From the NCBI GenBank assembly GCA_002794035.1, contig PCXQ01000007.1:1785-65784 (forward strand): a DNA stretch of 64,000 nucleotides, read 5' to 3'. This DNA is from Candidatus Yanofskybacteria bacterium CG10_big_fil_rev_8_21_14_0_10_36_16 (GTDB taxonomy: Bacteria > Patescibacteriota > Minisyncoccia > 2-02-FULL-40-12 > IGHO2-01-FULL-4-A). The translations under genes were made by a program, and so were the position numbers. How positions within the stretch are numbered: position 1 is the first letter of the stretch; the number at the start of each line of letters is the position of its first letter. Shown here one piece after another: positions 1 through 64,000 of this stretch. A model generated the notes under the pieces. That model made no database searches. It was given only the letters and a program-made list of their open reading frames with translations, and was not told the DNA's origin.

Positions 1-2132
1 TATACAAAACCTGGGAAGAGTCGGGCTTTTTCACGCCTGAAAATCTTCCAGACAAAAGAGAAGCTTCTTTCTCGGTATCCATTCCCCCTCCAAATGCAAC
101 AGGCACGCTTCATCTTGGACATTCTCTTGAGTACTCCCTTCAAGACGCCGTAGTTAGATATCATAGAATGAAAGGAGATCTTACGTTGTGGCTGCCTGGC
201 ACAGATCACGCAGCAATTGCTACAAATACAAAGGTTGAAAAAAAACTCATTAAGGAAACCGGTAAAAACCGACACGCCATAGGAAGAGAGGCTTTTGTTA
301 AAGAAGTTGAAGATTTTGTTGCTGAAAGTCGAGGTGTAATGCAAAAACAAATAAGACAAATTGGTGCATCTGTAGATTGGAGTCGTGAAGCTTTTACGAT
401 GGACGACAAAAGAAGTTTAGCTGTTAAAACCGCATTCAAAAAAATGTATGATGCCGGACTTATTTACAAAGATTACAAAGTAATTAACTGGGATCCAAAA
501 GGACAAACCTCAGTTTCCGATGATGAGGTAGAACATCGGCCTGAAAAAGGAATGCTGTATACTTTTAAATATTCCTCTGACTTTCCTATCGAAATATCCA
601 CAACCAGACCAGAAACTAAAGTCGGTGACACTGCTGTAGCGATTCACCCTGATGATAAACGATATAAACAATACATAGGAAAAGAATTCAAAAATATTGA
701 ATTTGCAGGAACAAAACTCAACATAAAAATAATTGCTGATGAAAATATTGATCCTGAATTCGGAACAGGAGCAGTAGGTGTTACACCAGCTCACAGTCTT
801 GTTGATGCTGACATAGCACAAAGGCACTCCCTGCCCATGGTACAGGTAATCAACGAATATGCCAAAATGACAGAGGAAGCGGGCACGCTTGTGTCGGGCA
901 AAAAAACAAAAGAAGCAAGAGAAATTATAGTAACATGGCTCAAAGAAAATAAATTACTATCTGGGGAAGAAAATATTGATCTTAACATCAGTATCGCCGA
1001 CAGGTCAGGCGGAATAATCGAACCTCTGCCTAAATTGCAATGGTTTGTTGCAGTTAATAAAAAATTTAAAATAAAAGAATCTAAAATCAAGGGCATCGAA
1101 AGTAATTCGGAAACAACACTCAAAGAGATAATGAAAAAAAGCGTAGAAAATGGACAGATTGAAATAATGCCGGGCAGATTCAACAAAACATACTTTCATT
1201 GGATAAATAATTTGCGGGACTGGAATATAAGCAGACAGCTTTGGTATGGCCACAGGATACCAGTTTGGTATAAAGGAGACGAAACCTTGTGTGACATAAA
1301 TCACCCAGAAGGCTCTGGTTGGGAACAAGATCCCGACACCCTAGATACATGGTTTTCTTCAGCACTTTGGACTTTCTCAACTCTTGGCTGGCCTGATAAA
1401 AACGCGCCTGATCTTAAAAAATTCCACCCCACAAGTTTTATGAATCCCGGATATGAAATAATATTCTTCTGGGTTGCCAGAATGATACTAGCCAGCGGAT
1501 TTTTACTTGGAGAAGTTCCCTTCAAAAAGGTTTACCTGCATGGAATATTAAGAGATTCTAAAGGAAGAAAATTTTCAAAGTCACTAGATAATGGGATAGA
1601 CCCGATAGAAATAATCGATCATTATGGAGCAGATGCATTAAGAATGTCTTTAATAATCGGAATAGGTCCAGGCAATGATGCTAACTTTGATACCAATAAA
1701 GTTAGGGGATACCAACATTTCGCAAACAAGCTCTGGAACATAGCAAGGTTTGTGTTGTTAAATGTAACGGAAAAACCAAATCTTAATGCCTCTCTTAAAG
1801 ATAAAGACCAGACAAAACTTGAAGAACAAAAAGAACTTATAAAAGACATAACAAACGACATGGAAGAATATCGATATTATATAGCTGCAGAGAAAATTTA
1901 TCATTATATCTGGCACATCTTGGCAGATGAAATAATTGAAGACTCAAAAACAGATCTTTCTAGTAAAGACCTAGAAACAAAAGAGTCGGCACAAAGAATG
2001 CTTTTGGAATTACTAATGAATTCTCTTAAAATCCTACACCCGTTTATGCCTTTTGTTACTGAAGAAATATACTCTAAACTACCTAACAAAAATAAAATTC
2101 TACTAATCGTTGAGAAATGGCCAGTTAATTAG
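1..2132 (+). CDS. valS: valyl-tRNA synthetase (5' partial, continues upstream of window)
   Basis: Reading frame is open from window start. HLGH (HIGH-type) motif is translated from about nt 102-119 in the same frame as the ORF at 168. KFSKS (KMSKS) motif and WNISRQLWYGHRIP ValRS-type block are present. No long C-terminal coiled coil (short form). Confidence 0.9.
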   Translation, partial: YKTWEESGFFTPENLPDKREASFSVSIPPPNATGTLHLGHSLEYSLQDAVVRYHRMKGDLTLWLPGTDHAAIATNTKVEKKLIKETGKNRHAIGREAFVKEVEDFVAESRGVMQKQIRQIGASVDWSREAFTMDDKRSLAVKTAFKKMYDAGLIYKDYKVINWDPKGQTSVSDDEVEHRPEKGMLYTFKYSSDFPIEISTTRPETKVGDTAVAIHPDDKRYKQYIGKEFKNIEFAGTKLNIKIIADENIDPEFGTGAVGVTPAHSLVDADIAQRHSLPMVQVINEYAKMTEEAGTLVSGKKTKEAREIIVTWLKENKLLSGEENIDLNISIADRSGGIIEPLPKLQWFVAVNKKFKIKESKIKGIESNSETTLKEIMKKSVENGQIEIMPGRFNKTYFHWINNLRDWNISRQLWYGHRIPVWYKGDETLCDINHPEGSGWEQDPDTLDTWFSSALWTFSTLGWPDKNAPDLKKFHPTSFMNPGYEIIFFWVARMILASGFLLGEVPFKKVYLHGILRDSKGRKFSKSLDNGIDPIEIIDHYGADALRMSLIIGIGPGNDANFDTNKVRGYQHFANKLWNIARFVLLNVTEKPNLNASLKDKDQTKLEEQKELIKDITNDMEEYRYYIAAEKIYHYIWHILADEIIEDSKTDLSSKDLETKESAQRMLLELLMNSLKILHPFMPFVTEEIYSKLPNKNKILLIVEKWPVN

Positions 2133-2152
2133 ATTCAAAAAATATAATTTCA

Positions 2153-2190
2153 AAAAACAGCCCCGCCAAAGCGGTACTGTTTTTTTTAAT
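2153..2190 (+). terminator. rho-independent terminator after valS
   Basis: GC hairpin acagCCCCGCCaaaGCGGtactgt followed by T8 run. Confidence 0.6.
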
Positions 2191-2243
2191 TAAAATATCC
2201 AACTGTTTAATTCTTAAATTGATTTATGTGTTAAAATAAAAGT

Positions 2244-2981
2244 GTGGCTATAATTTATTCTCCACCACTCTTGGTTTTGCTAGGCTTAACACCCAGTTTG
2301 TTTTGGTTGTTTTTATATTTAAGAAAAGATCTCCATCCAGAACCTAGATCACTTATTATTAAAGTGTTTTTTATGGGCATAGTAATAGCCCCACTAGCAG
2401 TAATTTTTCAATGGCTAACCCTAGGTACTGGCAAATTTTTTAATCCTGATTTTCAATCTTCAGAATCAATTTTATTCTTTTTAATTGCTGCTTTCATAGA
2501 GGAAGTGGTTAAATATCTGGCAGTTAGATTTACAGTCTTAAACAATGCTGACTTTGATGAGCCTGTTGATGCAATGATTTATATGATCATAGCTGCGCTG
2601 GGCTTCGCTGGAATTGAAAACATTCTTGTTTTGTTTAAAACCTTAGGTGATATTACAACAGAAAATCCATACATCATATTTCAAGTCTTGGGTTTAAGAT
2701 TTGTAGGTGCTACACTTTTGCATGCACTATCATCTGCCATTGCAGGCTATTTCTTAGCAATGTCATGGTTTTACAGCCATCACAGCAAAAAACTAGTCAC
2801 ATTTGGTATTTTAATAGCTACTCTTTTCCACACAACATTCAATATTATAATTTTAAAATCAGCACTAAATCAGGATATTTCTTTTTACTTAATGCCTCTT
2901 TTAATTTTCATGGCAATATTAATATCAATACTGTTTAACCGGTTAAAAAAGAGAAGATTAGTTAATACAATAGAATACTAA
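2244..2981 (+). CDS. PrsW-family intramembrane metalloprotease-like membrane protein
   Basis: GTG start. Multi-TM protein carrying EEVVK (EExxK), F..LLHAL and HTTFN (HxxxN) motifs typical of the PrsW/CPBP-like protease family. Confidence 0.55.
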   Translation: MAIIYSPPLLVLLGLTPSLFWLFLYLRKDLHPEPRSLIIKVFFMGIVIAPLAVIFQWLTLGTGKFFNPDFQSSESILFFLIAAFIEEVVKYLAVRFTVLNNADFDEPVDAMIYMIIAALGFAGIENILVLFKTLGDITTENPYIIFQVLGLRFVGATLLHALSSAIAGYFLAMSWFYSHHSKKLVTFGILIATLFHTTFNIIILKSALNQDISFYLMPLLIFMAILISILFNRLKKRRLVNTIEY

Positions 2982-3071
2982 TATTAATATACTTTCAACT
3001 TATTACATCAAATATATTTTTTATCCACCGATTTTATTAACTAAGTTAGTTTTTTTTATTATAATAATAAT

Positions 3072-3506
3072 ATGGGAGACGAATTAAAAAAATTAGAAAA
3101 TGAAGACAATGAAGAAGAGACGACTGATGAGGATTCTGAGGAAGCCGATCTTGTTGCAGCTCAAACAAAAAAAACAACCTCGGATAATGAGGAAGGGACT
3201 CTTACTGTTGATGTCCTTAGGACCAGTGATGATGTTTATATAAAATCAGCCATTGCTGGAGTAACAGCAAAAGATCTTGATATAACAATCAATAATGATA
3301 TGGTCACAATTAAAGGCAATAGAAAGCAAGATGAAACCTTAAAAACTGCCTCCTATGACTGGAGAGAACTTTATTGGGGACCTTTTTCAAGAACAGTAAT
3401 ATTGCCGGAAGAAATTGATGTTGATAGTTCTAAAGCATCTATAAAAAACGGGGTTTTAACTATTAAATTACCCAAGGTCAGCAAAAATAAAACTAAGAAA
3501 ATATAG
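3072..3506 (+). CDS. Hsp20/alpha-crystallin family small heat-shock protein
   Basis: Acidic N-terminal region followed by an alpha-crystallin domain (LTVDVL..DDVYIKSAIAGV..DLDITINNDMVTIKG...GVLTIKLPK). Confidence 0.8.
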   Translation: MGDELKKLENEDNEEETTDEDSEEADLVAAQTKKTTSDNEEGTLTVDVLRTSDDVYIKSAIAGVTAKDLDITINNDMVTIKGNRKQDETLKTASYDWRELYWGPFSRTVILPEEIDVDSSKASIKNGVLTIKLPKVSKNKTKKI

Positions 3507-3520
3507 GAAAAATCACTAAA

Positions 3521-3550
3521 CAGGCCCCAACTTATCGGGGCCTGTTTTAT
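3521..3550 (+). terminator. rho-independent terminator
   Basis: caGGCCCCaacttatcGGGGCCtg hairpin followed by TTTT. Confidence 0.6.
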
Positions 3551-3718
3551 ATTTAATTCATTACAAGTTAATTATAAAATTGTCATGTGAAGCCCCACAA
3601 TAAAATCCATAAGGTGGAACCCCGCACAAAAAAACTCCTTAAAATTGAGCTACTTATGGCCAAATTATAAACCCTGGGTAAATATTATTTCCTAATTGTG
3701 GTATATTAATATTAATCT

Positions 3719-4891
3719 ATGACAATAAAATATAATTATAAAAATCTTGCAATACCAGGACTTTTGGCTGTTTTTTTATCTGGCTTTATGTGGTATTCGA
3801 GCAGTCATTACGACTCTCTCTCTATAGAGGCTCACGATACTGCATTAGCGGAGTTTGATGACTATTCTAAAAATATAAACAAATCCGTTGAAAATGGTTT
3901 TATTTTAACCAGCAACAGTACTAAAATTAATATCGCCTCTGAAATTACCAAGGAATGGCAGATAGAAATAACTAGAAGTAATGGCATAGAACAGTCAATT
4001 CCAAACAATGAGAAAATAACTTCACATCTTAATAATTTTGTATCAAACAAAGTCAAAATTGAACCCAAGAGTCCCCTTTTTGATGTAACCAATGGCGTGG
4101 TATATGAAATTGCACCTGCAACCCCCGGCAGGAATCTAAATACCGTCCAAACGCTTTCAAACATAACCAGGGCAATGATTAAAGGAGAAAACAGGGCAAG
4201 TATTTCTTTTACAGAAACATACTCCTCTATTACAGCAAACTCATTGAATGTTCTGGGTATAAACAAACTAATAGGACGAGGAGAGTCTGACTTTAAAGGA
4301 TCATCTGAGGCCAGAATACACAACATTAAAGTTTCCACTGCTCTTTTCGATGGAGTTGTTATAAAACCAAAAGAAGAATTTTCATTTAATAAAATCTTGG
4401 GGGAAGTTGATGGTTCAACAGGATATAAATCTGAATTAGTAATCAAAGGTGATAAAATAATTCCCGAGTATGGAGGTGGGATTTGCCAAGTTTCAACTAC
4501 TGTATTCAGGAGCGCAATCAATTCAGGCTTGCCCATTACTCAAAGAAAACCCCATTCATTGCCTGTTAGGTATTATAGCCCCCAAGGCATGGATGCCACT
4601 ATCTACCCCGGGGTTGTCGACCTAAAATTTATAAACGACACAGAAAATTACATAATTATAAATGCTGGATTTAATGGCACACAATTAATATTTGAAATAT
4701 ACGGGCAAGAAAAAGATAGAGAGGTTGTTGTCAGCCCACCAAGCTATTACGATGTTCAACCTGATGGAGGATTAAAGGCTGTTTTCACAAGAACTATTAG
4801 TTATGCTAATGGGAGACAAGAATCTGAACAATTTTATTCCAGTTATAAATCACCCTCTAAATTTGAGAGTCTTAGAAACCCATTGGAATAA
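3719..4891 (+). CDS. VanW-domain protein with N-terminal TM anchor
   Basis: GGGICQVSTTVFRSAINSGLPITQRKPHS block matches the VanW family signature (GGGxCQVSTTLY...). N-terminal hydrophobic helix. Confidence 0.7.
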   Translation: MTIKYNYKNLAIPGLLAVFLSGFMWYSSSHYDSLSIEAHDTALAEFDDYSKNINKSVENGFILTSNSTKINIASEITKEWQIEITRSNGIEQSIPNNEKITSHLNNFVSNKVKIEPKSPLFDVTNGVVYEIAPATPGRNLNTVQTLSNITRAMIKGENRASISFTETYSSITANSLNVLGINKLIGRGESDFKGSSEARIHNIKVSTALFDGVVIKPKEEFSFNKILGEVDGSTGYKSELVIKGDKIIPEYGGGICQVSTTVFRSAINSGLPITQRKPHSLPVRYYSPQGMDATIYPGVVDLKFINDTENYIIINAGFNGTQLIFEIYGQEKDREVVVSPPSYYDVQPDGGLKAVFTRTISYANGRQESEQFYSSYKSPSKFESLRNPLE

Positions 4892-4979
4892 ACTAAAAAA
4901 ACCCTTGTATGCAAAGGTCTTAATATTTCCACCACGGGGGCAAAATAGTTCAAATCCTATCTTAAAATATCACAAACAC

Positions 4980-5064
4980 GGTGGGGGCGAGAGGATTTGA
5001 ACCTCCACGCTCGTGAGAGCACCAGCTCCTAAGGCTGGCGTGTCTGCCATTCCACCACACCCCC
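4980..5064 (-). tRNA. tRNA-Leu (anticodon UAG), long variable arm
   Basis: Reverse complement folds as GGGGGTG/CGCCCCC acceptor stem, anticodon loop CUUAGGA, long variable arm and GGTTCAAATCC T-loop; discriminator A plus CC. Confidence 0.85.
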
Positions 5065-5104
5065 ATATGAAAAACATCTTAGCATAAATTTAGCTCTATT
5101 TCTA

Positions 5105-6631
5105 ATGAATTTAAGATATTTTAAACTTATAATTAGCGCGATAATCCTTGCGGGGTTTTTTTATATTACTTGGATTATGATTGATCCTGATATTTTTTGG
5201 CATTTAAAGGTTGGCCAAGAAATATACACAACAGGAGGAATCCCCCACTTTGACCACTTTAGCCACACGATGCCGTACCATGCATGGGTAGACCACGAAG
5301 CACTCACTGAAGTGTGGTTTTATTTAATGTACTCAAGCGGCTTTTGGTGGATTTTAAAAATAATATTTAGCCTAATTATATCTATACCTTTTATTTTTTG
5401 GATTTATAAAAGCAATAATTATTTCTTGCCGGTTGTGATACTGTTTTCATCTATATACCTTCTGGGAATAGCGGGAGTGAGACCTCAGTGGATTTCTTTT
5501 TTGTTATTCTTTGTTGTTTTTCAAATATTACTCCAAAAATATTGGCACAAAAAGAACAACAAATCATTTTATTTTCTACCGTTAATTTTTCTAGTTTGGG
5601 CTAATTTGCATGCCGGGTTTTTTATGGGTTTGATGACATTTGGTTTTTTGGTGATGATGAACCTATTTCAGAACAGAAACATAAATCAGGAAATTCGCCC
5701 AATAATAATTTTGGGATTAAGTACAATTGTTACACTTATTAATCCTTATGGCTGGCATATTTATGAAGAAATTTTTAAAGTAGCTACATCTTCTTCTACA
5801 TTAAAATACATTGCTGAGTGGCAACCAGTATTCACAACGCCAGATCTATCACTAGTACTATTTGGCGGGGTTTTTATTTCTTTTATTTTAATCTTTAAAT
5901 CATACAAAAAATATCCCCTGCCTTTTTTGGCTTTGTCTTTGATAATGTTTTGTATGTTTTTAATGTCAAAAAGACACGGACCTTTATTCTTTATAACTTC
6001 AATGCCAATAATTTTTAATGGATTTGAAATTATAAAAAACAAGATATATGTTTTGCGAAACAACAAACCTTTTTCCCAAACCGAAACCAACAAAGCACTT
6101 TCGGGAGTTTTAATATTGTTTATTATAGCATTGGGTTCTTTTGGTTATAAAATTTTAAATTATCAAGTATATAAAATTCCCGAAAATGCTGTTATCTTTC
6201 TGAAAGAAAATAAATATGGCCAAAAAGATTTAAAGCTATTCAATAATTATGGATGGGGTGGATATTTAATCTGGGAAACACCTGAAATAAAAGTGTTCAT
6301 AGACGGCAGAATGCCTCACTGGCAAAAAAACAAAGAATCCGCAATGAGCGATTATATTAAAACTGTATTCAATCCCGAAACAGAAGAATGGAAAAAAGTA
6401 TTTAATAAATACAAAATAAACACAGTAATAATGCCTGCAAATATATACCAACAAGAACACATATCAAAATATTCAATCAAAAAAATAGAGAATAAAATAA
6501 AAACATGGCTTAAAACTAAAGAAACCACAAAGAATAAAACTCTTGTGGGAATATTAAAAGAAAATGGCTGGAGCACCTCATACCAAGATGATGTTGCTAT
6601 AGTTCTAGAATGCGAAAAAGATTGTTATTAA
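5105..6631 (+). CDS. GT-C fold membrane glycosyltransferase-like protein (PMT/ArnT-like)
   Basis: More than 10 predicted TM helices with an acidic IDPD motif in the first external loop and a soluble C-terminal domain. Family assignment is inferential. Confidence 0.45.
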   Translation: MNLRYFKLIISAIILAGFFYITWIMIDPDIFWHLKVGQEIYTTGGIPHFDHFSHTMPYHAWVDHEALTEVWFYLMYSSGFWWILKIIFSLIISIPFIFWIYKSNNYFLPVVILFSSIYLLGIAGVRPQWISFLLFFVVFQILLQKYWHKKNNKSFYFLPLIFLVWANLHAGFFMGLMTFGFLVMMNLFQNRNINQEIRPIIILGLSTIVTLINPYGWHIYEEIFKVATSSSTLKYIAEWQPVFTTPDLSLVLFGGVFISFILIFKSYKKYPLPFLALSLIMFCMFLMSKRHGPLFFITSMPIIFNGFEIIKNKIYVLRNNKPFSQTETNKALSGVLILFIIALGSFGYKILNYQVYKIPENAVIFLKENKYGQKDLKLFNNYGWGGYLIWETPEIKVFIDGRMPHWQKNKESAMSDYIKTVFNPETEEWKKVFNKYKINTVIMPANIYQQEHISKYSIKKIENKIKTWLKTKETTKNKTLVGILKENGWSTSYQDDVAIVLECEKDCY

Positions 6632-6667
6632 TTATTAATTTAAATCTTCTAACACATTCTGAAACAA

Positions 6668-6698
6668 AAACACCCCTGCCTAAGCGGGGGTGTTTTTA
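6668..6698. terminator. bidirectional rho-independent terminator
   Basis: aCACCCCtgcctaagcGGGGGTGttttt hairpin with A/T runs on both sides. It lies between a plus-strand gene and the minus-strand pilin-like array. Confidence 0.6.
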
Positions 6699-6712
6699 AG
6701 TTTAGGATTTGT

Positions 6713-7099
6713 TTATAGAGTTCCTTGTGACAAGGCATCTAATACGTATCCTGCGGTTGATAGAAGAACACCTACACCTAATACAACCATAGCACCAATC
6801 AAACCGTTAATGATTGTTGTTCTTGCTTCACCGGCTTTAGCAGCGTCACCTCCTGCAGCCATGTATTTAATACCACCGATAATAATGAATATTACAGCGA
6901 TAATAACACCTATAGCAATCAAGAAGTTACCAATTCTTGTTATAACTGATTCTATGTCAGCTAATTCCACAGCATCACCTGTAAGAGGAGGGCTGGGCTC
7001 ATTTAATACCTGGCCAAATACTACAACTGGCACAACTAATAAAGTAACAAGAGCCAAAGTAGGCGCAAGCACTTTCACAATTTTTAATGTTTTAGACAT
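6713..7099 (-). CDS. VirB2/TrbC-like (T4SS-pilin-like) small membrane protein, paralog 1
   Basis: Signal peptide, then hydrophobic helix, GGIKYMAAGGDAAKAGEAR loop and a second hydrophobic helix. Same architecture as the six paralogs that follow. Confidence 0.5.
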   Translation of the reverse strand: MSKTLKIVKVLAPTLALVTLLVVPVVVFGQVLNEPSPPLTGDAVELADIESVITRIGNFLIAIGVIIAVIFIIIGGIKYMAAGGDAAKAGEARTTIINGLIGAMVVLGVGVLLSTAGYVLDALSQGTL

Positions 7100-7468
7100 G
7101 TTTAATTTTTTCAGCGAATAGAGGAACGGGAATAATGCTTAAGCTTCTCTAAAGAGATTATTCTTGTTCCGCCATTCTTATATGAATTAATTTAGACCAA
7201 CGCTACGACCGAACCCTGCCTAATAAAAGCAACGCCCCGTCGGTCTTTAGTATTTTAAGGTTTTTATCCGACCTGTCTGGGAAAATCAATATTTATTGAT
7301 TCTACCAAACAGACCCCCTTTTATTATTATAATGTACTTAATTTATTGTCACAATAAAGCTATCAACAACTATATTTTTCTAATAAATCATATAAAAATC
7401 ATCGCATTATCTATACCCTATCTATCAGCAATCATTTAAAACCTTCATTCTGAAAATAAAATTAACGA

Positions 7469-7834
7469 TTATAAACCAAACCCTCCTGAAAGTGCACCGA
7501 CTATATGCTCTGCTGTTGAAAATATAGTGCCTATACCAAGAACAATCATTGCACCTATTAGTCCGTTTATTATGGTTTTTCTGGCGTCTGCAACCTTAGT
7601 GGTGTCTCCTTTGGCCGACATCCATTTAATACCTCCGTAAACTATGAAAATTACCGCAATAAAAGCTCCTGCAAAAAGCATAAACTGGGCAATGGTTTCT
7701 ATTACATCAAGAATGTTCTCAAGAGTGACAGGTGTAGCATCGCTAAATTGGGCAAAAACTGGAAACGCCAAAAACACCTGAACGAAGACTAGCAGAACCC
7801 AAAATACCTTTTTGTTTTCTTTAAAATTCAACAT
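7469..7834 (-). CDS. VirB2/TrbC-like pilin-like protein, paralog 2
   Basis: FAGAFIAVIFIVYGGIKWMSAKGDTTKVADARKTIINGLIGAMIVLGIG is the shared core. Start trimmed to the internal Met (MLNFKENKK) to avoid overlap with the next paralog. Confidence 0.5.
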   Translation of the reverse strand: MLNFKENKKVFWVLLVFVQVFLAFPVFAQFSDATPVTLENILDVIETIAQFMLFAGAFIAVIFIVYGGIKWMSAKGDTTKVADARKTIINGLIGAMIVLGIGTIFSTAEHIVGALSGGFGL

Positions 7835-7856
7835 AAAAAATTGTTTGAAATGAGAA

Positions 7857-8258
7857 TTATAAACTTCCTCCAGCAATTGCATTAAACAAGTAACCAGCCG
7901 TTGACATTATTGTACCAATACCAAGAACGATAATAGAACCAATCAAACCATTTATTATAGTTTGTCTTGCTCTTGCAACCTTAGATGAATCACCTCCTGC
8001 TGACATCCACAAAATACCGCCCCAAACAATAAATATTACCGCAATAAGCGCACCTGCAAACAATAGGAATTGGGCAATTGTTGTTATCGCATCTAGAATA
8101 CTGGTTAAATTAAGCTCTTCTGAATCTGGCACTGGATTACCTGGTATCTCTAATGCTCCTTCCGGATTAGTAAATTGAGCATTGGCCGACAAAGCAAACC
8201 CCGCTAAAAATAGAAGGACCGCTACCTTGCTTATATTTTTTTTATTAAAAATCTTCAT
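7857..8258 (-). CDS. VirB2/TrbC-like pilin-like protein, paralog 3
   Basis: FAGALIAVIFIVWGGILWMSAGGDSSKVARARQTIINGLIGSIIVLGIG. Start is probably MKIFNKK, preceding a signal peptide ending in ANAQ. Confidence 0.5.
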   Translation of the reverse strand: MKIFNKKNISKVAVLLFLAGFALSANAQFTNPEGALEIPGNPVPDSEELNLTSILDAITTIAQFLLFAGALIAVIFIVWGGILWMSAGGDSSKVARARQTIINGLIGSIIVLGIGTIMSTAGYLFNAIAGGSL

Positions 8259-8409
8259 TTTTAAATACAGCTCGGGAATAAGGACAAAAGATTGCCCAAC
8301 CGTTCCCAAAAGCCAAATTATTAATTATTTACTTAATTATATCTAAAAAACCTAAACAAATCTAATTTTTATACACAGAACTCATATTTTACTATAAATC
8401 TATTTTTTA

Positions 8410-8808
8410 CTAAAAAGATATTGAGCTAGTTACTATCTCACATGTAAAAGTAACTTCTACGCCTACTGCGTTTGCCACAGTTACCACTATTGTTCCGACA
8501 CCAAATATAACAACAGCTGCAATAAAAGCATACATAAGACCCTTTCTTGCTTCTCCTGATTTTTGGACATCACCCTTAGCTGACATTAATTTGACTGCTT
8601 CAACCATAAAAAAGATGACCAAACCAAACATGGCGGCATAGAATGTCCAACAAGCAAGGCCTGTAGCTATAGCCACCAAATCCTTAACGCTAAAATCCTC
8701 AATACCAAGTCCTTCTTGAGCATAAAGCGGAAATGGGAAACCAACCATAACCATCATAGATACAATTAACAGTGATGATAATAATTGTGTTTTGTTTATT
8801 TTATACAT
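8410..8808 (-). CDS. VirB2/TrbC-like pilin-like protein, paralog 4 (divergent)
   Basis: Signal peptide ending in LYAQ, then two hydrophobic helices separated by a KLMSAKGDVQKSGEARK loop. Confidence 0.45.
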   Translation of the reverse strand: MYKINKTQLLSSLLIVSMMVMVGFPFPLYAQEGLGIEDFSVKDLVAIATGLACWTFYAAMFGLVIFFMVEAVKLMSAKGDVQKSGEARKGLMYAFIAAVVIFGVGTIVVTVANAVGVEVTFTCEIVTSSISF

Positions 8809-8839
8809 TATAATTTTTATTCAATATTAATTAAAATAT

Positions 8840-9217
8840 TTAACCGTTGCCTCTTAGCGCAAGCACGCTCTCTATTAATGCTACAAATCCCCTGCCTATC
8901 AACACAACTGCCAGCCCTATAATTGCATACCACAAAGTTCTTGTGCCTTGTTGAAATTTCTGGGAATTGCCTCTTGAAGTATACATAATAACCCCAGCCA
9001 CGATTATCATTATTACAACAATGGGAATTGCAATTAATATGAGCTGGTCGGCTATTTGCTCAACAAGTTCTATAAATGTATCGGGGACATTATTACAACC
9101 ACCACCCAAGACACAAAGAGGATTTTCAAACTCTAAAGCAAAAACAGAACCAGCATTTAATACAACTACGGTGATCAATAAAAAGAGTAGCGCTACCTTG
9201 TTGTTTAAATTAGCCAT
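8840..9217 (-). CDS. VirB2/TrbC-like pilin-like protein, paralog 5
   Basis: Signal peptide, a CxxGGGC pair, and two hydrophobic helices with a YTSRGNSQKFQQG loop. Confidence 0.45.
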   Translation of the reverse strand: MANLNNKVALLFLLITVVVLNAGSVFALEFENPLCVLGGGCNNVPDTFIELVEQIADQLILIAIPIVVIMIIVAGVIMYTSRGNSQKFQQGTRTLWYAIIGLAVVLIGRGFVALIESVLALRGNG

Positions 9218-9371
9218 ATTTAAAAAATTCAATTTACAATTTTTAATTCTTAATTTTCATTTAATTTTCAATGAATTAATTTTTAAACATAATACATTCC
9301 AAAACCATGTTTCAGAATTAGAAATTAAAAATTCATTAAAAATTATAAAATTATAAATTAAAAATTAAAAT

Positions 9372-9734
9372 TTAATTGCCGCCACGCAACACACTAACAA
9401 CCAAATTTACAAATCCTTGTCCTATAAAAATAACTGCAAGGCCTATTATGGCATATTTTAACATATCCATACCCTGTTTAAATTTTTGGGGATTACCTCC
9501 TGCGGTAAACATCCTAACACCAGCAATAATGATAACAATAATTGATATTGGAATTGATAATGTTACCAACCAAGTTCCAATTGTCTTTATTAATTCTTCA
9601 AAACTGCCGTAGCCAACAAAGTCAGGAAGTTGTGCATATGCATTATTTACAGCAAAAATACTTATAAAAAGCATTGGTATTATTGCAAAAAATAAAGCTT
9701 TTGATTTTGTTGGCATAATTGTTGTACTTAACAA
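9372..9734 (-). CDS. VirB2/TrbC-like pilin-like protein, paralog 6
   Basis: Signal peptide ending in AYAQ, then IIVIIIAGVRMFTAGGNPQKFKQG loop and a second helix. Confidence 0.45.
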   Translation of the reverse strand: MLSTTIMPTKSKALFFAIIPMLFISIFAVNNAYAQLPDFVGYGSFEELIKTIGTWLVTLSIPISIIVIIIAGVRMFTAGGNPQKFKQGMDMLKYAIIGLAVIFIGQGFVNLVVSVLRGGN

Positions 9735-9753
9735 TTAAAAATTGAAAATTATT
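9735..9753. repeat. AT-rich 19-mer TTAAAAATTGAAAATTATT (copy 1 of 2), candidate promoter/operator of pilin genes
   Basis: Exact 19-nt match to 11375-11393, both immediately upstream (minus-strand sense) of pilin-like genes. A degenerate third copy lies at 11409-11426. Confidence 0.5.
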
Positions 9754-9774
9754 TAAAAATTACGAAATTAATTT

Positions 9775-11304
9775 TTATATTCCCTCACACCCTATAAATG
9801 CGCCATTATTATCACCCGCGGTCACGTGCACATGAGTGACCCCCCCGTTTGAACAACCAGGGCCAGACTCAAGAAGATTACCTGCACCATCAACACATCT
9901 AGGACATTCCACAAAACCTCCGGAACCCGTTTCGCAATTAGCAGCTTTGGCTCCACATTCAATTGCTGCTTTCTGTATAATAGCTCCAACGCCTGGATAT
10001 TTAAATTGATCATAATCATAATCAATAGCTAGAGCGCCTTGATCACCCGTTCTGCCCCCATAATGACATGAGTTTGGAGAATGAGCACATGGACCACACC
10101 AATTATATCCTCTAGTATAATTACATCGCCAATTTGATATTGATAGTTCATAAGTAGATATCGTACCAACATTTTTACCCCTTGTTTTGGTACCTATACA
10201 TGATTGCAAAGCATCTGTTGATGGTGCATCACCAAAAGGATATTTTTCTCCGCAAATTGAAGCAATTGCTACCCATCCTGGATTAGAAGATGACCATGTA
10301 GCACAAGCAGGGTCTATACCTGCACCAGTTGCACAATTAGGAATTGGCGTAGAAGTAACCGTTGGTTGAGGTGGTGGTGGAGGTGGTGCAGTAGCTGTTA
10401 CTGTCGGAGGTGGTGGAGGTGGCTGAGTTGGTACAGACGAAACTGTTACCAAACAAGCATCTGCATCAGATTCACCGCTACCCCCTTCGTCCGTAACTGT
10501 AAAATTAATAATGTAAATTCCTGGGGAAGAATATGATGTTTGGAAAGCAAAACAACTTGTACTAGATACATTGGAAGCGCCTTCTGCATGCCAGCTACAA
10601 CTCAAGGGGGCGATGCCGTTTGTAAATGCACCAAAATTGATAATTTGACCCACCAACGCTGTAACTGCTTCGCCAGCCCCAAACCCATTTGGTTCAACGC
10701 AATCTGCAAAAGCCTCGGCACTAATACAAAGACCACATCCATCATTTTCAGGAGCACCGCAATCTATTTCATTCATTGTGCAATTGCGATCAACATCAAC
10801 ACAACCTGCCGGAAATTCACAAGGGCCAGGACCTGGCAACTCACTAGGCAAACTAAGCGGTGGTGGTATAACAACAACATCGCCACCCTGACAGTCAATT
10901 TGATTCCATGCTCTAAAATCAACCCCGTTATCCCCGTTAGTTAAAGAAAGCAAAATAGTATTGGTAATCATCCATGCTCCATATATTATAAGCAGAGCTA
11001 TTAATGTATTTTTAAAAATATTCTTGCCCCTTTGGAACATGTCTGGCTTGGCTCCGCCCATAAGCATCATCAAGCCCCCAATAATTATGAATACGGCAGC
11101 CAATACGGGCACTATGTTATATGACAAAAAATTGATAATTCTTTGTATCATGACAAAGATATCACATATAGTACACGGGCTCTGTCCCTCATTTCCACAA
11201 GGAACAAAACCTCCTTGGGCATACACATCGTTTACAATAAAACCACTGACAAAGAGGATCAGGGTTATTATAAAAAAGAAGGTTTTAAATTGTTTTAGTG
11301 CCAA
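9775..11304 (-). CDS. pilin-like N-terminal domain fused to PKD-like domain, poly-Pro linker and C-terminal LAS/M15-like zinc peptidase domain
   Basis: N-terminus has the same signal peptide/helix/GG..K-loop/helix layout as the six small paralogs. A PKD-like block follows (GIYIINFTVTDEGGSGESDADACLVTV), then PPPPPPTVTATAPPPPPPQP. The Cys-rich C-terminal domain carries SCHYGGRTGD (SxHxxGxAxD-like) and THVHV (HxH) zinc-peptidase motifs. Confidence 0.55.
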   Translation of the reverse strand: MALKQFKTFFFIITLILFVSGFIVNDVYAQGGFVPCGNEGQSPCTICDIFVMIQRIINFLSYNIVPVLAAVFIIIGGLMMLMGGAKPDMFQRGKNIFKNTLIALLIIYGAWMITNTILLSLTNGDNGVDFRAWNQIDCQGGDVVVIPPPLSLPSELPGPGPCEFPAGCVDVDRNCTMNEIDCGAPENDGCGLCISAEAFADCVEPNGFGAGEAVTALVGQIINFGAFTNGIAPLSCSWHAEGASNVSSTSCFAFQTSYSSPGIYIINFTVTDEGGSGESDADACLVTVSSVPTQPPPPPPTVTATAPPPPPPQPTVTSTPIPNCATGAGIDPACATWSSSNPGWVAIASICGEKYPFGDAPSTDALQSCIGTKTRGKNVGTISTYELSISNWRCNYTRGYNWCGPCAHSPNSCHYGGRTGDQGALAIDYDYDQFKYPGVGAIIQKAAIECGAKAANCETGSGGFVECPRCVDGAGNLLESGPGCSNGGVTHVHVTAGDNNGAFIGCEGI

Positions 11305-11374
11305 TTTTTAAATTCTCGTTAAATTTTTAATGAATAAATTTTAAAACAAAACTCTATTAACGTTTGTTCAATTA

Positions 11375-11393
11375 TTAAAAATTGAAAATTATT
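11375..11393. repeat. AT-rich 19-mer TTAAAAATTGAAAATTATT (copy 2 of 2)
   Basis: Exact repeat of 9735-9753, located upstream of the first (largest) pilin-like gene on the minus strand. Confidence 0.5.
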
Positions 11394-11458
11394 TTAAAAT
11401 TATAAAATTAAAAAATTGAAAATTCTAAATTATTTAAATATTTAAACAATTAAATAAT

Positions 11459-12796
11459 TTAGTTCCTAGCTCTGCGCATTAACACGTTTACCTGCCTTTC
11501 TGCATTTTCAAGAGCATCTCTTACTGAGCGTCGGCCAAAGTTAACATCATCTATCATATCAGCAAAAATCTTTTCTATATCTGTGTTATCTACTTGATAC
11601 CAAGACCGAGCCGACAAAGACTGCTCAGCGAATATCCCTATGTCTGGTTTCCTTTTCTGTTGCTCTATTAAGTCACGGCGGGCAGCTGGACGCCCAGATG
11701 CATCGAGATAAGCAGCAGCACCCTCTGCAGAACTCATAAACAGAACAAACTTCCATGCCTCAATTGCATTACCTGATGATTTAGATACGGTGGGCGCCCA
11801 ATAGTTAGCATAGTTTACTTTTATCGGGGCATCTTTTATTTGAGGCATAGAAGCAATCCCAAAGTTAAACCTTGCTGCCTTATCTCTAATGGTAGCTATA
11901 TGATGAGAATAGTTAAACATCATTGCTGTATCACCCTCTATAAAGTCGTCTATGGAATAATTCTGACCATCATTCCAAGTGTAAACCTTCCTCTTTAGCG
12001 GATTGGCAAAGTCTGTGTAATACTGAAGCGCTAATTCTCCCACTTTTTCTCTATCAACAGCACTGGTAAAAGTGGCTGTAGTATTGGTGGAGTTTGTCAT
12101 TTGAACTCCACTTTGAAGCATCATGAGCATTAAAATGTCTGTTGAACGGTTAACATTCCTGGCCGTACCGATTGCTGCTCCAGATCTTACAATATTTCCA
12201 TCATTATCAACAACTGTCAGACGATTTACTGCATCGTTAAATTCTTCCCAAGTTTCAGGCGCCCTAGTCAAGCCAACGGAATTAAATAAGTCCTTGTTGT
12301 AATACAAGGCTAACGTATCAATATAAACAGGCAAGGCTGCAATCCTGCCGTCTATTGTTAGGTCATCTACCGCAACGTCAACAAATTGATTCTGGAAATC
12401 AGTGATAGTAAACAACGGCTCCCCGTCCTCTCCTTGGAGATTTTGAGGCAAGGCTACGATTTTGTCTCCATGCTTTGGCAACCAAGTATTGTGCATCATC
12501 CAAATATCAGGACCGGTTCCTGAAGCAAAAGCATCTATCAGTTTTTGTTCATATTCATCATAGCTAAACTGTTTATAAACTATTCGAATCTGCCTGTTTA
12601 CACTCTTGTATTTATCCAAAACAGCATTTATGACTTCCCGGTCATCAAAAACCCCCCAAAATTGTAACGTAGTCGTCTGAGTTGGAGCTCTGCTTTTTAT
12701 ATTGCCAAGTAGCAATATCATAATCAAAATTATTACAACAACTGCTGCAACAATAGCTATAAAAAACATTTTGTTTTGACCTAGAGAAAACTTCAT
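11459..12796 (-). CDS. extracellular solute-binding protein (ABC transporter SBP family 1, sugar-type)
   Basis: N-terminal TM/signal anchor followed by MalE-like periplasmic binding-protein composition. No cognate permease or ATPase is adjacent. Confidence 0.6.
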   Translation of the reverse strand: MKFSLGQNKMFFIAIVAAVVVIILIMILLLGNIKSRAPTQTTTLQFWGVFDDREVINAVLDKYKSVNRQIRIVYKQFSYDEYEQKLIDAFASGTGPDIWMMHNTWLPKHGDKIVALPQNLQGEDGEPLFTITDFQNQFVDVAVDDLTIDGRIAALPVYIDTLALYYNKDLFNSVGLTRAPETWEEFNDAVNRLTVVDNDGNIVRSGAAIGTARNVNRSTDILMLMMLQSGVQMTNSTNTTATFTSAVDREKVGELALQYYTDFANPLKRKVYTWNDGQNYSIDDFIEGDTAMMFNYSHHIATIRDKAARFNFGIASMPQIKDAPIKVNYANYWAPTVSKSSGNAIEAWKFVLFMSSAEGAAAYLDASGRPAARRDLIEQQKRKPDIGIFAEQSLSARSWYQVDNTDIEKIFADMIDDVNFGRRSVRDALENAERQVNVLMRRARN

Positions 12797-12811
12797 ATTT
12801 TTATTTTAATA

Positions 12812-13411
12812 CTATTTCTTATGAAAAACGAATCCATAATGAAAACTGCCTACATTTATTTCTCTTTCTACTTCAAATCCAATACCAGAAATAAGCTTGC
12901 TCATTTCTTCCTTGCTAGTTCGTTCTTCATCAGGAGGACCAAATCCATTAACGCCCTTTTCCCAATCCATAAAAACCAACTTGCCTCCTGGTTTTAATAT
13001 TCTTTTTGCTTCTGAAATTATATTTTCCTTTTTGCTTGATTGAAACAAAACATTAACAATTAAAACCATGTCTTGGGAATTGTCTTCTAAACCAGAACTT
13101 CCCGGAATTTCAAGGTTGGCTCTTACCAATTCTATATTAGAAAGACCTTTTTCCTCAGCTTTAGCCTTTAAATGTTCTAGAACATCACTTAAAACATCGA
13201 TAGCGACCACCTTGCCTGTGTCGCCAACCTTTTTGGCAGCCAAGATAGTAAAGTAGCCTGAACCGGACCCAAAATCAGCAATCCTTATACTCTCTTCGAT
13301 ACCAAATTCTTCCACGACTATATCCGGATTTAAAAACCCTCCAGAACCGGGAGTAGGCATATTAGAAATATTATTTAACTTAGGAGCTATATCAACCATA
13401 ACTTGAACCAA
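12812..13411 (-). CDS. class I SAM-dependent methyltransferase
   Basis: IADFGSGSGYFT is the GxGxG SAM-binding motif I, with acidic motif II downstream. Confidence 0.75.
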   Translation of the reverse strand: MVQVMVDIAPKLNNISNMPTPGSGGFLNPDIVVEEFGIEESIRIADFGSGSGYFTILAAKKVGDTGKVVAIDVLSDVLEHLKAKAEEKGLSNIELVRANLEIPGSSGLEDNSQDMVLIVNVLFQSSKKENIISEAKRILKPGGKLVFMDWEKGVNGFGPPDEERTSKEEMSKLISGIGFEVEREINVGSFHYGFVFHKK

Positions 13412-13494
13412 AAATAAATTTTAAAAATTTAGATTCTTTATTAATAATTATAACATTTAAATACTTGAGATAAACCAACAATTGTTCACAACCA

Positions 13495-13530
13495 AAAACC
13501 CCGCCCTTGCTAGCAAGGGCGGGGTTAATT
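13495..13530. terminator. rho-independent terminator (bidirectional)
   Basis: aaaaaCCCCGCCCTTGCtaGCAAGGGCGGGGtt perfect hairpin. Confidence 0.65.
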
Positions 13531-13558
13531 TAAATATTATTTATTAATTATAATTTTC

Positions 13559-15997
13559 CTAAACTATTACGGCAGATGCAATCTTATCTCCCTGTCCCAA
13601 TTTCATTATTCTAACTCCCTGTGTTGCCCTACCCAACAAAGGAATGCTTGAAATTTCAGTTTTAATAACATTGCCTTTTCCTGAAATTGCAATTAAATCA
13701 TTGTCTTCTTCTGTTATGACATTTGCAAATACAATTTCACCTGTCTTTGCAGTAACCTTAGCAGTTGTAATACCTCTACCCCCTCTTTTTTGAACCTTAT
13801 AAGAAGAGAGGTGTGTCATTTTTCCATAACCATTAGCCATGGCAATAAAAAGTTTAAGACCTTTTGAAGAACCATCGGACACAATACTAGCACCAACAAC
13901 CTTTGCATTGTTTTCATTTAATCTTATCCCCAAAACACCAGCAGCACTTCTTCCCATAGGTCTTACGTCTTTTTCTTTAAATCTTATAGAGCTTCCGTTT
14001 GAAGCGGCAACCAGAATTTCATCAGAACCTGAGGTTGCAAGAACCCAACCAAGCTCATCATCTTTGTTTAATCGTATAGCAATCATTCCGCTTCGTCTTA
14101 CATTGGCAAATTCTTCTGCATCAACTTTTTTAACAATCCCCTTTGATGTAACCATAAACAAATATGTTTTTTTACTGTCTTTTGGCACAGGTATAACAGC
14201 TGTTACAATACTGTCTTGAGCAATCTGTAAAAAGTTAGCCAAAGATTTGCCTTTTGACTGTCGTGACGACTCCGGTACTTCGTAGCCTTTGGTCTGAAAA
14301 ACCTTGCCCGTGTTAGTAAAAAACATTAAATCATCATGAGTATTGGCAAGGAAAAAATGCCTAACCACGTCTTCTTCTTTTGTAGAAATACCGACAAGAC
14401 CCTTACCGCCCCTCTTTTGAGCCTTCAGAATGGTCGGGGTCATACGCTTGATATATCCGCCTTGAGTAATCACAAAAAGAGAATCTTCCTCAGGCACAAG
14501 CTCTTCTTCTCCTATTTCTCTAACTGCTGATTTAACAATCTTGGTTTTTCTTTCGTCTCCATATTTTTCTTTTATTTCGTTAAATTCTTCCTTTACGACT
14601 CCCAAAAGTTTTTTAGGACTAGCCAAAAGTGATTTCAAATAATCTATTAATTTTCTCTTCTCCTCTAATTCATCATCAATCTTTTTTCTTTCGAGTCCTG
14701 CCAAGCTCTGTAAACGCATGTCCAAAATTGCATTAGTCTGACGGTCTGAAAACTTAAATCTTTTAATCAAGTTAAAAAAAGCGTCTTCTCTAGAGGCTGA
14801 TTTTTTTATTATTTTTATTATTTCATCTATATGATCAAGTGCTTTTTTTAAACCTTCTAAGATATGCGCGCGTTCTTCAGCCTTTCTTAAATCATGTTTT
14901 GTTCTTCTCGCAACAACCTCTTTTCTGTGTTCAAGAAATTTTTCAAGAAATAATTTGAGGCCAAAAACTTGAGGCTGGATACCGTCGATTAAACCAAGCA
15001 TGTTTATATGAAATGCTTTTTGCATCTCTGTATATTTATAAAGCTGGTTTAAAATTTTCTTTGGGAAAGAATCATTTTTTAAATCAATAGCAATCCTCAA
15101 TCCATCCTTATCAGATTCATCCCTTATATCCTTTATGCCTTCAACTTTTTTATCTTTAACCAAAGTTGCTATTTTTGATATTAATTCAGCTTTATTGGTT
15201 TGATATGGTATTTCGGTAACTATTATTTGGAAACCTCCTTTTTTAGTTTCTATAATTTCTGCTTTAGCCCTTATAACCACAGAGCCCTTGCCTGTAGCAT
15301 AAGCAGAGTCAATATCATTTTGACCATAAAGAGTGCCACCTGTTGGGAAATCCGGCCCTTTAACATATTGCGACAGTTCTGTAACATCCGTATCTGGATT
15401 ATCTGCAAGATGAATCAACCCGTCGATTATTTCATTCAAATTATGCGGAGGTATGTTAGTTGCCATACCCACAGCAATACCCATAGAGCCATTAATTAAT
15501 AGATTAGGAATTCGCGTTGGTAAAACTGTCGGCTCTTTCTTTGTGCCGTCATAATTATCTACAAAACTAACAGTATCTTTTTCAATATCTGAAAGCATCA
15601 TTTCTGCTATTGGAGCCATCTTTGCTTCTGTATAACGCATAGCTGCGGGAGGATCTCCGTCAACCGAACCAAAATTACCCTGACCTTTTACCAGGGGATA
15701 TCTCATTGAAAAATCTTGAGCCATGCGAACCATTGAGTCATAAGCTGCCGCATCTCCATGCGGATGATATTTACCCAAAACCTCACCGACAACTGTTGCT
15801 GATTTTCGAAACTTGGCTGAGGATGTTAAACCCATATCCCGCATTGCATAAAGTATCCGGCGATGTACCGGTTTTAGTCCGTCTCGTATATCAGGCAAGG
15901 CTCTACCAACGATTACGCTCATGGCATAATCAAGGTAAGATTCTCGCATCTCGTCTGTTATGGTACGAGAAGATATTCTTGTGTCTTCTACGGCCAC
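13559..15997 (-). CDS. gyrA: DNA gyrase subunit A
   Basis: [30 protein letters not shown] catalytic N-terminal signature. GyrA-box QKRGGKG in the C-terminal beta-pinwheel. GTG start. Confidence 0.95.
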
Positions 15998-16280
15998 AAG
16001 AAAATATTAAACATCAGTTACCAAATATCAAAAACCAGGTGTCCCGCCAAAGCGGGACAAGAATTATTATTTTGATATCTAATAATTTTGATATTTAATT
16101 TTTAATATTAGTTTAATTCTAGCAAATATAGCATGCTTTGCCAAGTTGCCATAAATCATAAAATTAAGTTAATAACCGGTAAAATTAAATCCCCATATCA
16201 GCTTTAAAAGACCGCCAAAAAAAATAAAAAGCCCGACCGAAAAATAATCGAGCCAACTCAAAATCAAAATAGTTTTATTA

Positions 16281-16625
16281 TTATTCTACCAAGGGCAATC
16301 TCTGTGGCCCTACATCTGGCTGTCCACTATCGCCCTGTTGTGGTAAATCTTCTTTAACACCAACTAATTCAAGTATTGTATCTTTGAAACCTGATACAGA
16401 ACCCCCAATTGCCGCAAACAGTGAAGGCTGGTTTTCTTTTTCCTGTTCCGCAAGAATTCGTTGTTGCTCAACCTCTTCAGGATGTAGCATTGCATACATA
16501 TCGTCCTGAGCTGACTTAAACCATGTAAAAATCACGAGAGACGAAACCACAAAAACCGAAATCCACATAAAAATTTCTCTTATGTGTTCGGGTTGTTTTC
16601 TAATTTCTTGTAATATGTTGGGCAT
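16281..16625 (-). CDS. hypothetical small membrane-anchored protein
   Basis: ORF with one predicted TM helix and a Q/E-rich C-terminus. No recognisable motif. Confidence 0.4.
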   Translation of the reverse strand: MPNILQEIRKQPEHIREIFMWISVFVVSSLVIFTWFKSAQDDMYAMLHPEEVEQQRILAEQEKENQPSLFAAIGGSVSGFKDTILELVGVKEDLPQQGDSGQPDVGPQRLPLVE

Positions 16626-16659
16626 CTTTTATACGATCCTAATATTGTTAGGATCGCGA

Positions 16660-17301
16660 TTATGTTATAAACATAACTAATTTAGTTTCATCTATAGGCA
16701 AACCTTTTTCATTAATACGCCAACTTGTACCAACCTTTTCTGGCTTAATACCAATTTCTTTAATAAACTTATCAGGTCCCTCTATATCTAATTTTAAATC
16801 TTTTGTCTTATAATGCATAGGCACAATCATCTTGGGGCTAATTTGGTTTATTATTTTTAAAGCTTTTTGAGCGTCTATCGTACATTTTCCTCCCACAGGA
16901 ATAAACAAAACATCAATATCGCCTATACTCTCTATTTGTTCGTGGCTTAATTCTTTTTCTCCAAAATCACCTAAATGACAAAACTTAATTCCCTCAAATC
17001 TAATCACATAAATAGTGTTAAGTCCCCTGTCTTTGCCCTCATTTTCATCATGATAAGAAACAATCCCCTCTATTTGAACACCGCCTTTTTCATATTCACC
17101 CGGACCGCTTACCAAAAAAGCGTCATCGGACTTCCCCTCTAAATTGTGGTGATCATCGTGATTGTGTGTTGTTAGCAGAATATTGTCTTTGCCCAATCGT
17201 GGCGCTCTAAGACCAATTTCTTTGGAAAAAGGGTCTATCATAATACTCATATTTTTACCTTCCAAACGAAAACACGAATAACCGTAGTAATTAATATTCA
17301 T
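16660..17301 (-). CDS. MBL-fold metallo-hydrolase
   Basis: TTHNHDDHHNLEG is the HxHxDH metal-binding motif. Start trimmed to the internal Met (MNINYYGYSCF) to avoid overlap with rpsA. Confidence 0.7.
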   Translation of the reverse strand: MNINYYGYSCFRLEGKNMSIMIDPFSKEIGLRAPRLGKDNILLTTHNHDDHHNLEGKSDDAFLVSGPGEYEKGGVQIEGIVSYHDENEGKDRGLNTIYVIRFEGIKFCHLGDFGEKELSHEQIESIGDIDVLFIPVGGKCTIDAQKALKIINQISPKMIVPMHYKTKDLKLDIEGPDKFIKEIGIKPEKVGTSWRINEKGLPIDETKLVMFIT

Positions 17302-17441
17302 GCTCAAATTATACCAAACAACAACCAGTAATTCAATTGCTTTATTTTTTATAATGTTTTTAAATTTTGTAAATTCAAAACTAGAACAAACAGCAAAAAT
17401 AACCCTTGCCTCGTTTGGCAACTTATGATATCTTTACCACC

Positions 17442-18689
17442 ATGAATACAACAACAATACAACACAGCAGTGTTTCAATGAAAGACCTGCTAACTCAGGC
17501 AAATTTTGATTTACCAAAAGAAGGAGATGTTGTTAAGGGAGAAATTATTAGTGTAAGCAAAAACAACATTTTTATAGACTTGGGTGCTTTTGGTACCGGA
17601 ATAGTTTACCCGGGTGAATTTTATGATAATCTAAATATGCAAAAAACCTTAATCCCAGGTCAAAAAATATCTGCAATTCTTATTGATATAGAAACTGAAG
17701 ACGGGTTTAGAGAATTATCACTTAAACAAGCTCAAAAAACCACAGCTTGGCACGACATTAAAAAATTAAAGGACGACGGCACTGTCATAACAACTCCAAT
17801 AATAAACATAAACAAAGGAGGGGCAATTGTTGAAATCGGAGGAATTCAAGGATTTTTGCCTTTATCTCAATTAAGTTCTGAAAATTATCCAAAAGTAGAG
17901 GGAGGTGACACCACAAAAATAGTCCAGCATCTTCAAAAATTAAAAAATAAAAACGTTAAAATAAAAATATTAGATTTTAACGAAGAAGAAACCAAACTTA
18001 TTGTTTCTGAAAAAGCTGTAGGAGATGAAGAAACAAAAAAAGAGATAGAGAAATTTGAAATTGGTGATGTAGTTGAAGGAATAATAACAGGCGTAACGGA
18101 TTTTGGTGCATTTGTATCCTTAACCCCAAACACACCCGATAAAGAAACGGGGGGCGACAAACCAGAAGATATTAATAAAACAGGAGATTCAGAACAAGAA
18201 GAGCCAGAGGAAGATGGCAACATGCCAGAAGTCACTTCAGTTGAAGGCCTGATTCACATTTCTGAAATTGACTGGAAGTTAATAAGCGACCCGCGTGACT
18301 TTCTTAAAAAAGGACAAAGAGTTAAGGCAAAAATAATAAGTATAGATGGAACAAAGATATCCCTGTCTCTAAAAGCTCTTAAACAAGACCCGTGGCAAGG
18401 CATAGACAAAAAGTATCCTGTTGGCACATCATTAAAAGCAACAATAACAAAAGTTAACAATTACGGAGCGCTGGCTGCGCTTGATGAAGAAATAACCGGC
18501 TTGATACCTTCTTCGGAATTTGTGGGTAAAAAACCTGCTGATTCAGCTGAAGCGGGAAATGAGATTGATGTTACTGTAGTATCAGTAGATCCAGAAGAAC
18601 ACAAACTCATATTAACACTTTCCCAACATGATAAATCTAAAGACGTAGAACCTGAAACCAGTGATAACCCAAACAACGAAGAAGACTAA
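17442..18689 (+). CDS. rpsA: 30S ribosomal protein S1-like (four S1 domains)
   Basis: Repeated S1-domain blocks (GDVVKGEIISV..., GAIVEIGGIQGFLP..., GDVVEGIITGVTDFGAFV..., GTSLKATITKVNNYGALAAL) and an acidic C-terminus. ATG at 17442 is preferred over the upstream TTG. Confidence 0.8.
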   Translation: MNTTTIQHSSVSMKDLLTQANFDLPKEGDVVKGEIISVSKNNIFIDLGAFGTGIVYPGEFYDNLNMQKTLIPGQKISAILIDIETEDGFRELSLKQAQKTTAWHDIKKLKDDGTVITTPIININKGGAIVEIGGIQGFLPLSQLSSENYPKVEGGDTTKIVQHLQKLKNKNVKIKILDFNEEETKLIVSEKAVGDEETKKEIEKFEIGDVVEGIITGVTDFGAFVSLTPNTPDKETGGDKPEDINKTGDSEQEEPEEDGNMPEVTSVEGLIHISEIDWKLISDPRDFLKKGQRVKAKIISIDGTKISLSLKALKQDPWQGIDKKYPVGTSLKATITKVNNYGALAALDEEITGLIPSSEFVGKKPADSAEAGNEIDVTVVSVDPEEHKLILTLSQHDKSKDVEPETSDNPNNEED

Positions 18690-18847
18690 AGAAACCAAAA
18701 ATACAAACAACACAAAAACATTTAAAAACACCCCCCAACTAAGAGGTGTTTTTAGTTTGACATAATTCATATTTTTGTGTTAGTATATAAATAGCGTTAA
18801 ATGCCCTTTAAAAATTTTATTTTAGTCAACTGACACCGAGGACGAAA

Positions 18848-19519
18848 ATGAGAAGAAAGAAATCAAAGCGAAATGTGGCAGGCAATAGACCATGGGAAAC
18901 TCCCCCGGAAGACATGAAGCATTTTGCAATAACTGCTGATATGTTCCCTCCGGGACAAGAGTATCTAGCTCATGATCTAGCTCGGGAGCATAGAATGTTC
19001 GAAGAATCGGGATGTTTAAAGGATTTAGAAGAACACTCCGACCAAACTGTGGTCGCCATCGGCCTTTTTGATGAAAAATTTATATTAGTTGATGACCAAA
19101 ACAAATCTGGCTTAGGATTTCCCGGAGGTTCTGTTACCCCTGGAGAGATGCCGGTCAAAACCCTGATTAGAGAGATCGGCGAAGAAGTAGATCTCTCAGC
19201 CGAAGTTTTTGAAAGTTATTATGTTGAATTTCCAGTTGGAGAAACCCAAGAAGATCCTCATATTTTTTCGGCCTATTGGGTTAGCTTTATTGGCAATAAG
19301 CCAAATATAAAAAAATTCGACAAAGAGGAGCCTATTACAGCCATTTATCTCGTGTCTTATGATACAATTCTCAGACTATGCCAAACAAATGGCATTTTAA
19401 TTCATGAAGGCAAAAGAACTAAGCCCATTCTAAGAAACCACAGAATAGCGTTTCTCCAAATGGTTGAGCTTTTAAATTCAAGATCAGAAAATTCTGAAAA
19501 GGAGGCTTCTTATGTATAA
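18848..19519 (+). CDS. NUDIX hydrolase
   Basis: Nudix box GGSVTPGEMPVKTLIREIGEEVDL (Gx5Ex7REUxEExGU with the last G replaced by D). Confidence 0.7.
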   Translation: MRRKKSKRNVAGNRPWETPPEDMKHFAITADMFPPGQEYLAHDLAREHRMFEESGCLKDLEEHSDQTVVAIGLFDEKFILVDDQNKSGLGFPGGSVTPGEMPVKTLIREIGEEVDLSAEVFESYYVEFPVGETQEDPHIFSAYWVSFIGNKPNIKKFDKEEPITAIYLVSYDTILRLCQTNGILIHEGKRTKPILRNHRIAFLQMVELLNSRSENSEKEASYV

Positions 19520-20363
19520 TTTTGATGAAAGACTGAAATGCCTTAGTAAATTAGGCATAGATATTAGGGTTTTAAACTTAACTTCTGAGATAAAAGATGG
19601 AAATCTATTTTTTGCTGAAGTATTGTCTCCCAAAAATAATTCAGGTCTTCTGATTATGGCTGAACCCAACGAAGAAGTTAAATTTGGAGTTGTTGTGGAC
19701 TTGGAAAAAAATTCTGAATTAATTGTGTTTGAAGTTTCGGGGAAAAACAGAAACATCACTCTGCTTGGAAACAAGTCCCCCTCAAACTCAGCCACGAAAA
19801 CATTTATCAAGAGGGTGCGTACCCACCCTGATAAAACAGGGTGCTACACAACTAAAAATAATGCCTTCCAAAACAACGGGCTTTGGGTAGCCAAAATTGG
19901 TCCTAAAAGTCTTGAAATGTGGGAAATCGCTATAGTAACCCAAATACAGGGATTGTCGAAATATTACCTATCCCTGCAAAAAGTGTACTGTGCCGATTTA
20001 TATGAAAATAATGGAGAGATATTCGTTCCTGAAGAACAATTTCTAAATTATAACAATTGGCAATCCTTAAATGAGTTAGTTAAGAAATGTGTAAATGTTG
20101 AAAAACTAACCTCAGCAAAAAATTATTCTCCGCCAAACGATACCGCGCCAGAACTTGAACCAAATAAATGCCAAATTCAATGGTTCAACCAGTCGCGACG
20201 TTATGGACTTGGGAACATCAATGGGCACCGAGGCCCAGTCATGATTCACTCTTCTGAAATTTTAGACCAAGAATTCCCGGCCTTAGATCCGGGAACAATC
20301 GTCAGTTTTGACAAAATAAAAAGAACACCTCAGGGATTACAACTCCAAGGTGTAAAGGAATAA
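19512..20363 (+). CDS. hypothetical protein with C-terminal cold-shock (CSD/OB) domain
   Basis: C-terminal QIQWFNQSRRYGLGNINGHRGPVMIHSSEI...GTIVSFD matches the CspA pattern (G.VKWFN..KGFGFI...DVFVHFSAI). Overlaps the Nudix gene by 8 nt, so probably operonic. Confidence 0.55.
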   Translation: MYNFDERLKCLSKLGIDIRVLNLTSEIKDGNLFFAEVLSPKNNSGLLIMAEPNEEVKFGVVVDLEKNSELIVFEVSGKNRNITLLGNKSPSNSATKTFIKRVRTHPDKTGCYTTKNNAFQNNGLWVAKIGPKSLEMWEIAIVTQIQGLSKYYLSLQKVYCADLYENNGEIFVPEEQFLNYNNWQSLNELVKKCVNVEKLTSAKNYSPPNDTAPELEPNKCQIQWFNQSRRYGLGNINGHRGPVMIHSSEILDQEFPALDPGTIVSFDKIKRTPQGLQLQGVKE

Positions 20364-20396
20364 AAAAAATCCCCCCGCCAAAGCGGGGGGTTTTAG
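20364..20396. terminator. bidirectional rho-independent terminator
   Basis: aaaaaaaTCCCCCCGCCaaaGCGGGGGGtttt. Confidence 0.65.
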
Positions 20397-20434
20397 TCCC
20401 CGAAGGGATAAATTCAGTGTTGAGTCAGCAGCGA

Positions 20435-21520
20435 TCAGCTGGCGGCACCCGTCTTGCGGAGCACCTTGCCGCTGGATCCCTGGACCTTTAAGGTCTTGGA
20501 CTTTTTGTTCGGTTTGGGAGCATCGGCTCCCGCACCTTGTTGGCGGCGCCCCTTCAGTTGGGACACCACCGTGACGTCGCCCTCCACCGATTCGTCTTCC
20601 TCGGCCCGTTGAAAGGCCATGGAAATCGCACCGATGGAACCCGGGTGGCAGGATGCCACGCGATCGTCTCCGATCAGCGACCCGTTTTGGACCGCTTCTC
20701 GTGCCGATTCCAGGTCATACCCGGCTTCGGTAAGCTCATTGGCGGTCCGCTCGTGGAGCGACACGCCGTTCCAATTGACCAAGGTCGGCTTGGGCCGGCC
20801 TTGCCAGTTTCGCTGGCGATCCTGACGATCGTTGTTTCCGCCGAAGCCGGTCGGGCGACCGCGATGATCACTGCTGTTCGGATTCCTCTGGCTCTGGGGC
20901 AAGTTTCTTGAGATCTGCTTGCGCAAATCTCCAAGTTTCCACTTGCCGGCGAGCTCTGGCCCTTCCGCCTTCTTGTTCGCATAGGTTCCCCAGCGGATGT
21001 TGAACAGATCACGGCAGCCCTCGCATGCCGTGAACATGAAGAGATCGCTCGGCTTTTCGTTGCCGAACGCCTCTTGGGTCAGGGTTTCCGCCCTGTCCAT
21101 GATCTCGTCCTTCCCGTCGACGCCTTCGACTAGCTTCTCCAAGGTCTTCGCCTTGAATAAGTAGAAGTTACCGCCGACAACGATGGCCTCGCCGTCATCG
21201 CTCTCTCGAGTGATTACACGCGGCTGGAACATTTGGTCGCAGACGGTGCAAGACCGTTGCGGACCGTCAGGCTCGTAGCCGGTGAACAGGCTCATGCCCT
21301 CCAACAGAACCCCCTCGAGGTCGGCCCGGGTCCACAGCCGATTCTCCTTCTGGAGATCGGCGTTGTGGCCACGCATCCGGCCGGGGTCGAACGGCTTACG
21401 CCGAACGTTCATCTTGAGAAGGTTGAATGCCTCCTCTGTGCAGGAGAGATTTACTTCGATCTTATCCCCCTGCTCGGTATAGGCGCGGAACTGAAAGTCC
21501 CGCCGTTCTTCTTGTGCCAT
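20435..21520 (-). CDS. hypothetical protein A encoded in a high-GC (about 60%) islet; two CxxC pairs, basic C-terminal tail
   Basis: Long ORF on the minus strand in a sharply GC-rich segment (about 20395-21620). Several shorter overlapping ORFs in other frames occur in the same segment. CTVC and CEGC motifs and a KPNKKSKTLK tail. No recognisable family. Confidence 0.5.
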   Translation of the reverse strand: MAQEERRDFQFRAYTEQGDKIEVNLSCTEEAFNLLKMNVRRKPFDPGRMRGHNADLQKENRLWTRADLEGVLLEGMSLFTGYEPDGPQRSCTVCDQMFQPRVITRESDDGEAIVVGGNFYLFKAKTLEKLVEGVDGKDEIMDRAETLTQEAFGNEKPSDLFMFTACEGCRDLFNIRWGTYANKKAEGPELAGKWKLGDLRKQISRNLPQSQRNPNSSDHRGRPTGFGGNNDRQDRQRNWQGRPKPTLVNWNGVSLHERTANELTEAGYDLESAREAVQNGSLIGDDRVASCHPGSIGAISMAFQRAEEDESVEGDVTVVSQLKGRRQQGAGADAPKPNKKSKTLKVQGSSGKVLRKTGAAS

Positions 21521-21871
21521 CGTGGCACCTCCTTTAAAGTAACGGGTTGAACCGCCAAAATACCCCTGAACTCAACAGAGGAACTGGCGTTTTGAACACG
21601 ATTAATGATTGATTCAACAATCAGAAACGTAGCCAAAATACCAGCTCCTCTAAAACATATTTAATATTTTAAAAGTCCTGTATCTTTCCTATCTTTATCA
21701 GTATATAATCATTATAACAAATTGACATGTTTTGTCAACCCCGCTCTTGAAATAATTCGGAGTTTTGAGCTAGACCCTTAAAAACCCTTATAAATAGCCG
21801 TTATGTGGGCCTTAAATAATAAAAAGGCCCGCCTGCTTAATTTAATAACACAGGCGGGTTATTAGCCATTC

Positions 21872-23254
21872 CTAGAAACTAATTATATTACCATTTGAAG
21901 GCTTTATAATGCTCCCCAAAAAACCATTTGATAAAATAAGTTTTTCAAGGCCTTCTCGGCCATTTTTTTCTCCATGATTTAATATCACTCGTTTGGGGTT
22001 CAGGTTTTTAACAAAACCAGAGAGCTGGAGACCGTCTGCGTGACTGGTAAGTTCAAATTTCTCAACACGGGCTGAGAGATTGATTTCGTCACCATACACA
22101 TTAACAATTCCTCCGTTTTGACTGGCATGAAAGATTTCATAACCCTCAGTTAGAGGTGCCTGGTATCCGGTAATTCCGAGCATGTTTCTAGTTCTTTCAA
22201 GGAAACGGCCGGATGTTAAGTGGGCTTGAGCGCAACTTCCTCTAACCATCATGCCTGCAGTTGTAACCACTGCAAGAGGATTAGGATTTCCTGAAGATAA
22301 AATCTCCATTCTTTGAGCTCTGTTATAAATTTTAAGCAAATCAATTTCTCCCGAGTTCAAATCAATCCCAGAAGAATGATCTAAATTAGACCAATACCCA
22401 AACTTACTGGCATATACATCGAACATGGTCACACACATGCCATCAATAAAAGGCTTTAATCCTCTACTTAACAAAGCCAGAAAAACATCCGGGCCTCGTC
22501 CGACACCAAAAGCTGGGAATACGGCTTTGCCGTTTCCATTCATAACATCCGATGCAATACGTGCCAATCTGTCTTCTTCAGGATAGCGCTCTACAATGGA
22601 GCGATCTCCATAAGTTGACTCAATAAATAGGTGATCAACCCTGCCGACAAATTCTTCAGGCATTTCCATGCCCCTAACTGTCGGGGTGTCATAAAAAGAC
22701 ATATCTCCTGAAAAACAGGTTATTGTTTCTCCAACTTTAAGGAATATCATCGCTGAACCGCGAATGTGACCGTTTGGCCAATAAAAAGCATCCACACCTG
22801 GAAACAAATTAATCCATCCCGGTTTTTCAATCTTTGTTATTTTCTCACATGCCTTTGCTGCAGCATCTGAAAAAATCAGGGATTCTCTAACACCTTCATT
22901 TTGTTCTTTGATGTATGAGGTGTTAAGCCATAACTGCATCGCAATAGCCGAAGTTGGAACCGTCATATAAATTGACGCTTCGGGATTTTCTTTTAAAACA
23001 TAGGGAATGTTGCCAGTATGGTCAGAGTGAGCATGAGTAATTAATACAGCATGCACAATATAATCTGGCATAATATGGCCCTCTGAATAACTAAACCTCT
23101 CGCCATAATCATCTAAACCGGTTCTTGTCTTAACTCCGGAATCAATTAAAATGTTTCTATTGTTTCCAAGGTCATCCTTTACTCTAACAAGAGTGGCTGA
23201 TGCACCTACTTCATCAAATCCTCCAAGACATTCAAAAGCCTTAATTTCGGCCAT
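21872..23254 (-). CDS. beta-CASP family MBL-fold ribonuclease/hydrolase
   Basis: LITHAHSDHTG (MBL motif 2), ESTYG, LTSHAD and LNHGE motifs in beta-CASP order. AT-rich codon usage like the rest of the window. Confidence 0.7.
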   Translation of the reverse strand: MAEIKAFECLGGFDEVGASATLVRVKDDLGNNRNILIDSGVKTRTGLDDYGERFSYSEGHIMPDYIVHAVLITHAHSDHTGNIPYVLKENPEASIYMTVPTSAIAMQLWLNTSYIKEQNEGVRESLIFSDAAAKACEKITKIEKPGWINLFPGVDAFYWPNGHIRGSAMIFLKVGETITCFSGDMSFYDTPTVRGMEMPEEFVGRVDHLFIESTYGDRSIVERYPEEDRLARIASDVMNGNGKAVFPAFGVGRGPDVFLALLSRGLKPFIDGMCVTMFDVYASKFGYWSNLDHSSGIDLNSGEIDLLKIYNRAQRMEILSSGNPNPLAVVTTAGMMVRGSCAQAHLTSGRFLERTRNMLGITGYQAPLTEGYEIFHASQNGGIVNVYGDEINLSARVEKFELTSHADGLQLSGFVKNLNPKRVILNHGEKNGREGLEKLILSNGFLGSIIKPSNGNIISF

Positions 23255-23342
23255 TTCATTTTCTCCTTGTTCTCAAAAAATATTGTAAAACTACTAAATT
23301 ATAATATTACCACTTAAAAAACAAAAAGTCAATATAAATTAA

Positions 23343-23377
23343 AGGCCCGCAAGGTAGTGTTTCCACCTTGCGGGCGC
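23343..23377 (-). terminator. rho-independent terminator downstream of GC-rich ORF B
   Basis: CCCGCAAGGtagtgtttccaCCTTGCGGG hairpin just 3' of the minus-strand stop. Confidence 0.55.
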
Positions 23378-23380
23378 ATG

Positions 23381-24340
23381 TTAGCCGGCCATTAGAACCG
23401 GCTCATCATCGGGGGATTCTTCGTCATCCCCCTCTTCGGGAGCTCCCGGGGTCGGGATCAGATTTTGGTCCGACGCCGGCCGCCAGTCTACTGAGGTCGA
23501 AGATTTCTCAACCCCGTTTAAGATCACGTAGTTTGCGAACGTAGCCGGGACTTCCAACCCGTTCGCATAAACCCAGTCGATGGCCTTGTAGATGTCCGTG
23601 GCCTCGTCTTCGGAAATCGGCACAAGGAGCCATGGTGGGACCCACATGCCGTGCTGGAACGTGCCCTCATCCGGATTGAACTCGTCGGTCCGGAATTCTT
23701 CTTCCTTGTGGTATCCATCTTGGTCATACCACTCATAGAAGACCGAGTACGCATGGGTGAACTGGACATACGTCCACGCCCGCTCCTCAGCATACCTCCA
23801 GTAGGGCTGAGGCTGGACCAACTTACAACACCGTCCGTCGGGGTAGAACTCCCGCGCCGCCTCGAAAGGCAACACGACCTTCAGCCAGACTTCCTGTTCA
23901 AGCTCGGGTTCCGAGTCAGGCTGACCCGGAATGGCTCTCCGTTCCACAGGAAGTTCCTCGAGGAAAGGCAATTGACTTAGCCACTCCTCGGGGGTGAGGG
24001 TCAGGTGGAATCCGTTTTGATGACCGTTCCGAGAACTCGGATCGGACATCTTGAACTTCCTCCACTGAATCGATCGCGCGGTCACGGTGATCAGGTCCGG
24101 GACTTCGCCCGGATCGAACACCAAGCCCTGCTTCGATTCTCCTTCGCCAACGAATACCGTAACGGATCCGTCGGCATGGCGCTTTTCCACCACGTCCCCA
24201 TCAGGGGTCATGATGGTCCGGCACTCTCGTTCCTCTCCTCCCTGAGTCGTCCAACGACGGACGACTTCCTTGAAAGCGGGTTTTGTTTCAGAGGCCGCTT
24301 TACCCTCTGTTTCCTTGGTCATTCTTTTCTCCTTCACCAA
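23381..24340 (-). CDS. hypothetical protein B encoded in a second high-GC (about 58-60%) islet; acidic C-terminus
   Basis: Long ORF on the minus strand. The GC-rich segment (about 23345-24360) is bounded by AT-rich intergenic DNA. No recognisable motifs. Confidence 0.5.
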   Translation of the reverse strand: MVKEKRMTKETEGKAASETKPAFKEVVRRWTTQGGEERECRTIMTPDGDVVEKRHADGSVTVFVGEGESKQGLVFDPGEVPDLITVTARSIQWRKFKMSDPSSRNGHQNGFHLTLTPEEWLSQLPFLEELPVERRAIPGQPDSEPELEQEVWLKVVLPFEAAREFYPDGRCCKLVQPQPYWRYAEERAWTYVQFTHAYSVFYEWYDQDGYHKEEEFRTDEFNPDEGTFQHGMWVPPWLLVPISEDEATDIYKAIDWVYANGLEVPATFANYVILNGVEKSSTSVDWRPASDQNLIPTPGAPEEGDDEESPDDEPVLMAG

Positions 24341-24486
24341 GTTATCCCTTAATAAAGGGGTTGGTGTACTGATAATATATTAACAAATTTAGACGCAAAA
24401 GTCAAATCTGATTTTTTGATATTTTTAACAAAAATAACTCCAAATAAATTCTTGAGTTCTTCACTTTTTTGTGTTATTTTAGCTAG

Positions 24487-26304
24487 ATGAAATCAATATT
24501 TAAGTATCTAACAATTGTATTTATTGTTTTGCTTGTTCTATCCGGTTTTGCGGCTATTTTGCAGTCGCCATTATCTACTGAGAACAAAGATGTCTCGTTA
24601 ACCGGCCTTGCGGGTAAAATTAACAATGGAGAGGTAAAAGAAATAATAGTTAAGGGTGACAATTTAGAAATAACCTTAAATGACGCTACTGAACTTAAAT
24701 CTAAAAAAGAAATCGGGGTTTCAATCACCGAGTCGCTTCTTAATGTTGGGGTAACTGAAGAGGGATTAAATGCCGTTAATATTGATATCCAAAATGAAAG
24801 CGGTTTCGCATTTTACGCCATTAATATTTTGCCAATACTACTTCCTTTCATATTTATCGTATTTATATTCTGGTTCATGTTCCGTCAAGCTCAACGCGGT
24901 TCCATGCAAGCATTTTCTTTCGGTAAATCAAAGGCTCGTCTAGCAACTGAAGGGGGTAAAAAAAGAGTTACCTTTAAAGATGTAGCTGGACTAATAGAAG
25001 CCAAAGAGGAAGTTACAGAGGTTGTAGAATTTCTAAGAGATCCCGACAAATTTAAAAAACTTGGCGCCCGCATTCCAAGAGGCGTTCTTCTTGTCGGTTC
25101 TCCCGGTACAGGAAAAACACTCCTTGCTAAAGCTGTCGCCAATGAAGCAAAGGTTCCTTTCTTTTATGTTTCTGGCTCAGAATTTGTAGAAATGTTTGTC
25201 GGTGTTGGCGCTTCACGTGTAAAAGATACTTTTGAAACAGCTAAAAAAGCATCCCCTTCTATTATTTTTGTAGATGAAATAGATGCAGTTGGACGACAAA
25301 GAGGCGCAGGCCTTGGCGGAGGACATGATGAGCGAGAGCAAACACTTAACCAAATATTAGTTGAAATGGACGGTTTTGATACTGACGATGCTGTTATTGT
25401 AGTTGCAGCTACCAATAGACCCGACACTCTTGACCCCGCTTTGCTTCGTCCGGGCAGATTTGATCGCAGGATAATACTTGACGAACCTTCAATGAAAGAC
25501 CGCGAAGAAATACTAAAATTACACGCAACAGACAAGCCCTTAGCTGAAGATGCCGACCTAAAGGTTGTAGCCGAAAGAACTCCCGGATTCTCAGGGGCAG
25601 ACTTAGCAAACATATTGAATGAAGCAGCTATTCTTGCCGCCCGTAAAAATCAAAAAGAAATAACTAACGAAAATCTTGTTGAAGCTATAGAAAAAGTGAT
25701 ACTTGGTCCTGAAAGAAAATCAAAAGTCTTCAGTCCTAAAGAAAAAAAGATTGCTGCCTTCCACGAAGCAGGCCATGCCCTTGTTGCTAGTTCCCTGCCC
25801 AACACTGATCCCGTACATAAAGTTTCTATAATTTCACGCGGACGAGCTGGTGGTTATACATTAAAACTTCCAAGCGAAGATAGGCATCTTAAATCCCGAG
25901 CTGAATTTGAATCAGAATTAGCAGTACTTTTAGGTGGCCAAACAGCTGAAGAAATCGTATTTAATGAAATAACGACTGGTGCATCAAACGATCTTAAAGT
26001 TGCATCAGATATTGCCAGAAAAATGGTCACTCAATATGGAATGTCCGAAAAATTAGGGCCAATTACATTTGGCGAAAAAGATGAACTTGTATTTTTAGGC
26101 AAAGAAATTACGGCTGACAAAAATTATTCTAATGAAATTGCTTACCAAATTGACCAGGAAGTAAACCGTCTTATTACTACCGCCAAAGAAACTGCCAAAA
26201 AAACAATAAAGAACAAGATAGAAACCCTTAATAAGATAGCCGAAGTGTTAATTGAAAAAGAGACTCTTGAACGAAATGAGTTCTATGCTTTGGTCAAAGC
26301 ATAA
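24487..26304 (+). CDS. ftsH: ATP-dependent zinc metalloprotease FtsH
   Basis: N-terminal TM helices, AAA Walker [12 protein letters not shown] region and HEAGHA zinc-binding motif. Confidence 0.95.
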
Positions 26305-26332
26305 CAAAATTGTTAAAAATATTGTTAAAAGT

Positions 26333-26360
26333 AAAACCCCGCCATGGCGGGGTTTTACTT
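26333..26360. terminator. rho-independent terminator
   Basis: aaaaCCCCGCCatGGCGGGGtttt. Confidence 0.65.
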
Positions 26361-26366
26361 TTATAT

Positions 26367-26441
26367 GTGGGCGCACTAGGACTCGAACCTAGGACCTTCT
26401 GTGTGTAAAACAGACGCTCTAACCAACTGAGCTATGCGCCC
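26367..26441 (-). tRNA. tRNA-Val (anticodon UAC)
   Basis: Reverse complement folds as GGGCGCA/TGCGCCC acceptor stem, D-arm GCTCAGTTGGTTAGAGC, anticodon loop UUUACAC and T-loop GGTTCGAGTCC. Confidence 0.85.
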
Positions 26442-26477
26442 CTTAAACGTTTTTATAACCAACAAAACCAAGCCTTG

Positions 26478-26551
26478 TGGGCATGGGTGGACTCGAACCA
26501 CCGACCCCGGCTTTATAAGAGCCGTGCTCTAACCAGCTGAGCTACATGCCC
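26478..26551 (-). tRNA. tRNA-Ile (anticodon UAU)
   Basis: Reverse complement folds as GGGCATG/CATGCCC acceptor stem, anticodon stem CGGCT/AGCCG with loop CUUAUAA (U33-UAU-A37), and T-loop GGTTCGAGTCC. Confidence 0.7.
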
Positions 26552-26669
26552 CTCGTTTAGTACATATTCTATTATTTTAAAACAAAATAGTCAATTTTTT
26601 GTCTTTTAATTTTAAAAATTCGAACCTATGTGTTACTATTGTAGTAGAAATAACTCATTCTTATTTATA

Positions 26670-27356
26670 ATGCACAAGAAAGATAAAGAAAAAACAAGAG
26701 CCAGACAACTAAGAAGCCGCGGGGGTTCTATCAAAGAGATTGCTAGAAAATTAAGTGTTTCTCAAAGCAGTGTGAGTACATGGGTCAGAGATATAAACTT
26801 AACCCAAAACCAAATAAATTTTTTAAAACACAAAGGACATTTAAAAGAAGTTATTAAAAAAAGAATTCAGACAAGATTAAAAAATGAAAAAAATAAAAGA
26901 AGAAACATAATCAATAATCACAAAACCCTATTCCCCAATTACAAAACAACTAACGATAACCTCTTAATAATAGGAACTGTACTTTATTGGGCAGAAGGAA
27001 CTAAAAGCGACAAAAGTCGTATGTTTAAATTTTCCAACAGCGATCCCCACATGATAAAGATCATGATAAATTTCTTAAAAAAAATATGTAGAATTCCCAA
27101 AAATAGACTCAGAGGACATATTCATTTACACCCTCATTTGAATAATAAGGTTGCAGAAAAATATTGGTCAAAGGTATCTAAAATACCCTTAGATCAATTT
27201 TACAAAACCAGTCAATCTTTAAACAAGCGCAGCAAAAACATCAAAGATAAATTACCATATGGAACATTTAATATTGAAATTTGCTCTGTTGATTTATATC
27301 TTAAAATGTTAGCTTGGATAGAAGCACTGAAAGAAAAGACACTGCAAGAAACTTAA
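26670..27356 (+). CDS. HTH-domain protein, tRNA-adjacent paralog 1 (possible LAGLIDADG-like or homing-endonuclease-like C-terminal domain)
   Basis: N-terminal HTH (SIKEIARKLSVSQSSVSTWVRD). C-terminal domain shares LYWxEGxKS, FxNSDPxM, FLKKI..PK and WIE blocks with the ORF at 35525-36193. Start set at MHKKDKEK by alignment to the paralog. Confidence 0.5.
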   Translation: MHKKDKEKTRARQLRSRGGSIKEIARKLSVSQSSVSTWVRDINLTQNQINFLKHKGHLKEVIKKRIQTRLKNEKNKRRNIINNHKTLFPNYKTTNDNLLIIGTVLYWAEGTKSDKSRMFKFSNSDPHMIKIMINFLKKICRIPKNRLRGHIHLHPHLNNKVAEKYWSKVSKIPLDQFYKTSQSLNKRSKNIKDKLPYGTFNIEICSVDLYLKMLAWIEALKEKTLQET

Positions 27357-27422
27357 CATTTACTTGACTTTTTTAAAATATCATTATAATATAGGAACAG
27401 CTCCAAAGGAGGTGCAGAAAAA

Positions 27423-28361
27423 ATGTCTCACACGCACTTTCAAAATCATAAAAGTACCTTACAATTGCAAATTGAAGCTATATGGGAATTGCTTAATAAT
27501 GACGCTAATGCAAGATCTAACCCAGTACAAGCATCCCGAACCTGTCTTGCTAATCAATTTGGACTAGCACCACAATCGGCATACCAAAAGTCCCTAAAAA
27601 TTATTAAACTTTTGGATGAAAAAGGTAAAATTGAAATTTGTTATAGAAGAGGCAAGGGCCGACCGATTGATTCAGTCGAAATTAAATACAAAGGTGTTTT
27701 AAATTCTGCTGAGTTAATTAACTCCGTTACTATCCCGAATAGTAAAGAGAAAAGGATAACCCAAGCAGTGCAAGATGAGATTTCAGAAATCAAACGCCAA
27801 CTTTCTGTATTAACCTCACAAACTCCTCATAACAGTGCACCCCCTGCTCTACCAGTACAAGAAAAGCCAACTGTTAGAAATGTAGCTGTGTGGATAGACA
27901 CGCCCAACATATCAAAAACGTGCCGTAGCTGTAATATCGAACCTCCATATAGAAAAATAATTGATACCATCAGAGAAAATCTTGGTGATATAGTAATCGT
28001 GGGTGCGTTTTGTAACCAAAATGCTCCAGAAGGTCTGTTAAAAATGTTCAAAACTTTCGACTTTGTCATAATTAATTGCGTAAGCCCGAAATCCGAATTT
28101 ATACAAGGATATGATCCTGTTGATCAAGAAATGGACAGGGTCGCCAGAATGCTGGCAGATGTTGCAAGTTCGCATGTGATTATATCCGGGGATAGAGATT
28201 TTAATCCATTGGCTTCATTTTTGAGAACCAAAGGTAAAACTGTCGGAAGAATGTATGTTGATCAAGAATCTCAAGTTATGAAATTGAGGATCAACGGCAC
28301 AATAATCACAATAGGATGCAAATTTAAGCCTGCCCCTGCCGGGCACGCTATTGCCTATTAA
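27423..28361 (+). CDS. NYN/LabA-like (PIN-fold) nuclease-domain protein
   Basis: C-terminal VAVWIDTPNI...IVIVGAF...DFVIINCV...VIISGDRDFNPLASFLRTKGKTV matches the NYN/LabA signature (..IDG.N...SGDSDF.PL...LR..G..V). Confidence 0.6.
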   Translation: MSHTHFQNHKSTLQLQIEAIWELLNNDANARSNPVQASRTCLANQFGLAPQSAYQKSLKIIKLLDEKGKIEICYRRGKGRPIDSVEIKYKGVLNSAELINSVTIPNSKEKRITQAVQDEISEIKRQLSVLTSQTPHNSAPPALPVQEKPTVRNVAVWIDTPNISKTCRSCNIEPPYRKIIDTIRENLGDIVIVGAFCNQNAPEGLLKMFKTFDFVIINCVSPKSEFIQGYDPVDQEMDRVARMLADVASSHVIISGDRDFNPLASFLRTKGKTVGRMYVDQESQVMKLRINGTIITIGCKFKPAPAGHAIAY

Positions 28362-28387
28362 AACATAGGCGCATTACCTCAATTATC

Positions 28388-28420
28388 CCGGCCCGCCTTC
28401 TTGGCGGGCCAAACTTTTTT
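28388..28420 (+). terminator. rho-independent terminator
   Basis: GGCCCGCCttcttGGCGGGCC followed by a T-run. Confidence 0.6.
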
Positions 28421-28435
28421 TATAATAATTAAAAC

Positions 28436-29161
28436 ATGGACATACAAACAATTTATGAGGATAAGGATCTGCTGATCATAGATAAACCATCAGGTCTTAT
28501 CACTCACAAAAAAAATATTGAAGACGACCAGCCGAGTGTAGTTGATTGGGTTGTTAAAAATTATCCCGAATTAAAAGATGTCGGGGATTTTTTCATGGCT
28601 TCAGGCCATGAAGTCCAAAGAGCAGGCATTGTTCACCGACTTGATAAAGAAACTTCGGGTCTTATGGTTATAGCCAAAAATAATCCGGCATTTGAATACA
28701 TGCAAAAACAATTTCATGACCGAAAAGTTGAAAAACAATATGTTGCTTTGGCAAACGGTGTCCCCCCAAAAAAATCAGGCGTCATTTCCCTGCCCCTTGG
28801 ACGATTGGGCACAATACGAACTACAAGAACTGATGGCGATAAAAAATTGGTAGATAAAAAAGAAGCTGAGACACATTACAAAATTATTAAAACTTATAGC
28901 GAAAATAAATATTCTCTACTTGAACTTACGCCAAAAACAGGCAGAACACACCAACTTCGCGTCCATCTTAAATCAATTGGCGTGCCGATAGTCTGCGATT
29001 GGCTTTATGGAGAAAAAAGGTTTACATGCCCTTCGGAACTAAGACGTCTTTTCCTTCACGCTAAAAAATTATCGTTCACCTCGCCATCTGGCCATGCAAT
29101 ATCTGCCGAAACAGATTTACCGAAAGAATTAGATGACTTCTTAAAAACACTTGTACAATAA
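28436..29161 (+). CDS. RluA-family pseudouridine synthase (no S4 domain)
   Basis: Catalytic HRLDKETSGLMVIAK motif (HRLDxxTSG). Confidence 0.85.
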   Translation: MDIQTIYEDKDLLIIDKPSGLITHKKNIEDDQPSVVDWVVKNYPELKDVGDFFMASGHEVQRAGIVHRLDKETSGLMVIAKNNPAFEYMQKQFHDRKVEKQYVALANGVPPKKSGVISLPLGRLGTIRTTRTDGDKKLVDKKEAETHYKIIKTYSENKYSLLELTPKTGRTHQLRVHLKSIGVPIVCDWLYGEKRFTCPSELRRLFLHAKKLSFTSPSGHAISAETDLPKELDDFLKTLVQ

Positions 29162-29242
29162 TTTTACTTGTGATAGCATAACAAAGCCGATGGTATTTCG
29201 GCCTTTACTGCCGAACGAGGCAAACTACCGAACCCCTCGACA

Positions 29243-29285
29243 GCCCCCGCCCAGGCGAATTGCTGGGCGGGGCATTTATTTTATC
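29243..29285 (+). terminator. rho-independent terminator
   Basis: CCCCGCCCAGgcgaattgCTGGGCGGGG followed by a T-rich tract. Confidence 0.6.
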
Positions 29286-29365
29286 AATTTTAGCCAAAAA
29301 AATTTGCAAAAAATAAAGTTTTGTATTATTATTCCCAAATAAGATACTAGGGAAAATATTCAATT

Positions 29366-29926
29366 ATGGATGCTGTTCAAATATACAATTTAACTCAAAA
29401 ATTAAAAGAATTGCCTGAAATCAGGCCCGGTTTTACTGTTCGAGTACATCAAAGAATAAAAGAAGGAGAGAAATCAAGAATACAGGTTTTTGAAGGATTG
29501 GTTATCGCCAGAAAACACGGCAAGGGTGTAAATAGCACCATAACAGTAAGAAAAACAGCAAGTGGCGTAGGGGTTGAAAGAATATTTCCTCTCCACTCTC
29601 CAGTTATTGAAAAATTTGAAGTTATTAAAATTGCAAAAACTCGCAGAGCAAAACTTTATTATATCCGTGAAAAAGCAGCAAAAGAAATACGAAAGAAAAT
29701 GAAAACATCTCAATTTCAAGACAAACTAAAAGAAATACAAGAACAACAAAATGAGACTGAAAATACCAACTTATCCGCAGAGCAAAATCCTGAAACCGAA
29801 GAAAAAGAAACCATAAAAACAGAAGAGGTTCAACAAGAACCAGAAACAAAAGAAACACCTTCTCAAAAATCGGAAGAAGATAAATCCGACACGTCTTCAA
29901 AGGAGCAGCCACAAGAAAAAAAGTAA
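29366..29926 (+). CDS. rplS: 50S ribosomal protein L19 with KE-rich C-terminal extension
   Basis: [60 protein letters not shown] is the L19 core. It is followed by a low-complexity E/K-rich tail of about 70 aa. Confidence 0.9.
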
Positions 29927-29995
29927 TGCGGACGTGGCGGAACCGGTATACGCGCTACCTTGAGGTGGTAGTGGGAGCAATCCCGTGGAGGTTCA

Positions 29996-30126
29996 CCCCG
30001 CACTTGAAAAGTTGTATATCCTAGGGCACGTGGCGGAACCGGTATACGCGCTACCTTGAGGTGGTAGTGGGAGCAATCCCGTGGAGGTTCAAATCCTCTC
30101 GTGCCCACAACCTTTCAAGTGCGGGG
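29996..30126 (+). other. intervening sequence in the tRNA-Leu T-loop: 14-bp closing stem enclosing a complete tRNA-Leu(GAG)
   Basis: Stem arms at 29996-30009 and 30113-30126 are exact reverse complements. A TTCA direct repeat lies at both junctions. tRNA-B sits between the arms. Confidence 0.6.
30024..30107 (+). tRNA. tRNA-Leu (anticodon GAG), complete copy nested inside the interrupted tRNA-Leu
   Basis: GGGCACG/CGTGCCC acceptor stem. Its body (positions 8-60) is identical to the outer tRNA: anticodon loop UUGAGGU, long variable arm, T-arm GGAGGTTCAAATCCTCT. No encoded CCA. Confidence 0.8.
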
Positions 30127-30373
30127 TTCAAATCCTCTCGTCCGCACCAGTAAGGAAATTGCAAGTTTTGAAGATTCGCCTCGCTTCGCTCGGCGGTCAA
30201 AACGTATTGCATTTTGGGCTCAAAAAGGAATTCAAGATTTAGTTTGAGAGTAAGATTTTGACCAACAAACAGCAGAAATGCTGATTTTTAATTTACAATA
30301 TTTTTCTATTGTTTTTAAGGCGTTTAAATGCTAATATCGTTTTAAGTTCCAACATCGGACAAGGAGGTTAGAA

Positions 30374-31042
30374 ATGAAATTAACACTAGTTCTTTTATTA
30401 TTCCTTCCGCTCATAGCACAACAACAGCCAAACTTCTCCAAAGATGATAACCAACAGGCTGAAGAAGCAATTAGAGAACAGCCCTACGATGGACCTTTGG
30501 AAGTGCAGACCTGCAGGACCATCTTTAACTACGAAAAAATGGATTGGCTTGAAAATTATTCTGCAAAACACACAACCACATTGAGTAAACTTGGCATTAC
30601 CCCAACTTCGGTCAACATTTTAAAAACAACAGTTGCAAAGAGGCTAGCGCAAGACCTTGTCAGTCGTATTAAGAACAACCTACCAGTCGAAGAAATATGC
30701 ATGTATTGCATTTGCGGTGATGGTATATGCGCCACGTCCAGCGTGGAATTGCAAAAAATTTATCAAATCGGCGACTTGCTCGACTATATTGTCAAAGAAG
30801 TTCCAGCAGTCAATGAAGGCATACTCTTGGTAGACACCCTTGAACCATGGAAGAAGTCAGTGATTCAAGAGGCTAGCAGTATTAAGACTAAGTGCGAAAC
30901 GGACATGAAGGATATACCGAACCATTGGCCTAAATATAGCCGGGAATGCAAGACACTACTCAAAGCTTTATCTTACGGCATTGAACCATCAGCTCTGAAG
31001 CTAACTGCATCAATGATAGTAAAACTCCGTACTATAAACTAA
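30374..31042 (+). CDS. secreted Cys-containing hypothetical protein
   Basis: Signal peptide MKLTLVLLLFLPLIAQQ. Strong RBS AAGGAGGT sits 8 nt upstream. No recognisable domain. Confidence 0.5.
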   Translation: MKLTLVLLLFLPLIAQQQPNFSKDDNQQAEEAIREQPYDGPLEVQTCRTIFNYEKMDWLENYSAKHTTTLSKLGITPTSVNILKTTVAKRLAQDLVSRIKNNLPVEEICMYCICGDGICATSSVELQKIYQIGDLLDYIVKEVPAVNEGILLVDTLEPWKKSVIQEASSIKTKCETDMKDIPNHWPKYSRECKTLLKALSYGIEPSALKLTASMIVKLRTIN

Positions 31043-31221
31043 TAAAAAAAGTAACTACTATCGTCTCGAGTTTGATCGCTCCGCGATAATTTAAATGAGC
31101 GAACTTTAATTCCTTTTTTGAAACTCCAATTGTTGAGCTCAAATTATTTGCCACCAAATAAAAATTATAGATTGTTAATTTTTTTAGTCCAAATAAATTC
31201 AAACTAACTAAAAAATGCTAA

Positions 31222-31250
31222 ACAAAAACCCCGTTGAGGGGTTTTTAAAT
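31222..31250. terminator. bidirectional terminator
   Basis: aaaaaCCCCGttgaGGGGttttt. Confidence 0.55.
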
Positions 31251-31254
31251 TTTA

Positions 31255-31740
31255 TTAATCAGTTTTTTGATCACTTATTGTACGAACTGCTTTTTCAAAC
31301 AAATCAGCTGGTGGTCTATATTGCCTATAATCAATTTCACTAAATGGGATTTCATTACAAGCATTATATAATGACATCATTAATTCTATGCCCTGCTCTG
31401 CTATTTCTTTGGCAACATCTTCATCACCGGCAATTTTTTCCATTAAATCAACCGCGAATTCTCTGTTGATTTTTGTAAAAAAATAATCAAGGACAGCATG
31501 TTTAGCAAAACTAATTTGCATGCTAAGTTTGTTCTGATTTTCAAAATCATCATAATATTTAAATATATTTAAAATTTTCTGAGCATTATTTTTTAGCTTC
31601 TTGGCATCATACTCTTCCCCTTCAACTAAAAGAATAAGATCAGTCAGAATCGTCATAGAAGCCAACATCGTCAAATCTCCTAAAAGTAGAAATCTTTCTT
31701 GTTGTTGTCTAATTATATCACCAAAACCACATCCGCCCAT
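31255..31740 (-). CDS. hypothetical protein
   Basis: ORF only; no recognisable motif. Confidence 0.4.
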   Translation of the reverse strand: MGGCGFGDIIRQQQERFLLLGDLTMLASMTILTDLILLVEGEEYDAKKLKNNAQKILNIFKYYDDFENQNKLSMQISFAKHAVLDYFFTKINREFAVDLMEKIAGDEDVAKEIAEQGIELMMSLYNACNEIPFSEIDYRQYRPPADLFEKAVRTISDQKTD

Positions 31741-31873
31741 GATGAATCTCCTTTATTTTATTATTAAAAAACTATCCAAAAGATAGCACAATTAATTATA
31801 ATATCAAACAGTTTTTAAAATTATATGGATTTTGGATTTAAAACATGCTATCTTTCAAAAGTAAACAGAAAAT

Positions 31874-31947
31874 TAGGGCCTGTAGCTCAGCTGGTTAGAG
31901 CGCATCGTTGACATCGATGAGGTCAGCCGTTCGAGTCGGCTCAGGCC
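31874..31947 (+). tRNA. tRNA-Val (anticodon GAC)
   Basis: GGGCCTG/CAGGCCC acceptor stem, anticodon stem CATCG/CGATG with loop UUGACAU, T-loop GTTCGAGTC. Confidence 0.85.
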
Positions 31948-32075
31948 CACACTTAAATAATAAAAACAGCCCCGCCTTAGCAGGGTTTTTTAAATTCTTG
32001 TATTTTTAATTATTTCATGCTTTAATTACCACGAATTTTGTTATTTATCAAGTTCTTTAACAAGGAGATAGCCCA

Positions 32076-33371
32076 ATGAAACAACCCGCAGGTTACTACT
32101 TTATAATTTTATCTTTGGTTTTTTGTTTTTGTGGTTCAGCTTCAGCTAAAACTCACGACTGTGGCACAGCAACTTATAAAAAAGATTTTCTTTATTCTAT
32201 TGATTACAAAATGTGCCTTAATGGAAAAGAATACAAACAAATCGGACTTAATAAATTTGATCTGTTTTTCCAGTACCTTGAGTGCAATCCGAGCGAAAAT
32301 TGTCCTCAAAAATCTAAAGCCAAAAAAGCCCTTAAAGAAATGGGTGACCATGGTTTTAAAATTATAAGACTAATAGGGTCTGATTTTTATACAAAACAAT
32401 TCTACGAAAGATTCTTTGATAAAGATCCCGAGATTCAAAAGCAAAAAAGAGCAAAGCATAAAGCAACCGTTGATGAACTTTTGAATGACTGCGAAAAAAG
32501 CGGTATAGACAAAGTTATTTGGGTGAATGTTTGGAACATTGAGTTGTTGGCTGATCTTGGCGGACACTCTTTGCGTGGAGGCCTAACCGACCCTAATTCC
32601 ATTGGATTCAGACGAGCTATGGAATATGTTAGATTTATGGTTGAAAACTTTAAGGACGATCCCAGGATTGCAGGCTGGGAAGTTCCCGGAAATGAATATG
32701 ATCTTTCTGCTAATCACGATAATAAATATGGAATTCTTCAGTCCAGAAATGAAAAAGAATGCAAAATATTACACGAAGGTCCTGATAAACCCTTGCGTCT
32801 GTGTTTTGATGATCCTTTAAGCATAATGCCTGTGGTTAGAGATCGGAGTAATAATTTCACCTATGATGATTTAGCAAAATACAATCATTTAATGTCTGCA
32901 GTCGTAAGAGAAATTGATAAAAATCACTTAATTATAAGCGGTCACTCAAGTGTAAGAGGCGTAGGAGTTACCGACCAACAACGGGCTGATGATTTTAAAA
33001 AAATACACAGCGGTTTGGAAGTAACAAGTTTCCATTCCTATGAACATTTGTATTTGTTTGATGTTTTTGAAAAATCTACAAAGGAAATGAGTAAACCGGG
33101 AATTGTGGGGGAAATTGGACCCGATGCTTCCGTAAAACCAAGAGATTTAAGCTGGACATCAAAAAGAAACATTGAATATACAAAAAAAATTATAAGAAAA
33201 TTCCTAAAATCAGATTTTTCGATAATGCTTCCTTGGGCTTATGCTGATGACAGAGGAATCGAAGATGAAAGCAACCGAATTTTTTATCTTCGCTATGGTG
33301 ATACAGATACACCACTTAGATTGTTTGAAAAAGCAAATAAACAAATTAGGGCAAGATTAAACAATAATTAA
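32076..33371 (+). CDS. secreted glycoside hydrolase, GH5-like (TIM-barrel)
   Basis: Signal peptide. GWEVPGNEYD is a candidate acid/base (NEP-like) motif and IVGEIGPD a candidate nucleophile (GEIG). Family assignment is inferential. Confidence 0.5.
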   Translation: MKQPAGYYFIILSLVFCFCGSASAKTHDCGTATYKKDFLYSIDYKMCLNGKEYKQIGLNKFDLFFQYLECNPSENCPQKSKAKKALKEMGDHGFKIIRLIGSDFYTKQFYERFFDKDPEIQKQKRAKHKATVDELLNDCEKSGIDKVIWVNVWNIELLADLGGHSLRGGLTDPNSIGFRRAMEYVRFMVENFKDDPRIAGWEVPGNEYDLSANHDNKYGILQSRNEKECKILHEGPDKPLRLCFDDPLSIMPVVRDRSNNFTYDDLAKYNHLMSAVVREIDKNHLIISGHSSVRGVGVTDQQRADDFKKIHSGLEVTSFHSYEHLYLFDVFEKSTKEMSKPGIVGEIGPDASVKPRDLSWTSKRNIEYTKKIIRKFLKSDFSIMLPWAYADDRGIEDESNRIFYLRYGDTDTPLRLFEKANKQIRARLNNN

Positions 33372-33399
33372 TTTAAGCCAATATTATAATTCAAAGCGC

Positions 33400-33428
33400 C
33401 ATTTCTGGCGCTTTTTTTATCCCTATAT
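33400..33428 (+). terminator. rho-independent terminator
   Basis: AGCGCCAtttcTGGCGCT followed by T7. Confidence 0.6.
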
Positions 33429-33578
33429 CCATCCCGCCAAAGTAGAGTTAGTATGAGGATTTATTATTTTTTATATTACGATTAGACAAAATTATATAAA
33501 TATAGTCAATATTTTTTGATATCGAAATTATGGTTAGGCTGTTCCCAGACATTTAACAATAGAAAAACGAGGTGAAAA

Positions 33579-35222
33579 ATGTTGAAATCAAAGAATCTCT
33601 ACTTGGTTTCGTGTTTTTTATTTATTTGGGTTTCAAGTGTGCTTGGTCAAAATGGCACCTGTTCTCTACCTGAAATTAAAGACAGTAATAGCCTGAGAAT
33701 TCTTTTACCAAGAGATTGGAAAGGAATCAATTATTATCCAGAGAATCACCATTTTTATCACATGCTAAATGATTGGTGGACCGTTGATGAAAAGACTAAC
33801 TTGCCTGTTCATCAAGTAGTAGATAATGACATGGCACTAATGAGAAAAAATGGATTTAATTTTTTGCATCTGTATATTTGGGATAATGTTTGGTTCAGAG
33901 AGCTCAATGATTGGCCCGGCATTGGGTTTAATCCTATTGGCCAAAATCCCTGCCTTTCTAACAATGATCAGTTTCTAGCGCTTGATGATTTTATAACCAA
34001 AGCCAGAAGACACAATTTGTATGTCGGGATAAGTTTCGTAACCAAACCTGTAATAGATAAGTTAAATTCAGGAATCACAGCAGAAGAGGCGGCCAAGCTT
34101 GGCAAAAATTACTATGATTGGACTTCCGTCTTTATTAACAGTCTTGCGCCCAGGCACAGAAACATTTTGCTTTGGGGGTTTATTTATGGATTTGGGCCTT
34201 CGCCTGATGCTGGAGTTGAAAATCCATGGAATGTCTTTTATAAAAACGCCTATGAGCCTTTTTATCAATTAGCCAAAGACACAGCGTTATATCCCGGGTT
34301 AGGACTAGTTGGTGTTAACCTAACAATGCCAAGCAGACAAACAGAAGATGGATCGTTTGTTTGGGATACTAAGCATGCGCAAAAACAGGCTGGAATAATA
34401 ACAGAGATGAATTTGCCTGATCCTGATATATACATGTTACAACTCTACAATGCAAATTCTTTGGATTTAACTAAAGCACTTAAAGAGCTGTCTGAATCTA
34501 AATTAGATGAAAAATCTAAAACTATCCCGTATGAAAAAATATTTGCTATTGAATTTGGGAGTTCCTCTTCATTCGCAGACCCGCCTTATGGAAATAACAT
34601 GGAGGGATTCGGCGATGCCCTGTCGCCGTCATTTGATGCTGAGGGTCACGCACAAAGCATCAGCAATACTCTTTGTGCCTTAGAATCCGTCGGTATTAAT
34701 AAATTGGGATACTGGACACTATATGATGCTTGGAATTTCTGGCAAAAACCCCCTTTTAACTTTGATATAAACACATTCAATTTGGCATGGAATGGCTATT
34801 GGGGTTTATTGCCTCATACACCCAGTACTCAAAATCAATCACCCCCAAAGCCTGCTTTTAAAACTCTCTCTTCGTTTTATAAGACCAAAAGTTTGCATTG
34901 CGAAGTCCCTCCTGAACCTATTGTAAAACTACAGCTTCACAAACAAACAGTCTTGCTCGACGACATTCAAAAAGTGACACTTGCATGGACTGCGGCCGAA
35001 GCTAGAAATTTAGTTTTAAAAAATGGCAATAAAGAAATACCCCTCCATGGAACTGCGGGTCGTATTGAATTAGAAATCAGTTTAAAATCCGGAGAAGAAA
35101 GGATTATAACCTTAGTTGCTAATAATTTTAACAATAATGAAACTATTGTTTCTAAAACATCTGTTACGATAAAATACAAACAAACAGAAACGCCTATGAG
35201 ATCACGGTCTAACCAACGCTAA
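33579..35222 (+). CDS. secreted glycoside hydrolase-like protein (GH5-like catalytic domain plus C-terminal beta-sandwich region)
   Basis: Signal peptide and an AIEFGSS candidate nucleophile motif. Second secreted hydrolase-like gene in tandem with 32076-33371. Confidence 0.45.
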   Translation: MLKSKNLYLVSCFLFIWVSSVLGQNGTCSLPEIKDSNSLRILLPRDWKGINYYPENHHFYHMLNDWWTVDEKTNLPVHQVVDNDMALMRKNGFNFLHLYIWDNVWFRELNDWPGIGFNPIGQNPCLSNNDQFLALDDFITKARRHNLYVGISFVTKPVIDKLNSGITAEEAAKLGKNYYDWTSVFINSLAPRHRNILLWGFIYGFGPSPDAGVENPWNVFYKNAYEPFYQLAKDTALYPGLGLVGVNLTMPSRQTEDGSFVWDTKHAQKQAGIITEMNLPDPDIYMLQLYNANSLDLTKALKELSESKLDEKSKTIPYEKIFAIEFGSSSSFADPPYGNNMEGFGDALSPSFDAEGHAQSISNTLCALESVGINKLGYWTLYDAWNFWQKPPFNFDINTFNLAWNGYWGLLPHTPSTQNQSPPKPAFKTLSSFYKTKSLHCEVPPEPIVKLQLHKQTVLLDDIQKVTLAWTAAEARNLVLKNGNKEIPLHGTAGRIELEISLKSGEERIITLVANNFNNNETIVSKTSVTIKYKQTETPMRSRSNQR

Positions 35223-35242
35223 AGCTAAAAACCCCGCCTTGA

Positions 35243-35275
35243 CGAGGTTTTTGTCCCCACACTCATTGCATGAGT
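35243..35275 (+). terminator. rho-independent terminator (second of two hairpins after the GH genes)
   Basis: CCCCACACTCATtgcATGAGTGTGGGG 12-bp stem followed by ATTT ATTT. Confidence 0.55.
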
Positions 35276-35294
35276 GTGGGGATTTATTTAGCAG

Positions 35295-35368
35295 TGCCGC
35301 GGGTCAGATTCGAACTGACGACACAAGGCTCTTCAGGCCTCTGCTCTAACCAACTGAGCTACCGCGGC
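35295..35368 (-). tRNA. tRNA-Phe (anticodon GAA)
   Basis: Reverse complement folds as GCCGCGG/CCGCGGC acceptor stem, anticodon stem GAGGC/GCCTT with loop CUGAAGA, T-loop GTTCGAATC. Confidence 0.85.
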
Positions 35369-35524
35369 ATAAACACATATTAACATTTTAGGGTTAAATT
35401 TCAATACTTTTGGGCTTTTATTGTAAACCCATCAAAGTTATCAACAGAGTTATCTACAAAACCTGAACCCCTTTGTTATAATTAACATATATACTGTAAT
35501 ACCAACCAAATCACTTATCAACAA

Positions 35525-36193
35525 ATGCGAAAAGACAAAGAAATAGCCTTTCAATTAAGGCGTTCTGGTAAAAGTTACAAACAAATAAGCTTTGAACTTG
35601 GAGTACCACCAAGCACTCTTTCAAATTGGTTCAAAAATGAACCTTGGTCTACAGAAATAAGAGACAGTCTGGCATCCACTGAATCACTCGCCTACCCCGA
35701 AAAACTAAAAAGAGTAGTTTCTGCAATCAAAAACAAACATGCTAAACTTAATGAATTTTATAAAAAAGAAGCTTCTGTTGAATTTACAGAACTTAAAAAA
35801 AATCCTCTTTTTATGGCAGGCATAATGCTCTATTGGAGTGAAGGAGGTAAATCAACAAAAAACAGTGTATTGCGTTTTACCAACAGTGATCCTGACATGG
35901 TAAGATTATATTGTCTTTTTTTAAAAAAAATATTAAAGCTACCCAAACATAAAATAGCTACAAGATTGCTTTTATACCCTGACTCAACTGACGAACCACA
36001 AAAAAGATTCTGGAGTAGGATTATTGACATGCCCTTAGAAAATTTTAGAAAATCTATTTATATAAAGGGCAAACAGCCAAAAAACAGAAAATCTTATGGT
36101 GTTTGCAGTGTTGAAGTTTATAACCGAAAACTCATTGAAAAAATGCTAAAATGGATTGAGTTAAGTAGACAACACTTATTAAATAAATTATAA
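35525..36193 (+). CDS. HTH-domain protein, tRNA-adjacent paralog 2 (possible LAGLIDADG-like or homing-endonuclease-like C-terminal domain)
   Basis: Paralog of 26670-27356 (shared LYWSEGGKS, FTNSDPDM, FLKKILKLPK, KMLKWIE blocks). 157 nt from the divergent tRNA-Phe; its stop is 12 nt before tRNA-Gly. Confidence 0.5.
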   Translation: MRKDKEIAFQLRRSGKSYKQISFELGVPPSTLSNWFKNEPWSTEIRDSLASTESLAYPEKLKRVVSAIKNKHAKLNEFYKKEASVEFTELKKNPLFMAGIMLYWSEGGKSTKNSVLRFTNSDPDMVRLYCLFLKKILKLPKHKIATRLLLYPDSTDEPQKRFWSRIIDMPLENFRKSIYIKGKQPKNRKSYGVCSVEVYNRKLIEKMLKWIELSRQHLLNKL

Positions 36194-36204
36194 TCAACCT
36201 TATT

Positions 36205-36275
36205 GCGGGTATGGTATAGTGGTATTACGCGACCTTGCCAAGGTCGAGAGAGGGGTTCAATTCCCCTTACCCGCT
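36205..36275 (+). tRNA. tRNA-Gly (anticodon GCC)
   Basis: GCGGGTA/TACCCGC acceptor stem, anticodon stem CGACC/GGTCG with loop UUGCCAA, T-loop GGGGTTCAATTCCCC, discriminator U. Confidence 0.85.
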
Positions 36276-36335
36276 CATAGAAATTTAAATTTGCATTTCA
36301 TGATTTGGTGTTGAAATCATGATTTGTGTTAAAAA

Positions 36336-36689
36336 ATGTCTAAATTAAAACTCATATATCTCTACATTTTTTCATCAGTCGGATTGATTTTGATCATAAT
36401 AGGCGGAGTTAGTTTAATCAACCTAGGTCTCAAAACTTACATTTTTACAAAAGCAGATCAAGACTATTACTACAGAATTCCTGTTGCACAGAAAATCATA
36501 ATTGAAGACGGCGTAGAAAAAGCAGTAGAAAAGGAGCTCACTGAAGAGGAGATTAAAGAGCAAGAAGAGACTGCCAAAGAACAGCGTTCTGCTCAAAGAC
36601 AGCGAGATGCTGCCCAAGCAGTTGCAATGCTCATAGTAGGTATTCCTCTTTATACCTACCACTGGAGACAAGTTAGAAAAAAGGATTAA
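36336..36689 (+). CDS. small membrane protein with charged coiled segment
   Basis: N-terminal and C-terminal hydrophobic helices flank an E/K/Q-rich segment. No known family. Confidence 0.4.
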   Translation: MSKLKLIYLYIFSSVGLILIIIGGVSLINLGLKTYIFTKADQDYYYRIPVAQKIIIEDGVEKAVEKELTEEEIKEQEETAKEQRSAQRQRDAAQAVAMLIVGIPLYTYHWRQVRKKD

Positions 36690-36700
36690 TATTGATTTAA

Positions 36701-37228
36701 ATGTTTTTTACTGCACTGCTCAAAAAAATGCGCCTCAATATTAAGAGAAAATTTGACCATGGAGATTCACTCTATTTGGCTTTAGCTTTCCCAATTTTAT
36801 TTACCTTTATTGCAACTTTTGCGGTATCTCGCGTAATAAGCTACTTCTGGCCTTATATTTATCTTGAGCTTGGACCTGATTTACATGTACACCACTACAC
36901 ATATGGAATTATCATCATGGCGCTTGCAGGATACTTGGCATTAGCTATGAGAACTCCGCGAGGTAAATTTTGGGTTGCCATGTTGCACGGTATCGGTATG
37001 GGGCTAGCAATGGACGAATTTGCCATGTGGCTACACCTCAAAGAAGATGACATCGTTCGCTGGAGCTATGACGGCATCACAGTTACAATAGGCATTTTTC
37101 TGTTTGTATTCACAGTAAGACCGGGAATACTATTATTAAAAAATCTCTGGCCAAAAACATGGAACAAGAAAGCAATTACAATATTGGCAGAAAATCCAAT
37201 ACCAAAAGACCCAAAAATTTCTGAGTAA
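36701..37228 (+). CDS. hypothetical multi-pass membrane protein
   Basis: Four or five predicted TM helices. No known family. Confidence 0.4.
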   Translation: MFFTALLKKMRLNIKRKFDHGDSLYLALAFPILFTFIATFAVSRVISYFWPYIYLELGPDLHVHHYTYGIIIMALAGYLALAMRTPRGKFWVAMLHGIGMGLAMDEFAMWLHLKEDDIVRWSYDGITVTIGIFLFVFTVRPGILLLKNLWPKTWNKKAITILAENPIPKDPKISE

Positions 37229-37350
37229 ACACAACAATTTCGTGCATATATTATTTTGTACATCTATTTTTATTTAACCCCGCCCTTGAAAACCATAGTT
37301 AAAAATAAAAATACCAAAATAATACAAGAGAATATTTTTCAAGGGCGGGA

Positions 37351-37378
37351 TTGACTTTTTATGTCAGTTTGCTATAAT
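37351..37378 (+). promoter_or_regulatory. near-consensus sigma70-type promoter (TTGACT-16-TATAAT)
   Basis: TTGACT at 37351-37356, a 16-nt spacer, TATAAT at 37373-37378. Immediately downstream of a 13-bp inverted repeat (37277-37349) and upstream of the 3D-domain gene. Confidence 0.5.
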
Positions 37379-37510
37379 TAAGATACAATAAAGTAATGGC
37401 CCAACAAGGGTCATATCGAGAAATAGCTTTAAATATAGCTATTTTTTATTGGTTTTATAAGGTTTTTAAGGACTATTTAGCCCTTATATCCATAATAAAA
37501 CCACATAAAA

Positions 37511-38125
37511 ATGAACATAAAATTAAGAATTTTTTCAGGAATTGTTACAATTATTTTACTATTTGTAACTATTGTGCCTAAACAAGCTGATGCCGGATTA
37601 CTTAGTTGGTTTAAAGATGCAATTAAGGGACCCGAGGAGTCAAAAAACACAGCAAGCCATGAAGACGTTTACATGGATCCCGGCATATTATTTGCCTTAA
37701 GGAAAACCACAGAAAAAGAAAACAATAAGCTGGATATGATACAAGGAAATTCACTTATTCAATTCAGCAATCCTTTTGGAGCTGATATATTGCAAAACAC
37801 TGCCTATATCTCTGCAAGCAATACAGTAGTAATAAGAGAACTTACAATTCCTGCGAGTGCTTATTCTTCAACACCAGACCAAACAGATGATTCGCCATTT
37901 ATTACAGCTATGGGAACAACTGTTAGAGATGGAATAATAGCAGCAAATTTTCTTCCATTTGGTACAAAAATTAAAATACCAGATGTTTATGGAGATAAGA
38001 TATTCGTAGTTGAAGATCGCATGAATCGCAGATATTGGCACAAAATAGATATTTGGTTTCCAGATAGACAATCCGCTTTACAGTTCGGTCTTAGAACAGT
38101 AAGAATACAGGTTCTTGAATCATAA
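37511..38125 (+). CDS. secreted 3D-domain protein (MltA/YuiC-like cell-wall binding or lytic domain)
   Basis: Signal peptide. C-terminal GTTVRDGIIAANFLPFGTKIKIPDVYGDKIFVVEDRMNRRYWHKIDIWF matches the 3D domain with its conserved Asp triad. Confidence 0.6.
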   Translation: MNIKLRIFSGIVTIILLFVTIVPKQADAGLLSWFKDAIKGPEESKNTASHEDVYMDPGILFALRKTTEKENNKLDMIQGNSLIQFSNPFGADILQNTAYISASNTVVIRELTIPASAYSSTPDQTDDSPFITAMGTTVRDGIIAANFLPFGTKIKIPDVYGDKIFVVEDRMNRRYWHKIDIWFPDRQSALQFGLRTVRIQVLES

Positions 38126-38138
38126 AAACAACCACTAT

Positions 38139-38600
38139 CTACACTGCCACTCTGTTTCTGTTTACCAACCTTATTTTTATTTCAAGAAAAACATACATCA
38201 ATAAAGAAGGCACCAGGATATTAGGAACCATAAAATTAGGTAGGGCCACTAAATAAGCGTAAGGATACGGCACCGGCATGGCTCTAAATAAAAATATGAT
38301 AACATTGGCGCCGCCAAAAACAAACAATGCTTGTTTTAATGCTTTTTTATATATCACTCCTAATGTTTCCTTCTTAAAATCTGAAATAAAAGAGCTAAGG
38401 AATCTTAAAAATATAATATAAGGAAATACTTTGATCCATGATATTACTAACAAAAATGAAAAAGGAGGACTAGCAAACATTGTGAAAGTACTTCCACCTG
38501 GTGGCTGATAAGTTTCAATATAAATAATAAATAATATTATAGCCACAATAATAAATATGGCTAAATAACCTCTCAGTACTTTTAATGAATTTGGGATCAT
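38139..38600 (-). CDS. hypothetical membrane protein
   Basis: Four predicted TM helices. No known family. Confidence 0.4.
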   Translation of the reverse strand: MIPNSLKVLRGYLAIFIIVAIILFIIYIETYQPPGGSTFTMFASPPFSFLLVISWIKVFPYIIFLRFLSSFISDFKKETLGVIYKKALKQALFVFGGANVIIFLFRAMPVPYPYAYLVALPNFMVPNILVPSLLMYVFLEIKIRLVNRNRVAV

Positions 38601-38691
38601 TAATTATATTATAACAAATTTTTAAAAAAATAATAAAAAAAGCCTTATGGAGTTTTGATACCCCATAAGGTCAATATGAGAAAATATTTCT

Positions 38692-39117
38692 CTACTTTTT
38701 AAGCTCAATCATTAATAACCTATACAGCAAATAATGGCGAATCCGGGAGAAAAAACTTAAACTAGATGGCTCATTTTTGGGATTTCGTTCATATATTATG
38801 TTTCGGCAAATTTGAGCAATTTCCTCAGGAAATTTTTGTTCAATTTCCGGAAGTTTTAAATTTTTAATCTGATCAACAACCTCTGACCTTACCCGGTCAG
38901 GAAGAATGGAAACCCTTATGCATTTTCCATTGCAGGGTTCTACTGTAATTTTTCTTGTTGAAAAACGCGGATCATGTGGACCACTCGATAGTTCTTCGTG
39001 GCTATGAACATGAAATTTTCTACCTTCAACAACAATACACCACGATCTATAGCGAGCGACAATACCACCACAACCTCCTGAACCAGGATCTTTGCAATAA
39101 AACAATAGTCCTTTCAT
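38692..39117 (-). CDS. hypothetical protein (Cys/His-containing)
   Basis: ORF only. Cys-rich N-terminal half; not assigned to a family. Confidence 0.35.
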   Translation of the reverse strand: MKGLLFYCKDPGSGGCGGIVARYRSWCIVVEGRKFHVHSHEELSSGPHDPRFSTRKITVEPCNGKCIRVSILPDRVRSEVVDQIKNLKLPEIEQKFPEEIAQICRNIIYERNPKNEPSSLSFFSRIRHYLLYRLLMIELKK

Positions 39118-39239
39118 TTGGATCCTCCTAATGATTATTTACAAAGTACTACAACTAAACAATATATCACATGTTGTTTAATCTGTCAATATAAACACGC
39201 CCCCTTGGTGGGGCTATTTTTATATAATTACTTAAATTG

Positions 39240-39311
39240 TACCCCCGGAAAGAATTGAACTCTCATCCCTGGTTCCGAAGACCAGTGCTTTATCCGTTAA
39301 GCTACGGGGGC
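39240..39311 (-). tRNA. tRNA-Arg (anticodon UCG)
   Basis: Reverse complement folds as GCCCCCG/CGGGGGU acceptor stem (G1.U72), anticodon stem CTGGT/ACCAG with loop CUUCGGA, T-loop GTTCAATTC. A terminator hairpin lies at 39195-39222. Confidence 0.75.
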
Positions 39312-39490
39312 TTTAAAAGCTAACTAAACAATACTAAAAAACTTGCCAAAAATCAATATATTTGCTAACATTGTCAAGTAAAATGAAGGGGCTAAACCTT
39401 CGTTTTTTTAATGGATTAATAATTTATTTTTTAAAAATAATACATGATTTAATTGACAAAATAATTTAATTATGTTAATATATAAGCACT

Positions 39491-40927
39491 GTGAAGGATT
39501 TAAATTTTTTATCACCAAAAAATAAAGGATCAAAACCAAACAATACCGCGACTAAAGTCGCTACCTTTTTGGCATTCTTTGCTATTGCTTTCTCTGCTTC
39601 CCTTACTTATGTAGCATCGGAAACAAAACCAATTCAATTAAATCTCAGCCACATTGAGTGTAATTATAATAATACTGATGGTATCAATGTTCACTTTGTG
39701 GCAATAAATTTACCGGATGATGTCAGTGATTTTGGACAAGTAACCTATATAGTTAATAGTGAAGGCCGTACTGCTGAATTTACTAAGCTTTCCGGCAATA
39801 CTGCACACTACAATGATTACTTACTAGAAGTTTCTGATACATATTCTGTAACCGATGGCTATGTTGTTATTGACGGACAAACCGTACAACTTCATAATCC
39901 TAAATCTATAAAGATAACTTGTGGTGAAAATCCTACCCCTACACCAACACCAGAACCTACTCCTACTGTAATCCCTACACCTACACCTACTCCTACTGTA
40001 ATCCCTACACCTACACCTACTAGCTGCTTTTTAGAAATCACCAAAACAGTTGATCAGGAAACATCGGTTCCTGGTCAAATATTGGAATATAAATTAAATT
40101 TTGAAAATACAGGAACAACCAACTGCACAGGTGGTGGAGTAGAAATAGAAGACACATTAGTGAATGAGTTAACTTTTGTTGACCAATCTCATTCTGAAAA
40201 TGTAACTTGGGTAGGTCAAAATGAACAAACCCTTCAATGGAATGCTGGCACTCTAACCCCCGGTGAAAAAGGATGGGTTCAGTTTGACGCTCAAGTTAAC
40301 ACACCTCAAAGCTGTGGCAATTATACAATTAATAACAAAGGCAAGATTACTGCATTTGAATTGTCTTGGCAGTGGGTACTAAGTAATAACGTAGAGATAA
40401 ATATCAACAACAACTGCCCTACTTCTACACCAACTCCTACTCCTACTGTAACCCCTACTTCTACACCTACACCAACTGTTACACCTACTCCTACTGTAAC
40501 CCCTACTTCTACACCTACACCAACTGTTACACCTACTCCTACTTCTACACCTACACCAACTGTTACACCTACTCCTACTTCTACACCTAGTGGTGGAGGT
40601 GGGGGTGGTGGGGGTTTCTTCCCTCAGCCTACTCCTACACCGACACCTACTGTAACTCCTACACCTACTCCCGTTGTTCTTGGTTCAAGTACAACTGAAA
40701 AACCTAAAACAGCAACATCTAGCACAGCAACATCAAATTTGGCACAAGTTGCTGGCGTAAGCACAGGAACCGATACAATTATTGTTTCGTGGATTATAGC
40801 ATTAGTGTTCTCAACGTTATTTGCTATATATAAAACAACAGAGCAATCAAACTTAAAAGAAATCCTTAAAATTATAAAAATTCAAAAAAAGGACAAAAAT
40901 AAATTTAATTTCGCTCTCCACAACTAA
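39491..40927 (+). CDS. cell-surface protein with DUF11-like repeat domain, Pro/Thr-rich linkers and C-terminal TM anchor
   Basis: N-terminal TM/signal anchor. CFLEITKTVDQETSVPGQILEYKLNFENTGTTNCTGGGVEIEDTL is a DUF11-like block. Long (TPTPTVTP)n tracts, a Gly8 run and a C-terminal hydrophobic anchor. Confidence 0.6.
   Translation: MKDLNFLSPKNKGSKPNNTATKVATFLAFFAIAFSASLTYVASETKPIQLNLSHIECNYNNTDGINVHFVAINLPDDVSDFGQVTYIVNSEGRTAEFTKLSGNTAHYNDYLLEVSDTYSVTDGYVVIDGQTVQLHNPKSIKITCGENPTPTPTPEPTPTVIPTPTPTPTVIPTPTPTSCFLEITKTVDQETSVPGQILEYKLNFENTGTTNCTGGGVEIEDTLVNELTFVDQSHSENVTWVGQNEQTLQWNAGTLTPGEKGWVQFDAQVNTPQSCGNYTINNKGKITAFELSWQWVLSNNVEININNNCPTSTPTPTPTVTPTSTPTPTVTPTPTVTPTSTPTPTVTPTPTSTPTPTVTPTPTSTPSGGGGGGGGFFPQPTPTPTPTVTPTPTPVVLGSSTTEKPKTATSSTATSNLAQVAGVSTGTDTIIVSWIIALVFSTLFAIYKTTEQSNLKEILKIIKIQKKDKNKFNFALHN
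40425..40600 (+). repeat. in-frame tandem nucleotide repeats encoding the Pro/Thr linker
   Basis: Repeated cctac(t/a)cctact(g/t)taac/acacc units, followed by a G-rich run ggtggaggtgggggtggtggggg. A smaller PT repeat block lies at 39945-40020. Confidence 0.7.
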
Positions 40928-40966
40928 AAAACCTTGCCTTCTTAATATGTGATAAAATGAAGGCAT

Positions 40967-41959
40967 ATGGTAATAAACAAAGATATGTTAATACGTGTTG
41001 AAAAACTATTTACACGCAAGTTAATTGTGTGGAACTTGGTCCTTTTTGCTCTTGTAAAATTTGTACTTTCTTACTCAGGACTCCAACTGGCTACAGTTCT
41101 AGAACACATAGAGCTTTTTGACTCAAGAGAAATCATAACTAAAACAAATATAGTCAGAGCAAATAATAATTTGCCGCCTTTAAATGCTAATGTTGAATTA
41201 GACTTAGCCGCATCAAAAAAACTTCAGGATATGATTTCAAATGGATATTTTGCTCACATAAGTCCTGAGGGTACGACACCTTGGTTCTGGATAAAAAATA
41301 GCGGTTACAAATACGTATACGCAGGCGAAAATCTTGCTATTGGGTTCACTGAGGCTGAAGCTACTGTTGAAGCATGGTTTGAATCCCCTTCCCACAGAGA
41401 AAACCTTTTAAACAGCAACTACGATGAGATTGGAGTTGCTGTAGGAAAGGTTGAAAACTTGGATGGATACTCAGGCATCTTGGTTGTTCAAATGTTTGGC
41501 AAAAGACCAATATTTGCAATTAACGAAGCCAATGCCTTTGAAACATCTAATAAGACCCCAAACACAGAAGGGACTACTGTACCAGAAATTACACCTAATT
41601 CGTTTGTTGCAGGCAGTCAGCCGGCAACAAATCCCAATACTTCAGCAATTACCCCAATAACAGATGACGAAGTGGTAATGCTTCAATACGTATCTACAGA
41701 TAAAAACTTAGGTGGGTCAGAGGAGCCGATTGAAATAACAACAAACGAAAATAATTTAAATATAAACTCCGTATCAAAGACTGTTAATAATGCTTATATT
41801 ATTTATGCCCTAATAATAGCCGCTATATCTATCCTATTCGTAACATTTGTTGAAAATAGTAAAAAACATGTTGCTGGAGCTACGTTTAATATAATTCTGT
41901 TTATAATAGCTACAACAATGCCTGTATTAGAAATAATAAGCAAGGGAGCAATATTCTAA
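40967..41959 (+). CDS. CAP/SCP/PR1-like domain protein with N- and C-terminal TM segments
   Basis: GYFAHISPEGTTPWFWIKNSGYKYVYAGENLAIGF...AWFESPSHRENLL..YDEIGVAV are the CAP domain signature blocks. Confidence 0.7.
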   Translation: MVINKDMLIRVEKLFTRKLIVWNLVLFALVKFVLSYSGLQLATVLEHIELFDSREIITKTNIVRANNNLPPLNANVELDLAASKKLQDMISNGYFAHISPEGTTPWFWIKNSGYKYVYAGENLAIGFTEAEATVEAWFESPSHRENLLNSNYDEIGVAVGKVENLDGYSGILVVQMFGKRPIFAINEANAFETSNKTPNTEGTTVPEITPNSFVAGSQPATNPNTSAITPITDDEVVMLQYVSTDKNLGGSEEPIEITTNENNLNINSVSKTVNNAYIIYALIIAAISILFVTFVENSKKHVAGATFNIILFIIATTMPVLEIISKGAIF

Positions 41960-41977
41960 AGATGACAGAATATAAAA

Positions 41978-42646
41978 ATGAAAAAAAATACCAAAACAAT
42001 TATTTATTCTCTTTTAATATTTTTAGTGGTTTTAACAGCACTAAATTTTAGGTTTGTATTCTCATATTTAAATTATCAATTCAATAAGCCCAATGATGAA
42101 GCTATAAATACTGCTGCTCATACAGTAAAATACGGCGCTTATTTATTACCTGTTGTTGAAGGACCAGAAAGAGCTGTCTCTATAGCAGTGAAATCATCTA
42201 ACACAATTAAAAGCGATATTTTACTTGAAATTCCTAGATTAAGAGTAAGTGCGCCAATAATAATAGAGCCGAGCACGAACACAGATACTATCTACAAAAG
42301 ACTTGAGAATGGAGTAGTTCACTATGCTTCAACACCTATGCCGGGAGAAGCCGGAACATCTATAATTCTAGGTCATAGCTCAGCTTATCCTTGGTATCGC
42401 GGTCAATACGGATCTGTGTTTGCCTTACTCAACCAGCTTAATGCAGGAGACGTTATACAAATTCAGAATGGTAACGAGATTTTAAATTACAAGGTTGCAG
42501 GTTCGTTGGTTTTCTCACCTTTCTCTGAAGACAATTTAAAATTAGCAGAATTTGAAAGCACAGACGGATCATCTCTTGTGCTATTATCTTGCTGGCCTGT
42601 TGGAACTAATTATAAAAGAATTGCTATTAAAGCCGACCTTATTTAA
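41978..42646 (+). CDS. sortase-family transpeptidase
   Basis: N-terminal TM anchor. Catalytic His in SIILGHSS. LVLLSCWP is an (L/V)xTC-like active-site Cys motif with a conserved Arg downstream. Confidence 0.65.
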   Translation: MKKNTKTIIYSLLIFLVVLTALNFRFVFSYLNYQFNKPNDEAINTAAHTVKYGAYLLPVVEGPERAVSIAVKSSNTIKSDILLEIPRLRVSAPIIIEPSTNTDTIYKRLENGVVHYASTPMPGEAGTSIILGHSSAYPWYRGQYGSVFALLNQLNAGDVIQIQNGNEILNYKVAGSLVFSPFSEDNLKLAEFESTDGSSLVLLSCWPVGTNYKRIAIKADLI

Positions 42647-42659
42647 AAACTATTTGAAA

Positions 42660-42698
42660 TAAAACAAACCCCGCCCAGGCGGGGTTTGTTTTATTTAT
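42660..42698 (+). terminator. rho-independent terminator
   Basis: AAACAAACCCCGCCcagGCGGGGTTTGTTT perfect 14-bp stem followed by TAT. Confidence 0.7.
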
Positions 42699-42699
42699 G

Positions 42700-42894
42700 G
42701 TCCGCCCTGGTAGGCGGTTGAAATGAACTGCTTCATTTCAACCCCTGATTTTAGTGAGAATATCTGTCTCCAGACAGAGCGAGCGTTAAAAAATCAGGTA
42801 GAACATCTCCGCCGGAGGCGGAGCAGGTTCGATGCTTACGAAGAAAGCTTCATAAACTAAACGGCTCACCTAGGTGAGCCGTTTAGTTTATGTG
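42700..42894 (-). ncRNA. hairpin-rich structured region downstream of tRNA-Lys carrying a duplicate of the tRNA 3' end (candidate ncRNA or att-site remnant)
   Basis: On the minus strand: an 18-bp perfect hairpin (CATAAACTAAACGGCTCACC/GGTGAGCCGTTTAGTTTATG), a CCTGATTTT...AAAATCAGG stem enclosing CTGTCTGGAGACAG, a 12-bp hairpin GGTTGAAATGAA/TTCATTTCAACC, then CCTACCAGGGCGGAC. That last segment nearly duplicates the tRNA-Lys T-stem and acceptor 3' strand. Confidence 0.35.
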
Positions 42895-42967
42895 TCCGCC
42901 CTGTAGGATTCGAACCTACGACCCGCGGATTAAGAGTCCGTTGCTCTACCAGCTGAGCTAAGGGCGG
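42895..42967 (-). tRNA. tRNA-Lys (anticodon CUU), C1-G72 acceptor pair
   Basis: Reverse complement folds as CCGCCCT/AGGGCGG acceptor stem, D-arm GCTCAGCTGGTAGAGC, anticodon loop CUCUUAA, T-loop GGTTCGAATCC. Confidence 0.75.
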
Positions 42968-43005
42968 ATATTACCGTATTATTATGCCTTAAAATTTATT
43001 GTTTT

Positions 43006-44196
43006 TCAAGATTTTAATACGTTTTTTAACTGCTTAATAAAATAATCAATATCTTCTTTTTTAGTAAATCGACCAAGGGTAATTCTTAGATTATCTCCTG
43101 TGCCTACTGACTCGCCCTTGGCTTGATTGTGATGAGAAGCTCGAATCCATCGAATAGCTTTTAACACATGAGAGGGGTCTGCTTGTCCTGAGTTTTCCGA
43201 ACGGATTTCAGTTGAAGTACATGCTGAACCAGTTGATACCTCAACTCCTTTTTGATCTAAAATCAAAACTAACATCTCCCCATCTTTACCAGCAAAAGAC
43301 ATATTTATATTATTAGGCAATCTTTCCTTTTGACTACCATTTAATTTGCTACTAGGTATTTCATTAATAATCTTATCTATTGTGTAATCTCTCAACTTCT
43401 TTAATCTATTATTTTCTTTTTCTTTTATACTATCAGTAATTTCAAGTGCCTTGGCAAAACCTGCAATTAAAGCAGTATTCTCCGTACCAGGTCTTAATCC
43501 TCTTTCTTGTGAACCCCCAAACATTATTGGTTGAATAGTTGTTCCTCGTCTTATATATAAGCACCCTGCTCCTTTTGGCCCATATATTTTAGAACCATTA
43601 AAAGACATCGAGTCGATTCCTAATTTTTGAACATTTAAATCTAAATATCCAACAGCCTGTGTAGCATCAGTATGAAAAATTATTTGTTTATTGAAATTTT
43701 TAATAATTTTAGCAATTTGCTGTATAGGTTGAATGGTGCCTATTTCATTATTGGCATACATTATAGAAACCAAGACGGTATTAGGATTAAGAGCTTTTTT
43801 TACATCTTCAGGGTTAATCAATCCGCCCTCATTAACATTTACACAGGTTATTTTAAAACCTTCTTGTTCAAGCTGTTTACAGGCGTTTAAAACTGCATGA
43901 TGCTCAATTTTTGTAGTTATTATATGCTTACCCTTTTTTTTATTTGCCCTAGCTGCGCCTAGGACAGCTAAATTGCACGATTCTGTTCCTGAACCTGTAA
44001 AAATAATTTCATCTGCCCCAGCATTTAAAATCTTGGCTATTTTTTCCCTTGAATTATTAATTATTTTTTTTGCCCCTTTTCCTGAAGCATATAAAGACGA
44101 AGCATTTCCAAATGCTTTTTCGTATTTATCCATTTCCCGTTTAACCCTAGGATCAAGCGGGGTGGCTGCTGCATTGTCTAAATAAATTCTTTTCAT
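43006..44196 (-). CDS. cysteine desulfurase (NifS/IscS family, PLP-dependent)
   Basis: N-terminal IYLDNAATT-like start, PLP-lysine region SFNGSKIYGPKGAGCLY, and the catalytic-Cys loop STGSACTS. Confidence 0.85.
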   Translation of the reverse strand: MKRIYLDNAAATPLDPRVKREMDKYEKAFGNASSLYASGKGAKKIINNSREKIAKILNAGADEIIFTGSGTESCNLAVLGAARANKKKGKHIITTKIEHHAVLNACKQLEQEGFKITCVNVNEGGLINPEDVKKALNPNTVLVSIMYANNEIGTIQPIQQIAKIIKNFNKQIIFHTDATQAVGYLDLNVQKLGIDSMSFNGSKIYGPKGAGCLYIRRGTTIQPIMFGGSQERGLRPGTENTALIAGFAKALEITDSIKEKENNRLKKLRDYTIDKIINEIPSSKLNGSQKERLPNNINMSFAGKDGEMLVLILDQKGVEVSTGSACTSTEIRSENSGQADPSHVLKAIRWIRASHHNQAKGESVGTGDNLRITLGRFTKKEDIDYFIKQLKNVLKS

Positions 44197-44262
44197 AAAA
44201 ACAGTTCGCTCTTCAGCGAACTTTATAATAACACAATTTTTTATTTTTGGATAGATCTAAAT

Positions 44263-44643
44263 TTATCTTTGGGGCCAAAAAACAATAGCCAGTAAACCAG
44301 CCATCAAGCCAATGTCTCTTATAATAACTTCGTTAAATCCAAAAAATATAGCCACAGTAACTAAAAACAAAATTGCAATAACTGATAAAATCCTCATAAA
44401 TACACCCGTTATCAATCCAAGACCAACAACAACTTCAAATATACCATTTAGATATATAAATTGAATATCAGAGATGTTTAAATTGCTTATAAAAGACAAA
44501 ACATTTATTGGAACCCAGGCATTGATCCAATATGTTGGGTGAAAAAATTTATGAATACCAAACCATAAAAAAACTGCGGCCAATCCAAGCCGTAGAATCC
44601 AAAAAGAATACCTATAATCTCTACTTGACATTGATAATATCAT
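44263..44643 (-). CDS. DoxX-family membrane protein
   Basis: About 126 aa with four TM helices and a LRLGLAAVFLWFGIHKF DoxX-like N-terminal motif. Confidence 0.55.
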   Translation of the reverse strand: MILSMSSRDYRYSFWILRLGLAAVFLWFGIHKFFHPTYWINAWVPINVLSFISNLNISDIQFIYLNGIFEVVVGLGLITGVFMRILSVIAILFLVTVAIFFGFNEVIIRDIGLMAGLLAIVFWPQR

Positions 44644-44825
44644 ATGCTATAATATAGTTATCTGGTGCTGGGCATGCGTGACTTAGGGCAGCTCACCCCA
44701 GGCCCCGCTTTGCGAAGGCCTGGGCGGTAAGATTATTATTATTTTATCATGATCTTACTTTGTCTTCAAGGAGGGTTTAACCCATAATCGCTTGCTTGGT
44801 ACCATAAAAATATATTTAAAACATT

Positions 44826-44860
44826 AAAATCCCCTAATGGGGATTTTAATGTTTTTTATC
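44826..44860 (-). terminator. rho-independent terminator downstream of tig
   Basis: AAAATCCCCtaaTGGGGATTTT hairpin with T-runs on both sides. Confidence 0.6.
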
Positions 44861-44872
44861 TTTTGTTTAAAT

Positions 44873-46156
44873 TTAAACAAACTCTGCTTTTTTCTCTAAA
44901 AACTGAAAAACTTTTTCGTTAAGAAGTGTGTCATGAATTCTATCTTTAAGTTTGTTTAGCTCATCTTCATTTTTAACACTTCCTCCTTGGCCCACAAATT
45001 GCTGAATGGCCAAATTGAATTCCTCCTCAACTTCTTCTGGTTTAACATCGATAGATTCTTGTTTTGCAATCTCTCTTGAAACTAAAGCCATTTTAACTTG
45101 TTTTAAAGCATTTTTGCGCCAATCATTTCTAAGCTCATCTTGTGTTTTTTTAATATGAGCAAGATACAAACTTAATTCCATTCCTTTCTGATGAAGTTCG
45201 TAATCAAAACCTTTCATCATTGAATCAAGCTGTTTTTCTACTAATACTTCGGGCGGTTCAACTTTGCTCTTTTCGGTTATTTGTTCAAGCATCTGAAGCC
45301 TAGTGCTGTCTTTTGCTTTCATTTCTTTTTCCATTTTAATACCCTGCTCAATGTTTTTCTTTAAATCAGCAAGGGAAGCAAACCCTCCTAGATCTTTAGC
45401 AAACTCATCATTAATTTCCGGCACAATCACATGGTCAACCTTCTTTACTTTTACATTACATTCTAACTCCTTGCCTGCAATTGGTTTATGTCCATAATCT
45501 ACCGGAACTTTTAATTTAAAGGTTTTCTCATCATCTTTTTTCATGCTTATTAGGTTATCCTCAAAGCCAGGCAAAAAAGCACCACTACCTATTACAACAG
45601 GGTGGTTCTCACTTTTACCACCCTCTATTGTTGTCCCGTCTAGTTTTATATCAAAATCAACCTCAACTCTATCCCCCTTCTTGGCTGATTCATTGCTTTC
45701 CTCAAGATTTGTTCTTGTTTTTTGAATTTCTTTAAGTGTATTTTCTAAATCTTCTGGATGTACGTCAGTGCTTGTCTTTTTAACTTTTACGCCACCATAG
45801 GAACCTAATTCAATTTTTGGAAAAACAGAAAACACAACTTCGTAAACTAATTTGTCTTCTGAGTTTTCTTTAATTTGAAGATCAGAATACTCGATAACAT
45901 CAAGTTTGTTTTCCCTTATCAAATCAACGGAGCTTTGTTTTAAAGCAAGATCAAGAGCTTCTTTTCTTATGGGTTCTTCCCCTAGTTGTTTTCGGGCAAC
46001 TTCTGTCGGCACCTTGCCTTTTCTAAATCCTTTTACTTCAATTTGGTTAGCGAGTCTCTTCTCAGCTTCACGCATATAAAAACCAAGGTCGTCTTTATTA
46101 AGTTCAACTATTAATTTAACTTGTGATTTTTTTAATTGTTCAATTTTTGAATCCAT
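44873..46156 (-). CDS. tig: trigger factor
   Basis: Ribosome-binding N-domain, FKBP-type PPIase segment (FKLKVPVDYGHKPIAGKELECNVKVKKV) and a C-terminal chaperone arm. Start set at MDSKIEQ. Confidence 0.85.
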   Translation of the reverse strand: MDSKIEQLKKSQVKLIVELNKDDLGFYMREAEKRLANQIEVKGFRKGKVPTEVARKQLGEEPIRKEALDLALKQSSVDLIRENKLDVIEYSDLQIKENSEDKLVYEVVFSVFPKIELGSYGGVKVKKTSTDVHPEDLENTLKEIQKTRTNLEESNESAKKGDRVEVDFDIKLDGTTIEGGKSENHPVVIGSGAFLPGFEDNLISMKKDDEKTFKLKVPVDYGHKPIAGKELECNVKVKKVDHVIVPEINDEFAKDLGGFASLADLKKNIEQGIKMEKEMKAKDSTRLQMLEQITEKSKVEPPEVLVEKQLDSMMKGFDYELHQKGMELSLYLAHIKKTQDELRNDWRKNALKQVKMALVSREIAKQESIDVKPEEVEEEFNLAIQQFVGQGGSVKNEDELNKLKDRIHDTLLNEKVFQFLEKKAEFV

Positions 46157-46255
46157 CAATGTGAGGTAGCTGAGATACCAGATCAATAATTAAGTTGCTG
46201 GTGCAAAACTACGAGTTAATTTCTATTTTATAGTCAGTTTATTTCCTTCAACTTC

Positions 46256-47635
46256 TTATTTGTCATTGTTTTTATTTTTTACACTTTCTTCAACTTCTTG
46301 ATACAAGCCTTCTTTTAATGAGGGCTCCAAATCCGCCGAAGATTTTTCCTCCTCTTTGTTTTCTGCTTTTTTTTCCGGACTGTTTTTTCCTTCCTCAACG
46401 ATTTTTTCAGCTTCTTCAGCTGTTATTTCTTCTTTAGGCGATCTTACATCAATTTTCCAACCAGTTAATTTAGCGGCCAATCTTACATTCTGACCTTTTT
46501 TACCTATAGCAAGAGAAAACTGATCATCAGATACCTCAACTAAAGCATGCTTACTCTCGTCATCTAGTATTTTTACACCCACAACCTTGGCTGGGGCCAA
46601 ACTATTGGCAATATATTTAACAGGGTCTTCTCTCCATTCTATAATGTCTATTTTCTCACCATTAAGTTCGTTTATAACAGTTTGGACCCTTACTCCTTTT
46701 TGACCAACCAATGAACCGATTGGATCAACATTCTCTTCATTTGATAAAACAGCAACTTTAGATCTTGAACCGGCTTCTCTAGCTACAGATTTTATTTCAA
46801 CATTTCCTGCTTCAATTTCAGGAACCTCAAATTCAAATAACTTTAATACCAATCTGGGGTGTGATCTTGAAAGAAATATTGAAGGTCCTCTATTTGTTTC
46901 TTCAACTCTTAAAACTAAAAACTTAAGTCTTTGGCCAATTCTGTAATTATCAGAAAACACCTGTTCAATAGCAGGTAAAATACCGTTTGTTTTTCCAAGA
47001 TCAACAAACACCGTTCTACCCTCAGTTCTTTGAACAACTCCGGAAACAACTTCACCTTCAAGATTTTTGAATTCCTTAAACACAACCTCTCTTTCTGCTT
47101 CACGCAATCTTTGTATAATAACCTGTTTTGCTGTTTGAGCTGCTATCCTGCCGAACTCAGTCTTTGTTTCAAGCTCTGTTACTACTTCATCGCCTATTTT
47201 TAATTTTTTGTCTGTTTTCTTTGCATCTTCAAGAGTTATATATTTTTCAGGATTAAATTTAATTCTTAAATCTTCTTCCTCTTCTTCTTCATTTTTACCA
47301 TCCTTATCTTCTTTTTTGTTTGAATCACTATCTTCTTCTTTTTTTACTTTTTCATTTTTGCTTTGTGGCTCTATGTTTTCATCAAACTTAGGCAATTCCC
47401 CAACAACATACCCTTCTTCATCAACTCCTTCAATAACTATTTTTACCTGCCAAACCTTAATACCACCAGTCTCCTGGTTAAGTTTTGCTTTTATGATCTG
47501 CCCCTTTTCTCCATAATCTTTTTTGTAAGCAGCAGCAATTGCGGCTTCTATTGTTTCAACAATTCTATCTTCAGAAATACCTTTTTCTTCAGCTATTTGC
47601 CTTATTGATGTAATAAATTCTTTTGTGTTTAACAT
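46256..47635 (-). CDS. nusA: transcription termination/antitermination factor NusA (with acidic insertion)
   Basis: NusA N-terminal domain (IRQIAEEKGISEDRIVETIEAAIAAAYKK), S1 domain (GEVVSGVVQRTEGRTVFVDLG), tandem KH domains (SLAIGKKGQNVRLAAKLTGWKIDV) and a long E/K-rich insertion. Confidence 0.9.
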   Translation of the reverse strand: MLNTKEFITSIRQIAEEKGISEDRIVETIEAAIAAAYKKDYGEKGQIIKAKLNQETGGIKVWQVKIVIEGVDEEGYVVGELPKFDENIEPQSKNEKVKKEEDSDSNKKEDKDGKNEEEEEEDLRIKFNPEKYITLEDAKKTDKKLKIGDEVVTELETKTEFGRIAAQTAKQVIIQRLREAEREVVFKEFKNLEGEVVSGVVQRTEGRTVFVDLGKTNGILPAIEQVFSDNYRIGQRLKFLVLRVEETNRGPSIFLSRSHPRLVLKLFEFEVPEIEAGNVEIKSVAREAGSRSKVAVLSNEENVDPIGSLVGQKGVRVQTVINELNGEKIDIIEWREDPVKYIANSLAPAKVVGVKILDDESKHALVEVSDDQFSLAIGKKGQNVRLAAKLTGWKIDVRSPKEEITAEEAEKIVEEGKNSPEKKAENKEEEKSSADLEPSLKEGLYQEVEESVKNKNNDK

Positions 47636-48003
47636 AACTTTAGTTTACAACATTAACGCCTTAACAAAAACACACGCAAATTTTAAGATTAAAAATTTTT
47701 AAGTATTTTTAGTTTAAAACGTTAATATTTTTTTAATAAAACGGGTCGCTTTTTTAGCGACCTTGATATCATTCAACCTTAAATATAAGTATATTATTTT
47801 TTTAAAGGAGTGTCAATAGTTACAAAATTATTTGCCCACAAGTTATCCCCCGGTAGAGGTATTTACCCAATTATGTCAAAATGGTAAGTAACAGTTTGCC
47901 CCTGTTGAAAACAAATAACAATTTGAATGCTATAATTCAGTTATATGTTATGCGTTATATTTAATATCAAAAATATTACATATAATGCATAAAATACTTA
48001 ATA

Positions 48004-49713
48004 ATGCCATCGATACCCCAAAAAGATACAAGGAACACAGAGCTTGAAAAAGAACTTGATAAAAAAATGTCAGAGATTGAAGTAGATCGTGAAAAAGAAG
48101 AAGCGCAAGCCCTAGCTCAAAAAGTGGGGCTACCTTTTGTTAATTTAACAGGATTCCCTATCGATGTTAGCGCTCTTAGTATAATACCGGAAGAAGAAGC
48201 ACAGAGGGGTCGCATCGCAATAGTATCAAAAGATGGCAACAATCTAAAAGTTGTGACCGAAAACCCAGACAATCCAGAAACTAAAAAGATTTTAGAATCT
48301 CTAGAAAGCAAAGGATACTCTTATGCACTTGCAGTAGTATCTATAAATGACTTTAATAAGGTTCTCAAAAGATATAAAGAGGTTAAACAGAAAAAAAGAG
48401 TACAGCTTGGTGTTGTCGGAATACCCGAAGAAGAGGTTTCTGAACTTCAAAAAGAAATTCAAAGCATCTCGGACCTAAAAGAAAAATTAGGATCCATGAG
48501 TATAAGCAAGGTTCTCAATATTTTACTTGCTGGTGCTTTAAAAACCCAAGCCTCAGACATTCACTTTGAAACCGAAGAAAAAGGAATCAGGTTAAGATAT
48601 AGGGTTGATGGATTGTTAATAAACGTAGTTGAAACGAAAAAAGAAGGCTATGAAAAACTTTTGAGTAGAATAAAGTTGATGTCTGGATTAAAAATAAATA
48701 TAAATTCTAAACCCCAAGACGGCAGGTTCACAATAAGACAAGGAAAATTAGACATTGAAATTAGAGTCTCAGTAATACCAAGTGAGTATGGAGAAAGCAT
48801 TGTAATGAGAGTTCTTGACCCCAGAGTCATCAAGCAGCATCTTGAAGAACTTGGCATGAGAGATGAGACATTAACAACGGTGAAACGTCTCCTTAAAAAA
48901 ATAACGGGAGCCATTGCAACAACCGGGCCTACTGGTTCTGGAAAAACCACTACTCTTTATGCTTTTCTTAGACACGTTAATGCTCCTGAAATAAAAATAA
49001 TTACAATCGAAGACCCAATAGAGTATCATATAGAAAGCGTCACTCAAACCCAAGTTGACCCGGCTTCAGGTTATACATTCTCTAACGGCCTTCGGTCAAT
49101 TGTGCGTCAGGACCCTGATGTGATATTGGTAGGAGAGATAAGAGATGTTGAAACAGCAGAGATTGCCATGCAAGCTTCCCTTACCGGTCACCAGGTATTT
49201 ACAACTCTTCACACAAATGATGCTTCTGGAGCAATACCAAGACTTATTGACTTAGGTGTTAAACCAATAACAATTGCTCCCGCCCTAAATGCATCGATGG
49301 CACAAAGATTAGTTAGACGCCTCTGTGATAACTGTAAAGTTAAACAAAAGTTATCTATTAATGATTACAAAAAAATCGAGTTCGAATTTAGTAAGGTTTC
49401 AGAGGTGTCCAGAGATCAACTGCCTGAGCTGAATCAATCAATAGAAATTTACTATCCAGCAAAATGCAAAGAGTGTCACGATACTGGTTATAGAGGAAGA
49501 ATGGGTATTTTTGAAATATTTGAAATTGATACTGAATTAGAAAAATTAATACAAACATCTCCTGCAATATCTGATATTAGAGATTTGGCTATTAAAAAAG
49601 GTATGGTAACCATGGTTCAAGACGGTATGATAAAAGCCCTCAAAGGGCTGACGTCAATGGAAGAAGTAATGAGAGTAACAGGAGATACTCAAATACCGCT
49701 AGAAATAAAGTAA
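48004..49713 (+). CDS. pilB: type IV pilus/type II secretion assembly ATPase (PilB/GspE family)
   Basis: N-terminal GSPII_E-like domain, Walker A ATTGPTGSGKTTTLYA, Asp/His boxes, and a C-terminal tetracysteine motif (CDNC...CKEC). Confidence 0.85.
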   Translation: MPSIPQKDTRNTELEKELDKKMSEIEVDREKEEAQALAQKVGLPFVNLTGFPIDVSALSIIPEEEAQRGRIAIVSKDGNNLKVVTENPDNPETKKILESLESKGYSYALAVVSINDFNKVLKRYKEVKQKKRVQLGVVGIPEEEVSELQKEIQSISDLKEKLGSMSISKVLNILLAGALKTQASDIHFETEEKGIRLRYRVDGLLINVVETKKEGYEKLLSRIKLMSGLKININSKPQDGRFTIRQGKLDIEIRVSVIPSEYGESIVMRVLDPRVIKQHLEELGMRDETLTTVKRLLKKITGAIATTGPTGSGKTTTLYAFLRHVNAPEIKIITIEDPIEYHIESVTQTQVDPASGYTFSNGLRSIVRQDPDVILVGEIRDVETAEIAMQASLTGHQVFTTLHTNDASGAIPRLIDLGVKPITIAPALNASMAQRLVRRLCDNCKVKQKLSINDYKKIEFEFSKVSEVSRDQLPELNQSIEIYYPAKCKECHDTGYRGRMGIFEIFEIDTELEKLIQTSPAISDIRDLAIKKGMVTMVQDGMIKALKGLTSMEEVMRVTGDTQIPLEIK

Positions 49714-49735
49714 AAACGAATTTAAAATTCAATAC

Positions 49736-49905
49736 AAAGCCCCTGTAACCCGCAGGCAAAATAAACCCGGATCTTGGGAAATACCGGGGCAGAGCAAAAC
49801 AGAGGTATAATCCAGTCGGAACCAGGTTACCCATCTGAAAAATGCTCCGATTGAGACGAGTGCATCAACAAACCTCTCAAGATACCTGCGGGTTATAGGG
49901 GCTTT
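49736..49905 (+). ncRNA. 170-nt element closed by a 21-bp stem containing a G.U pair (candidate structured ncRNA or miniature IR element)
   Basis: AAAGCCCCTGTAACCCGCAGG (49736-49756) pairs with CCTGCGGGTTATAGGGGCTTT (49885-49905). The single imperfection is G.U only on the plus-strand transcript. An internal TATAAT lies at 49805-49810. Confidence 0.35.
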
Positions 49906-49981
49906 ATTTATTGTTTTTTTGTAATCAAAACACCCTTTGTTTAGGGAACTTTTACTTATATTCTATATAAAATTTCACAAT

Positions 49982-51022
49982 ATGTCAAATACTATTCAGA
50001 AAAAAAAGACCAAAGAACCCTCTGTAAAAAACAACCCCGAAGACCAGGAATTTGACCTTGCTTTAAGACCATTGGGTTTTAATGAGTATGTAGGCCAAGA
50101 AAACATAAAGAAAAACCTTGCCATACTTGTTGGTGCAGCAAAAAAAAGAGGAGATTCGTTAGATCACATTCTTGTACATGGTCCTGCAGGGCTTGGGAAA
50201 ACAACTCTTGCTTTAATAGTAGCCAAAGAATATGGCTCTGGCATAAGAATAACGTCAGGAGCAGCTCTTGAAAAAGCTGGAGATATTGGATCTATACTAA
50301 CCGGACTCTCAGACGGTGATTTTTTGTTTATAGATGAAGTGCACCGTTTAAATAAAACAGTTGAGGAAACTCTGTATCCAGCAATGGAAAACCATAGTTT
50401 GGATATTATAATAGGCAAAGGCACATCAGCTAAAACATTACAAATTAAACTCCCCCGCTTTACTTTAATTGCTGCAACAACAAAAATTTCATTGCTTTCA
50501 AACCCTTTTCGTTCCAGATTTGGCGCTTCATACAAGCTTGATTTTTATAATCAAGAAGAAATGGAAAAAATAATTAGACGTTCCTCAGATCTTTTGGGTA
50601 TAAAGACTTCACCAGAAGCAATATATATTATAGCTCGTGCTTCAAGATACACACCAAGGATAGCTAACAGACTTTTGCGTCGTGCTAGAGATTATGCTCA
50701 ATTTAACGAGTCGGGTTTTTTAGATGCAGAAGTAGCAAAAAAATCACTTGATCTTTTAGGTGTAGATGAGATAGGTCTTGAGAATACAGACAGAAGAATC
50801 CTAGAGGTTGTTGCTAAAAATTTCAAAGGAGGGCCAGCAGGCCTTAAATCAATTGCAGCAGCAGTAGCAGAAGAAGAATCAACAATAGAAGATGTTTATG
50901 AACCATATCTTATGAGAATTGGCTTTTTAGCAAGAACCCCTAGGGGTAGGATTGTTACAGACGCAGGATATAAACACATCGGACTTGAACAGCCAAAAGA
51001 ATCACAAGCATCATTGTTGTAA
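49982..51022 (+). CDS. ruvB: Holliday junction branch-migration helicase RuvB
   Basis: LRPLGFNEYVGQENIKKNL followed by Walker A GPAGLGKTTLA, sensor motifs and a C-terminal winged helix. Start set at the ATG at 49982. Confidence 0.95.
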   Translation: MSNTIQKKKTKEPSVKNNPEDQEFDLALRPLGFNEYVGQENIKKNLAILVGAAKKRGDSLDHILVHGPAGLGKTTLALIVAKEYGSGIRITSGAALEKAGDIGSILTGLSDGDFLFIDEVHRLNKTVEETLYPAMENHSLDIIIGKGTSAKTLQIKLPRFTLIAATTKISLLSNPFRSRFGASYKLDFYNQEEMEKIIRRSSDLLGIKTSPEAIYIIARASRYTPRIANRLLRRARDYAQFNESGFLDAEVAKKSLDLLGVDEIGLENTDRRILEVVAKNFKGGPAGLKSIAAAVAEEESTIEDVYEPYLMRIGFLARTPRGRIVTDAGYKHIGLEQPKESQASLL

Positions 51023-51088
51023 ATTTTAAACTTGTTGGTATTGATTAAAAATAGCCAGACGTTTAAAAATTAACAACTAAACTTTGTT

Positions 51089-51805
51089 TTGAGCGGACAT
51101 TCTAAGTGGTCACAAATAAAACACAAAAAAGGAGCAACCGACCAAAAACGCGGTCAACTTTTTAGTAAGTTAGCAAAAAAAATATCTATCGCAGCAAAAG
51201 ACAATCCTGATCCATCTACAAATTACAAACTGCAGGCTGCAATTGACGAAGCCAAGTCTGCCAATGTACCAAAAGACAATATAGAACGAGCAATAAAAAG
51301 TTCTTCTGAAAAGGACTCGGCTGAATTAAAAGAGGTGGTTATACAGGCTGTGGGTCCAGAGTCCATAGCTATAATAATTGAAGCAATAACAGACAATTCA
51401 AACAGAACAATAAATGAAGTAAAGAATATACTCAGCAAAAATAATGCAAAGATGGCAGAAGTTGGATCTTTAGATTGGATGTTTGATAAACTCGGAGTTG
51501 TTAAGTTCACCAAAGAAAACAAAGATCTCAACGAAGAACAAGAACTAATCTTAATAGAAGCAGGGGTTCAAGATATTCAAAAAAACAATGAAGAAATTAG
51601 TACATTGTGCCAAACAGAAGATTTATACACCATAAAAAATCTACTTATAGAAATGGGGATAAAACCTGATTATGCTGAAATTGAATATATACCAAAAAAT
51701 CCAATATTAATGCAGGACAATTCTGAAAAAAATAAATTAGAAAAACTGTTTGAGGAATTAAACGACCACGATGATGTAGAGAATATCTACTCAAACAATG
51801 GGTAA
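51089..51805 (+). CDS. yebC: YebC/PmpR family DNA-binding transcriptional regulator
   Basis: N-terminal MSGHSKWSQIKHKKGATDQKRGQLFSKLAKKISIAAK is the YebC signature. Confidence 0.9.
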   Translation: MSGHSKWSQIKHKKGATDQKRGQLFSKLAKKISIAAKDNPDPSTNYKLQAAIDEAKSANVPKDNIERAIKSSSEKDSAELKEVVIQAVGPESIAIIIEAITDNSNRTINEVKNILSKNNAKMAEVGSLDWMFDKLGVVKFTKENKDLNEEQELILIEAGVQDIQKNNEEISTLCQTEDLYTIKNLLIEMGIKPDYAEIEYIPKNPILMQDNSEKNKLEKLFEELNDHDDVENIYSNNG

Positions 51806-51883
51806 TGTTAGTTAACACTTAATCACTTTGTTTTTAAATAATAAAAAATAAAAAAACAGGTGTTTATTTGCTTATTTATTTAA

Positions 51884-52369
51884 TTGGTTATTTTAGGTAT
51901 TGACCCTGGAACATCCTTAATAGGTTACGGGGTTATAAAAACAAACAAAGAAGGTTACACGACTTTAGATTATGGTAAATTTGAGACATTAAAAAATATA
52001 AAGAATAAGGACAAGGTACTTGAAATTTTTAATTATTTTGATAAAATTATTAAAGGTTATAAACCTAACAGAATAGCTATAGAAAGCTTATTTTTTTTTA
52101 AAAACAGCAAAACGGTCATAAAAGTAAGTGAAATAAGAGGAATTTTAATGTTAGCTGCTGCAAAAAATGGTGTTGAAATAAATGAATTTACACCATTACA
52201 AGTAAAACAAGCTGTATCAACATATGGCAGAGCCGGGAAAGACCAAGTACAAAGAATGGTTAAATTAATATTGAATCTAGAAACAGAACCCAAACCTGAC
52301 GATATTGCAGATGCTTTAGCTCTTGCTATTTGTTGTGCTAATACACTAAAATACGAAGATGGTATATAA
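51884..52369 (+). CDS. ruvC: Holliday junction resolvase RuvC
   Basis: VILGIDPGTSLIGYGVI RNase H-fold N-terminus with the catalytic Asp, and the DIADALALAIC C-terminal motif. Confidence 0.9.
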   Translation: MVILGIDPGTSLIGYGVIKTNKEGYTTLDYGKFETLKNIKNKDKVLEIFNYFDKIIKGYKPNRIAIESLFFFKNSKTVIKVSEIRGILMLAAAKNGVEINEFTPLQVKQAVSTYGRAGKDQVQRMVKLILNLETEPKPDDIADALALAICCANTLKYEDGI

Positions 52370-52370
52370 C

Positions 52371-52402
52371 TTCTTCCTGAATAAAAAATTTTTTATTCAG
52401 GA
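52371..52402 (+). terminator. AT-rich palindromic terminator after ruvC
   Basis: CTTCCTGAATAAAAAATTTTTTATTCAGGAAG perfect palindrome. Confidence 0.5.
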
Positions 52403-52493
52403 AGGGGTTATCCCCTTTTTAATTTGTTCTGTTACACGATAGTAAAAACTGCCCTCAGGGAAGTTTTGCTATTTAACAGGGCACGGCGTCTAA

Positions 52494-52622
52494 ATGGAAG
52501 ACATTAAATATTTGTTAGACGACGAAGAAACCACTGATGATTCAGATGGTTCAGACGAAGAAGAGGTGGATGAAGATTCTGATGATTCAGATGACTCTGG
52601 TGACGAAGAAGATTCTGAATAA
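52494..52622 (+). CDS. 42-aa highly acidic peptide (MEDIKYLLDDEETTDDSDGSDEEEVDEDSDDSDDSGDEEDSE)
   Basis: ATG-initiated ORF below the 60-aa cut-off of the ORF track. About 70% Asp/Glu/Ser. Followed by its own 17-bp stem terminator (52640-52677). Confidence 0.4.
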   Translation: MEDIKYLLDDEETTDDSDGSDEEEVDEDSDDSDDSGDEEDSE

Positions 52623-52639
52623 ACACTTCTCTTCAGTTA

Positions 52640-52677
52640 GTAATCAAAAACACCCAATTGGGTGTTTTTGATTACTA
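52640..52677. terminator. bidirectional rho-independent terminator
   Basis: AGTAATCAAAAACACCCAattGGGTGTTTTTGATTACT perfect 17-bp stem between the acidic-peptide gene (+) and tyrS (-). Confidence 0.7.
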
Positions 52678-52690
52678 AGTTTAATTTTGT

Positions 52691-53896
52691 TTATTTGTCA
52701 GAATCAAAAGACGTTATTTTTAAAAACTTTCTTGGACCAACTTTTATTATATCTCCGGGTCTAACCTTAATGTCCCATTTCTTAACTGCCTCATTGTTAA
52801 CCCTAACGCCCCCTTGTTGAACCAAACGTTTAGCTTCACTCGAAGAAGATGTTAACCTCGAAGCAACCATTACAGATAACAAATCCCCCTCTATTGAAAG
52901 TTTAAATTTTTGTATTTCTTCGGGGGTTTCTTTGTTAACTATTTTTTCAAACACTTCTTTGGCTTCTTTGGCCCTACTTTCATCATAATAAATTTTAACA
53001 ACCTCAAAAGCTAGCTCTTTTTTTACATTAACAGGATTTTCTTTTTTGTTATCAATAGCTTTTTGTTTGTTTTCAATATACTCACTATCTTTATCTGTAG
53101 CTAATTCAAAAAAAGTTTTTATCATTTCATCAGGAACTCCTGCCATAATTTTTCCATACACATCTTCTGGTGAATCACTTAGAGCAATGAAACTTTTTTC
53201 AGTCTTACTTAATTTTTTACCACTATCTGCATCTACTAGCAATTTTGTGGCTAAAACTATTTTGTTTTTATCCAAATAAATCTTTTCTAAATCTCTTCCA
53301 ATTAACATATTAAATACCTGATCATTACCCCCTACTTCTCCGTCAACTTCCATAGCCACAGAATCATAGCCCTGCATTAAGGGATACAAAAATTCATGCA
53401 TATATATGGGTTTTTCTTTCTCAATTCGTTTCTGAAACATATCTCTTGCTTCAATTTGCTGAACAGTAATATTGCTAGCTAAATCAATAATTTTTTCAAA
53501 TGTCATTTTTTTAAGCCACTTACTATTGTATTCGATTTTAAATAATTTTTTCGGTATGATTTTTTCTATCTGATTAATGTAGTTTTTCATGTTTTCTTTA
53601 ACTTCTTTCTCTTCAAGTTTTTTCCTTGTTGCTTCTTTGTCGGTAGGATCTCCAATCATAGCCGTAAAATCACCTATCAGTATTATTACTTTATGACCTA
53701 TTTCGGCTAATTTTTTCAACAAAAAAAGCTGAACCGTGTGTCCAATATGCAAACTAGGTCCTGTTGGATCTATACCGTAATAAAACTTAAGCTTCTCTTT
53801 ACCCAATCTTTCAAAAACCTCCTCTTTTAACGGATAAGCAACATTTATATATCTACTAAATAATTCACTTATTTTATTGTTGTCTTTATTAGTCAT
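52691..53896 (-). CDS. tyrS: tyrosyl-tRNA synthetase
   Basis: HIGH motif in GPSLHIGHTVQ, KMSKS-like KLSKT, and a C-terminal S4 RNA-binding domain (RLVQQGGVRVNNEAV). Confidence 0.9.
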   Translation of the reverse strand: MTNKDNNKISELFSRYINVAYPLKEEVFERLGKEKLKFYYGIDPTGPSLHIGHTVQLFLLKKLAEIGHKVIILIGDFTAMIGDPTDKEATRKKLEEKEVKENMKNYINQIEKIIPKKLFKIEYNSKWLKKMTFEKIIDLASNITVQQIEARDMFQKRIEKEKPIYMHEFLYPLMQGYDSVAMEVDGEVGGNDQVFNMLIGRDLEKIYLDKNKIVLATKLLVDADSGKKLSKTEKSFIALSDSPEDVYGKIMAGVPDEMIKTFFELATDKDSEYIENKQKAIDNKKENPVNVKKELAFEVVKIYYDESRAKEAKEVFEKIVNKETPEEIQKFKLSIEGDLLSVMVASRLTSSSSEAKRLVQQGGVRVNNEAVKKWDIKVRPGDIIKVGPRKFLKITSFDSDK

Positions 53897-54006
53897 AATC
53901 TAAATATACTTAAAAATCGTTTTAAATTCAATCAAAAACATAATTTAAAAACATTGAAAAAAACCATAAAATATGGCAATATTTAGAAATGCACAAAAAA
54001 GAAAAC

Positions 54007-56121
54007 ATGAAAACAATCTGGCTAAAAAGAACTTTTATAGTCCTTTTTAGTTTGTTTGTATTAGGTTTAGCGCTTTCTGTCAGCGTTTTTTTATATTATT
54101 CAAGGCAAATACCTGATCCAAACGTTATTTCTTCTAGAAGAATCAGTGAGTCCACAAAAATATACGCCCAAGACGGCGAAACACTTCTTTACAACATTCA
54201 TGGCGAAGAAAAGAGAACTATTATTCCCTGGGAAGAAATCTCTGACGATGTTAAAAATGCCACACTAGTAGCAGAAGATGCTGACTTTTACACACACAAA
54301 GGTTTGGATATTAGAGGTATTTTAAGAGCTTTTTACAAAAACATTGTCGGTTTAGAAGTATCCCAAGGAGGTTCAACAATTACTCAGCAACTAATAAAAA
54401 ATTCTCTTCTTAGTAACGAGAGGGTTCTTTCAAGAAAAATAAAAGAGGCTGTGCTATCTGTTGAGATTGAACGAAGGTTTTCTAAAGACGAAATATTTTG
54501 GATGTATTTAAACCAAATTCCTTATGGATCAAATGCTTATGGAATAGAGGCGGCTAGTCAAACTTTTTTTGATAAAACAGCTAATGAATTAACCCTATCT
54601 GAAGCAGCTCTGCTCGCAGCACTACCAAATGCTCCTTCTTATTATTCGCCTTATGGTAACCACTACCCAGAACTCATAGCAAGAAGAGATTTTATATTGG
54701 AATCAATGCTTAGAAATAATTATATTAATCAAGATGAGTTTAGAGAGGCAGTGGAAGAACAGCCATCTTTCCAACCTCCTAGAGATATTATAGTAGCACC
54801 TCATTTTGTAATAATGGTTAGAGAATACTTAACCAGAAAATACGGAGAGGATATTGTCCAAAATGGAGGTCTTCAAGTTGTAACAACCCTAGATCACAAA
54901 TTACAGTCCCTGGCTGAGGATGTCATATCAAAACACGCAGATGACATCAAGACACGTTTTAATGCAGGAAACGCCGCATTGACCGCTGTAGACCCTAGAA
55001 CAGGCAAAATTTTAGCCATGGTAGGATCAAAAGATTACTTTGATGTTATAAACGAAGGAAACTTTAATGTTGCTACAGCATTAAGACAACCGGGTTCTGC
55101 TTTTAAGCCCTTTGCTTATATGACAGCTGTTGAAAAAGGATTTACTGATTCAACTATTGTTTTCGACCTTCTCACTGAATTCAACCCCGAGTGTGAGCCC
55201 GGAGCTTTTCAAGAAAAAGATAGATATGGTATAGATTGTTACCACCCCAAAAACTATTCGGGTGTTTTCAAGGGACCTGTAACACTCCGACAAAGTTTAG
55301 CCCAATCACTAAACATACCCTCAGTAAAAATACTACACCTTGCAGGTATTAATAAGACAATAGAAAATGCAAAAAAAATGGGAATAACATCCCTAACAGA
55401 ACCTGAAAGATATGGTCTATCATTAGTTTTAGGAGGTGCTGAGGTTAGGTTGGTTGATATAGTTTCAGCTTATGGAGTTCTAGCAAATGATGGGATTAAA
55501 AATCCCACCACTTTTATCCAAAAAGTGACAACTAGTGATGGTGTAATTCTTGAAGAATACAGAAAAAATGAAGACCGTGTAATAGATAAAAAAGTAACAC
55601 GCTTAATGAATGACATTATGTCTGATAATTTATCCAGAGCACCGGTTTTTGGATTCAATAACTATTTAAATCTTGGAGAAAGGCCTGTTGCAGCAAAAAC
55701 AGGAACAACACAAGAAAACCGTGATGCTTGGCTAATAGGATACACTCCGTCACTTGTCGCTGGTGTCTGGTCAGGAAACAATGATAATTCCAAAATGTCA
55801 GGAACAGCAGCAGGCGCTTCTGTTGCAGGACTAATATGGAATGATTTTATGAGGAAAGCATTAGAAGGAACCCCAATTGAACAATTTCCTGATCCTGACC
55901 CATCTACAAGCTCTAAAACAATGTTAAATGGTCGTTATGTAGGTGAAAACGGGGTTCATAACATATTATACTATGTTGACAAAAACGATCCTCAAGGACC
56001 AATACCATCAAATCCATATACAGACCCCCAATATGAAAACTGGGAATCATCTGTTGCAAGATGGGCAAGTAATGTTTTTAACACCCCATCATTAATTCCT
56101 AGTCCCAGTCCTACACAATAG
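54007..56121 (+). CDS. mrcA: class A penicillin-binding protein (bifunctional glycosyltransferase/transpeptidase, PBP1A-type)
   Basis: N-terminal TM anchor. GT51 motifs (EDADFYTHKG, GGSTITQQLIKN). Transpeptidase SxxK (GSAFKPF), SxN and KTGTT motifs. Confidence 0.9.
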   Translation: MKTIWLKRTFIVLFSLFVLGLALSVSVFLYYSRQIPDPNVISSRRISESTKIYAQDGETLLYNIHGEEKRTIIPWEEISDDVKNATLVAEDADFYTHKGLDIRGILRAFYKNIVGLEVSQGGSTITQQLIKNSLLSNERVLSRKIKEAVLSVEIERRFSKDEIFWMYLNQIPYGSNAYGIEAASQTFFDKTANELTLSEAALLAALPNAPSYYSPYGNHYPELIARRDFILESMLRNNYINQDEFREAVEEQPSFQPPRDIIVAPHFVIMVREYLTRKYGEDIVQNGGLQVVTTLDHKLQSLAEDVISKHADDIKTRFNAGNAALTAVDPRTGKILAMVGSKDYFDVINEGNFNVATALRQPGSAFKPFAYMTAVEKGFTDSTIVFDLLTEFNPECEPGAFQEKDRYGIDCYHPKNYSGVFKGPVTLRQSLAQSLNIPSVKILHLAGINKTIENAKKMGITSLTEPERYGLSLVLGGAEVRLVDIVSAYGVLANDGIKNPTTFIQKVTTSDGVILEEYRKNEDRVIDKKVTRLMNDIMSDNLSRAPVFGFNNYLNLGERPVAAKTGTTQENRDAWLIGYTPSLVAGVWSGNNDNSKMSGTAAGASVAGLIWNDFMRKALEGTPIEQFPDPDPSTSSKTMLNGRYVGENGVHNILYYVDKNDPQGPIPSNPYTDPQYENWESSVARWASNVFNTPSLIPSPSPTQ

Positions 56122-56126
56122 AGAAA

Positions 56127-56399
56127 CTATTTAATGACTAGATCTTTAACTCCCTTGATTTGATCAATTATTGTTTCCTTAACTAAAAGCAATTCATTTG
56201 AGAAAGATTTATTCGTAGTGAGTATATACAATTTTTCATTTTTAGAATAAAAATCCTTTACATATTGTAAAGGTTTTTTAATATCAGGGAATAATTCATT
56301 TATTATTTTTTTAAATTCTTGCCTAAGTTTTTTATCTTTATCTTCCTGTTTTTTGATTATCTCCTTGGTTTTACTTAAATCAAAATTTATTTTTTTCAT
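56127..56399 (-). CDS. DUF721/DciA-like small protein immediately downstream of dnaN
   Basis: 90-aa ORF. Its C-terminal half (NEKLYILTTNKSFSNELLLVKETIIDQIKG..VKDLVIK) follows the DUF721 pattern (..dG.L.V.v.ssaW..EL.....l...l......v.di.i). The position next to dnaA-dnaN is typical for dciA. Confidence 0.4.
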   Translation of the reverse strand: MKKINFDLSKTKEIIKKQEDKDKKLRQEFKKIINELFPDIKKPLQYVKDFYSKNEKLYILTTNKSFSNELLLVKETIIDQIKGVKDLVIK

Positions 56400-56429
56400 C
56401 TGGTTTAAAATTTATATTTAGACATCTTA

Positions 56430-57524
56430 CTAGGAACGCAATGGCATTATAAGATAAAGAAAACCATCTTCTTTGTCTGGGACCATTAACAATGGGCTCC
56501 CGTCTCCTGTGTGTTTTATTATCACATTTTCAGTGCTTATATTTTTTAAACCATCAAGAAGGTAGTTATAATTAACAGTAACTTCAAATGGATTGTTTTT
56601 TAGTTCAGAACTTAGAGATGCAACCATATTACCTTTATCATTGTTTTGAGCTATTATTTCAGTTTTATTATTTGTAACCTTTAATTTAATGTCATATATG
56701 CTTGATGAAAAAAAACCAGCAGTTCTTATACTTCTTTCAAAATCACCTTTTTTTAACCTAAGCAAAGAAACAATTTTATCTGGAATTATTTTTTTATAAT
56801 CTGGATATCTACCGTCAACCAATCGGGATACAAGTTCAAAATCGTTACCATATGCCATGATTTGATTCTCGGCTATTACAATATTTATCTTACCATTATA
56901 AGTTTCAGCTATTCTCATTAACTCTACAGCAGTTTGCCTGGGCAATATTAAACTCCCCTTATAACTTCCGCCTTCAATATTATCAACAATTTTTTCAGAC
57001 AACCTAAAACTATCAGTTGAAGCAAACTCTATTTTTTTATCACCGACATTTATAAAAACACCGGCTAATTCAGGTCTTGTATCTGAAGGCAAAACTGAAT
57101 CTATAACACTGGCGAGTGATTGTTTTAATTCTTGAGGATTAAAAGATACTTCATTTTCTTTTTTAATTTTAGGAATAATCGGAAAATCTTCAGTACTATA
57201 ACCTAGTAATTTTGTTTTATAATCTTCTGAATCAATTTTTAATGTATTGCCGTCTGTTACTAAAGATATTTTTTCATCTTTTATATTAGAAACCAGTCCT
57301 GAGAATAACCTCGCTGGAACAGCAACTTCACCATCTTTAGCAATTTTAGCTCCCAACCAACAATTTATACCTAGTTCAAGATTTGTAGCTGAAATTTTAA
57401 CATTGTTTTTCTCTGTCTTTAATTTTACCGTGCTTAAAATTGGCAAAGAAACATTTTTAGAAATTATCCTTTCTAAAATCCTGAGTGCATTATTTAATTT
57501 TTCCCTATTAACGGTAATCTGCAT
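56430..57524 (-). CDS. dnaN: DNA polymerase III beta sliding clamp
   Basis: MQITVNREKLNNALRILERIISKN..LPILSTVKLK N-terminus, three-domain length (364 aa), and position directly downstream of dnaA. Confidence 0.9.
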   Translation of the reverse strand: MQITVNREKLNNALRILERIISKNVSLPILSTVKLKTEKNNVKISATNLELGINCWLGAKIAKDGEVAVPARLFSGLVSNIKDEKISLVTDGNTLKIDSEDYKTKLLGYSTEDFPIIPKIKKENEVSFNPQELKQSLASVIDSVLPSDTRPELAGVFINVGDKKIEFASTDSFRLSEKIVDNIEGGSYKGSLILPRQTAVELMRIAETYNGKINIVIAENQIMAYGNDFELVSRLVDGRYPDYKKIIPDKIVSLLRLKKGDFERSIRTAGFFSSSIYDIKLKVTNNKTEIIAQNNDKGNMVASLSSELKNNPFEVTVNYNYLLDGLKNISTENVIIKHTGDGSPLLMVPDKEDGFLYLIMPLRS

Positions 57525-57769
57525 AATTATATTATTATATATTTAATTAAATATATTATTATTATTATACCTGTTTATATCTGTATAACTCTTTTTAGTG
57601 TTTAAATACAATACTAAATGATGTGTGATGATTACTAATAACCTGTGGAAAATATATTTATAAAAAATGGATAATTGGTACATGGTCGGTTATCACCAAA
57701 CATAGAAACTCAATATCAACATAGTTATCAGACGTGTTATACACATAATCTCAACTTAATTTACCTTAA
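57525..57769. promoter_or_regulatory. candidate oriC region (dnaA-dnaN intergenic): AT-rich with DnaA-box-like 9-mers
   Basis: TGTGGAAAA (57644-57652), TTATCACCA (57690-57698), TTATCAGAC (57725-57733) and TTATACACA (57737-57745) each differ by 1-2 nt from TTATCCACA/TGTGGATAA. Flanked by long A/T tracts. Confidence 0.45.
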
Positions 57770-59140
57770 TTAGGCATCAAAAGTTTGGTATATTTTTTCC
57801 TTTATTAATGTTAATTCTTGCTTTGTTCTTTGATCAGCGTCTTCTTCTGCTTTTATTTTTTCATATCCATGAATAATTGTAGAGTGATCTCTGTTTCCAA
57901 GCTTTGATCCTATCTCAGGGAAAGAATATTTTGTCTCCTCTCTTAATAAAAACATGCAAACCTGTCTTGGTCTCACAACTTCTTTTTTACGGCTCCTTTT
58001 TACAATATCATTTATTGAAACATCATAAAAATCAGATACCGCTTTAAGTATTGTCTGGTGGGTGGTTTTCTTAAATGGAGTACTTAAGTAAGCAGCAAGA
58101 AGTTTTTTAACTTCCTTAAAGTTTGGTATTTTGTTGTAGATTTGACTAAAAGCATAAATTCTATTTAGTGCTCCCTCTAACTCTCTAACATTTCTTTGTA
58201 TGTTTGTTGCAATATAGGACAACGATTGATCGTCTATATCAAAATCTTTTTGTGTTGCTTTTAACTTTAATATAGCAAGACGTGTTTCAAAATCAGGTAT
58301 ACCAATATCTGCTATCATTCCACCTTCAAATCTTGACCTAAGTCTTTCTTCTAATGTTGGTATGGCACTAGGAGGCCTGTCTGAAGATAATATTATTTGT
58401 TTATTTTTACTATAAAGCTCATTAAATGTTGAGAATATTATTTCTTGAGTTTTTTCTTTTCCAGCTACAAACTGAATATCATCTATTATTAGTAAATCTA
58501 AAAGACAATATTTTTGTTTTAAATCCTCTATTGTTTTGTTTTTTAATGAATCTAAAATTTCAGCGGTGATTTTCTCTGCTGGTGTGTAAAGTATTTTACA
58601 ACTGGGATCTTTTGAGAATATTTTGTTACCAATTGAGTGTAAAAGATGAGTTTTTCCTAAACCAACTCCGCCATAAAGAAATAAAGGGTTATAAGTTTTA
58701 CCTAGATTTTTTACAACTGCTAAACTTGCTGCGTGAGCCAATTCATTGTTTGAACCAACTATGAAGAAATCGAAAGTATATCTTTTGTTTAGGTTGTTAG
58801 TCTTGTTAACCTCTAAATCTGCAGACTCCTTTTTAACAGATTCATTTTTTATAAATTGAGCAAAGTCGCCTTTTTGAATTCTTTCAGCTAAATTGCCACC
58901 TCCGATAGTGTATTTTATTTCTCTTACTTCGGGCTTAACATCTCCAATTATTTTAAAAATTGTTTTATTAAACTTCTTTTCCAGCCACTCTTTAGCAAAA
59001 CCATTGGGGACATTAATTAAAATAGCAGTATCACTACTTGAAACAATTGATGTGTTTTTAAACCAGGTAGTAAAATTTGCCTTAGATAAAGACAATTCCA
59101 TCTCATCTAAAACAATTTTCCACAATTCTTGATTTGTCAT
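57770..59140 (-). CDS. dnaA: chromosomal replication initiator protein DnaA
   Basis: AAA+ Walker A GGVGLGKTHLLHSIGN, the RSRFEGGMIADI box, and the C-terminal DNA-binding signature IGSKLGNRDHSTIIHGYEKI. Confidence 0.95.
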   Translation of the reverse strand: MTNQELWKIVLDEMELSLSKANFTTWFKNTSIVSSSDTAILINVPNGFAKEWLEKKFNKTIFKIIGDVKPEVREIKYTIGGGNLAERIQKGDFAQFIKNESVKKESADLEVNKTNNLNKRYTFDFFIVGSNNELAHAASLAVVKNLGKTYNPLFLYGGVGLGKTHLLHSIGNKIFSKDPSCKILYTPAEKITAEILDSLKNKTIEDLKQKYCLLDLLIIDDIQFVAGKEKTQEIIFSTFNELYSKNKQIILSSDRPPSAIPTLEERLRSRFEGGMIADIGIPDFETRLAILKLKATQKDFDIDDQSLSYIATNIQRNVRELEGALNRIYAFSQIYNKIPNFKEVKKLLAAYLSTPFKKTTHQTILKAVSDFYDVSINDIVKRSRKKEVVRPRQVCMFLLREETKYSFPEIGSKLGNRDHSTIIHGYEKIKAEEDADQRTKQELTLIKEKIYQTFDA

Positions 59141-59515
59141 AAGTTTAAGATAATATCTAAACTCTATCTCTGTTTCAAGTGATATTTTAACGTTATATTA
59201 ATTATTTTTAAAACAGATTGTATTATTATGGACCGAGTTTAGTATTCAGCTTTGTTCTTATTATAGTCAGTTTTTTAAACTCCCGATACAAATTAGTTGA
59301 TAACCTGTTAATATATTGGGTATAAGTAATAAAATAATATATAAAACGTTTAAAATATTATAATGGAAACAGTTTTTTAAAGATTAAAGTATTTATTTTG
59401 TAAATTAAACAAAAACCGCAGTAAAAAACATGATTTAAACCTGCGGTTTTGTGTAATAAAATTTAAGGTAGTTCATTTTGACTAAAATGGTTTTTTAATA
59501 TAATATAGGTGTATT
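59141..59515. promoter_or_regulatory. dnaA-rpmH intergenic region: dnaA and rpmH promoters, possible second oriC module
   Basis: AT-rich 375-bp spacer between divergent dnaA and rpmH. Contains a TTGACT...TATAAT-like pair near 59478-59504 and a hairpin AAACCGCAG(n20)CTGCGGTTT at 59412-59449. Confidence 0.35.
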
Positions 59516-59662
59516 ATGACAAGATCAAAAGCGACGACTTATCGTCCCAAAAAAGAAAAAAGGAAAAAGAAACACGGTTTCCTGGCTAGAAAGAAATCAA
59601 ATAACGGTAAAAAAGTATTAAGCAGGAGAATGAGAAAGGGCAGGAAGAGATTAACGGTGTAG
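59516..59662 (+). CDS. rpmH: 50S ribosomal protein L34
   Basis: 48-aa [51 protein letters not shown] matches the L34 consensus (..HGFRARM.T..GR.VL.RRR.KGRKRL). AGGTG RBS 5 nt upstream. Missing from the ORF track only because it is under 60 aa. Confidence 0.9.
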
Positions 59663-59715
59663 TAGAGGGTGTAAAATCCAAACTTTTTATATAACAGTTT
59701 GGATTTTACACCCTC

Positions 59716-60066
59716 ATGTCTTTACCGATAAATCTTAGATTAAAAAAGAATTCAGACTTTCAGAAAGTTATAAAAAATGGAAAATCCGTTAACGGGGAGT
59801 TTTTATTTATTAAATTTGTTAAAAATGAATTAGACCATTCAAGATTCGGCATAGTTGTTTCATCAAAAGTATCAAGCAAAGCAACTGCAAGAAATAAAAT
59901 TAAAAGGAGAATCTCTGAATCAATTTCACCTATTTACAAAAAACAAAAAACAAATCTTGATATTGTTGTTATTTCTATTCCGCGTATCTTAGAAAAAACC
60001 CAAAAAGAAATCAAGAGTAAATTGGATGAAATACTAAACAAAGTTTTTAGTCAATACAAAAAATAA
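59716..60066 (+). CDS. rnpA: ribonuclease P protein component
   Basis: RLKKNSDFQKVIKNGKSVNGEFLFIKFVKN and the basic RNR-like region KATARNKIKRRI. Canonical position after rpmH. Confidence 0.85.
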   Translation: MSLPINLRLKKNSDFQKVIKNGKSVNGEFLFIKFVKNELDHSRFGIVVSSKVSSKATARNKIKRRISESISPIYKKQKTNLDIVVISIPRILEKTQKEIKSKLDEILNKVFSQYKK

Positions 60067-60090
60067 AACAATTATTTTTAAAAAAAATAA

Positions 60091-60312
60091 ATGAAAAAAA
60101 TATTATTTAAATTCATAGATTTTTATAAAGCAATGTTTTCTCCTTTTATTCACACGCTTTATCCCTTGAATGGTTGTAAATTTTATCCAACTTGCTCAGA
60201 GTATTCGCATGATGTTATTGAAAAGCACGGAGTTATAAAAGGCGTAGGAAAGTCCGTATGGAGAATTTTAAGATGTAACCCTCTTTCCCAAGGCGGGATA
60301 GACCAAGCGTGA
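60091..60312 (+). CDS. yidD: membrane protein insertion efficiency factor YidD
   Basis: FYPTCSEYSHDVIEKHGVIKGVGKSVWRILRCNPLSQGGID is the YidD/hemolytic-domain signature. Confidence 0.85.
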   Translation: MKKILFKFIDFYKAMFSPFIHTLYPLNGCKFYPTCSEYSHDVIEKHGVIKGVGKSVWRILRCNPLSQGGIDQA

Positions 60313-60433
60313 TAATTTGTAGTAGAGTATTAAAATAACATAATTATTTTAATTAAGAATTTCCGATGTTTTAAATTGAGACTCTTAGATAAATAAATCA
60401 AGGAACTCAAAAGATTGTCGGGATTTAGACACA

Positions 60434-61153
60434 GTGTCTTTTTTATTTAACGAACTTCTTTTTAGACCAATATTTAATATTTTAGTTTTTCTATACGACG
60501 TCATACCGGGCAATGATTTTGGTGTAGCAATAATAATATTAACAATATTAATTAAGCTCATATTTTTCCCTCTCACAGCAAAGTCGTTGGTTGCACAGAG
60601 AAAATTATCCGAACTTCAACCTAAAGTAAAAGAACTACAGGAAAAATATAAAAACGATCGTCAAAAATTAGGAGCAGAAACGATGGCGTTATATAAACAG
60701 CATCAAATAAACCCTCTTAGTGGTTGCTTCCCTATTTTGATTCAATTGCCGGTTTTATTTGCCTTGTTTAAGGCTTTAAATATTGTTTTTGAGCCTGAAA
60801 GCCTGGATTTTGTATATGGTTTTATTTCAAATCCGGGAGCTATAAAAGAAACTTCTTTTTACTTTTTAAACCTATCGGTTAACAACCCTACCCTTGCTAT
60901 TACAGCTGGTGTTTTGCAATATTTCCAAATTAAAGTATCAAATACAAACAGGCCTAAACAAGGCGATGCCGTACAAGACCCTACTCAAAAGTCTTTAAAT
61001 CAAATGACAAAGCAAATGTTGTATTTTTTCCCGATTATGATTATAATTATAGCTTGGAATTTCCCTACAGGCCTAGTTCTTTATTGGGTTGTAACTACCG
61101 GACTTTCAATTGTTGAACAAAAGATTATAAATAAAAAACACTTTAGTAATTAA
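60434..61153 (+). CDS. yidC: membrane protein insertase YidC (short form)
   Basis: About 239 aa with five TM helices. The conserved region LSGCFPILIQLPVLFALF, and position after rnpA-yidD. Confidence 0.85.
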   Translation: MSFLFNELLFRPIFNILVFLYDVIPGNDFGVAIIILTILIKLIFFPLTAKSLVAQRKLSELQPKVKELQEKYKNDRQKLGAETMALYKQHQINPLSGCFPILIQLPVLFALFKALNIVFEPESLDFVYGFISNPGAIKETSFYFLNLSVNNPTLAITAGVLQYFQIKVSNTNRPKQGDAVQDPTQKSLNQMTKQMLYFFPIMIIIIAWNFPTGLVLYWVVTTGLSIVEQKIINKKHFSN

Positions 61154-61154
61154 A

Positions 61155-61646
61155 ATGAATAATGAATCAGACAATTTAGTTGTTGATTTAACCAAAAAAC
61201 TCTTAGGTTTTTTGGGTTTTGATAAAAATAGTGAGGTTGAAGCTCATAATAATGACGATGGTGTTTTAGTTTCCATAACCTCAAATGATAAAATGGGATT
61301 ATTGATTGGCAAAAACGGACAAAACATAAATGCTATAGAACATCTTATAAGGACACTAATTAACAAAAAACAGTCTAGTGAGCAATTAGACAAGTTTACC
61401 CCAATAAGATTTTCACTAGATATAAATGATTATAAAAAAATAAGATCTCAACAAGTTATAAATACTGCCCGAGATGTTGCTAATAGGGTTTCGCAAAACA
61501 GAAGGTCAGAAGCAATGTATCCTATGAATTCTTATGAAAGAAGGCTTATACATTCCGAACTTGCTTCATATAATGACATTGAAACTGAAAGTGTCGGAGA
61601 AGAACCTAGACGAAGGGTTGTGATAAAACCTACTGTTGAAATATAA
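61155..61646 (+). CDS. jag: Jag/KhpB-like RNA-binding protein (KH plus R3H domains)
   Basis: R3H motif YPMNSYERRLIHSELASYNDIETESVGEEPRRRVVI. Canonical position after yidC. Confidence 0.8.
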   Translation: MNNESDNLVVDLTKKLLGFLGFDKNSEVEAHNNDDGVLVSITSNDKMGLLIGKNGQNINAIEHLIRTLINKKQSSEQLDKFTPIRFSLDINDYKKIRSQQVINTARDVANRVSQNRRSEAMYPMNSYERRLIHSELASYNDIETESVGEEPRRRVVIKPTVEI

Positions 61647-63087
61647 AAAACAACCGATATTTTTAATTTTAAATTGTAAGCTCTTGTTTTTTAGAACAAT
61701 ATTTTCAAACTTCAGTATTGCAACTATATCCCGCCTTTTGATTGGCGGGATTAGTTTGATTATAGTGGCTATGTTAACAAGACATCTTGGTCCTGATGGT
61801 TATGGTGATTACAACACTATATTTGCTTATATTTTTTTATTTGTAACAGGAGCTGATCTTGGTCTGTACACTGTATTAACTAGAGAAATATCAAGACCTG
61901 GTGCAGACGAAGAAAAAATAATAGGTAATATATTTACCATTCGATTAGGGGCAATATTATTAGGGGCTGTTGTGGCAAACATAATAGCTGTTTTTTTGCC
62001 TTATTCTGGTTTAGTTAAGTTAGGAATTTTTATTGGGACCATATTCATGGTTTTGTCATCATTGGGTCAGGTTTTGATGGGGATTTTTCAAAAAAGACTT
62101 AGGGTTTACTTAGTTTCAGCAGCCGACTTGATAGCAAGAATAGTTCAATTGTTTTTAATATTTTTACTTATCTTTCTAAAAGCACCATTTTTGTTTTTTA
62201 TAGGAGTTGTGGTAATTTCTGAAGTTATACATTTTGTCTCTATATTTATGTTTGCTTTAAAGCTGGTTAAAATCAGAGTTCTTTTTGATCTTGATTATTG
62301 GAAGGAGGTTTTTAAAATCGCATTACCGATAGCTGCATCTTTGGTTTTTGTTTTAATCTATTTTAAGATAGATACATTTTTGTTGTCCATAATGAAACAA
62401 CCATATGATGTAGGTGTCTATTCTGTTGCTTATAAAATACTTGAGTTTGTGATATTTTTCCCGGCAATTTATCTAGGTCTTGTTATGCCGGTTTTATCAA
62501 AATATGCAATATCGAATAAAGATAAATTTAAAGAACTATTCAAAAAAATTTTTAATAACCTTTCTGTTTTTGGATTGCCTTTGGCGGCAATTATTTTTAC
62601 TGCTCCGGACCAGATTGCGGTAGTTCTTGGGGGAAGTCAGTTTTTAGAATCTGGATCTGTTTTACAAATATTAAGCATTGCAGTTTTGCTTATATTTTTT
62701 GGAAACCTCGGAGGGCACGCACTTGTTGCTCTAAACTTACAAAAGAAGGGTATGTGGATATATATGTTGGGCATGGTTATTAATCTTATGGGAAATATTA
62801 TTTATATTCCTAAGTATTCTTTTGTTGCAGCTGCTTGGACGACAGTAATTACTGAAATTATAGTTACTATTACTATGTTTTATATTATAAAAAAACACAT
62901 AAAACTTGTTCCTGATTTCGATATACTCCTTAAATCTTTATTCGCAAGTTTAATAATAGGAAGTCTTATATATATATTAAATCCAAGCAATATCTTTTTT
63001 GTGGGGTTAATTTCCCTAATTTACTTACCAGCGATATATCTATTTGGAGGAATTAAAAAAGAAGATTTTGTATCTTTGGTTGGTTAA
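61636..63087 (+). CDS. MOP-superfamily flippase (Wzx/MurJ-like polysaccharide or lipid-II flippase)
   Basis: About 12-14 predicted TM helices with Wzx/MurJ-like organisation. Overlaps jag by 11 nt. Confidence 0.5.
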   Translation: MKYKKQPIFLILNCKLLFFRTIFSNFSIATISRLLIGGISLIIVAMLTRHLGPDGYGDYNTIFAYIFLFVTGADLGLYTVLTREISRPGADEEKIIGNIFTIRLGAILLGAVVANIIAVFLPYSGLVKLGIFIGTIFMVLSSLGQVLMGIFQKRLRVYLVSAADLIARIVQLFLIFLLIFLKAPFLFFIGVVVISEVIHFVSIFMFALKLVKIRVLFDLDYWKEVFKIALPIAASLVFVLIYFKIDTFLLSIMKQPYDVGVYSVAYKILEFVIFFPAIYLGLVMPVLSKYAISNKDKFKELFKKIFNNLSVFGLPLAAIIFTAPDQIAVVLGGSQFLESGSVLQILSIAVLLIFFGNLGGHALVALNLQKKGMWIYMLGMVINLMGNIIYIPKYSFVAAAWTTVITEIIVTITMFYIIKKHIKLVPDFDILLKSLFASLIIGSLIYILNPSNIFFVGLISLIYLPAIYLFGGIKKEDFVSLVG

Positions 63088-63094
63088 TTTGAAT

Positions 63095-63122
63095 AAAAAA
63101 CCCGCCTAGGCGGGTTTTTTAT
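63095..63122. terminator. bidirectional rho-independent terminator
   Basis: AAAAAACCCGCCtagGCGGGTTTTTT. Confidence 0.7.
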
Positions 63123-63138
63123 TCGAGTCTCTAATAGT

Positions 63139-64000
63139 TTATATTTCTAATGAATACAGCCTGTTGTTATTTAAGTTTTTAAATATAAGGTAGTCTTCTG
63201 TGGGTGTTAACATTAATCCTTCTACATCAATATCTACACTAGGTGTATATATATTTTCTGATTCTCCTGTCTCAATGTTTATTTTATAAAAAGTGTCTCC
63301 ACCGAATTGGCCTGTTTTAGCACAATAAATAGTTTTATCATCTATACCCCAAGCACACTTGGAGGCCGTTGTTTCAAAGTCTATCTTTGTTTCTATTCTT
63401 TGATTCATATTTTGATAATACAGATTATTTACTTCATCATAAATATTATAATAGGAGTATAAAACTTTGTTGCCACCTTTAGACCACTTAAATTCTAGGT
63501 CTTTTTTAATACCTAAAACATTCTGTAGTCCGGCTGTTTCAGTATTTAAAATAAAGACATCATGTGTTCGCCTGTCTTGACCGCTTCTTTTTGTTAAATA
63601 AAGTTCTGTTGAACCTAACCAGTTAATTGTCCAGTCAGACACCCTTGTTTGCATAAGGTTTTTATATGAACTAATTTGCGAATCAGACACTCTAATATTT
63701 CCTTTATTCTCATCTTCATCAAAACTCAAGTAAGCCAGTTTGTCTTCAAAAGGCGATAATGCTGGTGATATAAGACCTGTGCTGAATTTTTTTGAGGCAC
63801 CTGTTTCTAGATTCAAAAAAGTACTGTTTTTACCAACTGTTATAAACAATTTTTTTCTATCCCCTGACCAGCTTACATGGTTGGCTGATGTGGGTGTGTT
63901 GGATATCACTTGAGGAGAATTAGAGCCGTCAACAGATACAGAACGTAACTCCCCGCTTGAAGGCACATAATATAGTACGTTTTTTCCGTTTTCGGACAAA
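63139..64000 (-). CDS. beta-propeller (TolB/WD40-like) protein, C-terminal part (gene continues beyond window end)
   Basis: ORF open to the window edge on the minus strand. Repetitive beta-strand-rich segments typical of TolB-like propellers. Function not assignable. Confidence 0.4.
   Translation of the reverse strand, partial: LSENGKNVLYYVPSSGELRSVSVDGSNSPQVISNTPTSANHVSWSGDRKKLFITVGKNSTFLNLETGASKKFSTGLISPALSPFEDKLAYLSFDEDENKGNIRVSDSQISSYKNLMQTRVSDWTINWLGSTELYLTKRSGQDRRTHDVFILNTETAGLQNVLGIKKDLEFKWSKGGNKVLYSYYNIYDEVNNLYYQNMNQRIETKIDFETTASKCAWGIDDKTIYCAKTGQFGGDTFYKINIETGESENIYTPSVDIDVEGLMLTPTEDYLIFKNLNNNRLYSLEI

Follow-up and report, generated by a model that had tools for sequence, protein, structure and literature searches.

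The window analysed here, a 64-kb stretch of a contig from Candidatus Yanofskybacteria, carries seven consecutive minus-strand ORFs between positions 6713 and 11304 (Table 1), as the original prediction had it. All seven encoded proteins are members of the VirB2/TrbC-like T4SS_pilin family. In the Pfam HMM search proposed with that prediction, each of them scored above the gathering cut-off for PF18895 (26.9-46.1 bits, cut-off 26.6 bits), and genes 2 and 6 also passed the cut-off for TrbC/VirB2 (PF04956). Hydropathy analysis gave every protein an N-terminal signal-like segment and two TM-like helices, which agrees with the predicted layout of a signal peptide plus helical hairpin, and both loop strings quoted for the array, GGIKWMSAKGDTTK and GGILWMSAGGDSSK, are present among the proteins. 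The (F/N/Y)AQ signal peptide ending, claimed for all members, holds for five of them, with gene 1 (VFG↓Q) and gene 5 (VFA↓L) differing. A class III prepilin signal with the N-terminal G↓F...E motif is absent from the array sequences, and the array pilin profile gave no sequence-level match to solved VirB2 or TraA structures. The true starts of several genes probably lie downstream of those of the longest ORFs: public annotations list proteins of 100-114 aa for gene 6, 125 aa for gene 5, and 121 aa for gene 2 (JGI); starting gene 2 at M17 also removes its 26-nt overlap with gene 3. Three independent assemblies carry the array with identical DNA, and its GC content of 0.367 agrees with the 0.357 of the window, so we regard the array as native and stable.

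Table 1. Features of the pilin array, its surroundings, and the T4SS cluster (window positions; "eq." marks window-equivalent positions beyond the right edge).
Feature	Position	Strand	Evidence
Gene 1, class IV pilin, 128 aa; last gene of array	6713..7099	-	PF18895 34.1 bits; clade IV
Non-coding gap, 369 bp, before gene 1	7100..7468	-	No Rfam match
Gene 2, class IV pilin, 137 aa; likely start M17	7469..7882	-	PF18895 32.1, PF04956 32.3 bits; clade IV
Gene 3, class IV pilin, 150 aa; likely start M18	7857..8309	-	PF18895 31.2 bits; clade IV
Gene 4, class III pilin, 132 aa	8410..8808	-	PF18895 26.9 bits, barely above cut-off; clade III
Gene 5, class II pilin, 130 aa, likely 125	8840..9232	-	PF18895 31.7 bits; clade II
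Gene 6, class II pilin, 120 aa (longest ORF); likely start M7 or M21	9372..9734	-	PF18895 46.1, PF04956 36.5 bits; clade II
Gene 7, class I "long pilin", 509 aa	9775..11304	-	PF18895 29.0 bits
Gene 7 residues 344-497, conserved C-terminal domain, probable LAS zinc peptidase	9814..10275	-	
Gene 7 residues 1-125, signal peptide (..VYA↓Q) and pilin module	10930..11304	-	PF18895, hydropathy, AF2
Orphan membrane-anchored solute-binding protein, carbohydrate type, 445 aa, directly upstream of gene 7	11459..12796	-	SBP_bac_1/SBP_bac_8, Pfam 103-109 bits
Strong terminator-like hairpin, 13 bp, 9 GC, after gyrA	13497..13526	-	Pattern match only
TolB-like beta-propeller gene, 370 aa, cut by window end; first visible gene of T4SS cluster	63139..64000	-	
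VirB4	65055-66803 (eq.)		NCBIfam CD1110-family VirB4, 343 bits, cut-off 325
TrsD-like	66828-67472 (eq.)		NCBIfam
PrgI/VirB3	67500-67883 (eq.)		NCBIfam
VirB6-like, TrbL_3	68822-70876 (eq.)		NCBIfam

Most members of the array share only 22-33% identity, and the global range is 26-58%. The closest pair is genes 2 and 3, at 58% global and 68% local identity where about 50% had been predicted, and genes 1 and 2 (55%) and genes 5 and 6 (56%) are also similar in local alignments. The array is made up of four ancient classes of pilin whose order is fixed, rather than a collection of free variants. An NJ tree, built without bootstrap support values, assigns gene 7 to class I, genes 6 and 5 to class II, gene 4 to class III, and genes 3, 2, and 1 to class IV, and the order I-II-III-IV is shared with five other Patescibacteria loci (L010-L014), making six loci in all. 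One of these, from Saccharibacteria, has exactly one gene per class. Clade I unites gene 7 with the first gene of L010, L011, L012, and L014, while the best match of gene 4 is the fourth gene of L010 (42%, 87 bits). Gene 1, the array member best conserved across species, is 60% identical to the last gene of L010 (146 bits). As the classes are orthologous and collinear from Saccharibacteria to the lineage studied here, they predate speciation and have each been retained. The diversifying duplication suggested earlier thus describes genes 1-3 and 5-6, since recent duplications are confined to classes IV and II, but not the divergent members.

Gene 7 stands apart in its architecture: a signal peptide and VirB2-like hairpin (helices 46-84 and 87-122 in the AF2 model, pLDDT 80-95) are followed by a Cys-rich, weakly PKD-like middle region, a Pro-rich linker, and a conserved C-terminal Cys/His domain. 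Among 16 non-identical database homologs, the pilin module aligned in 15 and the C-terminal domain in 14. Its motif, CNYTRG..C..C(S/A)H..NSCHYGG..G..GA.A.D ... C E ... HVHV..C, is probably that of a zinc peptidase of the Hedgehog/DD-peptidase (LAS) type, and the domain gave no match to M15 HMMs. We compared it with the Hedgehog N-domain, the Streptomyces Zn DD-peptidase, VanY/LdcB, the phage L-Ala-D-Glu endolysins Ply500 and LysB4, and pneumococcal VldE; unlike these, it has an H-x13-D loop in place of H-x6-D, is rich in conserved cysteines, and shares its polypeptide with a T4SS pilin module. SLT or GH5 domains occur in relatives of gene 7, and the pilin module is found fused to many extracellular domains (the probable LAS peptidase, GH5, SLT, and Ig-like). 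Local wall cutting for a T4SS, the role that we propose for the domain, would resemble that of VirB1, PrgK, and TraG(pIP501), but its fold is neither SLT nor CHAP and it is joined covalently to a pilin instead of forming a separate subunit.

The solute-binding protein (SBP) encoded upstream of gene 7 is, going by its recurrence, a conserved partner of the pilin array. Homologous genes lie directly upstream of or inside the array in eight relatives (L010, L012, L014, L015, L016, L017, L018, and L019), with 28-63% identity across alignments of about 400-475 residues. Of the NCBIfam models, UgpB, GanS, and MalE come closest but score below cut-off, and the window contains no ORF with an ABC signature. 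The published table of the Southlakia pilin locus shows no SBP, so the linkage is not universal. With regard to transcription, the hairpin after gyrA is likely the upstream boundary of a methyltransferase-SBP-pilin transcription unit. Gene 1 may have a promoter of its own, as the gap before it contains a promoter-like site (TTGTGA-17-TATAAT, 7354-7326; consensus match only); this gap has no Rfam match.

The original prediction described the array as lacking adjacent secretion machinery. Our searches found no VirB4, VirB6, or VirD4 in the window, and the PilB encoded at 48004 is of the type IV pilus kind (T2SSE/MshEN), both as predicted. The description does not extend to the contig, however: T4SS genes from VirB4 to the VirB6-like gene (65055-70876) begin about 1 kb beyond the right edge of the window on this 218-kb contig, at a distance of 54 kb from the array and about 6 kb from dnaA. 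This cluster was seen in a second stretch of the contig, L024, which is identical to the window where they overlap (window coordinate = L024 coordinate + 51770). The VirB4 of the cluster keeps its Walker A motif intact and is 55-58% identical to other Patescibacteria VirB4s. VirB5, VirB7, VirB9, and VirB10 are absent, no relaxase is in view, and the readable stretch of about 10 kb gave no pilin HMM match. Because the VirB4, TrsD-like, PrgI/VirB3, and VirB6-like genes share its contig, the array is not an orphan, though its co-regulation with VirB4 is unproven at a separation of 54 kb.

Tandem VirB2-like pilin arrays are already known as a kind from work published between 2020 and 2025, which describes 2-11 divergent pilins per array in Patescibacteria (McLean 2020, PMC7427843; Wang 2023, PMC10633639; Quinonero-Coronel 2025, PMC12102498). 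Like the Southlakia epibionticum array (SEML1_0014-0019), the "Sec-secreted array" of TM7x, and the 441 arrays of Quinonero-Coronel et al., the present one consists of small same-strand PF18895/PF04956 proteins with signal peptides and low mutual identity (published mean 25%, maximum 54%; PMC12102498), on a chromosome that also carries, close to dnaA, a VirB4/VirB3/VirB6 cluster of FATA-like type and, as far as can be seen, no relaxase. An Hsp20 gene lies close to the downstream end, directly after the array in Southlakia and after two intervening genes here. The distance from VirB4 differs from arrays that sit within the cluster but has been published for a large minority, a pilin gene being near virB4 in 1135 of 1948 assemblies (PMC12102498). 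The diderm VirB2/TrbC/TraA pilins (Agrobacterium T-pilus, RP4, F) share the signal peptide, the hydrophobic helix-loop-helix hairpin, and the basic loop, and two of the seven array genes pass the TrbC cut-off; in contrast to those systems, the host is monoderm, there are seven genes instead of one, and VirB5, VirB7, VirB9, and VirB10 are missing. The minor-pilin operons of T2SS and type IV pili (e.g. GspHIJK and FimU-PilVWXE) also consist of ordered divergent paralogs with conserved positions, one with a large extra domain, and by analogy this likeness points to a major subunit accompanied by a priming or tip complex. The families are nevertheless unrelated, and the assembly ATPase here would be VirB4 and not PilB.

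Antigenic or host-range variation has been suggested for these arrays (PMC12102498; compare the VirB2 paralogs of Bartonella or Anaplasma), in which case the seven genes would be interchangeable major-pilin variants that alter either the surface or the host specificity of a single homopolymeric pilus. The low identity between most members and the closer within-class duplicates (genes 2/3, 1/2, and 5/6) are consistent with this, but the divergent members are orthologous classes that predate speciation and keep a fixed order at six loci, the array is unchanged across the three assemblies, and the large extra domain of class I makes it no simple variant. The Southlakia pilin series is reported to be essential as a whole (Wang 2023, PMC10633639), which fits non-redundant parts better than spares, and we find such variation distinctly unlikely. 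Arrays associated with T4SS genes in Saccharibacteria have also been read as a "novel secreted protein array" (McLean 2020, PMC7427843). The N-terminal signal peptides agree with Sec-secreted effectors or toxin subunits exported with T4SS help, like pertussis toxin S1-S5 with Ptl, but the mature proteins are almost wholly two hydrophobic TM-like helices, as suits a membrane pilin and not a soluble subunit, and all seven match the pilin HMM while no toxin family is matched by any of them, even at an E-value as high as 1. This makes a secreted toxin most improbable.

It is unlikely, too, that the proteins are VirB2-like by descent without forming a pilus, acting as a membrane ring or channel component or as anchors that hold extracellular enzymes and binding domains at the cell surface, without involvement of the distal T4SS. 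Pili are normally absent from monoderm T4SSs (PMC12102498), the module is joined to many different extracellular domains, and the array lies far from VirB4 with a conserved partner of its own. Arrays do, however, occur inside the T4SS cluster in Southlakia and many other genomes (PMC12102498, PMC10633639), and anchoring alone hardly explains why four small classes without extra domains would be kept.

We consider it reasonably probable, mechanism included, that the locus is a chromosomal operon of an ultrasmall Patescibacteria (CPR) bacterium for the pilin set of its monoderm-type (MPF-FATA-like) T4SS. Each precursor would enter the membrane through Sec and lose its signal peptide to signal peptidase I, leaving a mature hairpin of about 85-110 residues to wait in the membrane. 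The distal VirB4/VirB6 machine would then extract the hairpins into a polymer, a pilus-like conduit across the cell wall; the idea of the pilus as a conduit is itself published (PMC12857230). The bulk, minor, and tip roles of the classes are drawn by analogy only: class IV, the best conserved and most duplicated, may supply the bulk subunit, and classes II and III may be low-copy specialised subunits, e.g. for initiation or as adaptors. To our knowledge, a T4SS-made pilus has been seen in no Patescibacterium, and for that reason we can only infer polymerisation. In class I, the pilin module would serve as the anchor and the Pro-rich stalk would present the LAS-type peptidase to peptidoglycan peptides, whether those of a host cell or those in the wall of the bacterium itself, filling a VirB1-like function missing from most Patescibacteria T4SS loci. 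The co-inherited SBP, of which we found no mention in papers on Patescibacteria pilin arrays, would act with this structure, possibly binding released wall or host-derived carbohydrate. What this locus would add to published descriptions of these arrays is the four-class order, a first gene with a probable LAS-like domain, and the SBP upstream.

The seven consecutive minus-strand ORFs of the array, which are transcribed from gene 7 towards gene 1, are VirB2/TrbC-like pilin paralogs, as the original prediction had proposed. All seven pass the gathering threshold of the Pfam T4SS_pilin family PF18895 (26.9-46.1 bits against 26.6), gene 4 by only 0.3 bits, and genes 2 and 6 also pass that of the TrbC/VirB2 family PF04956 (32.3 and 36.5 bits against 27.9). 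A hydropathy scan found a signal-peptide h-region and two TM-like helices in each protein, and the predicted cleavage sites are AxA-like and of the SPase I type (VFG↓Q, VFA↓Q, ANA↓Q, LYA↓Q, VFA↓L, AYA↓Q, and VYA↓Q). The loop strings that had been quoted are present in the sequences, and the hairpin of gene 7 has a pLDDT of 80-95 in its AF2 model. Public gene calls are shorter than the longest ORFs for gene 6 (100-114 aa), gene 5 (125 aa), and gene 2 (121 aa), and several longest-ORF starts are probably too far upstream; with the later start of gene 2, its 26-nt overlap with gene 3 disappears. The longest ORF of gene 6 is absent as such from public gene calls, which start later, and a homolog search with gene 6 returned gene 6 itself as the sole match. 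The GC content is 0.367 for the array and 0.357 for the window, and the 7.1 kb around the array are base-for-base the same in three public assemblies (ENA, JGI, and Logan). The array is real and not a product of chance, and an HMM of these seven proteins found no further pilins in the window.

Coordinates of the array and of other features of the window, its flanks, and related loci (features beyond the right edge are in window-equivalent coordinates)
Feature	Coordinates	Strand	Length	Remark
Pilin array	6713-11304	-		seven genes
Gene 1	6713-7099	-	128 aa	class IV
Gene 2	7469-7882	-	137 aa	class IV
Gene 3	7857-8309	-	150 aa	class IV
Gene 4	8410-8808	-	132 aa	class III
Gene 5	8840-9232	-	130 aa	class II
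Gene 6	9372-9734	-	120 aa	class II
Gene 7	9775-11304	-	509 aa	class I
Non-coding gap	7100-7468		369 bp
Sigma-70-like promoter match	7354-7326
Solute-binding protein (SBP)	11459-12796			SBP_bac_1/SBP_bac_8
Terminator-like hairpin	13526-13497			3' of gyrA
Hsp20	3072-3506
Polytopic membrane protein	5105-6631	+	508 aa
GC-rich patch	20001-24000			GC 0.46-0.50
ORF in patch	20435-21520			no Pfam match
RNase J-like gene in patch	21872-23254			Lactamase_B/RMMBL
ORF in patch	23381-24340			no Pfam match
tRNA-Ile(UAU)	26477-26551	-
Sortase cluster	39491-42646
PilB-type ATPase	48004-49713			MshEN + T2SSE
dnaA and dnaN	56.4-59.1 kb
TolB-like beta-propeller	63139-64251	-	370 aa	cut by window end
Two-TM protein	64324-64965	-	213 aa
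VirB4	65055-66803	-	582 aa	NF045971
TrsD/TraC-like	66828-67472	-	214 aa
PrgI (VirB3-like)	67500-67883	-	127 aa
ORF without assigned family	67965-68825	-	286 aa
TrbL_3 (VirB6-like)	68822-70876	-	684 aa
Hsp20 of L010	12979-13386			L010 coordinates
Pilin run of L016	4543-14955			L016 coordinates
Pilin run of L017	2843-12950			L017 coordinates
Island in left flank (L008)	1595-5977			L008 coordinates; 4-8 kb left of window start

Other identities for these proteins were considered and rejected. The class III signal G↓(F/M)xxxE of type IV pilins and T2SS pseudopilins is present in none of the seven, in which an SPase I-type signal precedes two TM helices, and none matches the Pfam pilin N-terminal family. 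Holins and other small-membrane-protein families, which had been named as the competing identity, gave only sub-threshold noise in Pfam (DUF1634, DUF6112, and similar, at E 0.006 or worse), and the pilin profile had only spurious matches among PDB sequences. Genes 1-6 (6713-9734) have sub-threshold matches (at most 30.3 bits, where the cut-off is 40) to NCBIfam NF045849, a model from Mycoplasma ICEs named "Mbov_0395 family pilin-like conjugal transfer protein", and the VirB4 of the contig also matches the Mbov_0397 ICE ATPase model. These matches hint that monoderm FATA-type systems do not lack pilin-like proteins altogether.

The array is one more case of a kind that has already been described, with testable refinements. 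With PF18895 and PF04956 as probes, Quinonero-Coronel et al. (2025; PMC12102498) screened 3,035 genomes and reported VirB2-like pilins in 1,948 VirB4-positive assemblies, in 1,135 of which they lay near virB4. Their arrays comprise 2-11 pilin genes, in tandem or with one non-pilin gene between them, and have a mean within-array identity of ~25% and a maximum of 54%. With seven consecutive genes, our array falls within this size range, its remoteness from virB4 also has published precedent, and it is highly divergent, the closest pair being genes 2 and 3, which are mutually closest (68% local, 58% global). Two related loci, L016 and L017, from Magasanikbacteria and Nomurabacteria MAGs, carry runs of 12-13 pilin-HMM-positive ORFs, above the published maximum of 11, with an SBP gene embedded in each.

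Using genes 1-3 as query, we retrieved 14 related loci, 12 of them labelled as Patescibacteria or CPR MAGs and two as "Gammaproteobacteria"; the relatives' labels include Saccharibacteria, Magasanikbacteria, Nomurabacteria, Parcubacteria, and Paceibacterota. Synteny is seen in L010, the closest locus, with the order gyrA, methyltransferase, SBP, seven pilins, VanW, Hsp20, PrsW, and leuS. These labels and this synteny, together with a VirB4 on the contig that is 55-58% identical to VirB4s of Patescibacteria, mark the host of the array as a Patescibacteria genome. In the window the array is surrounded by housekeeping genes, and the DNA of the window is also contained in a 218,414-bp metagenomic contig (ENA ERZ27293400 k141_378028; contig coordinate = window + 132,221). 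An Hsp20 gene lies near the downstream end of the array, with VanW and a 508-aa membrane protein between them, and Hsp20 is also found near the array end in L010 and in Southlakia epibionticum (SEML1_0020), which may reflect conserved synteny or a functional link. The 508-aa protein, which is convergent to the array and has no family match, is absent from L010, for which reason we did not assign it to the system.

A BLAST matrix and an NJ tree (computed without bootstrap) of the pilin cores from the window and five related loci (L010-L014) agree on four clades, and membership in these corresponds to operon position; the more distant L015-L019 were not cleanly assignable to classes. Class I consists of gene 7 and the first genes of L010, L011, L012, and L014, all of which are long (292-509 aa). 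Genes 6 and 5 belong to class II, as do genes 2-3 of L010, gene 2 of L011, L012, and L014, and gene 1 of L013. Class III holds gene 4 and one gene per locus in all five loci, and class IV takes in genes 3, 2, and 1 and, in each locus, the final one to four genes. In L012, from Saccharibacteria, every class is represented by a single gene. The partner of gene 1 is the last gene of L010 (60%, 146 bits), and global identities to gene 1 are 26-46%. Given this class structure, we read the low identities of 22-33% between classes, and between most members, as those of ancient, retained, position-specific paralogs, with later duplication in classes II and IV only.

Gene 7 has 16 homologs besides an identical copy, of which 15 align to the pilin module and 14 to a conserved C-terminal domain of ~150 aa (residues 344-497); some carry other extracellular domains, namely GH5 cellulase, SLT, or Ig/FN3. 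The domain has the motif CNYTRG..C..CSH..NSCHYGG..G..GA.A.D ... CE ... HVHV..CD, with H408, H414, D428, and H493 invariant and HVH almost invariant. A profile search of 1.84 billion cluster representatives found it in 471 (E up to 1e-3), and among the best 150 of these 471 matches it is C-terminal in nearly all, and 113 also match the seven-sequence pilin HMM. Most of the domain has a pLDDT of ~80-93 in the full-length AF2 model, in which residues 141-318 fall below 50; a PKD-like assignment of the middle of the protein found no support (E 0.05-0.15, pLDDT <50). No Pfam family was found for the domain at E up to 0.5 in searches with 15 members, its profile and a mixed profile gave only spurious matches among PDB sequences, and Foldseek with the full gene 7 model returned nothing from the PDB at E up to 0.001. 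Alignment of the domain profile with the N-domain of human Shh using hhalign gave an E value of 8.9e-5 and a probability of 60%, pairing H414, D428, a conserved Glu, and H493 with what we take to be H141, D148, E177, and H183 of Shh. The His and Asp are 13 residues apart, in contrast to the 3-6 of the LAS motif H-x(3-6)-D, and as the domain has no match to curated M15 or Hedgehog HMMs, we do not count it as a member of the LAS (Hedgehog/DD-peptidase) type but only as probably LAS-like. On balance, class I seems rather likely to carry a LAS-type zinc peptidase whose H-x13-D loop is unusually long, with a putative role, judged from the family, in cutting the peptides of peptidoglycan. In the VirB2 topology the C-terminus lies outside the cell, which fits the many cysteines of the domain and its Pro-rich linker.

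Directly upstream of gene 7 is a membrane-anchored SBP. Homologous SBPs occur immediately upstream of or inside the arrays of L010, L012, L014, L015, L016, L017, L018, and L019, and are 28-63% identical over ~400-475 aligned residues, although the flanking genes differ; the Southlakia locus, in contrast, seems to have no such linkage, and the linkage goes without mention in the Microbial Genomics paper. The nearest curated models are the sugar binders UgpB, GanS, and MalE, all far below cut-off, and no ABC ATPase signature is present anywhere in the window. The strong terminator-like hairpin 3' of gyrA suggests a transcription unit running from the methyltransferase through the SBP to the pilins. 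Ahead of gene 1, the last pilin gene, is an unusually long non-coding gap with a good sigma-70-like promoter match followed by ~220 nt of possible 5' leader; an Rfam scan of the window found only tRNAs, and no family accounts for the gap.

Precomputed Pfam annotations and Pfam scans of the remaining ORFs revealed no VirB4, VirB6, or VirD4 in the window. The original description of the array as having no adjacent secretion machinery holds inside the window but not for the contig: in the 10 kb past the right edge (L024; window coordinate = L024 + 51,770, overlap identical), we found VirB4, TrsD-like, PrgI, and TrbL_3 genes, with VirB4 54 kb from the array. VirB4 matches the NCBIfam CD1110-family model (343 bits against a cut-off of 325) and has the Walker A motif GKSGGGKS. 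Several secreted proteins come after TrbL_3, and the cluster, which is monoderm-type and complete-looking, can be followed to ~73000 (L024 11369-21317). It begins ~4 kb from dnaA, and VirB4 lies ~6 kb from dnaA, a location reported for many Patescibacteria (Quinonero-Coronel et al.). The pilin HMM had no matches among the ORFs of the readable cluster even at an E of 10, and the array, on the same replicon, is the sole pilin source seen across 81 kb. Because the VirB4/VirB3/VirB6 cluster sits on the same contig, the array is not an orphan. A wider scan for VirB4, VirB6, and VirD4 had been proposed, and the first two are indeed found beyond the window, the second as a VirB6-like protein. More generally, an "orphan" call made from a single window may merely reflect the position of the window's edge. 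The pilus ATPase at 48004 is PilB-type, as had been read from its sequence, and stands alone between nusA and ruvB, with no adjoining pilC, pilM, or prepilin genes.

Several further features lie apart from the array. A tRNA-Ile with anticodon UAU (ARAGORN), an uncommon bacterial way to read AUA, is located beside tRNA-Val(UAC), and a GC-rich patch stands out from the ~0.35 found elsewhere. A sortase (222 aa) clusters with a DUF11 repeat surface protein (478 aa) and a CAP-domain protein (330 aa), which points to a separate surface-anchoring system of the Gram-positive type. In the left flank, a Vsr endonuclease, a C5 DNA methylase, an HNH nuclease, and a 571-aa serine recombinase, followed by an 826-aa protein without a Pfam match, resemble a small mobile or defence-like island.

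How the seven pilins function can be read in several ways. The originally proposed diversifying duplication describes classes II and IV, to which later duplication is confined, and the remaining divergence separates ancient ordered classes. We consider it unlikely that the pilins are interchangeable variants: the class structure argues against the whole array being such a pool and favours differentiated subunits, as in operons of minor and major pilins. Membrane anchors or channels that form no pilus are also a doubtful explanation, to which we give slightly more weight. McLean et al. (PMC7427843) likened array proteins to pertussis toxin subunits, but no toxin family was found at E up to 1 in Pfam or NCBIfam and the mature proteins are mostly TM helix, which makes soluble, secreted toxin-like subunits highly improbable.

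In the reading that we prefer, the VirB2-like pilins would be Sec-inserted and then assembled by the dnaA-proximal VirB4/VirB3/VirB6 machine into a pilus-like, wall-spanning structure. The bulk of the structure would consist of class IV, classes II and III would serve as specialised subunits, and an enzyme-bearing subunit with peptidase activity would come from class I; the SBP would take part, and the two gene sets would presumably be co-regulated over 54 kb. A bolder proposal, which we think improbable as it stands, is that the sugar-type orphan SBP and classes I-II-III-IV form a conserved, self-contained module that is widespread in Patescibacteria and acts as a feeding organelle, not as a conjugation pilus. 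A heteropolymeric VirB2-like filament would then end in a so far undescribed Hedgehog/LAS-type zinc peptidase, which the class I pilin carries as a fusion; this enzyme would open host peptidoglycan, and the SBP would capture released or host-derived carbohydrate. If this were true, the C-terminal Cys/His domain would add a new, T4SS-specific branch to the LAS superfamily.

A large part of bacterial diversity belongs to the Patescibacteria, whose cells live attached to those of a host. A 2025 review suggests, as speculation, that material from the host is taken up through the pilus; no Patescibacterium is known to polymerise such pilins into an extracellular pilus (PMC12857230). In Southlakia epibionticum, the sole tractable species, the T4SS and its pilin series are essential (PMC10633639). 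Our analysis offers three testable refinements of this picture: the pilin sets follow an order of classes, as in operons of minor and major pilins, and are not variant pools; the first pilin often bears a wall- or polysaccharide-cutting domain, here a probable LAS zinc peptidase without a family model; and a solute-binding protein travels with the array. The individual pilin classes and H414, D428, and H493 of gene 7 offer targets for mutagenesis. Taken together, the class order, the cutting domain, and the SBP point to a wall-breaching, nutrient-related organelle.

Follow-up and report, generated by a model that had tools for sequence, protein, structure and literature searches.

How does a VirB2 pilus pass through the wall of a bacterium with no recognisable VirB1? 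The question arises in Patescibacteria, which form a major part of bacterial diversity and live mostly as epibionts, because their cells are monoderm with a wall and most of them are without a recognisable VirB1. The window, i.e. the whole 64-kb stretch of DNA analysed here, comes from an uncultured ultrasmall member of this group and poses the question in concrete form, since the gene that heads its array of pilin genes encodes a pilin module joined to a putative wall-peptidase domain. In the study of Patescibacteria VirB2-like pilin arrays by Quinonero-Coronel et al. (2025, PMC12102498), the route of the VirB2 pilus through the wall is an explicit open point; most Patescibacteria with VirB2 are reported there to lack VirB1, pilus biogenesis seems independent of VirB1, and no pilins with catalytic passenger domains are described. 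We propose, with a probability of about 60%, that the protein studied here is a pilin-anchored peptidoglycan peptidase performing a VirB1-like job on the producer's own wall.

The open reading frame at 9775..11304 (minus strand) starts with TTG and encodes 509 aa, including 28 Cys. It is a real gene and no chance ORF, as concluded from an identical protein in public collections (P0007), a shortened public call, and relatives of its C-terminal domain in at least 172 cluster representatives (E ≤ 1e-3). The shortened call, PJE50354.1, comes from a Candidatus Yanofskybacteria MAG, comprises 458 aa and starts at an ATG (M52), so that the N-terminal part with a PCG...PCxxCD motif is absent from it. 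Because this upstream part can be aligned with homologues, the TTG start is favoured over the ATG of the NCBI call. Features of the locus, with positions in the window, are the following.

11459..12796, minus strand: gene of a membrane-anchored oligosaccharide-type solute-binding protein (SBP), directly upstream; SBP_bac_8/SBP_bac_1
11218..11304, minus strand: signal peptide, aa 1-29 (MALKQFKTFFFIITLILFVSGFIVNDVYA then QGG); hydrophobic aa 1-19, modelled helix 2-29
10933..11217, minus strand: VirB2/TrbC-like T4SS pilin module, aa 30-124; PF18895, TrbC, two hydrophobic helices
10699..10932, minus strand: Cys-rich, Pro-containing spacer, aa 125-202, with 8 Cys; lineage-specific
10438..10698, minus strand: PKD-like (Ig-like) block, aa 203-289; sub-threshold Pfam matches
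10303..10437, minus strand: Pro/Thr-rich linker, aa 290-334 (PPPPPPTVTATAPPPPPPQPTVTSTPIP...); read from the sequence
9778..10302, minus strand: LAS-like (Hedgehog/DD-peptidase fold) domain, aa 335-509, 175 aa
10111-10113, 10081-10083, 10063-10065 and 10021-10023, minus strand: conserved residues R398, H408, H414 and D428 of its upstream half
9931-9933, 9832-9834 and 9826-9828, minus strand: conserved residues E458, H491 and H493 of its downstream half
6713..9734, minus strand: six further pilin genes (9372-9734, 8840-9232, 8410-8808, 7857-8309, 7469-7882 and 6713-7099); PF18895
6661..6693, minus strand: terminator-like hairpin CACCCCCGCTTAGGCAGGGGTG then TTTTTGTTT, past the last pilin gene; read from the sequence

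The original prediction described the 509-aa product as the first of a pilin array, beginning with a signal peptide/helix/loop/helix module, and both statements are borne out. A-x-A at the end of the leader is the presumed signal-peptide cleavage site. Hydrophobic segments of the pilin module (aa 55-73 and 96-114) fall into two modelled helices, 46-84 and 87-121, which form a hairpin at pLDDT 83-97 and are connected by the short basic loop GGAKPDMFQRGK. T4SS_pilin (PF18895) matches aa 53-117 with 29.0 bits, above the Pfam gathering cut-off of 26.6, and TrbC (PF04956) matches under its Pfam cut-off (E 9.7e-5). All six downstream ORFs on the same strand also exceed the gathering cut-off for PF18895 (26.9-46.1 bits), and matches in all seven make 9775..11304 gene 1 of a seven-gene pilin array. 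Tandem divergent PF18895 genes are likewise the pattern of the arrays in PMC12102498, and the seven of the window lie within the 2-11 genes given there. The terminator-like hairpin at 6661..6693 was not listed by a consensus scan; an Rfam scan of 6500-11600 gave only sub-threshold matches, over this hairpin, which were taken as chance.

The predicted order of domains, from the pilin through linkers and an Ig-like spacer to a catalytic-looking C-terminal domain, was confirmed, and the strings quoted for it were located as described (aa 262 for GIYIINFTVTDEGGSGESDADACLVTV, 295 for PPPPPPTVTATAPPPPPPQP, 412 for SCHYGGRTGD and 490 for THVHV). The Cys-rich spacer (aa 125-202) is missing from relatives of ~ 300 aa in the alignment, and a search with aa 121-294 found no homologues. 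In the full-length structure model, aa 125-335 are at pLDDT < 50. The PKD-like block is a sub-threshold call, and the UniRef name of the protein is "PKD domain-containing protein". Matches to Pfam PKD/PKD_4 (PF00801/PF18911) have E 0.014-0.15 and 12.5-15.9 bits against cut-offs of 23.5-27, and the isolated region gives PKD_4 at E 0.014 and PKD at E 0.062, both under the gathering score. Similarity to the PKD domain of known structure 4l9d is weak (E 0.98), and the beta strands modelled at 251-271 and 285-288 are also at pLDDT < 50. Longer relatives sharing the C-terminal domain repeatedly contain Ig-like spacers (He_PIG, fn3, TIG), and relatives have P/T/S-rich linkers at the equivalent place.

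Judged by sequence, the C-terminal domain is a Patescibacteria-only, hitherto unclassified family. In almost all members it ends the protein, and it is carried by a membrane or pilin anchor. The PF18895 pilin module was found in 43 of the 73 long members and in many short ones; most members have ~ 290-310 aa, with a linker of just 15-35 residues. Among 155 cluster representatives, H414 is conserved in 154, H408 and D428 in 150 each, and R398 in 144, while HxH (H491-x-H493) occurs in 147 of 154 relatives and conservation of E458 is at least 90% (A3). Ten Cys are near-invariant, including those in C403-x2-C406-x-H408-x4-C413-H414. They might build a structural metal site of their own (a C403-x2-C406-x-H408-x4-C413 zinc knuckle) or disulfides; columns in which Cys are lost together gave no information about disulfide partners, since the core Cys hardly vary and the HMM alignment becomes ragged towards the C-terminus. 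The domain in the window holds in addition a window-specific insertion at about aa 460-488.

Peptidases with the LAS, or Hedgehog/DD-peptidase, fold (MEROPS M15 and relatives) comprise the Zn DD-carboxypeptidase of Streptomyces albus (1LBU), E. coli MepK, VanX/VanY and LdcB, together with the phage T5 and Ply500 endolysins and the MT3 domain of pneumococcal VldE. Assignment of the C-terminal domain to this class is upheld in one respect, as the structure model of aa 335-509 has the LAS fold, with modest scores. The profile evidence does not agree: none of 42 aligned family members matched an M15, VanY or Hedgehog profile in Pfam (E ≤ 10) or PHROGs, and searches with the domain itself gave no match in Pfam (E ≤ 10), NCBIfam, PHROGs and PDB sequences (phmmer and profile). 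All Foldseek matches in PDB and BFVD are weak, namely VldE (E 0.024), a phage LT_GEWL multidomain lysin (E 0.084) and a tape-measure protein of Gordonia (E 3.4). Along the chain, the modelled elements are a helix, a strand, a loop with H408 and H414, a strand with D428, a helix, a strand ending in E458 and a last core strand with H491-V-H493. We judge this modelled order to match that of ShhN. Best hhalign alignments with three LAS subfamilies (for ShhN, the sequence used was identical to 6e1h_C) are colinear; at E 0.12-0.23 they are not significant alone. They pair H414, D428 and the terminal His with the SxHxxGxAxD and terminal-His residues of the templates, and H408 with H134 of ShhN.

SCHYGGRTGD had been called diagnostic of these peptidases, which proved incorrect in its detail. 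Since D421 is not conserved, being T, S, N or G in most relatives, H414-x6-D421 was rejected as the zinc motif, and the conserved Asp is D428. The family pattern consists of S-x-H-x-x-G, a 7-residue insertion with a conserved G-x-x-G, and then A-x-D, giving a spacing of H-x13-D (x12 in P0004) versus the canonical H-x6-D. In the model, with its modest scores, the loop and strands corresponding to those with zinc ligands in LAS peptidases hold H414, D428 and H491-x-H493, which are candidate ligands. H408, E458 and R398 are proposed to take the places of auxiliary catalytic residues, E458 and R398 by secondary-structure order alone. In sum, likeness to LAS peptidases extends to the order of elements bearing His, Asp and His-x-His, both halves of the motif (S-x-H-x-x-G and A-x-D), the terminal H-x-H, conserved Arg and Glu, and the presumed extracellular location. 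Differences include the lack of a profile match, the x13 His-Asp spacing with its G-x-x-G insertion, the ten near-invariant Cys, the constant C-terminal position behind a membrane or pilin anchor and the restriction to Patescibacteria.

These differences bear on whether the domain is an enzyme at all. A non-catalytic role has long been assigned to the zinc centre of animal Hedgehog ligands, and a Hedgehog-like module that keeps fold and metal site might serve on the pilin in adhesion or in binding glycan, protein or peptidoglycan. Such a module would fit the lengthened H-x13-D loop and the numerous Cys, both atypical for M15 enzymes, as well as the missing match to any enzyme profile. We regard it as very improbable, as the full catalytic-type set is conserved, with H408, E458 and R398 beside the metal ligands, and members with degenerate sites (P0046 and P0025) are few exceptions. 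Drosophila Hedgehog, thought inactive, is without exactly these residues (PMC6027127). Co-occurrence of the domain with a lytic transglycosylase in one relative (P0061) also argues against a mere binding role.

That relative combines a pilin with Ig-like spacers, an SLT lytic transglycosylase domain (E 4.5e-13) and the family C-terminal domain. It occupies the equivalent gene position in a close relative, and the SBP encoded upstream of it scores 516 bits against the SBP of the window. The latter matches SBP_bac_8 (E 6e-31) and SBP_bac_1 (E 4e-29), and its closest solved relatives are sugar-binding proteins. The order of SBP and pilin-peptidase genes is common to 17 loci, in 9 of which stop and start overlap by 4 nt. 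Other pilin fusions carry Peptidase_S8 (L060) or a GH5-like domain (P0096).

Such an assemblage would also suit an enzyme directed outwards, incorporated in the pilus, with the tip as the most plausible site, and cutting the wall of a host or partner, not the producer's. Its purpose would be contact, delivery or uptake of material, or the use of wall fragments as nutrients. With ~ 210 aa separating it from the pilin, the peptidase would be kept at a distance from the membrane of the producer, and the Ig-like spacers of longer relatives would have the same effect. Degradative domains on other pilin fusions and the translational coupling to an oligosaccharide-type binding protein gene in many loci point the same way, as does the epibiotic life of Patescibacteria, whose growth on hosts strictly requires the T4SS and pilin array (PMC10633639, PMC12857230). 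On the other hand, the linker of 15-35 residues in most members brings the producer's wall within reach, provided that the pilin remains in the membrane. In three loci the domain is attached to a non-pilin membrane anchor and encoded immediately behind virB4, where self-wall hydrolases of monoderm T4SS are usually found. On balance, an attack on the host wall and each of these purposes seem unlikely. Still somewhat less likely is a combination in which the pilin-peptidase, as a priming or tip subunit, would be a "drill bit" for the producer's wall and then for the host's, the coupled SBP would capture released fragments, and VirB2-type hairpins would be a modular scaffold for enzyme display. 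Peptidase, SLT, subtilisin and the GH5-like domain would all come under such modular display, the captured fragments being glycan or muropeptide.

Linkage to secretion genes differs among loci. Of 49 species-level loci, 13 have the gene of a VirB4 ATPase (PF19044, AAA_10, TraC_F_IV, CagE_TrbE_VirB) upstream in the same orientation, and the gap is 4-73 nt in three of these. The unrelated, non-pilin anchor of the three loci mentioned above occurs only in the virB4-adjacent form. In the 64-kb window, no VirB4 homologue or virB4-sized T4SS ATPase was found, and the ORFs of at least 600 aa encode only LeuRS, GyrA, FtsH and a PBP. Walker-A ORFs of ~ 896 aa upstream in L034, L042, L046 and L052 were considered as VirB4 and rejected, as none of the four matches the VirB4 model; the three that were scanned (L034, L042 and L052) are ClpB.

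In the window, the locus lies amid housekeeping genes (gyrA, methyltransferase, SBP, HSP20, PrsW, LeuRS), and the synteny from gyrA to LeuRS is kept in many genomes, without virB4 within 10 kb. The hairpin could accordingly be a mere membrane anchor of an enzyme that remodels the cell's own peptidoglycan in growth, independently of any pilus, in line with MepK, LdcB and VanY-type LAS enzymes, which serve ordinary wall maturation. This is improbable in view of the pilin gene(s) downstream, or virB4 upstream, of the peptidase gene in most loci examined, the frequent PF18895 module among long and short members, and the limitation of the unrelated anchor to the virB4-adjacent form.

Wall hydrolases of the VirB1 class (VirB1, PrgK, TraG of pIP501, TcpG and CD419) use SLT, CHAP/NlpC-P60 or M23 domains, and none of them is a pilin. 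The window family shares with them the proposed local opening of peptidoglycan for a T4SS and, in part, linkage to virB4; with VirB1 and TraG it shares the SLT domain, in P0061 at the same gene position. It differs in having a LAS-like fold on a VirB2-type pilin carrier, so the resemblance is functional only. Another counterpart is SEML1_0007 of Southlakia epibionticum ML1 (Wang et al. 2023), a protein of 1113 aa, essential by Tn-seq (PMC10633639, supplementary tables). Its C-terminal domain of ~ 155 aa is structurally classed as Hedgehog/DD-peptidase, and its gene is directly downstream of virB4, clustered with a VirB2-like pilin array that ends beside an Hsp20 gene (PMC10633639). By this published description, both are Patescibacteria proteins with a C-terminal Hedgehog/DD-peptidase domain, and the order of virB4 and then peptidase is also that of 13 related loci of the window family; the window protein itself is not beside virB4 and has 509 versus 1113 aa. 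Together, the SLT domain in P0061, virB4 upstream in other loci and the Southlakia protein beside virB4 favour the VirB1-like reading.

VirB2/TraA pilins have an established membrane topology, on which we base the placement of the C-terminus outside. According to the VirB1-like reading, the protein would be exported by Sec and its signal peptide removed, and the pilin hairpin would reside in the membrane, possibly later in the pilus. The exposed C-terminus would bear the Cys-rich stretch, the PKD-like block, the Pro/Thr linker and then the 175-aa domain, which would bind one Zn2+ and probably cleave a peptide bond in the stems or cross-links of peptidoglycan. Fusion to a pilin and the first place in the array suggest delivery to the site where the VirB2-like pilus is assembled. 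There the peptidase would open the producer's own wall locally, doing the same job as VirB1, PrgK, TraG or TcpG in other T4SS by a different fold. We counted in favour of this job the confident hairpin, LAS element order, motif alignment, conservation, the SLT relative, virB4 linkage and the literature; against it, the missing LAS profile match, hhalign E of 0.12-0.23, the x13 spacing, the absence of virB4 from the window and the Cys cluster.

Pilins fused to functional modules that a filament can display have been described in Streptococcus sanguinis, where the modules of the type IV pilins PilB and PilC are adhesins or lectins (PMC8179133, PMC9934059). The window protein resembles them in this fusion and differs in its VirB2/TrbC-type pilin and enzyme-like module, the fold and assembly machine of type IV pilins being unrelated. 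The findings indicate that VirB2-type pilins, too, can be modular. To our knowledge, pilin modularity was previously known only for type IV pilins. For public resources, a truncated gene model (PJE50354.1) is corrected, and a LAS-like domain family is defined that current profile libraries miss. The T4SS and VirB2-like pilins are essential in the one tractable species of Patescibacteria, and pilins with their own wall-peptidase-like domain are a concrete candidate for the means by which the pilus passes the wall. In some lineages, the family is a candidate substitute for VirB1.

The pilin-peptidase gene (9775..11304, minus strand) begins with a TTG codon and encodes a protein of 509 aa with 28 Cys, and an identical protein is present in public collections (P0007, a cluster representative). 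The public NCBI model in this cluster, PJE50354.1 from a Candidatus Yanofskybacteria MAG, has 458 aa and begins at an internal ATG (M52), so that its signal peptide is missing along with the conserved PCG...PCxxCD motif. Homologue alignments support the longer protein, initiated by the TTG at 11304.

The N-terminus matches the T4SS_pilin profile PF18895 (29.0 bits vs the Pfam gathering cut-off of 26.6, aa 53-117), and the full-length AlphaFold model places helices at 2-29, 46-84 and 87-121 with pLDDT of 83-97. It comprises a leader and then a VirB2-type helical hairpin, the helices being joined by the loop GGAKPDMFQRGK. Since all six same-strand ORFs downstream are also PF18895 pilins, the pilin-peptidase is gene one of a seven-gene array, closed by a hairpin and a T-run. 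Genes of the window referred to here are the following:

3719-4891, plus strand, VanW-like protein with a PG_binding_4 domain
5105-6631, plus strand, 508-aa polytopic membrane protein
6713-7099, minus strand, last pilin gene, set apart from the rest of the array by a 370-nt gap (region 6713-7468)
11459-12796, minus strand, orphan membrane-anchored oligosaccharide-type solute-binding protein (SBP), preceding the pilin-peptidase gene
39491-41959, plus strand, DUF11 surface protein, then CAP/SCP-domain secreted protein
53989-56121, plus strand, class A PBP
56430-59140, minus strand, dnaN and dnaA, marking the replication origin region ~45 kb from the pilin array

Within the 370-nt gap lie the promoter-like sites that match best in this region (7354-7326, 10/12 matches), and the terminator after the last pilin gene is strong; this gene may be a separately expressed major pilin. 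Rfam matches over the terminator (Leu_leader, 29.9 bits, gathering score 50) appear fortuitous. The polytopic membrane protein converging on the array end has ~8 hydrophobic segments and no match in Pfam.

The C-terminal domain (aa ~335-509) has no match in Pfam, NCBIfam, PHROGs or PDB sequences at E<=10, for any of the 42 aligned members. When 1.84 billion cluster representatives were searched exhaustively, 172 relatives came up at E<=1e-3; in nearly all of them the ~150-aa domain extends to the very C-terminus. Where another Pfam domain is seen it is mostly PF18895. Of the 49 loci obtained by scanning one genome for each GTDB species, 47 carry labels of Patescibacteria lineages (Yanofsky-, Paceibacter-, Doudna-, Nomura-, Vogel-, Moran-, Azam-, Gribaldo- and Saccharibacteria). 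Conserved positions, numbered as in the 509-aa protein, comprise C369, C394-N-Y-T-R398-G, C403, C406-x-H408, N-S-C413-H414-Y-G-G, G420, G423, A426-x-D428, C450, C457-E458, H491-x-H493 and C506. The original prediction of a pilin fused to a LAS/M15-type domain was right in outline, but it erred in taking SCHYGGRTGD as diagnostic: the Asp of this motif, D421, is mostly T/S/N in relatives, and the conserved Asp is D428.

Along the modelled domain, a helix and a strand are followed by a loop carrying H408 and H414, a strand carrying D428, another helix, a strand closed by E458 and a strand bearing H491-x-H493; we take this to be the order in ShhN as well. In hhalign against human ShhN (its sequence confirmed identical to 6e1h_C), H408 pairs with H134, H414 with H140 and, across a 7-residue insertion, D428 with D147; at a low alignment threshold the alignment continues colinearly to THVHV / AHIHC. 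The pairing recurs with E. coli MepK and with phage T5 endolysin: their SYH...AMD and SKH...AID fall on SCH414...A-x-D428, and their terminal His falls on H493 or H491. Single alignments are insignificant (E 0.12-0.23); it is their position-by-position agreement that strengthens the LAS (Hedgehog/DD-peptidase fold) assignment. As defined in PMC6027127, the Hh/DD-peptidase motif pairs H-x6-D with H-x-H and includes a catalytic Glu; for VldE, PMC11667670 names His, Asp and His together with an Arg upstream. All these residue types are retained in the family, although with H-x13-D in place of H-x6-D. The putative ligands H414, D428 and H491-x-H493 would meet at one site. The domain appears to represent a divergent LAS-like family that escapes the profile libraries now in use and is borne by a VirB2-type pilin.

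The region between the two modules (aa 125-334) is lineage-specific: it is missing from ~300-aa relatives, a homologue search with aa 121-294 found none, and its pLDDT is <50. The strings quoted in the original prediction are all present (PKD-like block at aa 262, double poly-Pro at aa 295-314, SCHYGGRTGD at aa 412, THVHV at aa 490); the PKD-like block is plausible and echoed in the automatic UniRef name "PKD domain-containing protein", but is sub-threshold in profile searches. In the longer relatives the corresponding place is occupied by Ig-like spacers of other kinds (He_PIG 6/73, fn3 3/73, TIG 2/73). Such long spacers suggest outward reach, as expected if the wall of a host were the target, while the short linkers of most family members point to the producer's own wall. 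Outward reach is also suggested by other pilin-enzyme fusions, such as a GH5-like domain in family member P0096 and a 1611-aa protein:

L060 3379-8214, T4SS_pilin plus Peptidase_S8 (subtilisin), adjoining the 1094-aa family member P0104

Several enzyme kinds seem to be carried on VirB2-type pilin hairpins. About 2 kb further on from the pilin-subtilisin, a reverse transcriptase + bAvd pair (10240-11367), the signature of a diversity-generating retroelement, was observed. At another locus (L003), a 509-aa PMT-family (GT-C) protein O-mannosyltransferase gene (15449-16978) lies a few kb beyond the array; linkers rich in Pro/Thr would make typical targets for O-glycosylation.

At the same gene position in a close relative, P0061 (1011 aa) consists of pilin, fn3/He_PIG spacers, SLT lytic transglycosylase (E 4.5e-13) and the family's C-terminal domain, its ends being 38% identical to the pilin-peptidase and its upstream SBP scoring 516 bits against that of the window. 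The pairing of SLT, a genuine peptidoglycan glycosidase, with the C-terminal domain follows the pattern of two-domain T4SS hydrolases such as TraG and PrgK (as in PMC12102498). Upstream on the same strand, 13 further loci at species level encode a VirB4 ATPase (PF19044, AAA_10, TraC_F_IV, CagE_TrbE_VirB). Five loci have a secreted, beta-rich, unannotated protein of 232-333 aa between virB4 and the pilin-peptidase gene, and three have virB4-adjacent variants:

L012 8071-9116, region with secreted protein
L023 7974-8966, region with secreted protein
L031 7841-8909, region with secreted protein
L033 7751-9084, region with secreted protein
L035 7878-8922, region with secreted protein
L016 5259-6140, variant
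L018 9539-10435, variant
L022 3764-4669, variant

A ~110-aa three-TM protein (VirB3/PrgI-like?) precedes the secreted protein in 4/5 loci, replaced in L023 by a 127-aa non-membrane ORF; the secreted and three-TM proteins are candidate further T4SS components. The variants follow virB4 after 4-73 nt and comprise a highly charged N-terminal segment of 45-60 aa, a ~38-aa hydrophobic stretch and the peptidase-like domain, without signal peptide or pilin. This anchored form beside virB4 again points to the self wall. A published precedent, and a possible relative, is SEML1_0007 of Southlakia epibionticum: it lies just downstream of virB4 (SEML1_0008), was scored essential, and its residues 951-1105 received the structure-based annotation "Hedgehog/DD-peptidase". 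The virB4 cluster of that organism also contains a pilin array and terminates at an Hsp20 gene.

In the window the conserved order is gyrA, methyltransferase, SBP_bac_1, pilin-peptidase, pilins, HSP20, PrsW, LeuRS. An SBP gene lies directly upstream of the pilin-peptidase in 17 loci, window counted, with a 4-nt stop/start overlap in 9 of them. Loci with this partner include L001, L004, L007, L008, L010, L013, L024, L028, L054-L057 and the window; in L054 the pairing is kept despite a different wider neighbourhood. Neither a permease nor an ATPase gene adjoins the orphan SBP gene; wall glycan or released fragments are possible ligands of its product.

The window is otherwise an ordinary Patescibacteria chromosome segment (LeuRS, GyrA, ribosomal protein S1, FtsH, NusA, trigger factor, PBP1a, dnaA/dnaN; GC 29-50%). 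In L012, dnaA is found 3 kb beyond the pilin-peptidase gene on its downstream side, and the dnaA/dnaN positions there and in the window fit the reported origin-proximal Patescibacteria T4SS genes. The envelope-related VanW-like/PG_binding_4, DUF11 and CAP/SCP, and class A PBP genes indicate that the organism makes peptidoglycan.

The pilin-peptidase combines a pilin module, a spacer and a LAS-like fold with conserved catalytic-type residues, and its family is linked to pilin arrays, SLT and virB4. By analogy with VirB2/TraA topology, its C-terminus would face outside, where the domain, presumably binding zinc, could cleave a peptide bond of peptidoglycan. It may act locally, where the pilus is assembled, and so stand in functionally for VirB1. 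LAS peptidases, T4SS wall hydrolases and modular pilins are individually known. VirB1 is absent from most VirB2-bearing Patescibacteria, and pilus biogenesis was concluded to be seemingly independent of it (PMC12102498); the missing VirB1 is a gap that the C-terminal domain family could fill.

Follow-up and report, generated by a model that had tools for sequence, protein, structure and literature searches.

The DNA analysed here, referred to as the window, is a 64,000-nucleotide stretch of a Candidatus Yanofskybacteria contig. On its minus strand lies a gene for a β-CASP metallo-RNase flanked by two GC-rich genes, A and B, which are in turn bordered by genes of native composition (Table 1).

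Table 1. Features of the A/β-CASP/B locus (window coordinates)
Feature	Position	Strand	Remarks
S1 gene	17406..18689	+	Conserved neighbour, native GC
NUDIX hydrolase gene	18848..19519	+	Conserved neighbour, native GC
CSD-domain protein gene	19512..20363	+	Conserved neighbour, native GC
Bidirectional GC hairpin terminator	20371..20390		Serves gene A (-) and the CSD-domain gene (+), which converge on it; 8-bp all-GC stem, T runs on both strands
Gene A	20435..21520	-	361 aa; GC 0.597, GC3 0.738
Gene A 5′ leader	21521..21704	-	∼185 nt; GAACnTTnAAAA box, long imperfect hairpin, Shine-Dalgarno
Gene A leader hairpin	21576..21653	-	26 bp, covariation-supported
Gene A promoter	21711..21738	-	TTGACA-16-(TG)TTATAAT, 12/12 consensus match
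Hairpin, likely β-CASP terminator	21828..21858	-	Inverted repeat I25, just 3′ of stop codon
β-CASP metallo-RNase gene (CPSF73/aCPSF1 type)	21872..23254	-	460 aa; GC 0.403
β-CASP promoter	23304..23332	-	TTGACT-17-(TG)GTAATAT; conserved at this position in orthologous loci
Gene B intrinsic terminator	23345..23375	-	13-bp stem; hairpin kept at this position in orthologs
Gene B	23381..24322	-	313 aa from ATG (319 aa from upstream TTG at 24340); GC 0.571, GC3 0.672
Gene B promoter	24377..24405	-	TTGACT-17-(TG)TTAATAT; conserved in orthologs
FtsH gene	24487..26304	+	Conserved divergent neighbour of gene B, native GC

The two islets of high GC on an AT-rich background that an earlier note on this DNA had described are real. 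In 200-nt windows, GC was 0.51–0.635 over positions 20400–21599 and 0.52–0.595 over 23300–24299, as compared with an average of 0.349 for the window minus the islets, and the other window segments with GC of at least 0.47 were solely tRNA genes or modest peaks. The GC3 values of A and B lie ∼10 and ∼8.7 sd, respectively, above those of the 49 other window ORFs of at least 120 aa (GC3 0.271, sd 0.046, maximum 0.422). As had also been claimed, AT-rich composition is regained close to the ORFs, the GC steps falling within ∼100 nt of the ORF ends, and the β-CASP gene between the islets is near-native in composition (GC3 0.319). Each islet holds the single long minus-strand ORF described before (20435–21520, 361 aa; 23381–24340, 319 aa from a TTG). 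The length given for A stands, but B more likely begins at the ATG at 24322, which has GGAG ∼7 nt upstream and is the start called in the JGI and Logan assemblies.

The abrupt change of composition at each ORF border, together with a word-indexed search that returned no homologs of A or B, would fit an assembly or binning chimera or islets recently acquired by a single genome. However, the ENA, JGI and Logan assemblies, which come from different pipelines, are identical over 8–11 kb and 100% identical at all four junctions, and related loci in genomes from other samples show the same arrangement and GC pattern. The probability of such an origin, which the earlier note had raised, is therefore negligible.

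Protein A consists of an N-terminal four-Cys domain (CxxC...CxxC), a disordered linker rich in Arg, Gly and Asn, a small helical C-terminal domain that is weakly HhH-like, and a basic tail. The two CxxC pairs (C91/C94 and C166/C169), already noticed in the single sequence, are near-invariant across family A, which comprises 22 clusters among 1.84 billion (1.84e9) representatives, all of which look alike in protein architecture. An AF2 model of protein A built from a multiple sequence alignment was confident. Searches of Pfam, the PDB and folds gave no match for family A, and neither A nor B matched an entry in Pfam, PHROGs, NCBIfam or PADLOC, in keeping with the previous statement that neither shows a recognisable domain. 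Protein B varies at its N terminus and is conserved in its Trp-rich C-terminal domain (EQWFRV..LP, FPDGWCxKLV, WTYVQLP and CGMWxP.WLL.PI). The acidic C-terminal tail reported for B is present in the window protein but is missing or unconserved elsewhere, being absent in 5/6 orthologs, with that of L014 carrying its own extension with an acidic end.

The β-CASP protein, in which the HAHSDH motif lies at residue 74 and no KH domains were found, matched PDB entries for CPSF-100, CPSF-73, FttA and IntS11 (2xr1, 2i7t, 9bct and 7cun) with E values of 1e-24 to 1e-28. It also matched the aCPSF1 profile (E 2e-48), with a score of 165 bits versus an equivalog cutoff of 580. Matches to TTHA0252 (E 3e-19) and to RNase J (E ∼1e-4, first ∼100 residues only) were weaker. 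The RNase looks active. β-CASP nucleases also occur in type VII CRISPR-Cas as the Cas14 effector, a nuclease of the same broad type (profile NF045584, E 9e-36), and this match, a weak LmuA-like match and the rapid evolution of the accessory proteins would be compatible with an anti-phage defence or toxin module built around the nuclease. Such a role is nevertheless very unlikely: the Cas14 score of 123 is far under the cutoff of 800, a tandem-repeat scan revealed no CRISPR-like array in the window, the families that A and B fail to match include Cas families, and in every relative the genes sit at one set site amid housekeeping genes, without a patchy, island-like distribution.

That fixed position is evident from the related loci. 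The order FtsH, B, β-CASP, A recurs in seven both-flank loci (L005, L009, L010, L012, L013, L018 and L014, the contig of which ends before A), and NUDIX, CSD and S1 come after A wherever contigs reach. Three partial loci retain β-CASP and A only (L011), A followed by NUDIX, CSD and, further on, S1 (L016), or A with the 3′ end of an upstream gene (L017). Equivalents of A and B were found in the same positions in every related Yanofskybacteria locus recovered. The three genes are thus kept together in order, answering the question of co-occurrence posed in the earlier note; its nuclease-centred module is upheld as a conserved syntenic unit, but not as one assembled from foreign parts or, given its neighbourhood and the lack of PADLOC matches to A and B, as one with a defence or toxin role.

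Window A aligned with its positional equivalents at 33% identity (E 1e-35 to 7e-39) and window B at 32–39% over ∼150 aa (E 1e-15 to 1e-18); on position and similarity, the flanking genes of the related loci are recognized as orthologs of A and B. Amino acid identity among these orthologs was about 27–60% (27–39% for the flanking genes of related loci) versus 71–86% for FtsH, which was used as a control for vertical inheritance and folding. A and B are fast-evolving, lineage-restricted proteins. Their identities tracked those of FtsH (rho 0.70 and 0.54, respectively) and of β-CASP (rho 0.72 and 0.70), which points to vertical co-inheritance. This co-divergence, the GC-elevated orthologs at the same site in all relatives and the absence of a donor-like homolog outside this small family speak against the recent transfer from a high-GC donor that had been proposed; A and B are conserved and GC-rich throughout the lineage, an outcome that the earlier note had itself named as a refutation.

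Sequence signals predict that each of the three genes forms a transcription unit of its own, with a conserved TG-extended σ70 promoter and a dedicated terminator, including the GC hairpin previously assigned to ORF B. In the gene A promoter, the −35 TTGACA, the −10 TATAAT and a TG that precedes the −10 element by two bases were invariant in 7/7 aligned orthologous loci. The gene A leader contains a conserved GAACnTTnAAAA box at 21678–21667 and the Shine-Dalgarno sequence AAGGAGG at 21534–21528, between which lies the long hairpin. Across the aligned loci, 92.2% of cells in the hairpin were paired versus 40–47% when partner columns were slid, compensatory double changes were present in 18/26 pairs versus 3–8, and the observed values were reached in 0/500 shuffles. 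With a covariance model of the hairpin, each locus had a single match, in every case 5′ of A and with a higher score in sense than in antisense. Neither leader nor hairpin matched any Rfam family in sequence or structure, which is negative evidence only. The hairpin probably serves autoregulation or processing.

The GC offset of A and B persists throughout the lineage. In all lineages, A and B had GC of 0.535–0.691 and GC3 of 0.56–0.83, as compared with 0.36–0.52 and 0.25–0.63 for their neighbours; their GC was 10–25 points above the neighbours at any genome GC (0.35–0.52), and with background GC3 ranging from 0.27 to 0.63, that of A and B was always 0.12–0.47 higher. High GC is thus a maintained property of these genes and not a leftover of transfer. 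An ancient single transfer of A and B into the clade ancestor from a high-GC donor, not yet ameliorated, would explain why GC is elevated at all three codon positions (GC1, GC2 and GC3), the pattern of genes that evolved in a GC-rich genome, and the archaeal-like β-CASP would allow an exogenous deep origin of the module. This is improbable, because the orthologs are so diverged in comparison with FtsH that their synonymous sites are saturated and would be expected at each genome's own equilibrium; a divergence time far longer than the amelioration time is already implied, yet the offset is still found in every genome, and no donor-like homolog was present among the 1.84e9 representatives.

GC could instead be reset time and again if a host, plasmid or virus with high-GC copies of the same genes kept replacing A and B or converting them, and such a process would suit fast-evolving, ORFan-like genes in CPR bacteria, which live host-attached. 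We regard it as distinctly improbable, given that A and B diverge in step with FtsH and β-CASP and that native AT-rich promoters, leader hairpin and terminators are conserved in place. In addition, the A and B families had no match in phage records, nor the B family in viral contigs, no mobility genes, flanking repeats or tRNA target were found at A and B, and all 22 family clusters look like one protein architecture.

Protein composition might by itself make the genes GC-rich: Gly makes up 10% and Arg 8.6% of A, Pro 8.3% and Glu 12.5% of B, Ile, Lys and Asn are scarce in both, and GC2 is raised. When recoded with native codon usage, however, A and B would have GC of only 0.42 and 0.43 and GC3 of 0.29, versus the 0.57–0.60 and 0.67–0.74 observed. 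About two-thirds of the GC excess is synonymous, and an explanation from Gly, Arg, Pro, Ala and Glu richness alone is largely refuted. Alternatively, rare GC-ending codons could keep translation of A and B slow or low, for example if the proteins were toxic in excess. In the window, A and B carry G or C at 68–74% of third positions versus 27% in the other genes, and the very strong promoters make a post-transcriptional brake plausible. Codon-based throttling is still unlikely, since the offset persists where GC-ending codons are the majority (background GC3 0.63 versus 0.83 for A in L018; 0.59 versus 0.77 for B in L014) and since it leaves unexplained the folding of the mRNAs beyond that of synonymous shuffles.

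All three mRNAs exceeded synonymous shuffles in folding stability. The z-scores for six sequences each were −7.9, −5.8, −5.1, +1.3, −6.1 and −5.8 for gene A and −5.6, −4.9, −6.5, −2.0, −2.6 and −5.8 for gene B, as compared with −2.7 to +1.7 for 16 control genes; β-CASP mRNAs gave −1.6 to −6.2. Dinucleotide-shuffle controls had the same outcome. L012 is the weak case, its A gene showing no excess folding (z +1.3) and its B gene a z of only −2.0. Antisense strands also folded beyond shuffles (A −3.3, B −6.4), so that the signal may belong to either strand and to the level of RNA or of DNA. AU-rich hexamers were not clearly depleted beyond the prediction from composition. GC1 and GC2 are raised too in both genes, as they would also be under a long-term compositional pressure.

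With a probability of about one-half, we propose that A, β-CASP and B form a vertically inherited, Yanofskybacteria-specific RNA-processing module, the GC of which is kept high by selection on RNA. A and B would most likely be nucleic acid-binding or adaptor subunits that work with the RNase in a machinery for the processing, decay or termination of RNA, as suggested by strict synteny, co-divergence, the Zn-ribbon, HhH-like domain and basic tail of A, and the S1/NUDIX/CSD neighbourhood, although synteny alone is no proof of a complex and the transcription units are separate. The GC would then most likely reflect selection for GC-rich, unusually structured coding regions, which would shield the A and B mRNAs from single-strand-specific and AU-directed ribonucleolysis or place them under its specific control; the nuclease of the module itself may be the one at work.

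Among known systems, the locus resembles horizontally acquired genomic islands in its sharp compositional anomaly limited to ORFan-like genes. It differs from them in having A and B orthologs at one site in every relative examined, a GC offset that is maintained rather than decaying, and neither mobility genes, tRNA target, flanking repeats nor donor homologs. Bacterial β-CASP RNases such as TTHA0252 and RNase J share the MBL and β-CASP fold and the HxHxDH motif with the window enzyme, which aligns with RNase J over its start only; no flanking pair of dedicated GC-rich genes is known for these enzymes. The archaeal aCPSF1/FttA and eukaryotic CPSF73/IntS11 machines likewise centre on a CPSF73-type β-CASP metallo-RNase with dedicated non-catalytic partners, as is probably the case here. 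By contrast, the window RNase lacks N-terminal KH domains and falls far short of the aCPSF1 equivalog cutoff, CPSF100, symplekin and Spt4/5 bear no relation to A and B, and the organism is a CPR bacterium. Genes of RNA metabolism, for example E. coli rne, pnp and rnc, have autoregulatory leaders, which the long 5′ untranslated region and long conserved hairpin of gene A recall in an RNA-decay neighbourhood, although its leader matched no Rfam family. Finally, AT-rich genomes contain GC-rich islands of structured non-coding RNA, with which the A and B segments share a GC spike and folding energy beyond composition; A and B, however, are real protein-coding genes, with motifs conserved at the protein level and, for A, the confident alignment-based model.

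Analysis of base composition across the window gave a mean GC content of 35.7%, or 34.9% when two GC-rich segments were left out. GC per 200-nt window reached 0.51-0.635 at ~20400-21600 and 0.52-0.595 at ~23300-24300, with a return to background within ~100 nt on either side of each segment, as seen on inspection of the junction sequences, and the remaining GC peaks were tRNA genes or modest. Each segment holds one gene, A or B, and the beta-CASP RNase gene that lies between them is near-native, with a GC of 0.403 and a GC3 of 0.319. An earlier note had described just this arrangement, with one long minus-strand ORF in each GC-rich segment, and its description is correct. The start of gene B is more likely to be the ATG at 24322, which would yield 313 aa, than the TTG at 24340, because GGAG is located ~7 nt upstream of the ATG and the same start is called in the JGI and Logan assemblies.

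Positions of the module, its neighbours and other features in the window
Feature	Position	Strand	Description
S1, NUDIX and CSD-domain genes	17406-20363	+	beyond A
NUDIX gene and 283-aa gene with C-terminal cold-shock domain (CSD)	18848-20363	+	overlap of 8 nt
Gene A ORF	20435-21520	-	361 aa, sole long ORF filling its segment
Promoter and leader of A	21521-21738	-	
Alternative pairing of leader	21563-21600	-	3' arm of hairpin with downstream segment
Leader hairpin	21653-21576	-	26 bp, strong covariation
Gene A promoter	21738-21711	-	12/12 consensus match
beta-CASP RNase gene	21872-23254	-	
Gene B ORF	23381-24340	-	319 aa from TTG, sole long ORF filling its segment
FtsH gene	24487-26304	+	beyond B
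Upstream partial tRNA copy	29932-29995	+	exact 64-nt copy of 5' two-thirds of tRNA-Leu(GAG)
tRNA-Leu(GAG)	30024-30108	+	
Downstream partial tRNA copy	30125-30147	+	23-nt, 91% copy of 3' end
Next gene after tRNA block	30374-31042		highest background GC3 in window (0.42)
Repeat block	39947-40671		tandem array of imperfect CCTACT units with periods of 6, 18, 30 and 48 and at most 29 copies; GC slightly raised (0.48)

By codon-position analysis, A and B are coding, and their choice of codons looks foreign. Values of GC1, GC2 and GC3 were 0.61, 0.44 and 0.74 for gene A and 0.62, 0.42 and 0.67 for gene B, and the 49 other window ORFs of at least 120 aa had a GC3 of 0.271 ± 0.046 (maximum 0.42), which places A ~10 and B ~8.7 standard deviations above the other genes. 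When the two proteins, in which Gly, Arg, Pro and Glu are raised and Ile, Lys and Asn reduced, were recoded with native window codon usage, GC fell to 0.42 and 0.43 and GC3 to 0.29; amino-acid content therefore covers about one third of the excess, and synonymous choice about two thirds. A known non-coding RNA was rejected as the source of the GC spike, Rfam being without matches in the islets or leader and the ORFs being real, with protein-level motifs.

Elsewhere in the window, tRNA-Leu(GAG) is accompanied by partial copies of itself on either side; partial tRNA duplications often mark integration sites. The block of tandem repeats is probably a repetitive coding segment.

The exact A and B proteins were present on three assemblies from different pipelines, the read sets of which are possibly shared: ENA k141_378028 (218 kb), JGI Ga0066639_10000592 (32 kb) and Logan SRR6240789_117839 (8 kb). 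All three carry the order S1-NUDIX-CSD-A-betaCASP-B-FtsH and show 100% identity with the window along the common 8-11 kb, and the source name attached to the A, B and beta-CASP protein matches is Candidatus Yanofskybacteria bacterium CG10_big_fil_rev_8. An assembly or binning chimera, one of the origins raised in the earlier note, has these identical assemblies against it and is untenable because the module recurs, with its high GC conserved, in relatives.

Related loci were obtained from the contigs of the beta-CASP subfamily (~18 proteins at 39-49% identity, one named Candidatus Yanofskybacteria), from one metagenome match and from the contigs of more distant A homologs; one of these loci, L015, is a 1.4-kb contig with an A homolog only and no gene context. 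Co-occurrence of the three genes in related genomes, which had been left to be checked, was confirmed: FtsH(-) was followed by the B-position gene, then beta-CASP, then the A-position gene in seven loci with both flanks, three further loci being partial, and the NUDIX, CSD-domain and S1 genes continued after the A-position gene wherever the contig extends. The NUDIX/CSD-domain pair adjoins the module in all relatives. Gene A matched its positional equivalents in L005 and L010 at 33% identity (294-349 aa, E = 7e-39 and 1e-35), and B matched those in L005, L009 and L010 at 32-39% over the C-terminal ~150 aa (E = 1e-15 to 1e-18). As judged by sequence, the A- and B-position genes of the related loci are true homologs of A and B. 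An apparent pseudogene or break of A in L009 proved to be a 100-N scaffold gap (~6280-6380, GCA_964423175.1) that splits the ortholog near its low-complexity linker, and at which gene callers report an 89-aa fragment and, in antisense, a spurious ORF of 240 aa.

Pairwise identities among the loci were 0.71-0.86 for FtsH, 0.44-0.78 for beta-CASP, 0.27-0.60 for A and 0.30-0.52 for B. The identities of A and B track those of FtsH (rho 0.70 and 0.54) and of beta-CASP (0.72 and 0.70), and therefore the module has been inherited vertically and its flanking genes are fast-evolving. The three-gene unit is restricted to a small CPR clade. Recent horizontal transfer, also proposed in the earlier note, would agree with the atypical base composition and codon usage of A and B, which are features of genomic islands. 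It fails on the finding that orthologs of these genes lie at the same site and are GC-rich in all related loci recovered, conservation of the GC-rich genes across the lineage being what the note itself had set against such a transfer. No integrase or transposase was found within the module by ORF and Pfam annotation, no meaningful repeats flanked it in a repeat scan of the window, and neither a tRNA target nor donor homologs were seen; searches of protein collections, of representatives by HMMER and of phages by tblastn gave no homologs outside the family. We put the probability of a native conserved module, rather than recent transfer or chimera, at about 0.9.

Both flanking genes were GC-elevated over their own neighbours in every genome, by 10-25 points at genome GC values of 0.35-0.52, and their GC3 across loci was 0.56-0.83 versus 0.25-0.63 for neighbouring genes. 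The beta-CASP gene was everywhere just slightly above background.

GC content and folding z values (against synonymous-codon shuffles) of the module genes in the window and in related loci
Locus	Background GC	GC of A	GC of B	z of A	z of B	z of beta-CASP
Window	~0.35-0.40	0.60	0.57	-7.9	-5.6	-3.2
L005	0.41-0.43	0.58	0.54	-5.8	-4.9	-6.2
L009	0.40-0.46		0.58			
L012	0.43	0.63	0.63	+1.3	-2.0	-3.2
L017	0.44 (flank)	0.60				
L010	0.46-0.49	0.64	0.64	-5.1	-6.5	-3.9
L013	0.48-0.50	0.63	0.60	-6.1	-2.6	-4.5
L014	0.49		0.63			
L016	0.48-0.51	0.65				
L018	0.52	0.69	0.67	-5.8	-5.8	-1.6

Had the excess been left over passively from an old transfer, it should be gone, because synonymous sites must be saturated at this divergence and background GC3 has shifted from 0.27 to 0.63; the GC offset of A and B is being maintained. 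Rare-codon throttling is unlikely as a general cause of the GC-rich codons, given that the offset is kept in L018 and L014, where G/C-ending codons are already the majority. L016, the relative carrying the A homolog P0129, has three more genes between the CSD gene and S1 (3706-6027, GC 0.59-0.64, no Pfam match), with Pro/Ala-rich, low-complexity and partly membrane-like products. These were rejected as instances of the same phenomenon, GC2 being very high and GC3 mildly raised, which amino-acid content mostly explains.

Folding was assessed as the mean MFE of 120-nt windows relative to synonymous-codon shuffles of the same gene. The 16 control genes, which included FtsH, S1, NUDIX and CSD, gave z values from -2.7 to +1.7, and L012 was the sole lineage in which the signal was absent from gene A. 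The result was consistent with that of a dinucleotide-shuffle control, in which the mean per-window z was -1.84 for A, -1.34 for B and -1.09 for beta-CASP, and +0.18, -0.05 and +0.10 for FtsH, S1 and another native gene, respectively. The antisense strands were likewise more stable than shuffles, and depletion of AU-rich hexamers beyond composition was weak and inconsistent. Mild excess mRNA folding was observed in the NUDIX and CSD genes (synonymous-shuffle z = -1.5 and -2.7; dinucleotide-shuffle mean z ~-1). The folding excess of the module genes is real; what we infer is the level at which it acts, mRNA or DNA, and the purpose that it serves. The combination of a GC offset that persists across backgrounds with folding in excess of synonymous shuffles is accounted for by none of the rival explanations.

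Genes A, beta-CASP and B each have their own TG-extended sigma-70-type promoter and a hairpin just 3' of the stop codon, that of beta-CASP being seen in the repeat scan and the sequence. The three promoters, which are strong, and the terminator hairpin of B are kept between the orthologous genes of the related loci. B, beta-CASP and A have start codons in a common reading frame (20435-24322, minus strand; offsets of 1068 and 2802, multiples of 3), which is most likely a coincidence (1 in 9 by chance) because the promoters and terminators are separate. The promoter of A was invariant in 7/7 aligned loci (-35 TTGACA, -10 TATAAT and TG two bases upstream of the -10) and is followed by an unusually long leader of ~185 nt in the window and 160-230 nt in other loci.

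This leader contains a structured element that is unannotated and new. RNAalifold analysis of nine leaders revealed one long hairpin of 26 pairs, 18 of which showed compensatory double-sided changes, versus 3-8 when the partners were slid by 1-3 columns; paired cells amounted to 92.2% versus 40-47% when slid, and none of 500 shuffles reached the observed pairing values. The window leader folded at -53.2 kcal/mol (z = -4.3). A covariance model gave one match per locus, always upstream of A, at 64-85 bits in sense versus 20-37 bits in antisense, and no further copy in the 64-kb window; these matches are its own training sequences, and the informative parts are the strand asymmetry and the lack of additional copies. 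Neither the window leader nor those of six orthologous loci gave a credible Rfam match, and L011 has a leader of a different kind. Position, a helix with compensatory changes and strand asymmetry are those of a structured cis-regulatory RNA, the regulatory role being putative. The hairpin is preceded by a nearly invariant GAACnTTnAAAA box and followed by a ACCTAACCGGGAACCGGTGTG box common to five lineages. Its 3' arm can pair alternatively with a downstream segment: in the window CCTCTG pairs with CAGGGG ahead of UAUUUUGG, which is terminator-like with a U-tract, and in L005, L010, L012, L013 and L018 CTCGYAC pairs with GTGYGGG around a CCGG-GAA-CCGG mini-hairpin. The alternative structure suggests a possible attenuator-like switch.

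Protein A belongs to a family of only 22 clusters in an exhaustive HMMER search of 1.84e9 representatives. Its N-terminal domain carries a near-invariant CxxC...CxxC together with GGNF and FQP motifs, and across 22 sequences the conservation of the four cysteines (C91, C94, C166 and C169) is complete or no lower than 90%, consistent with a zinc ribbon with a putative metal site. An AF2 model from the family alignment (pLDDT 81; >90 at residues ~20-210 and 250-300) predicts that a disordered linker rich in R, G and N connects this domain to a small helical one, after which comes a basic tail, also disordered. Residues 245-312 are weakly HhH-like, a candidate (HhH)2-type nucleic-acid- or protein-binding domain. 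Foldseek comparison of the model with PDB and BFVD gave no significant match. Protein B consists of a variable basic N terminus and a conserved Trp-rich C-terminal domain and had no match in Pfam, NCBIfam, PDB or PADLOC. Profiles of both families found no match among PDB sequences or in Pfam, and direct comparison revealed no relation between A and B. Profile scans of genome contigs with the CSD-domain neighbour and the A alignment returned nothing, and a metagenome scan one locus; the B alignment against viral contigs and phage tblastn with A and B were also negative. In a word-indexed search of 5.8 billion proteins, A and B each matched the query alone, a misleading result in that orthologs of 27-39% identity in the same collections were missed and found by synteny and exhaustive HMMER; 'ORFan' calls from such a search alone are unsafe for fast-evolving proteins.

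The middle protein carries MBL motif 2 (HxHxDH) as HAHSDH at residue 74, and its beta-CASP insertion domain and C-terminal RMMBL motif are both present. Pfam scores were 39.5 bits for Lactamase_B (cutoff 22.7), 37.1 bits for RMMBL (cutoff 21.6) and 18.8 bits for Beta-Casp, below the cutoff of 27.7, and other subfamily members match PF10996. Residues 9-443 align full-length with CPSF73, FttA and IntS11 chains; end-to-end matches were obtained to CPSF-100/CPSF73-type archaeal homologs, human CPSF73, IntS11, FttA and Cas14 (E = 1e-24 to 1e-28), and TTHA0252 matched at E = 3e-19.

Conserved synteny, co-divergence, the nucleic-acid-binding-like architecture of A and an RNA-metabolism neighbourhood (S1, the CSD protein and a NUDIX hydrolase with weak RNA-pyrophosphohydrolase-like matches) together give even odds that A and B work with the nuclease in an RNA-processing partnership. 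A tentative explanation of the GC excess, somewhat short of an even chance, is selection acting on the RNA to favour stability or feedback regulation. That this selection is adaptive and tied to the activity of the module is doubtful. Under such a scheme, the GC-rich, hyper-structured coding regions of A and B, and more weakly that of beta-CASP, would be an adaptive trait; selection at synonymous, and even at non-synonymous, sites would have made the mRNAs for the partners of a single-strand- or AU-directed CPSF-like RNase rich in GC and in base pairs; these mRNAs would thereby escape, or be feedback-regulated by, the RNase of the module; and protein A, through its Zn-ribbon, HhH-like domain and basic tail, might bind its own leader hairpin. 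If true, this would constitute a bacterial case in which compositional homeostasis of particular genes resembles horizontal transfer, together with an unrecorded RNA-processing or termination complex of CPR whose protein fold is new. Genes of outlying composition are routinely put down to transfer or contamination; the case of A and B cautions against composition-based calls of this kind and points to selection, in tiny genomes with an AT bias, that acts on the nucleotide content or mRNA structure of individual genes. With two uncharacterised protein families, one of them without a detectable fold relative, and a leader RNA locked to a CPSF73-type RNase, the module offers a concrete way to approach RNA decay and termination in the poorly understood CPR bacteria.

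Among known systems, RNase J aligns with the middle protein over the first ~100 residues only. The match to aCPSF1/FttA (TIGR03675) begins at profile position 179 of 631 and scores 165 bits against a cutoff of 580, and whereas aCPSF1/FttA has two N-terminal KH domains, the middle protein (460 aa) begins with the MBL domain and has none. For Cas14 the score was 123 bits against a cutoff of 800, and the locus does not qualify as a type VII CRISPR system; a tandem-repeat scan revealed no CRISPR-like array in the window, and the genes flanking the nuclease had no matches to Cas or any other families in Pfam, NCBIfam or PADLOC. No PADLOC defence system was recognised, A and B having no matches and the nuclease a weak generic LmuA match (1e-4). 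Because the scores are far below the cutoffs and KH domains are lacking, the middle protein is classed from its sequence as a CPSF73-type beta-CASP RNase and not as an aCPSF1/FttA or Cas14 equivalog. Literature searches returned no account of the module or of conserved genes of high GC in CPR. Nucleases of this type are known. The libraries and literature searched contain no description of the two partner families, of the leader RNA or, most notably, of two protein-coding genes with compositional homeostasis across a lineage. This beta-CASP RNase module has accessory genes that are new and, at the RNA level, an unusual signature.
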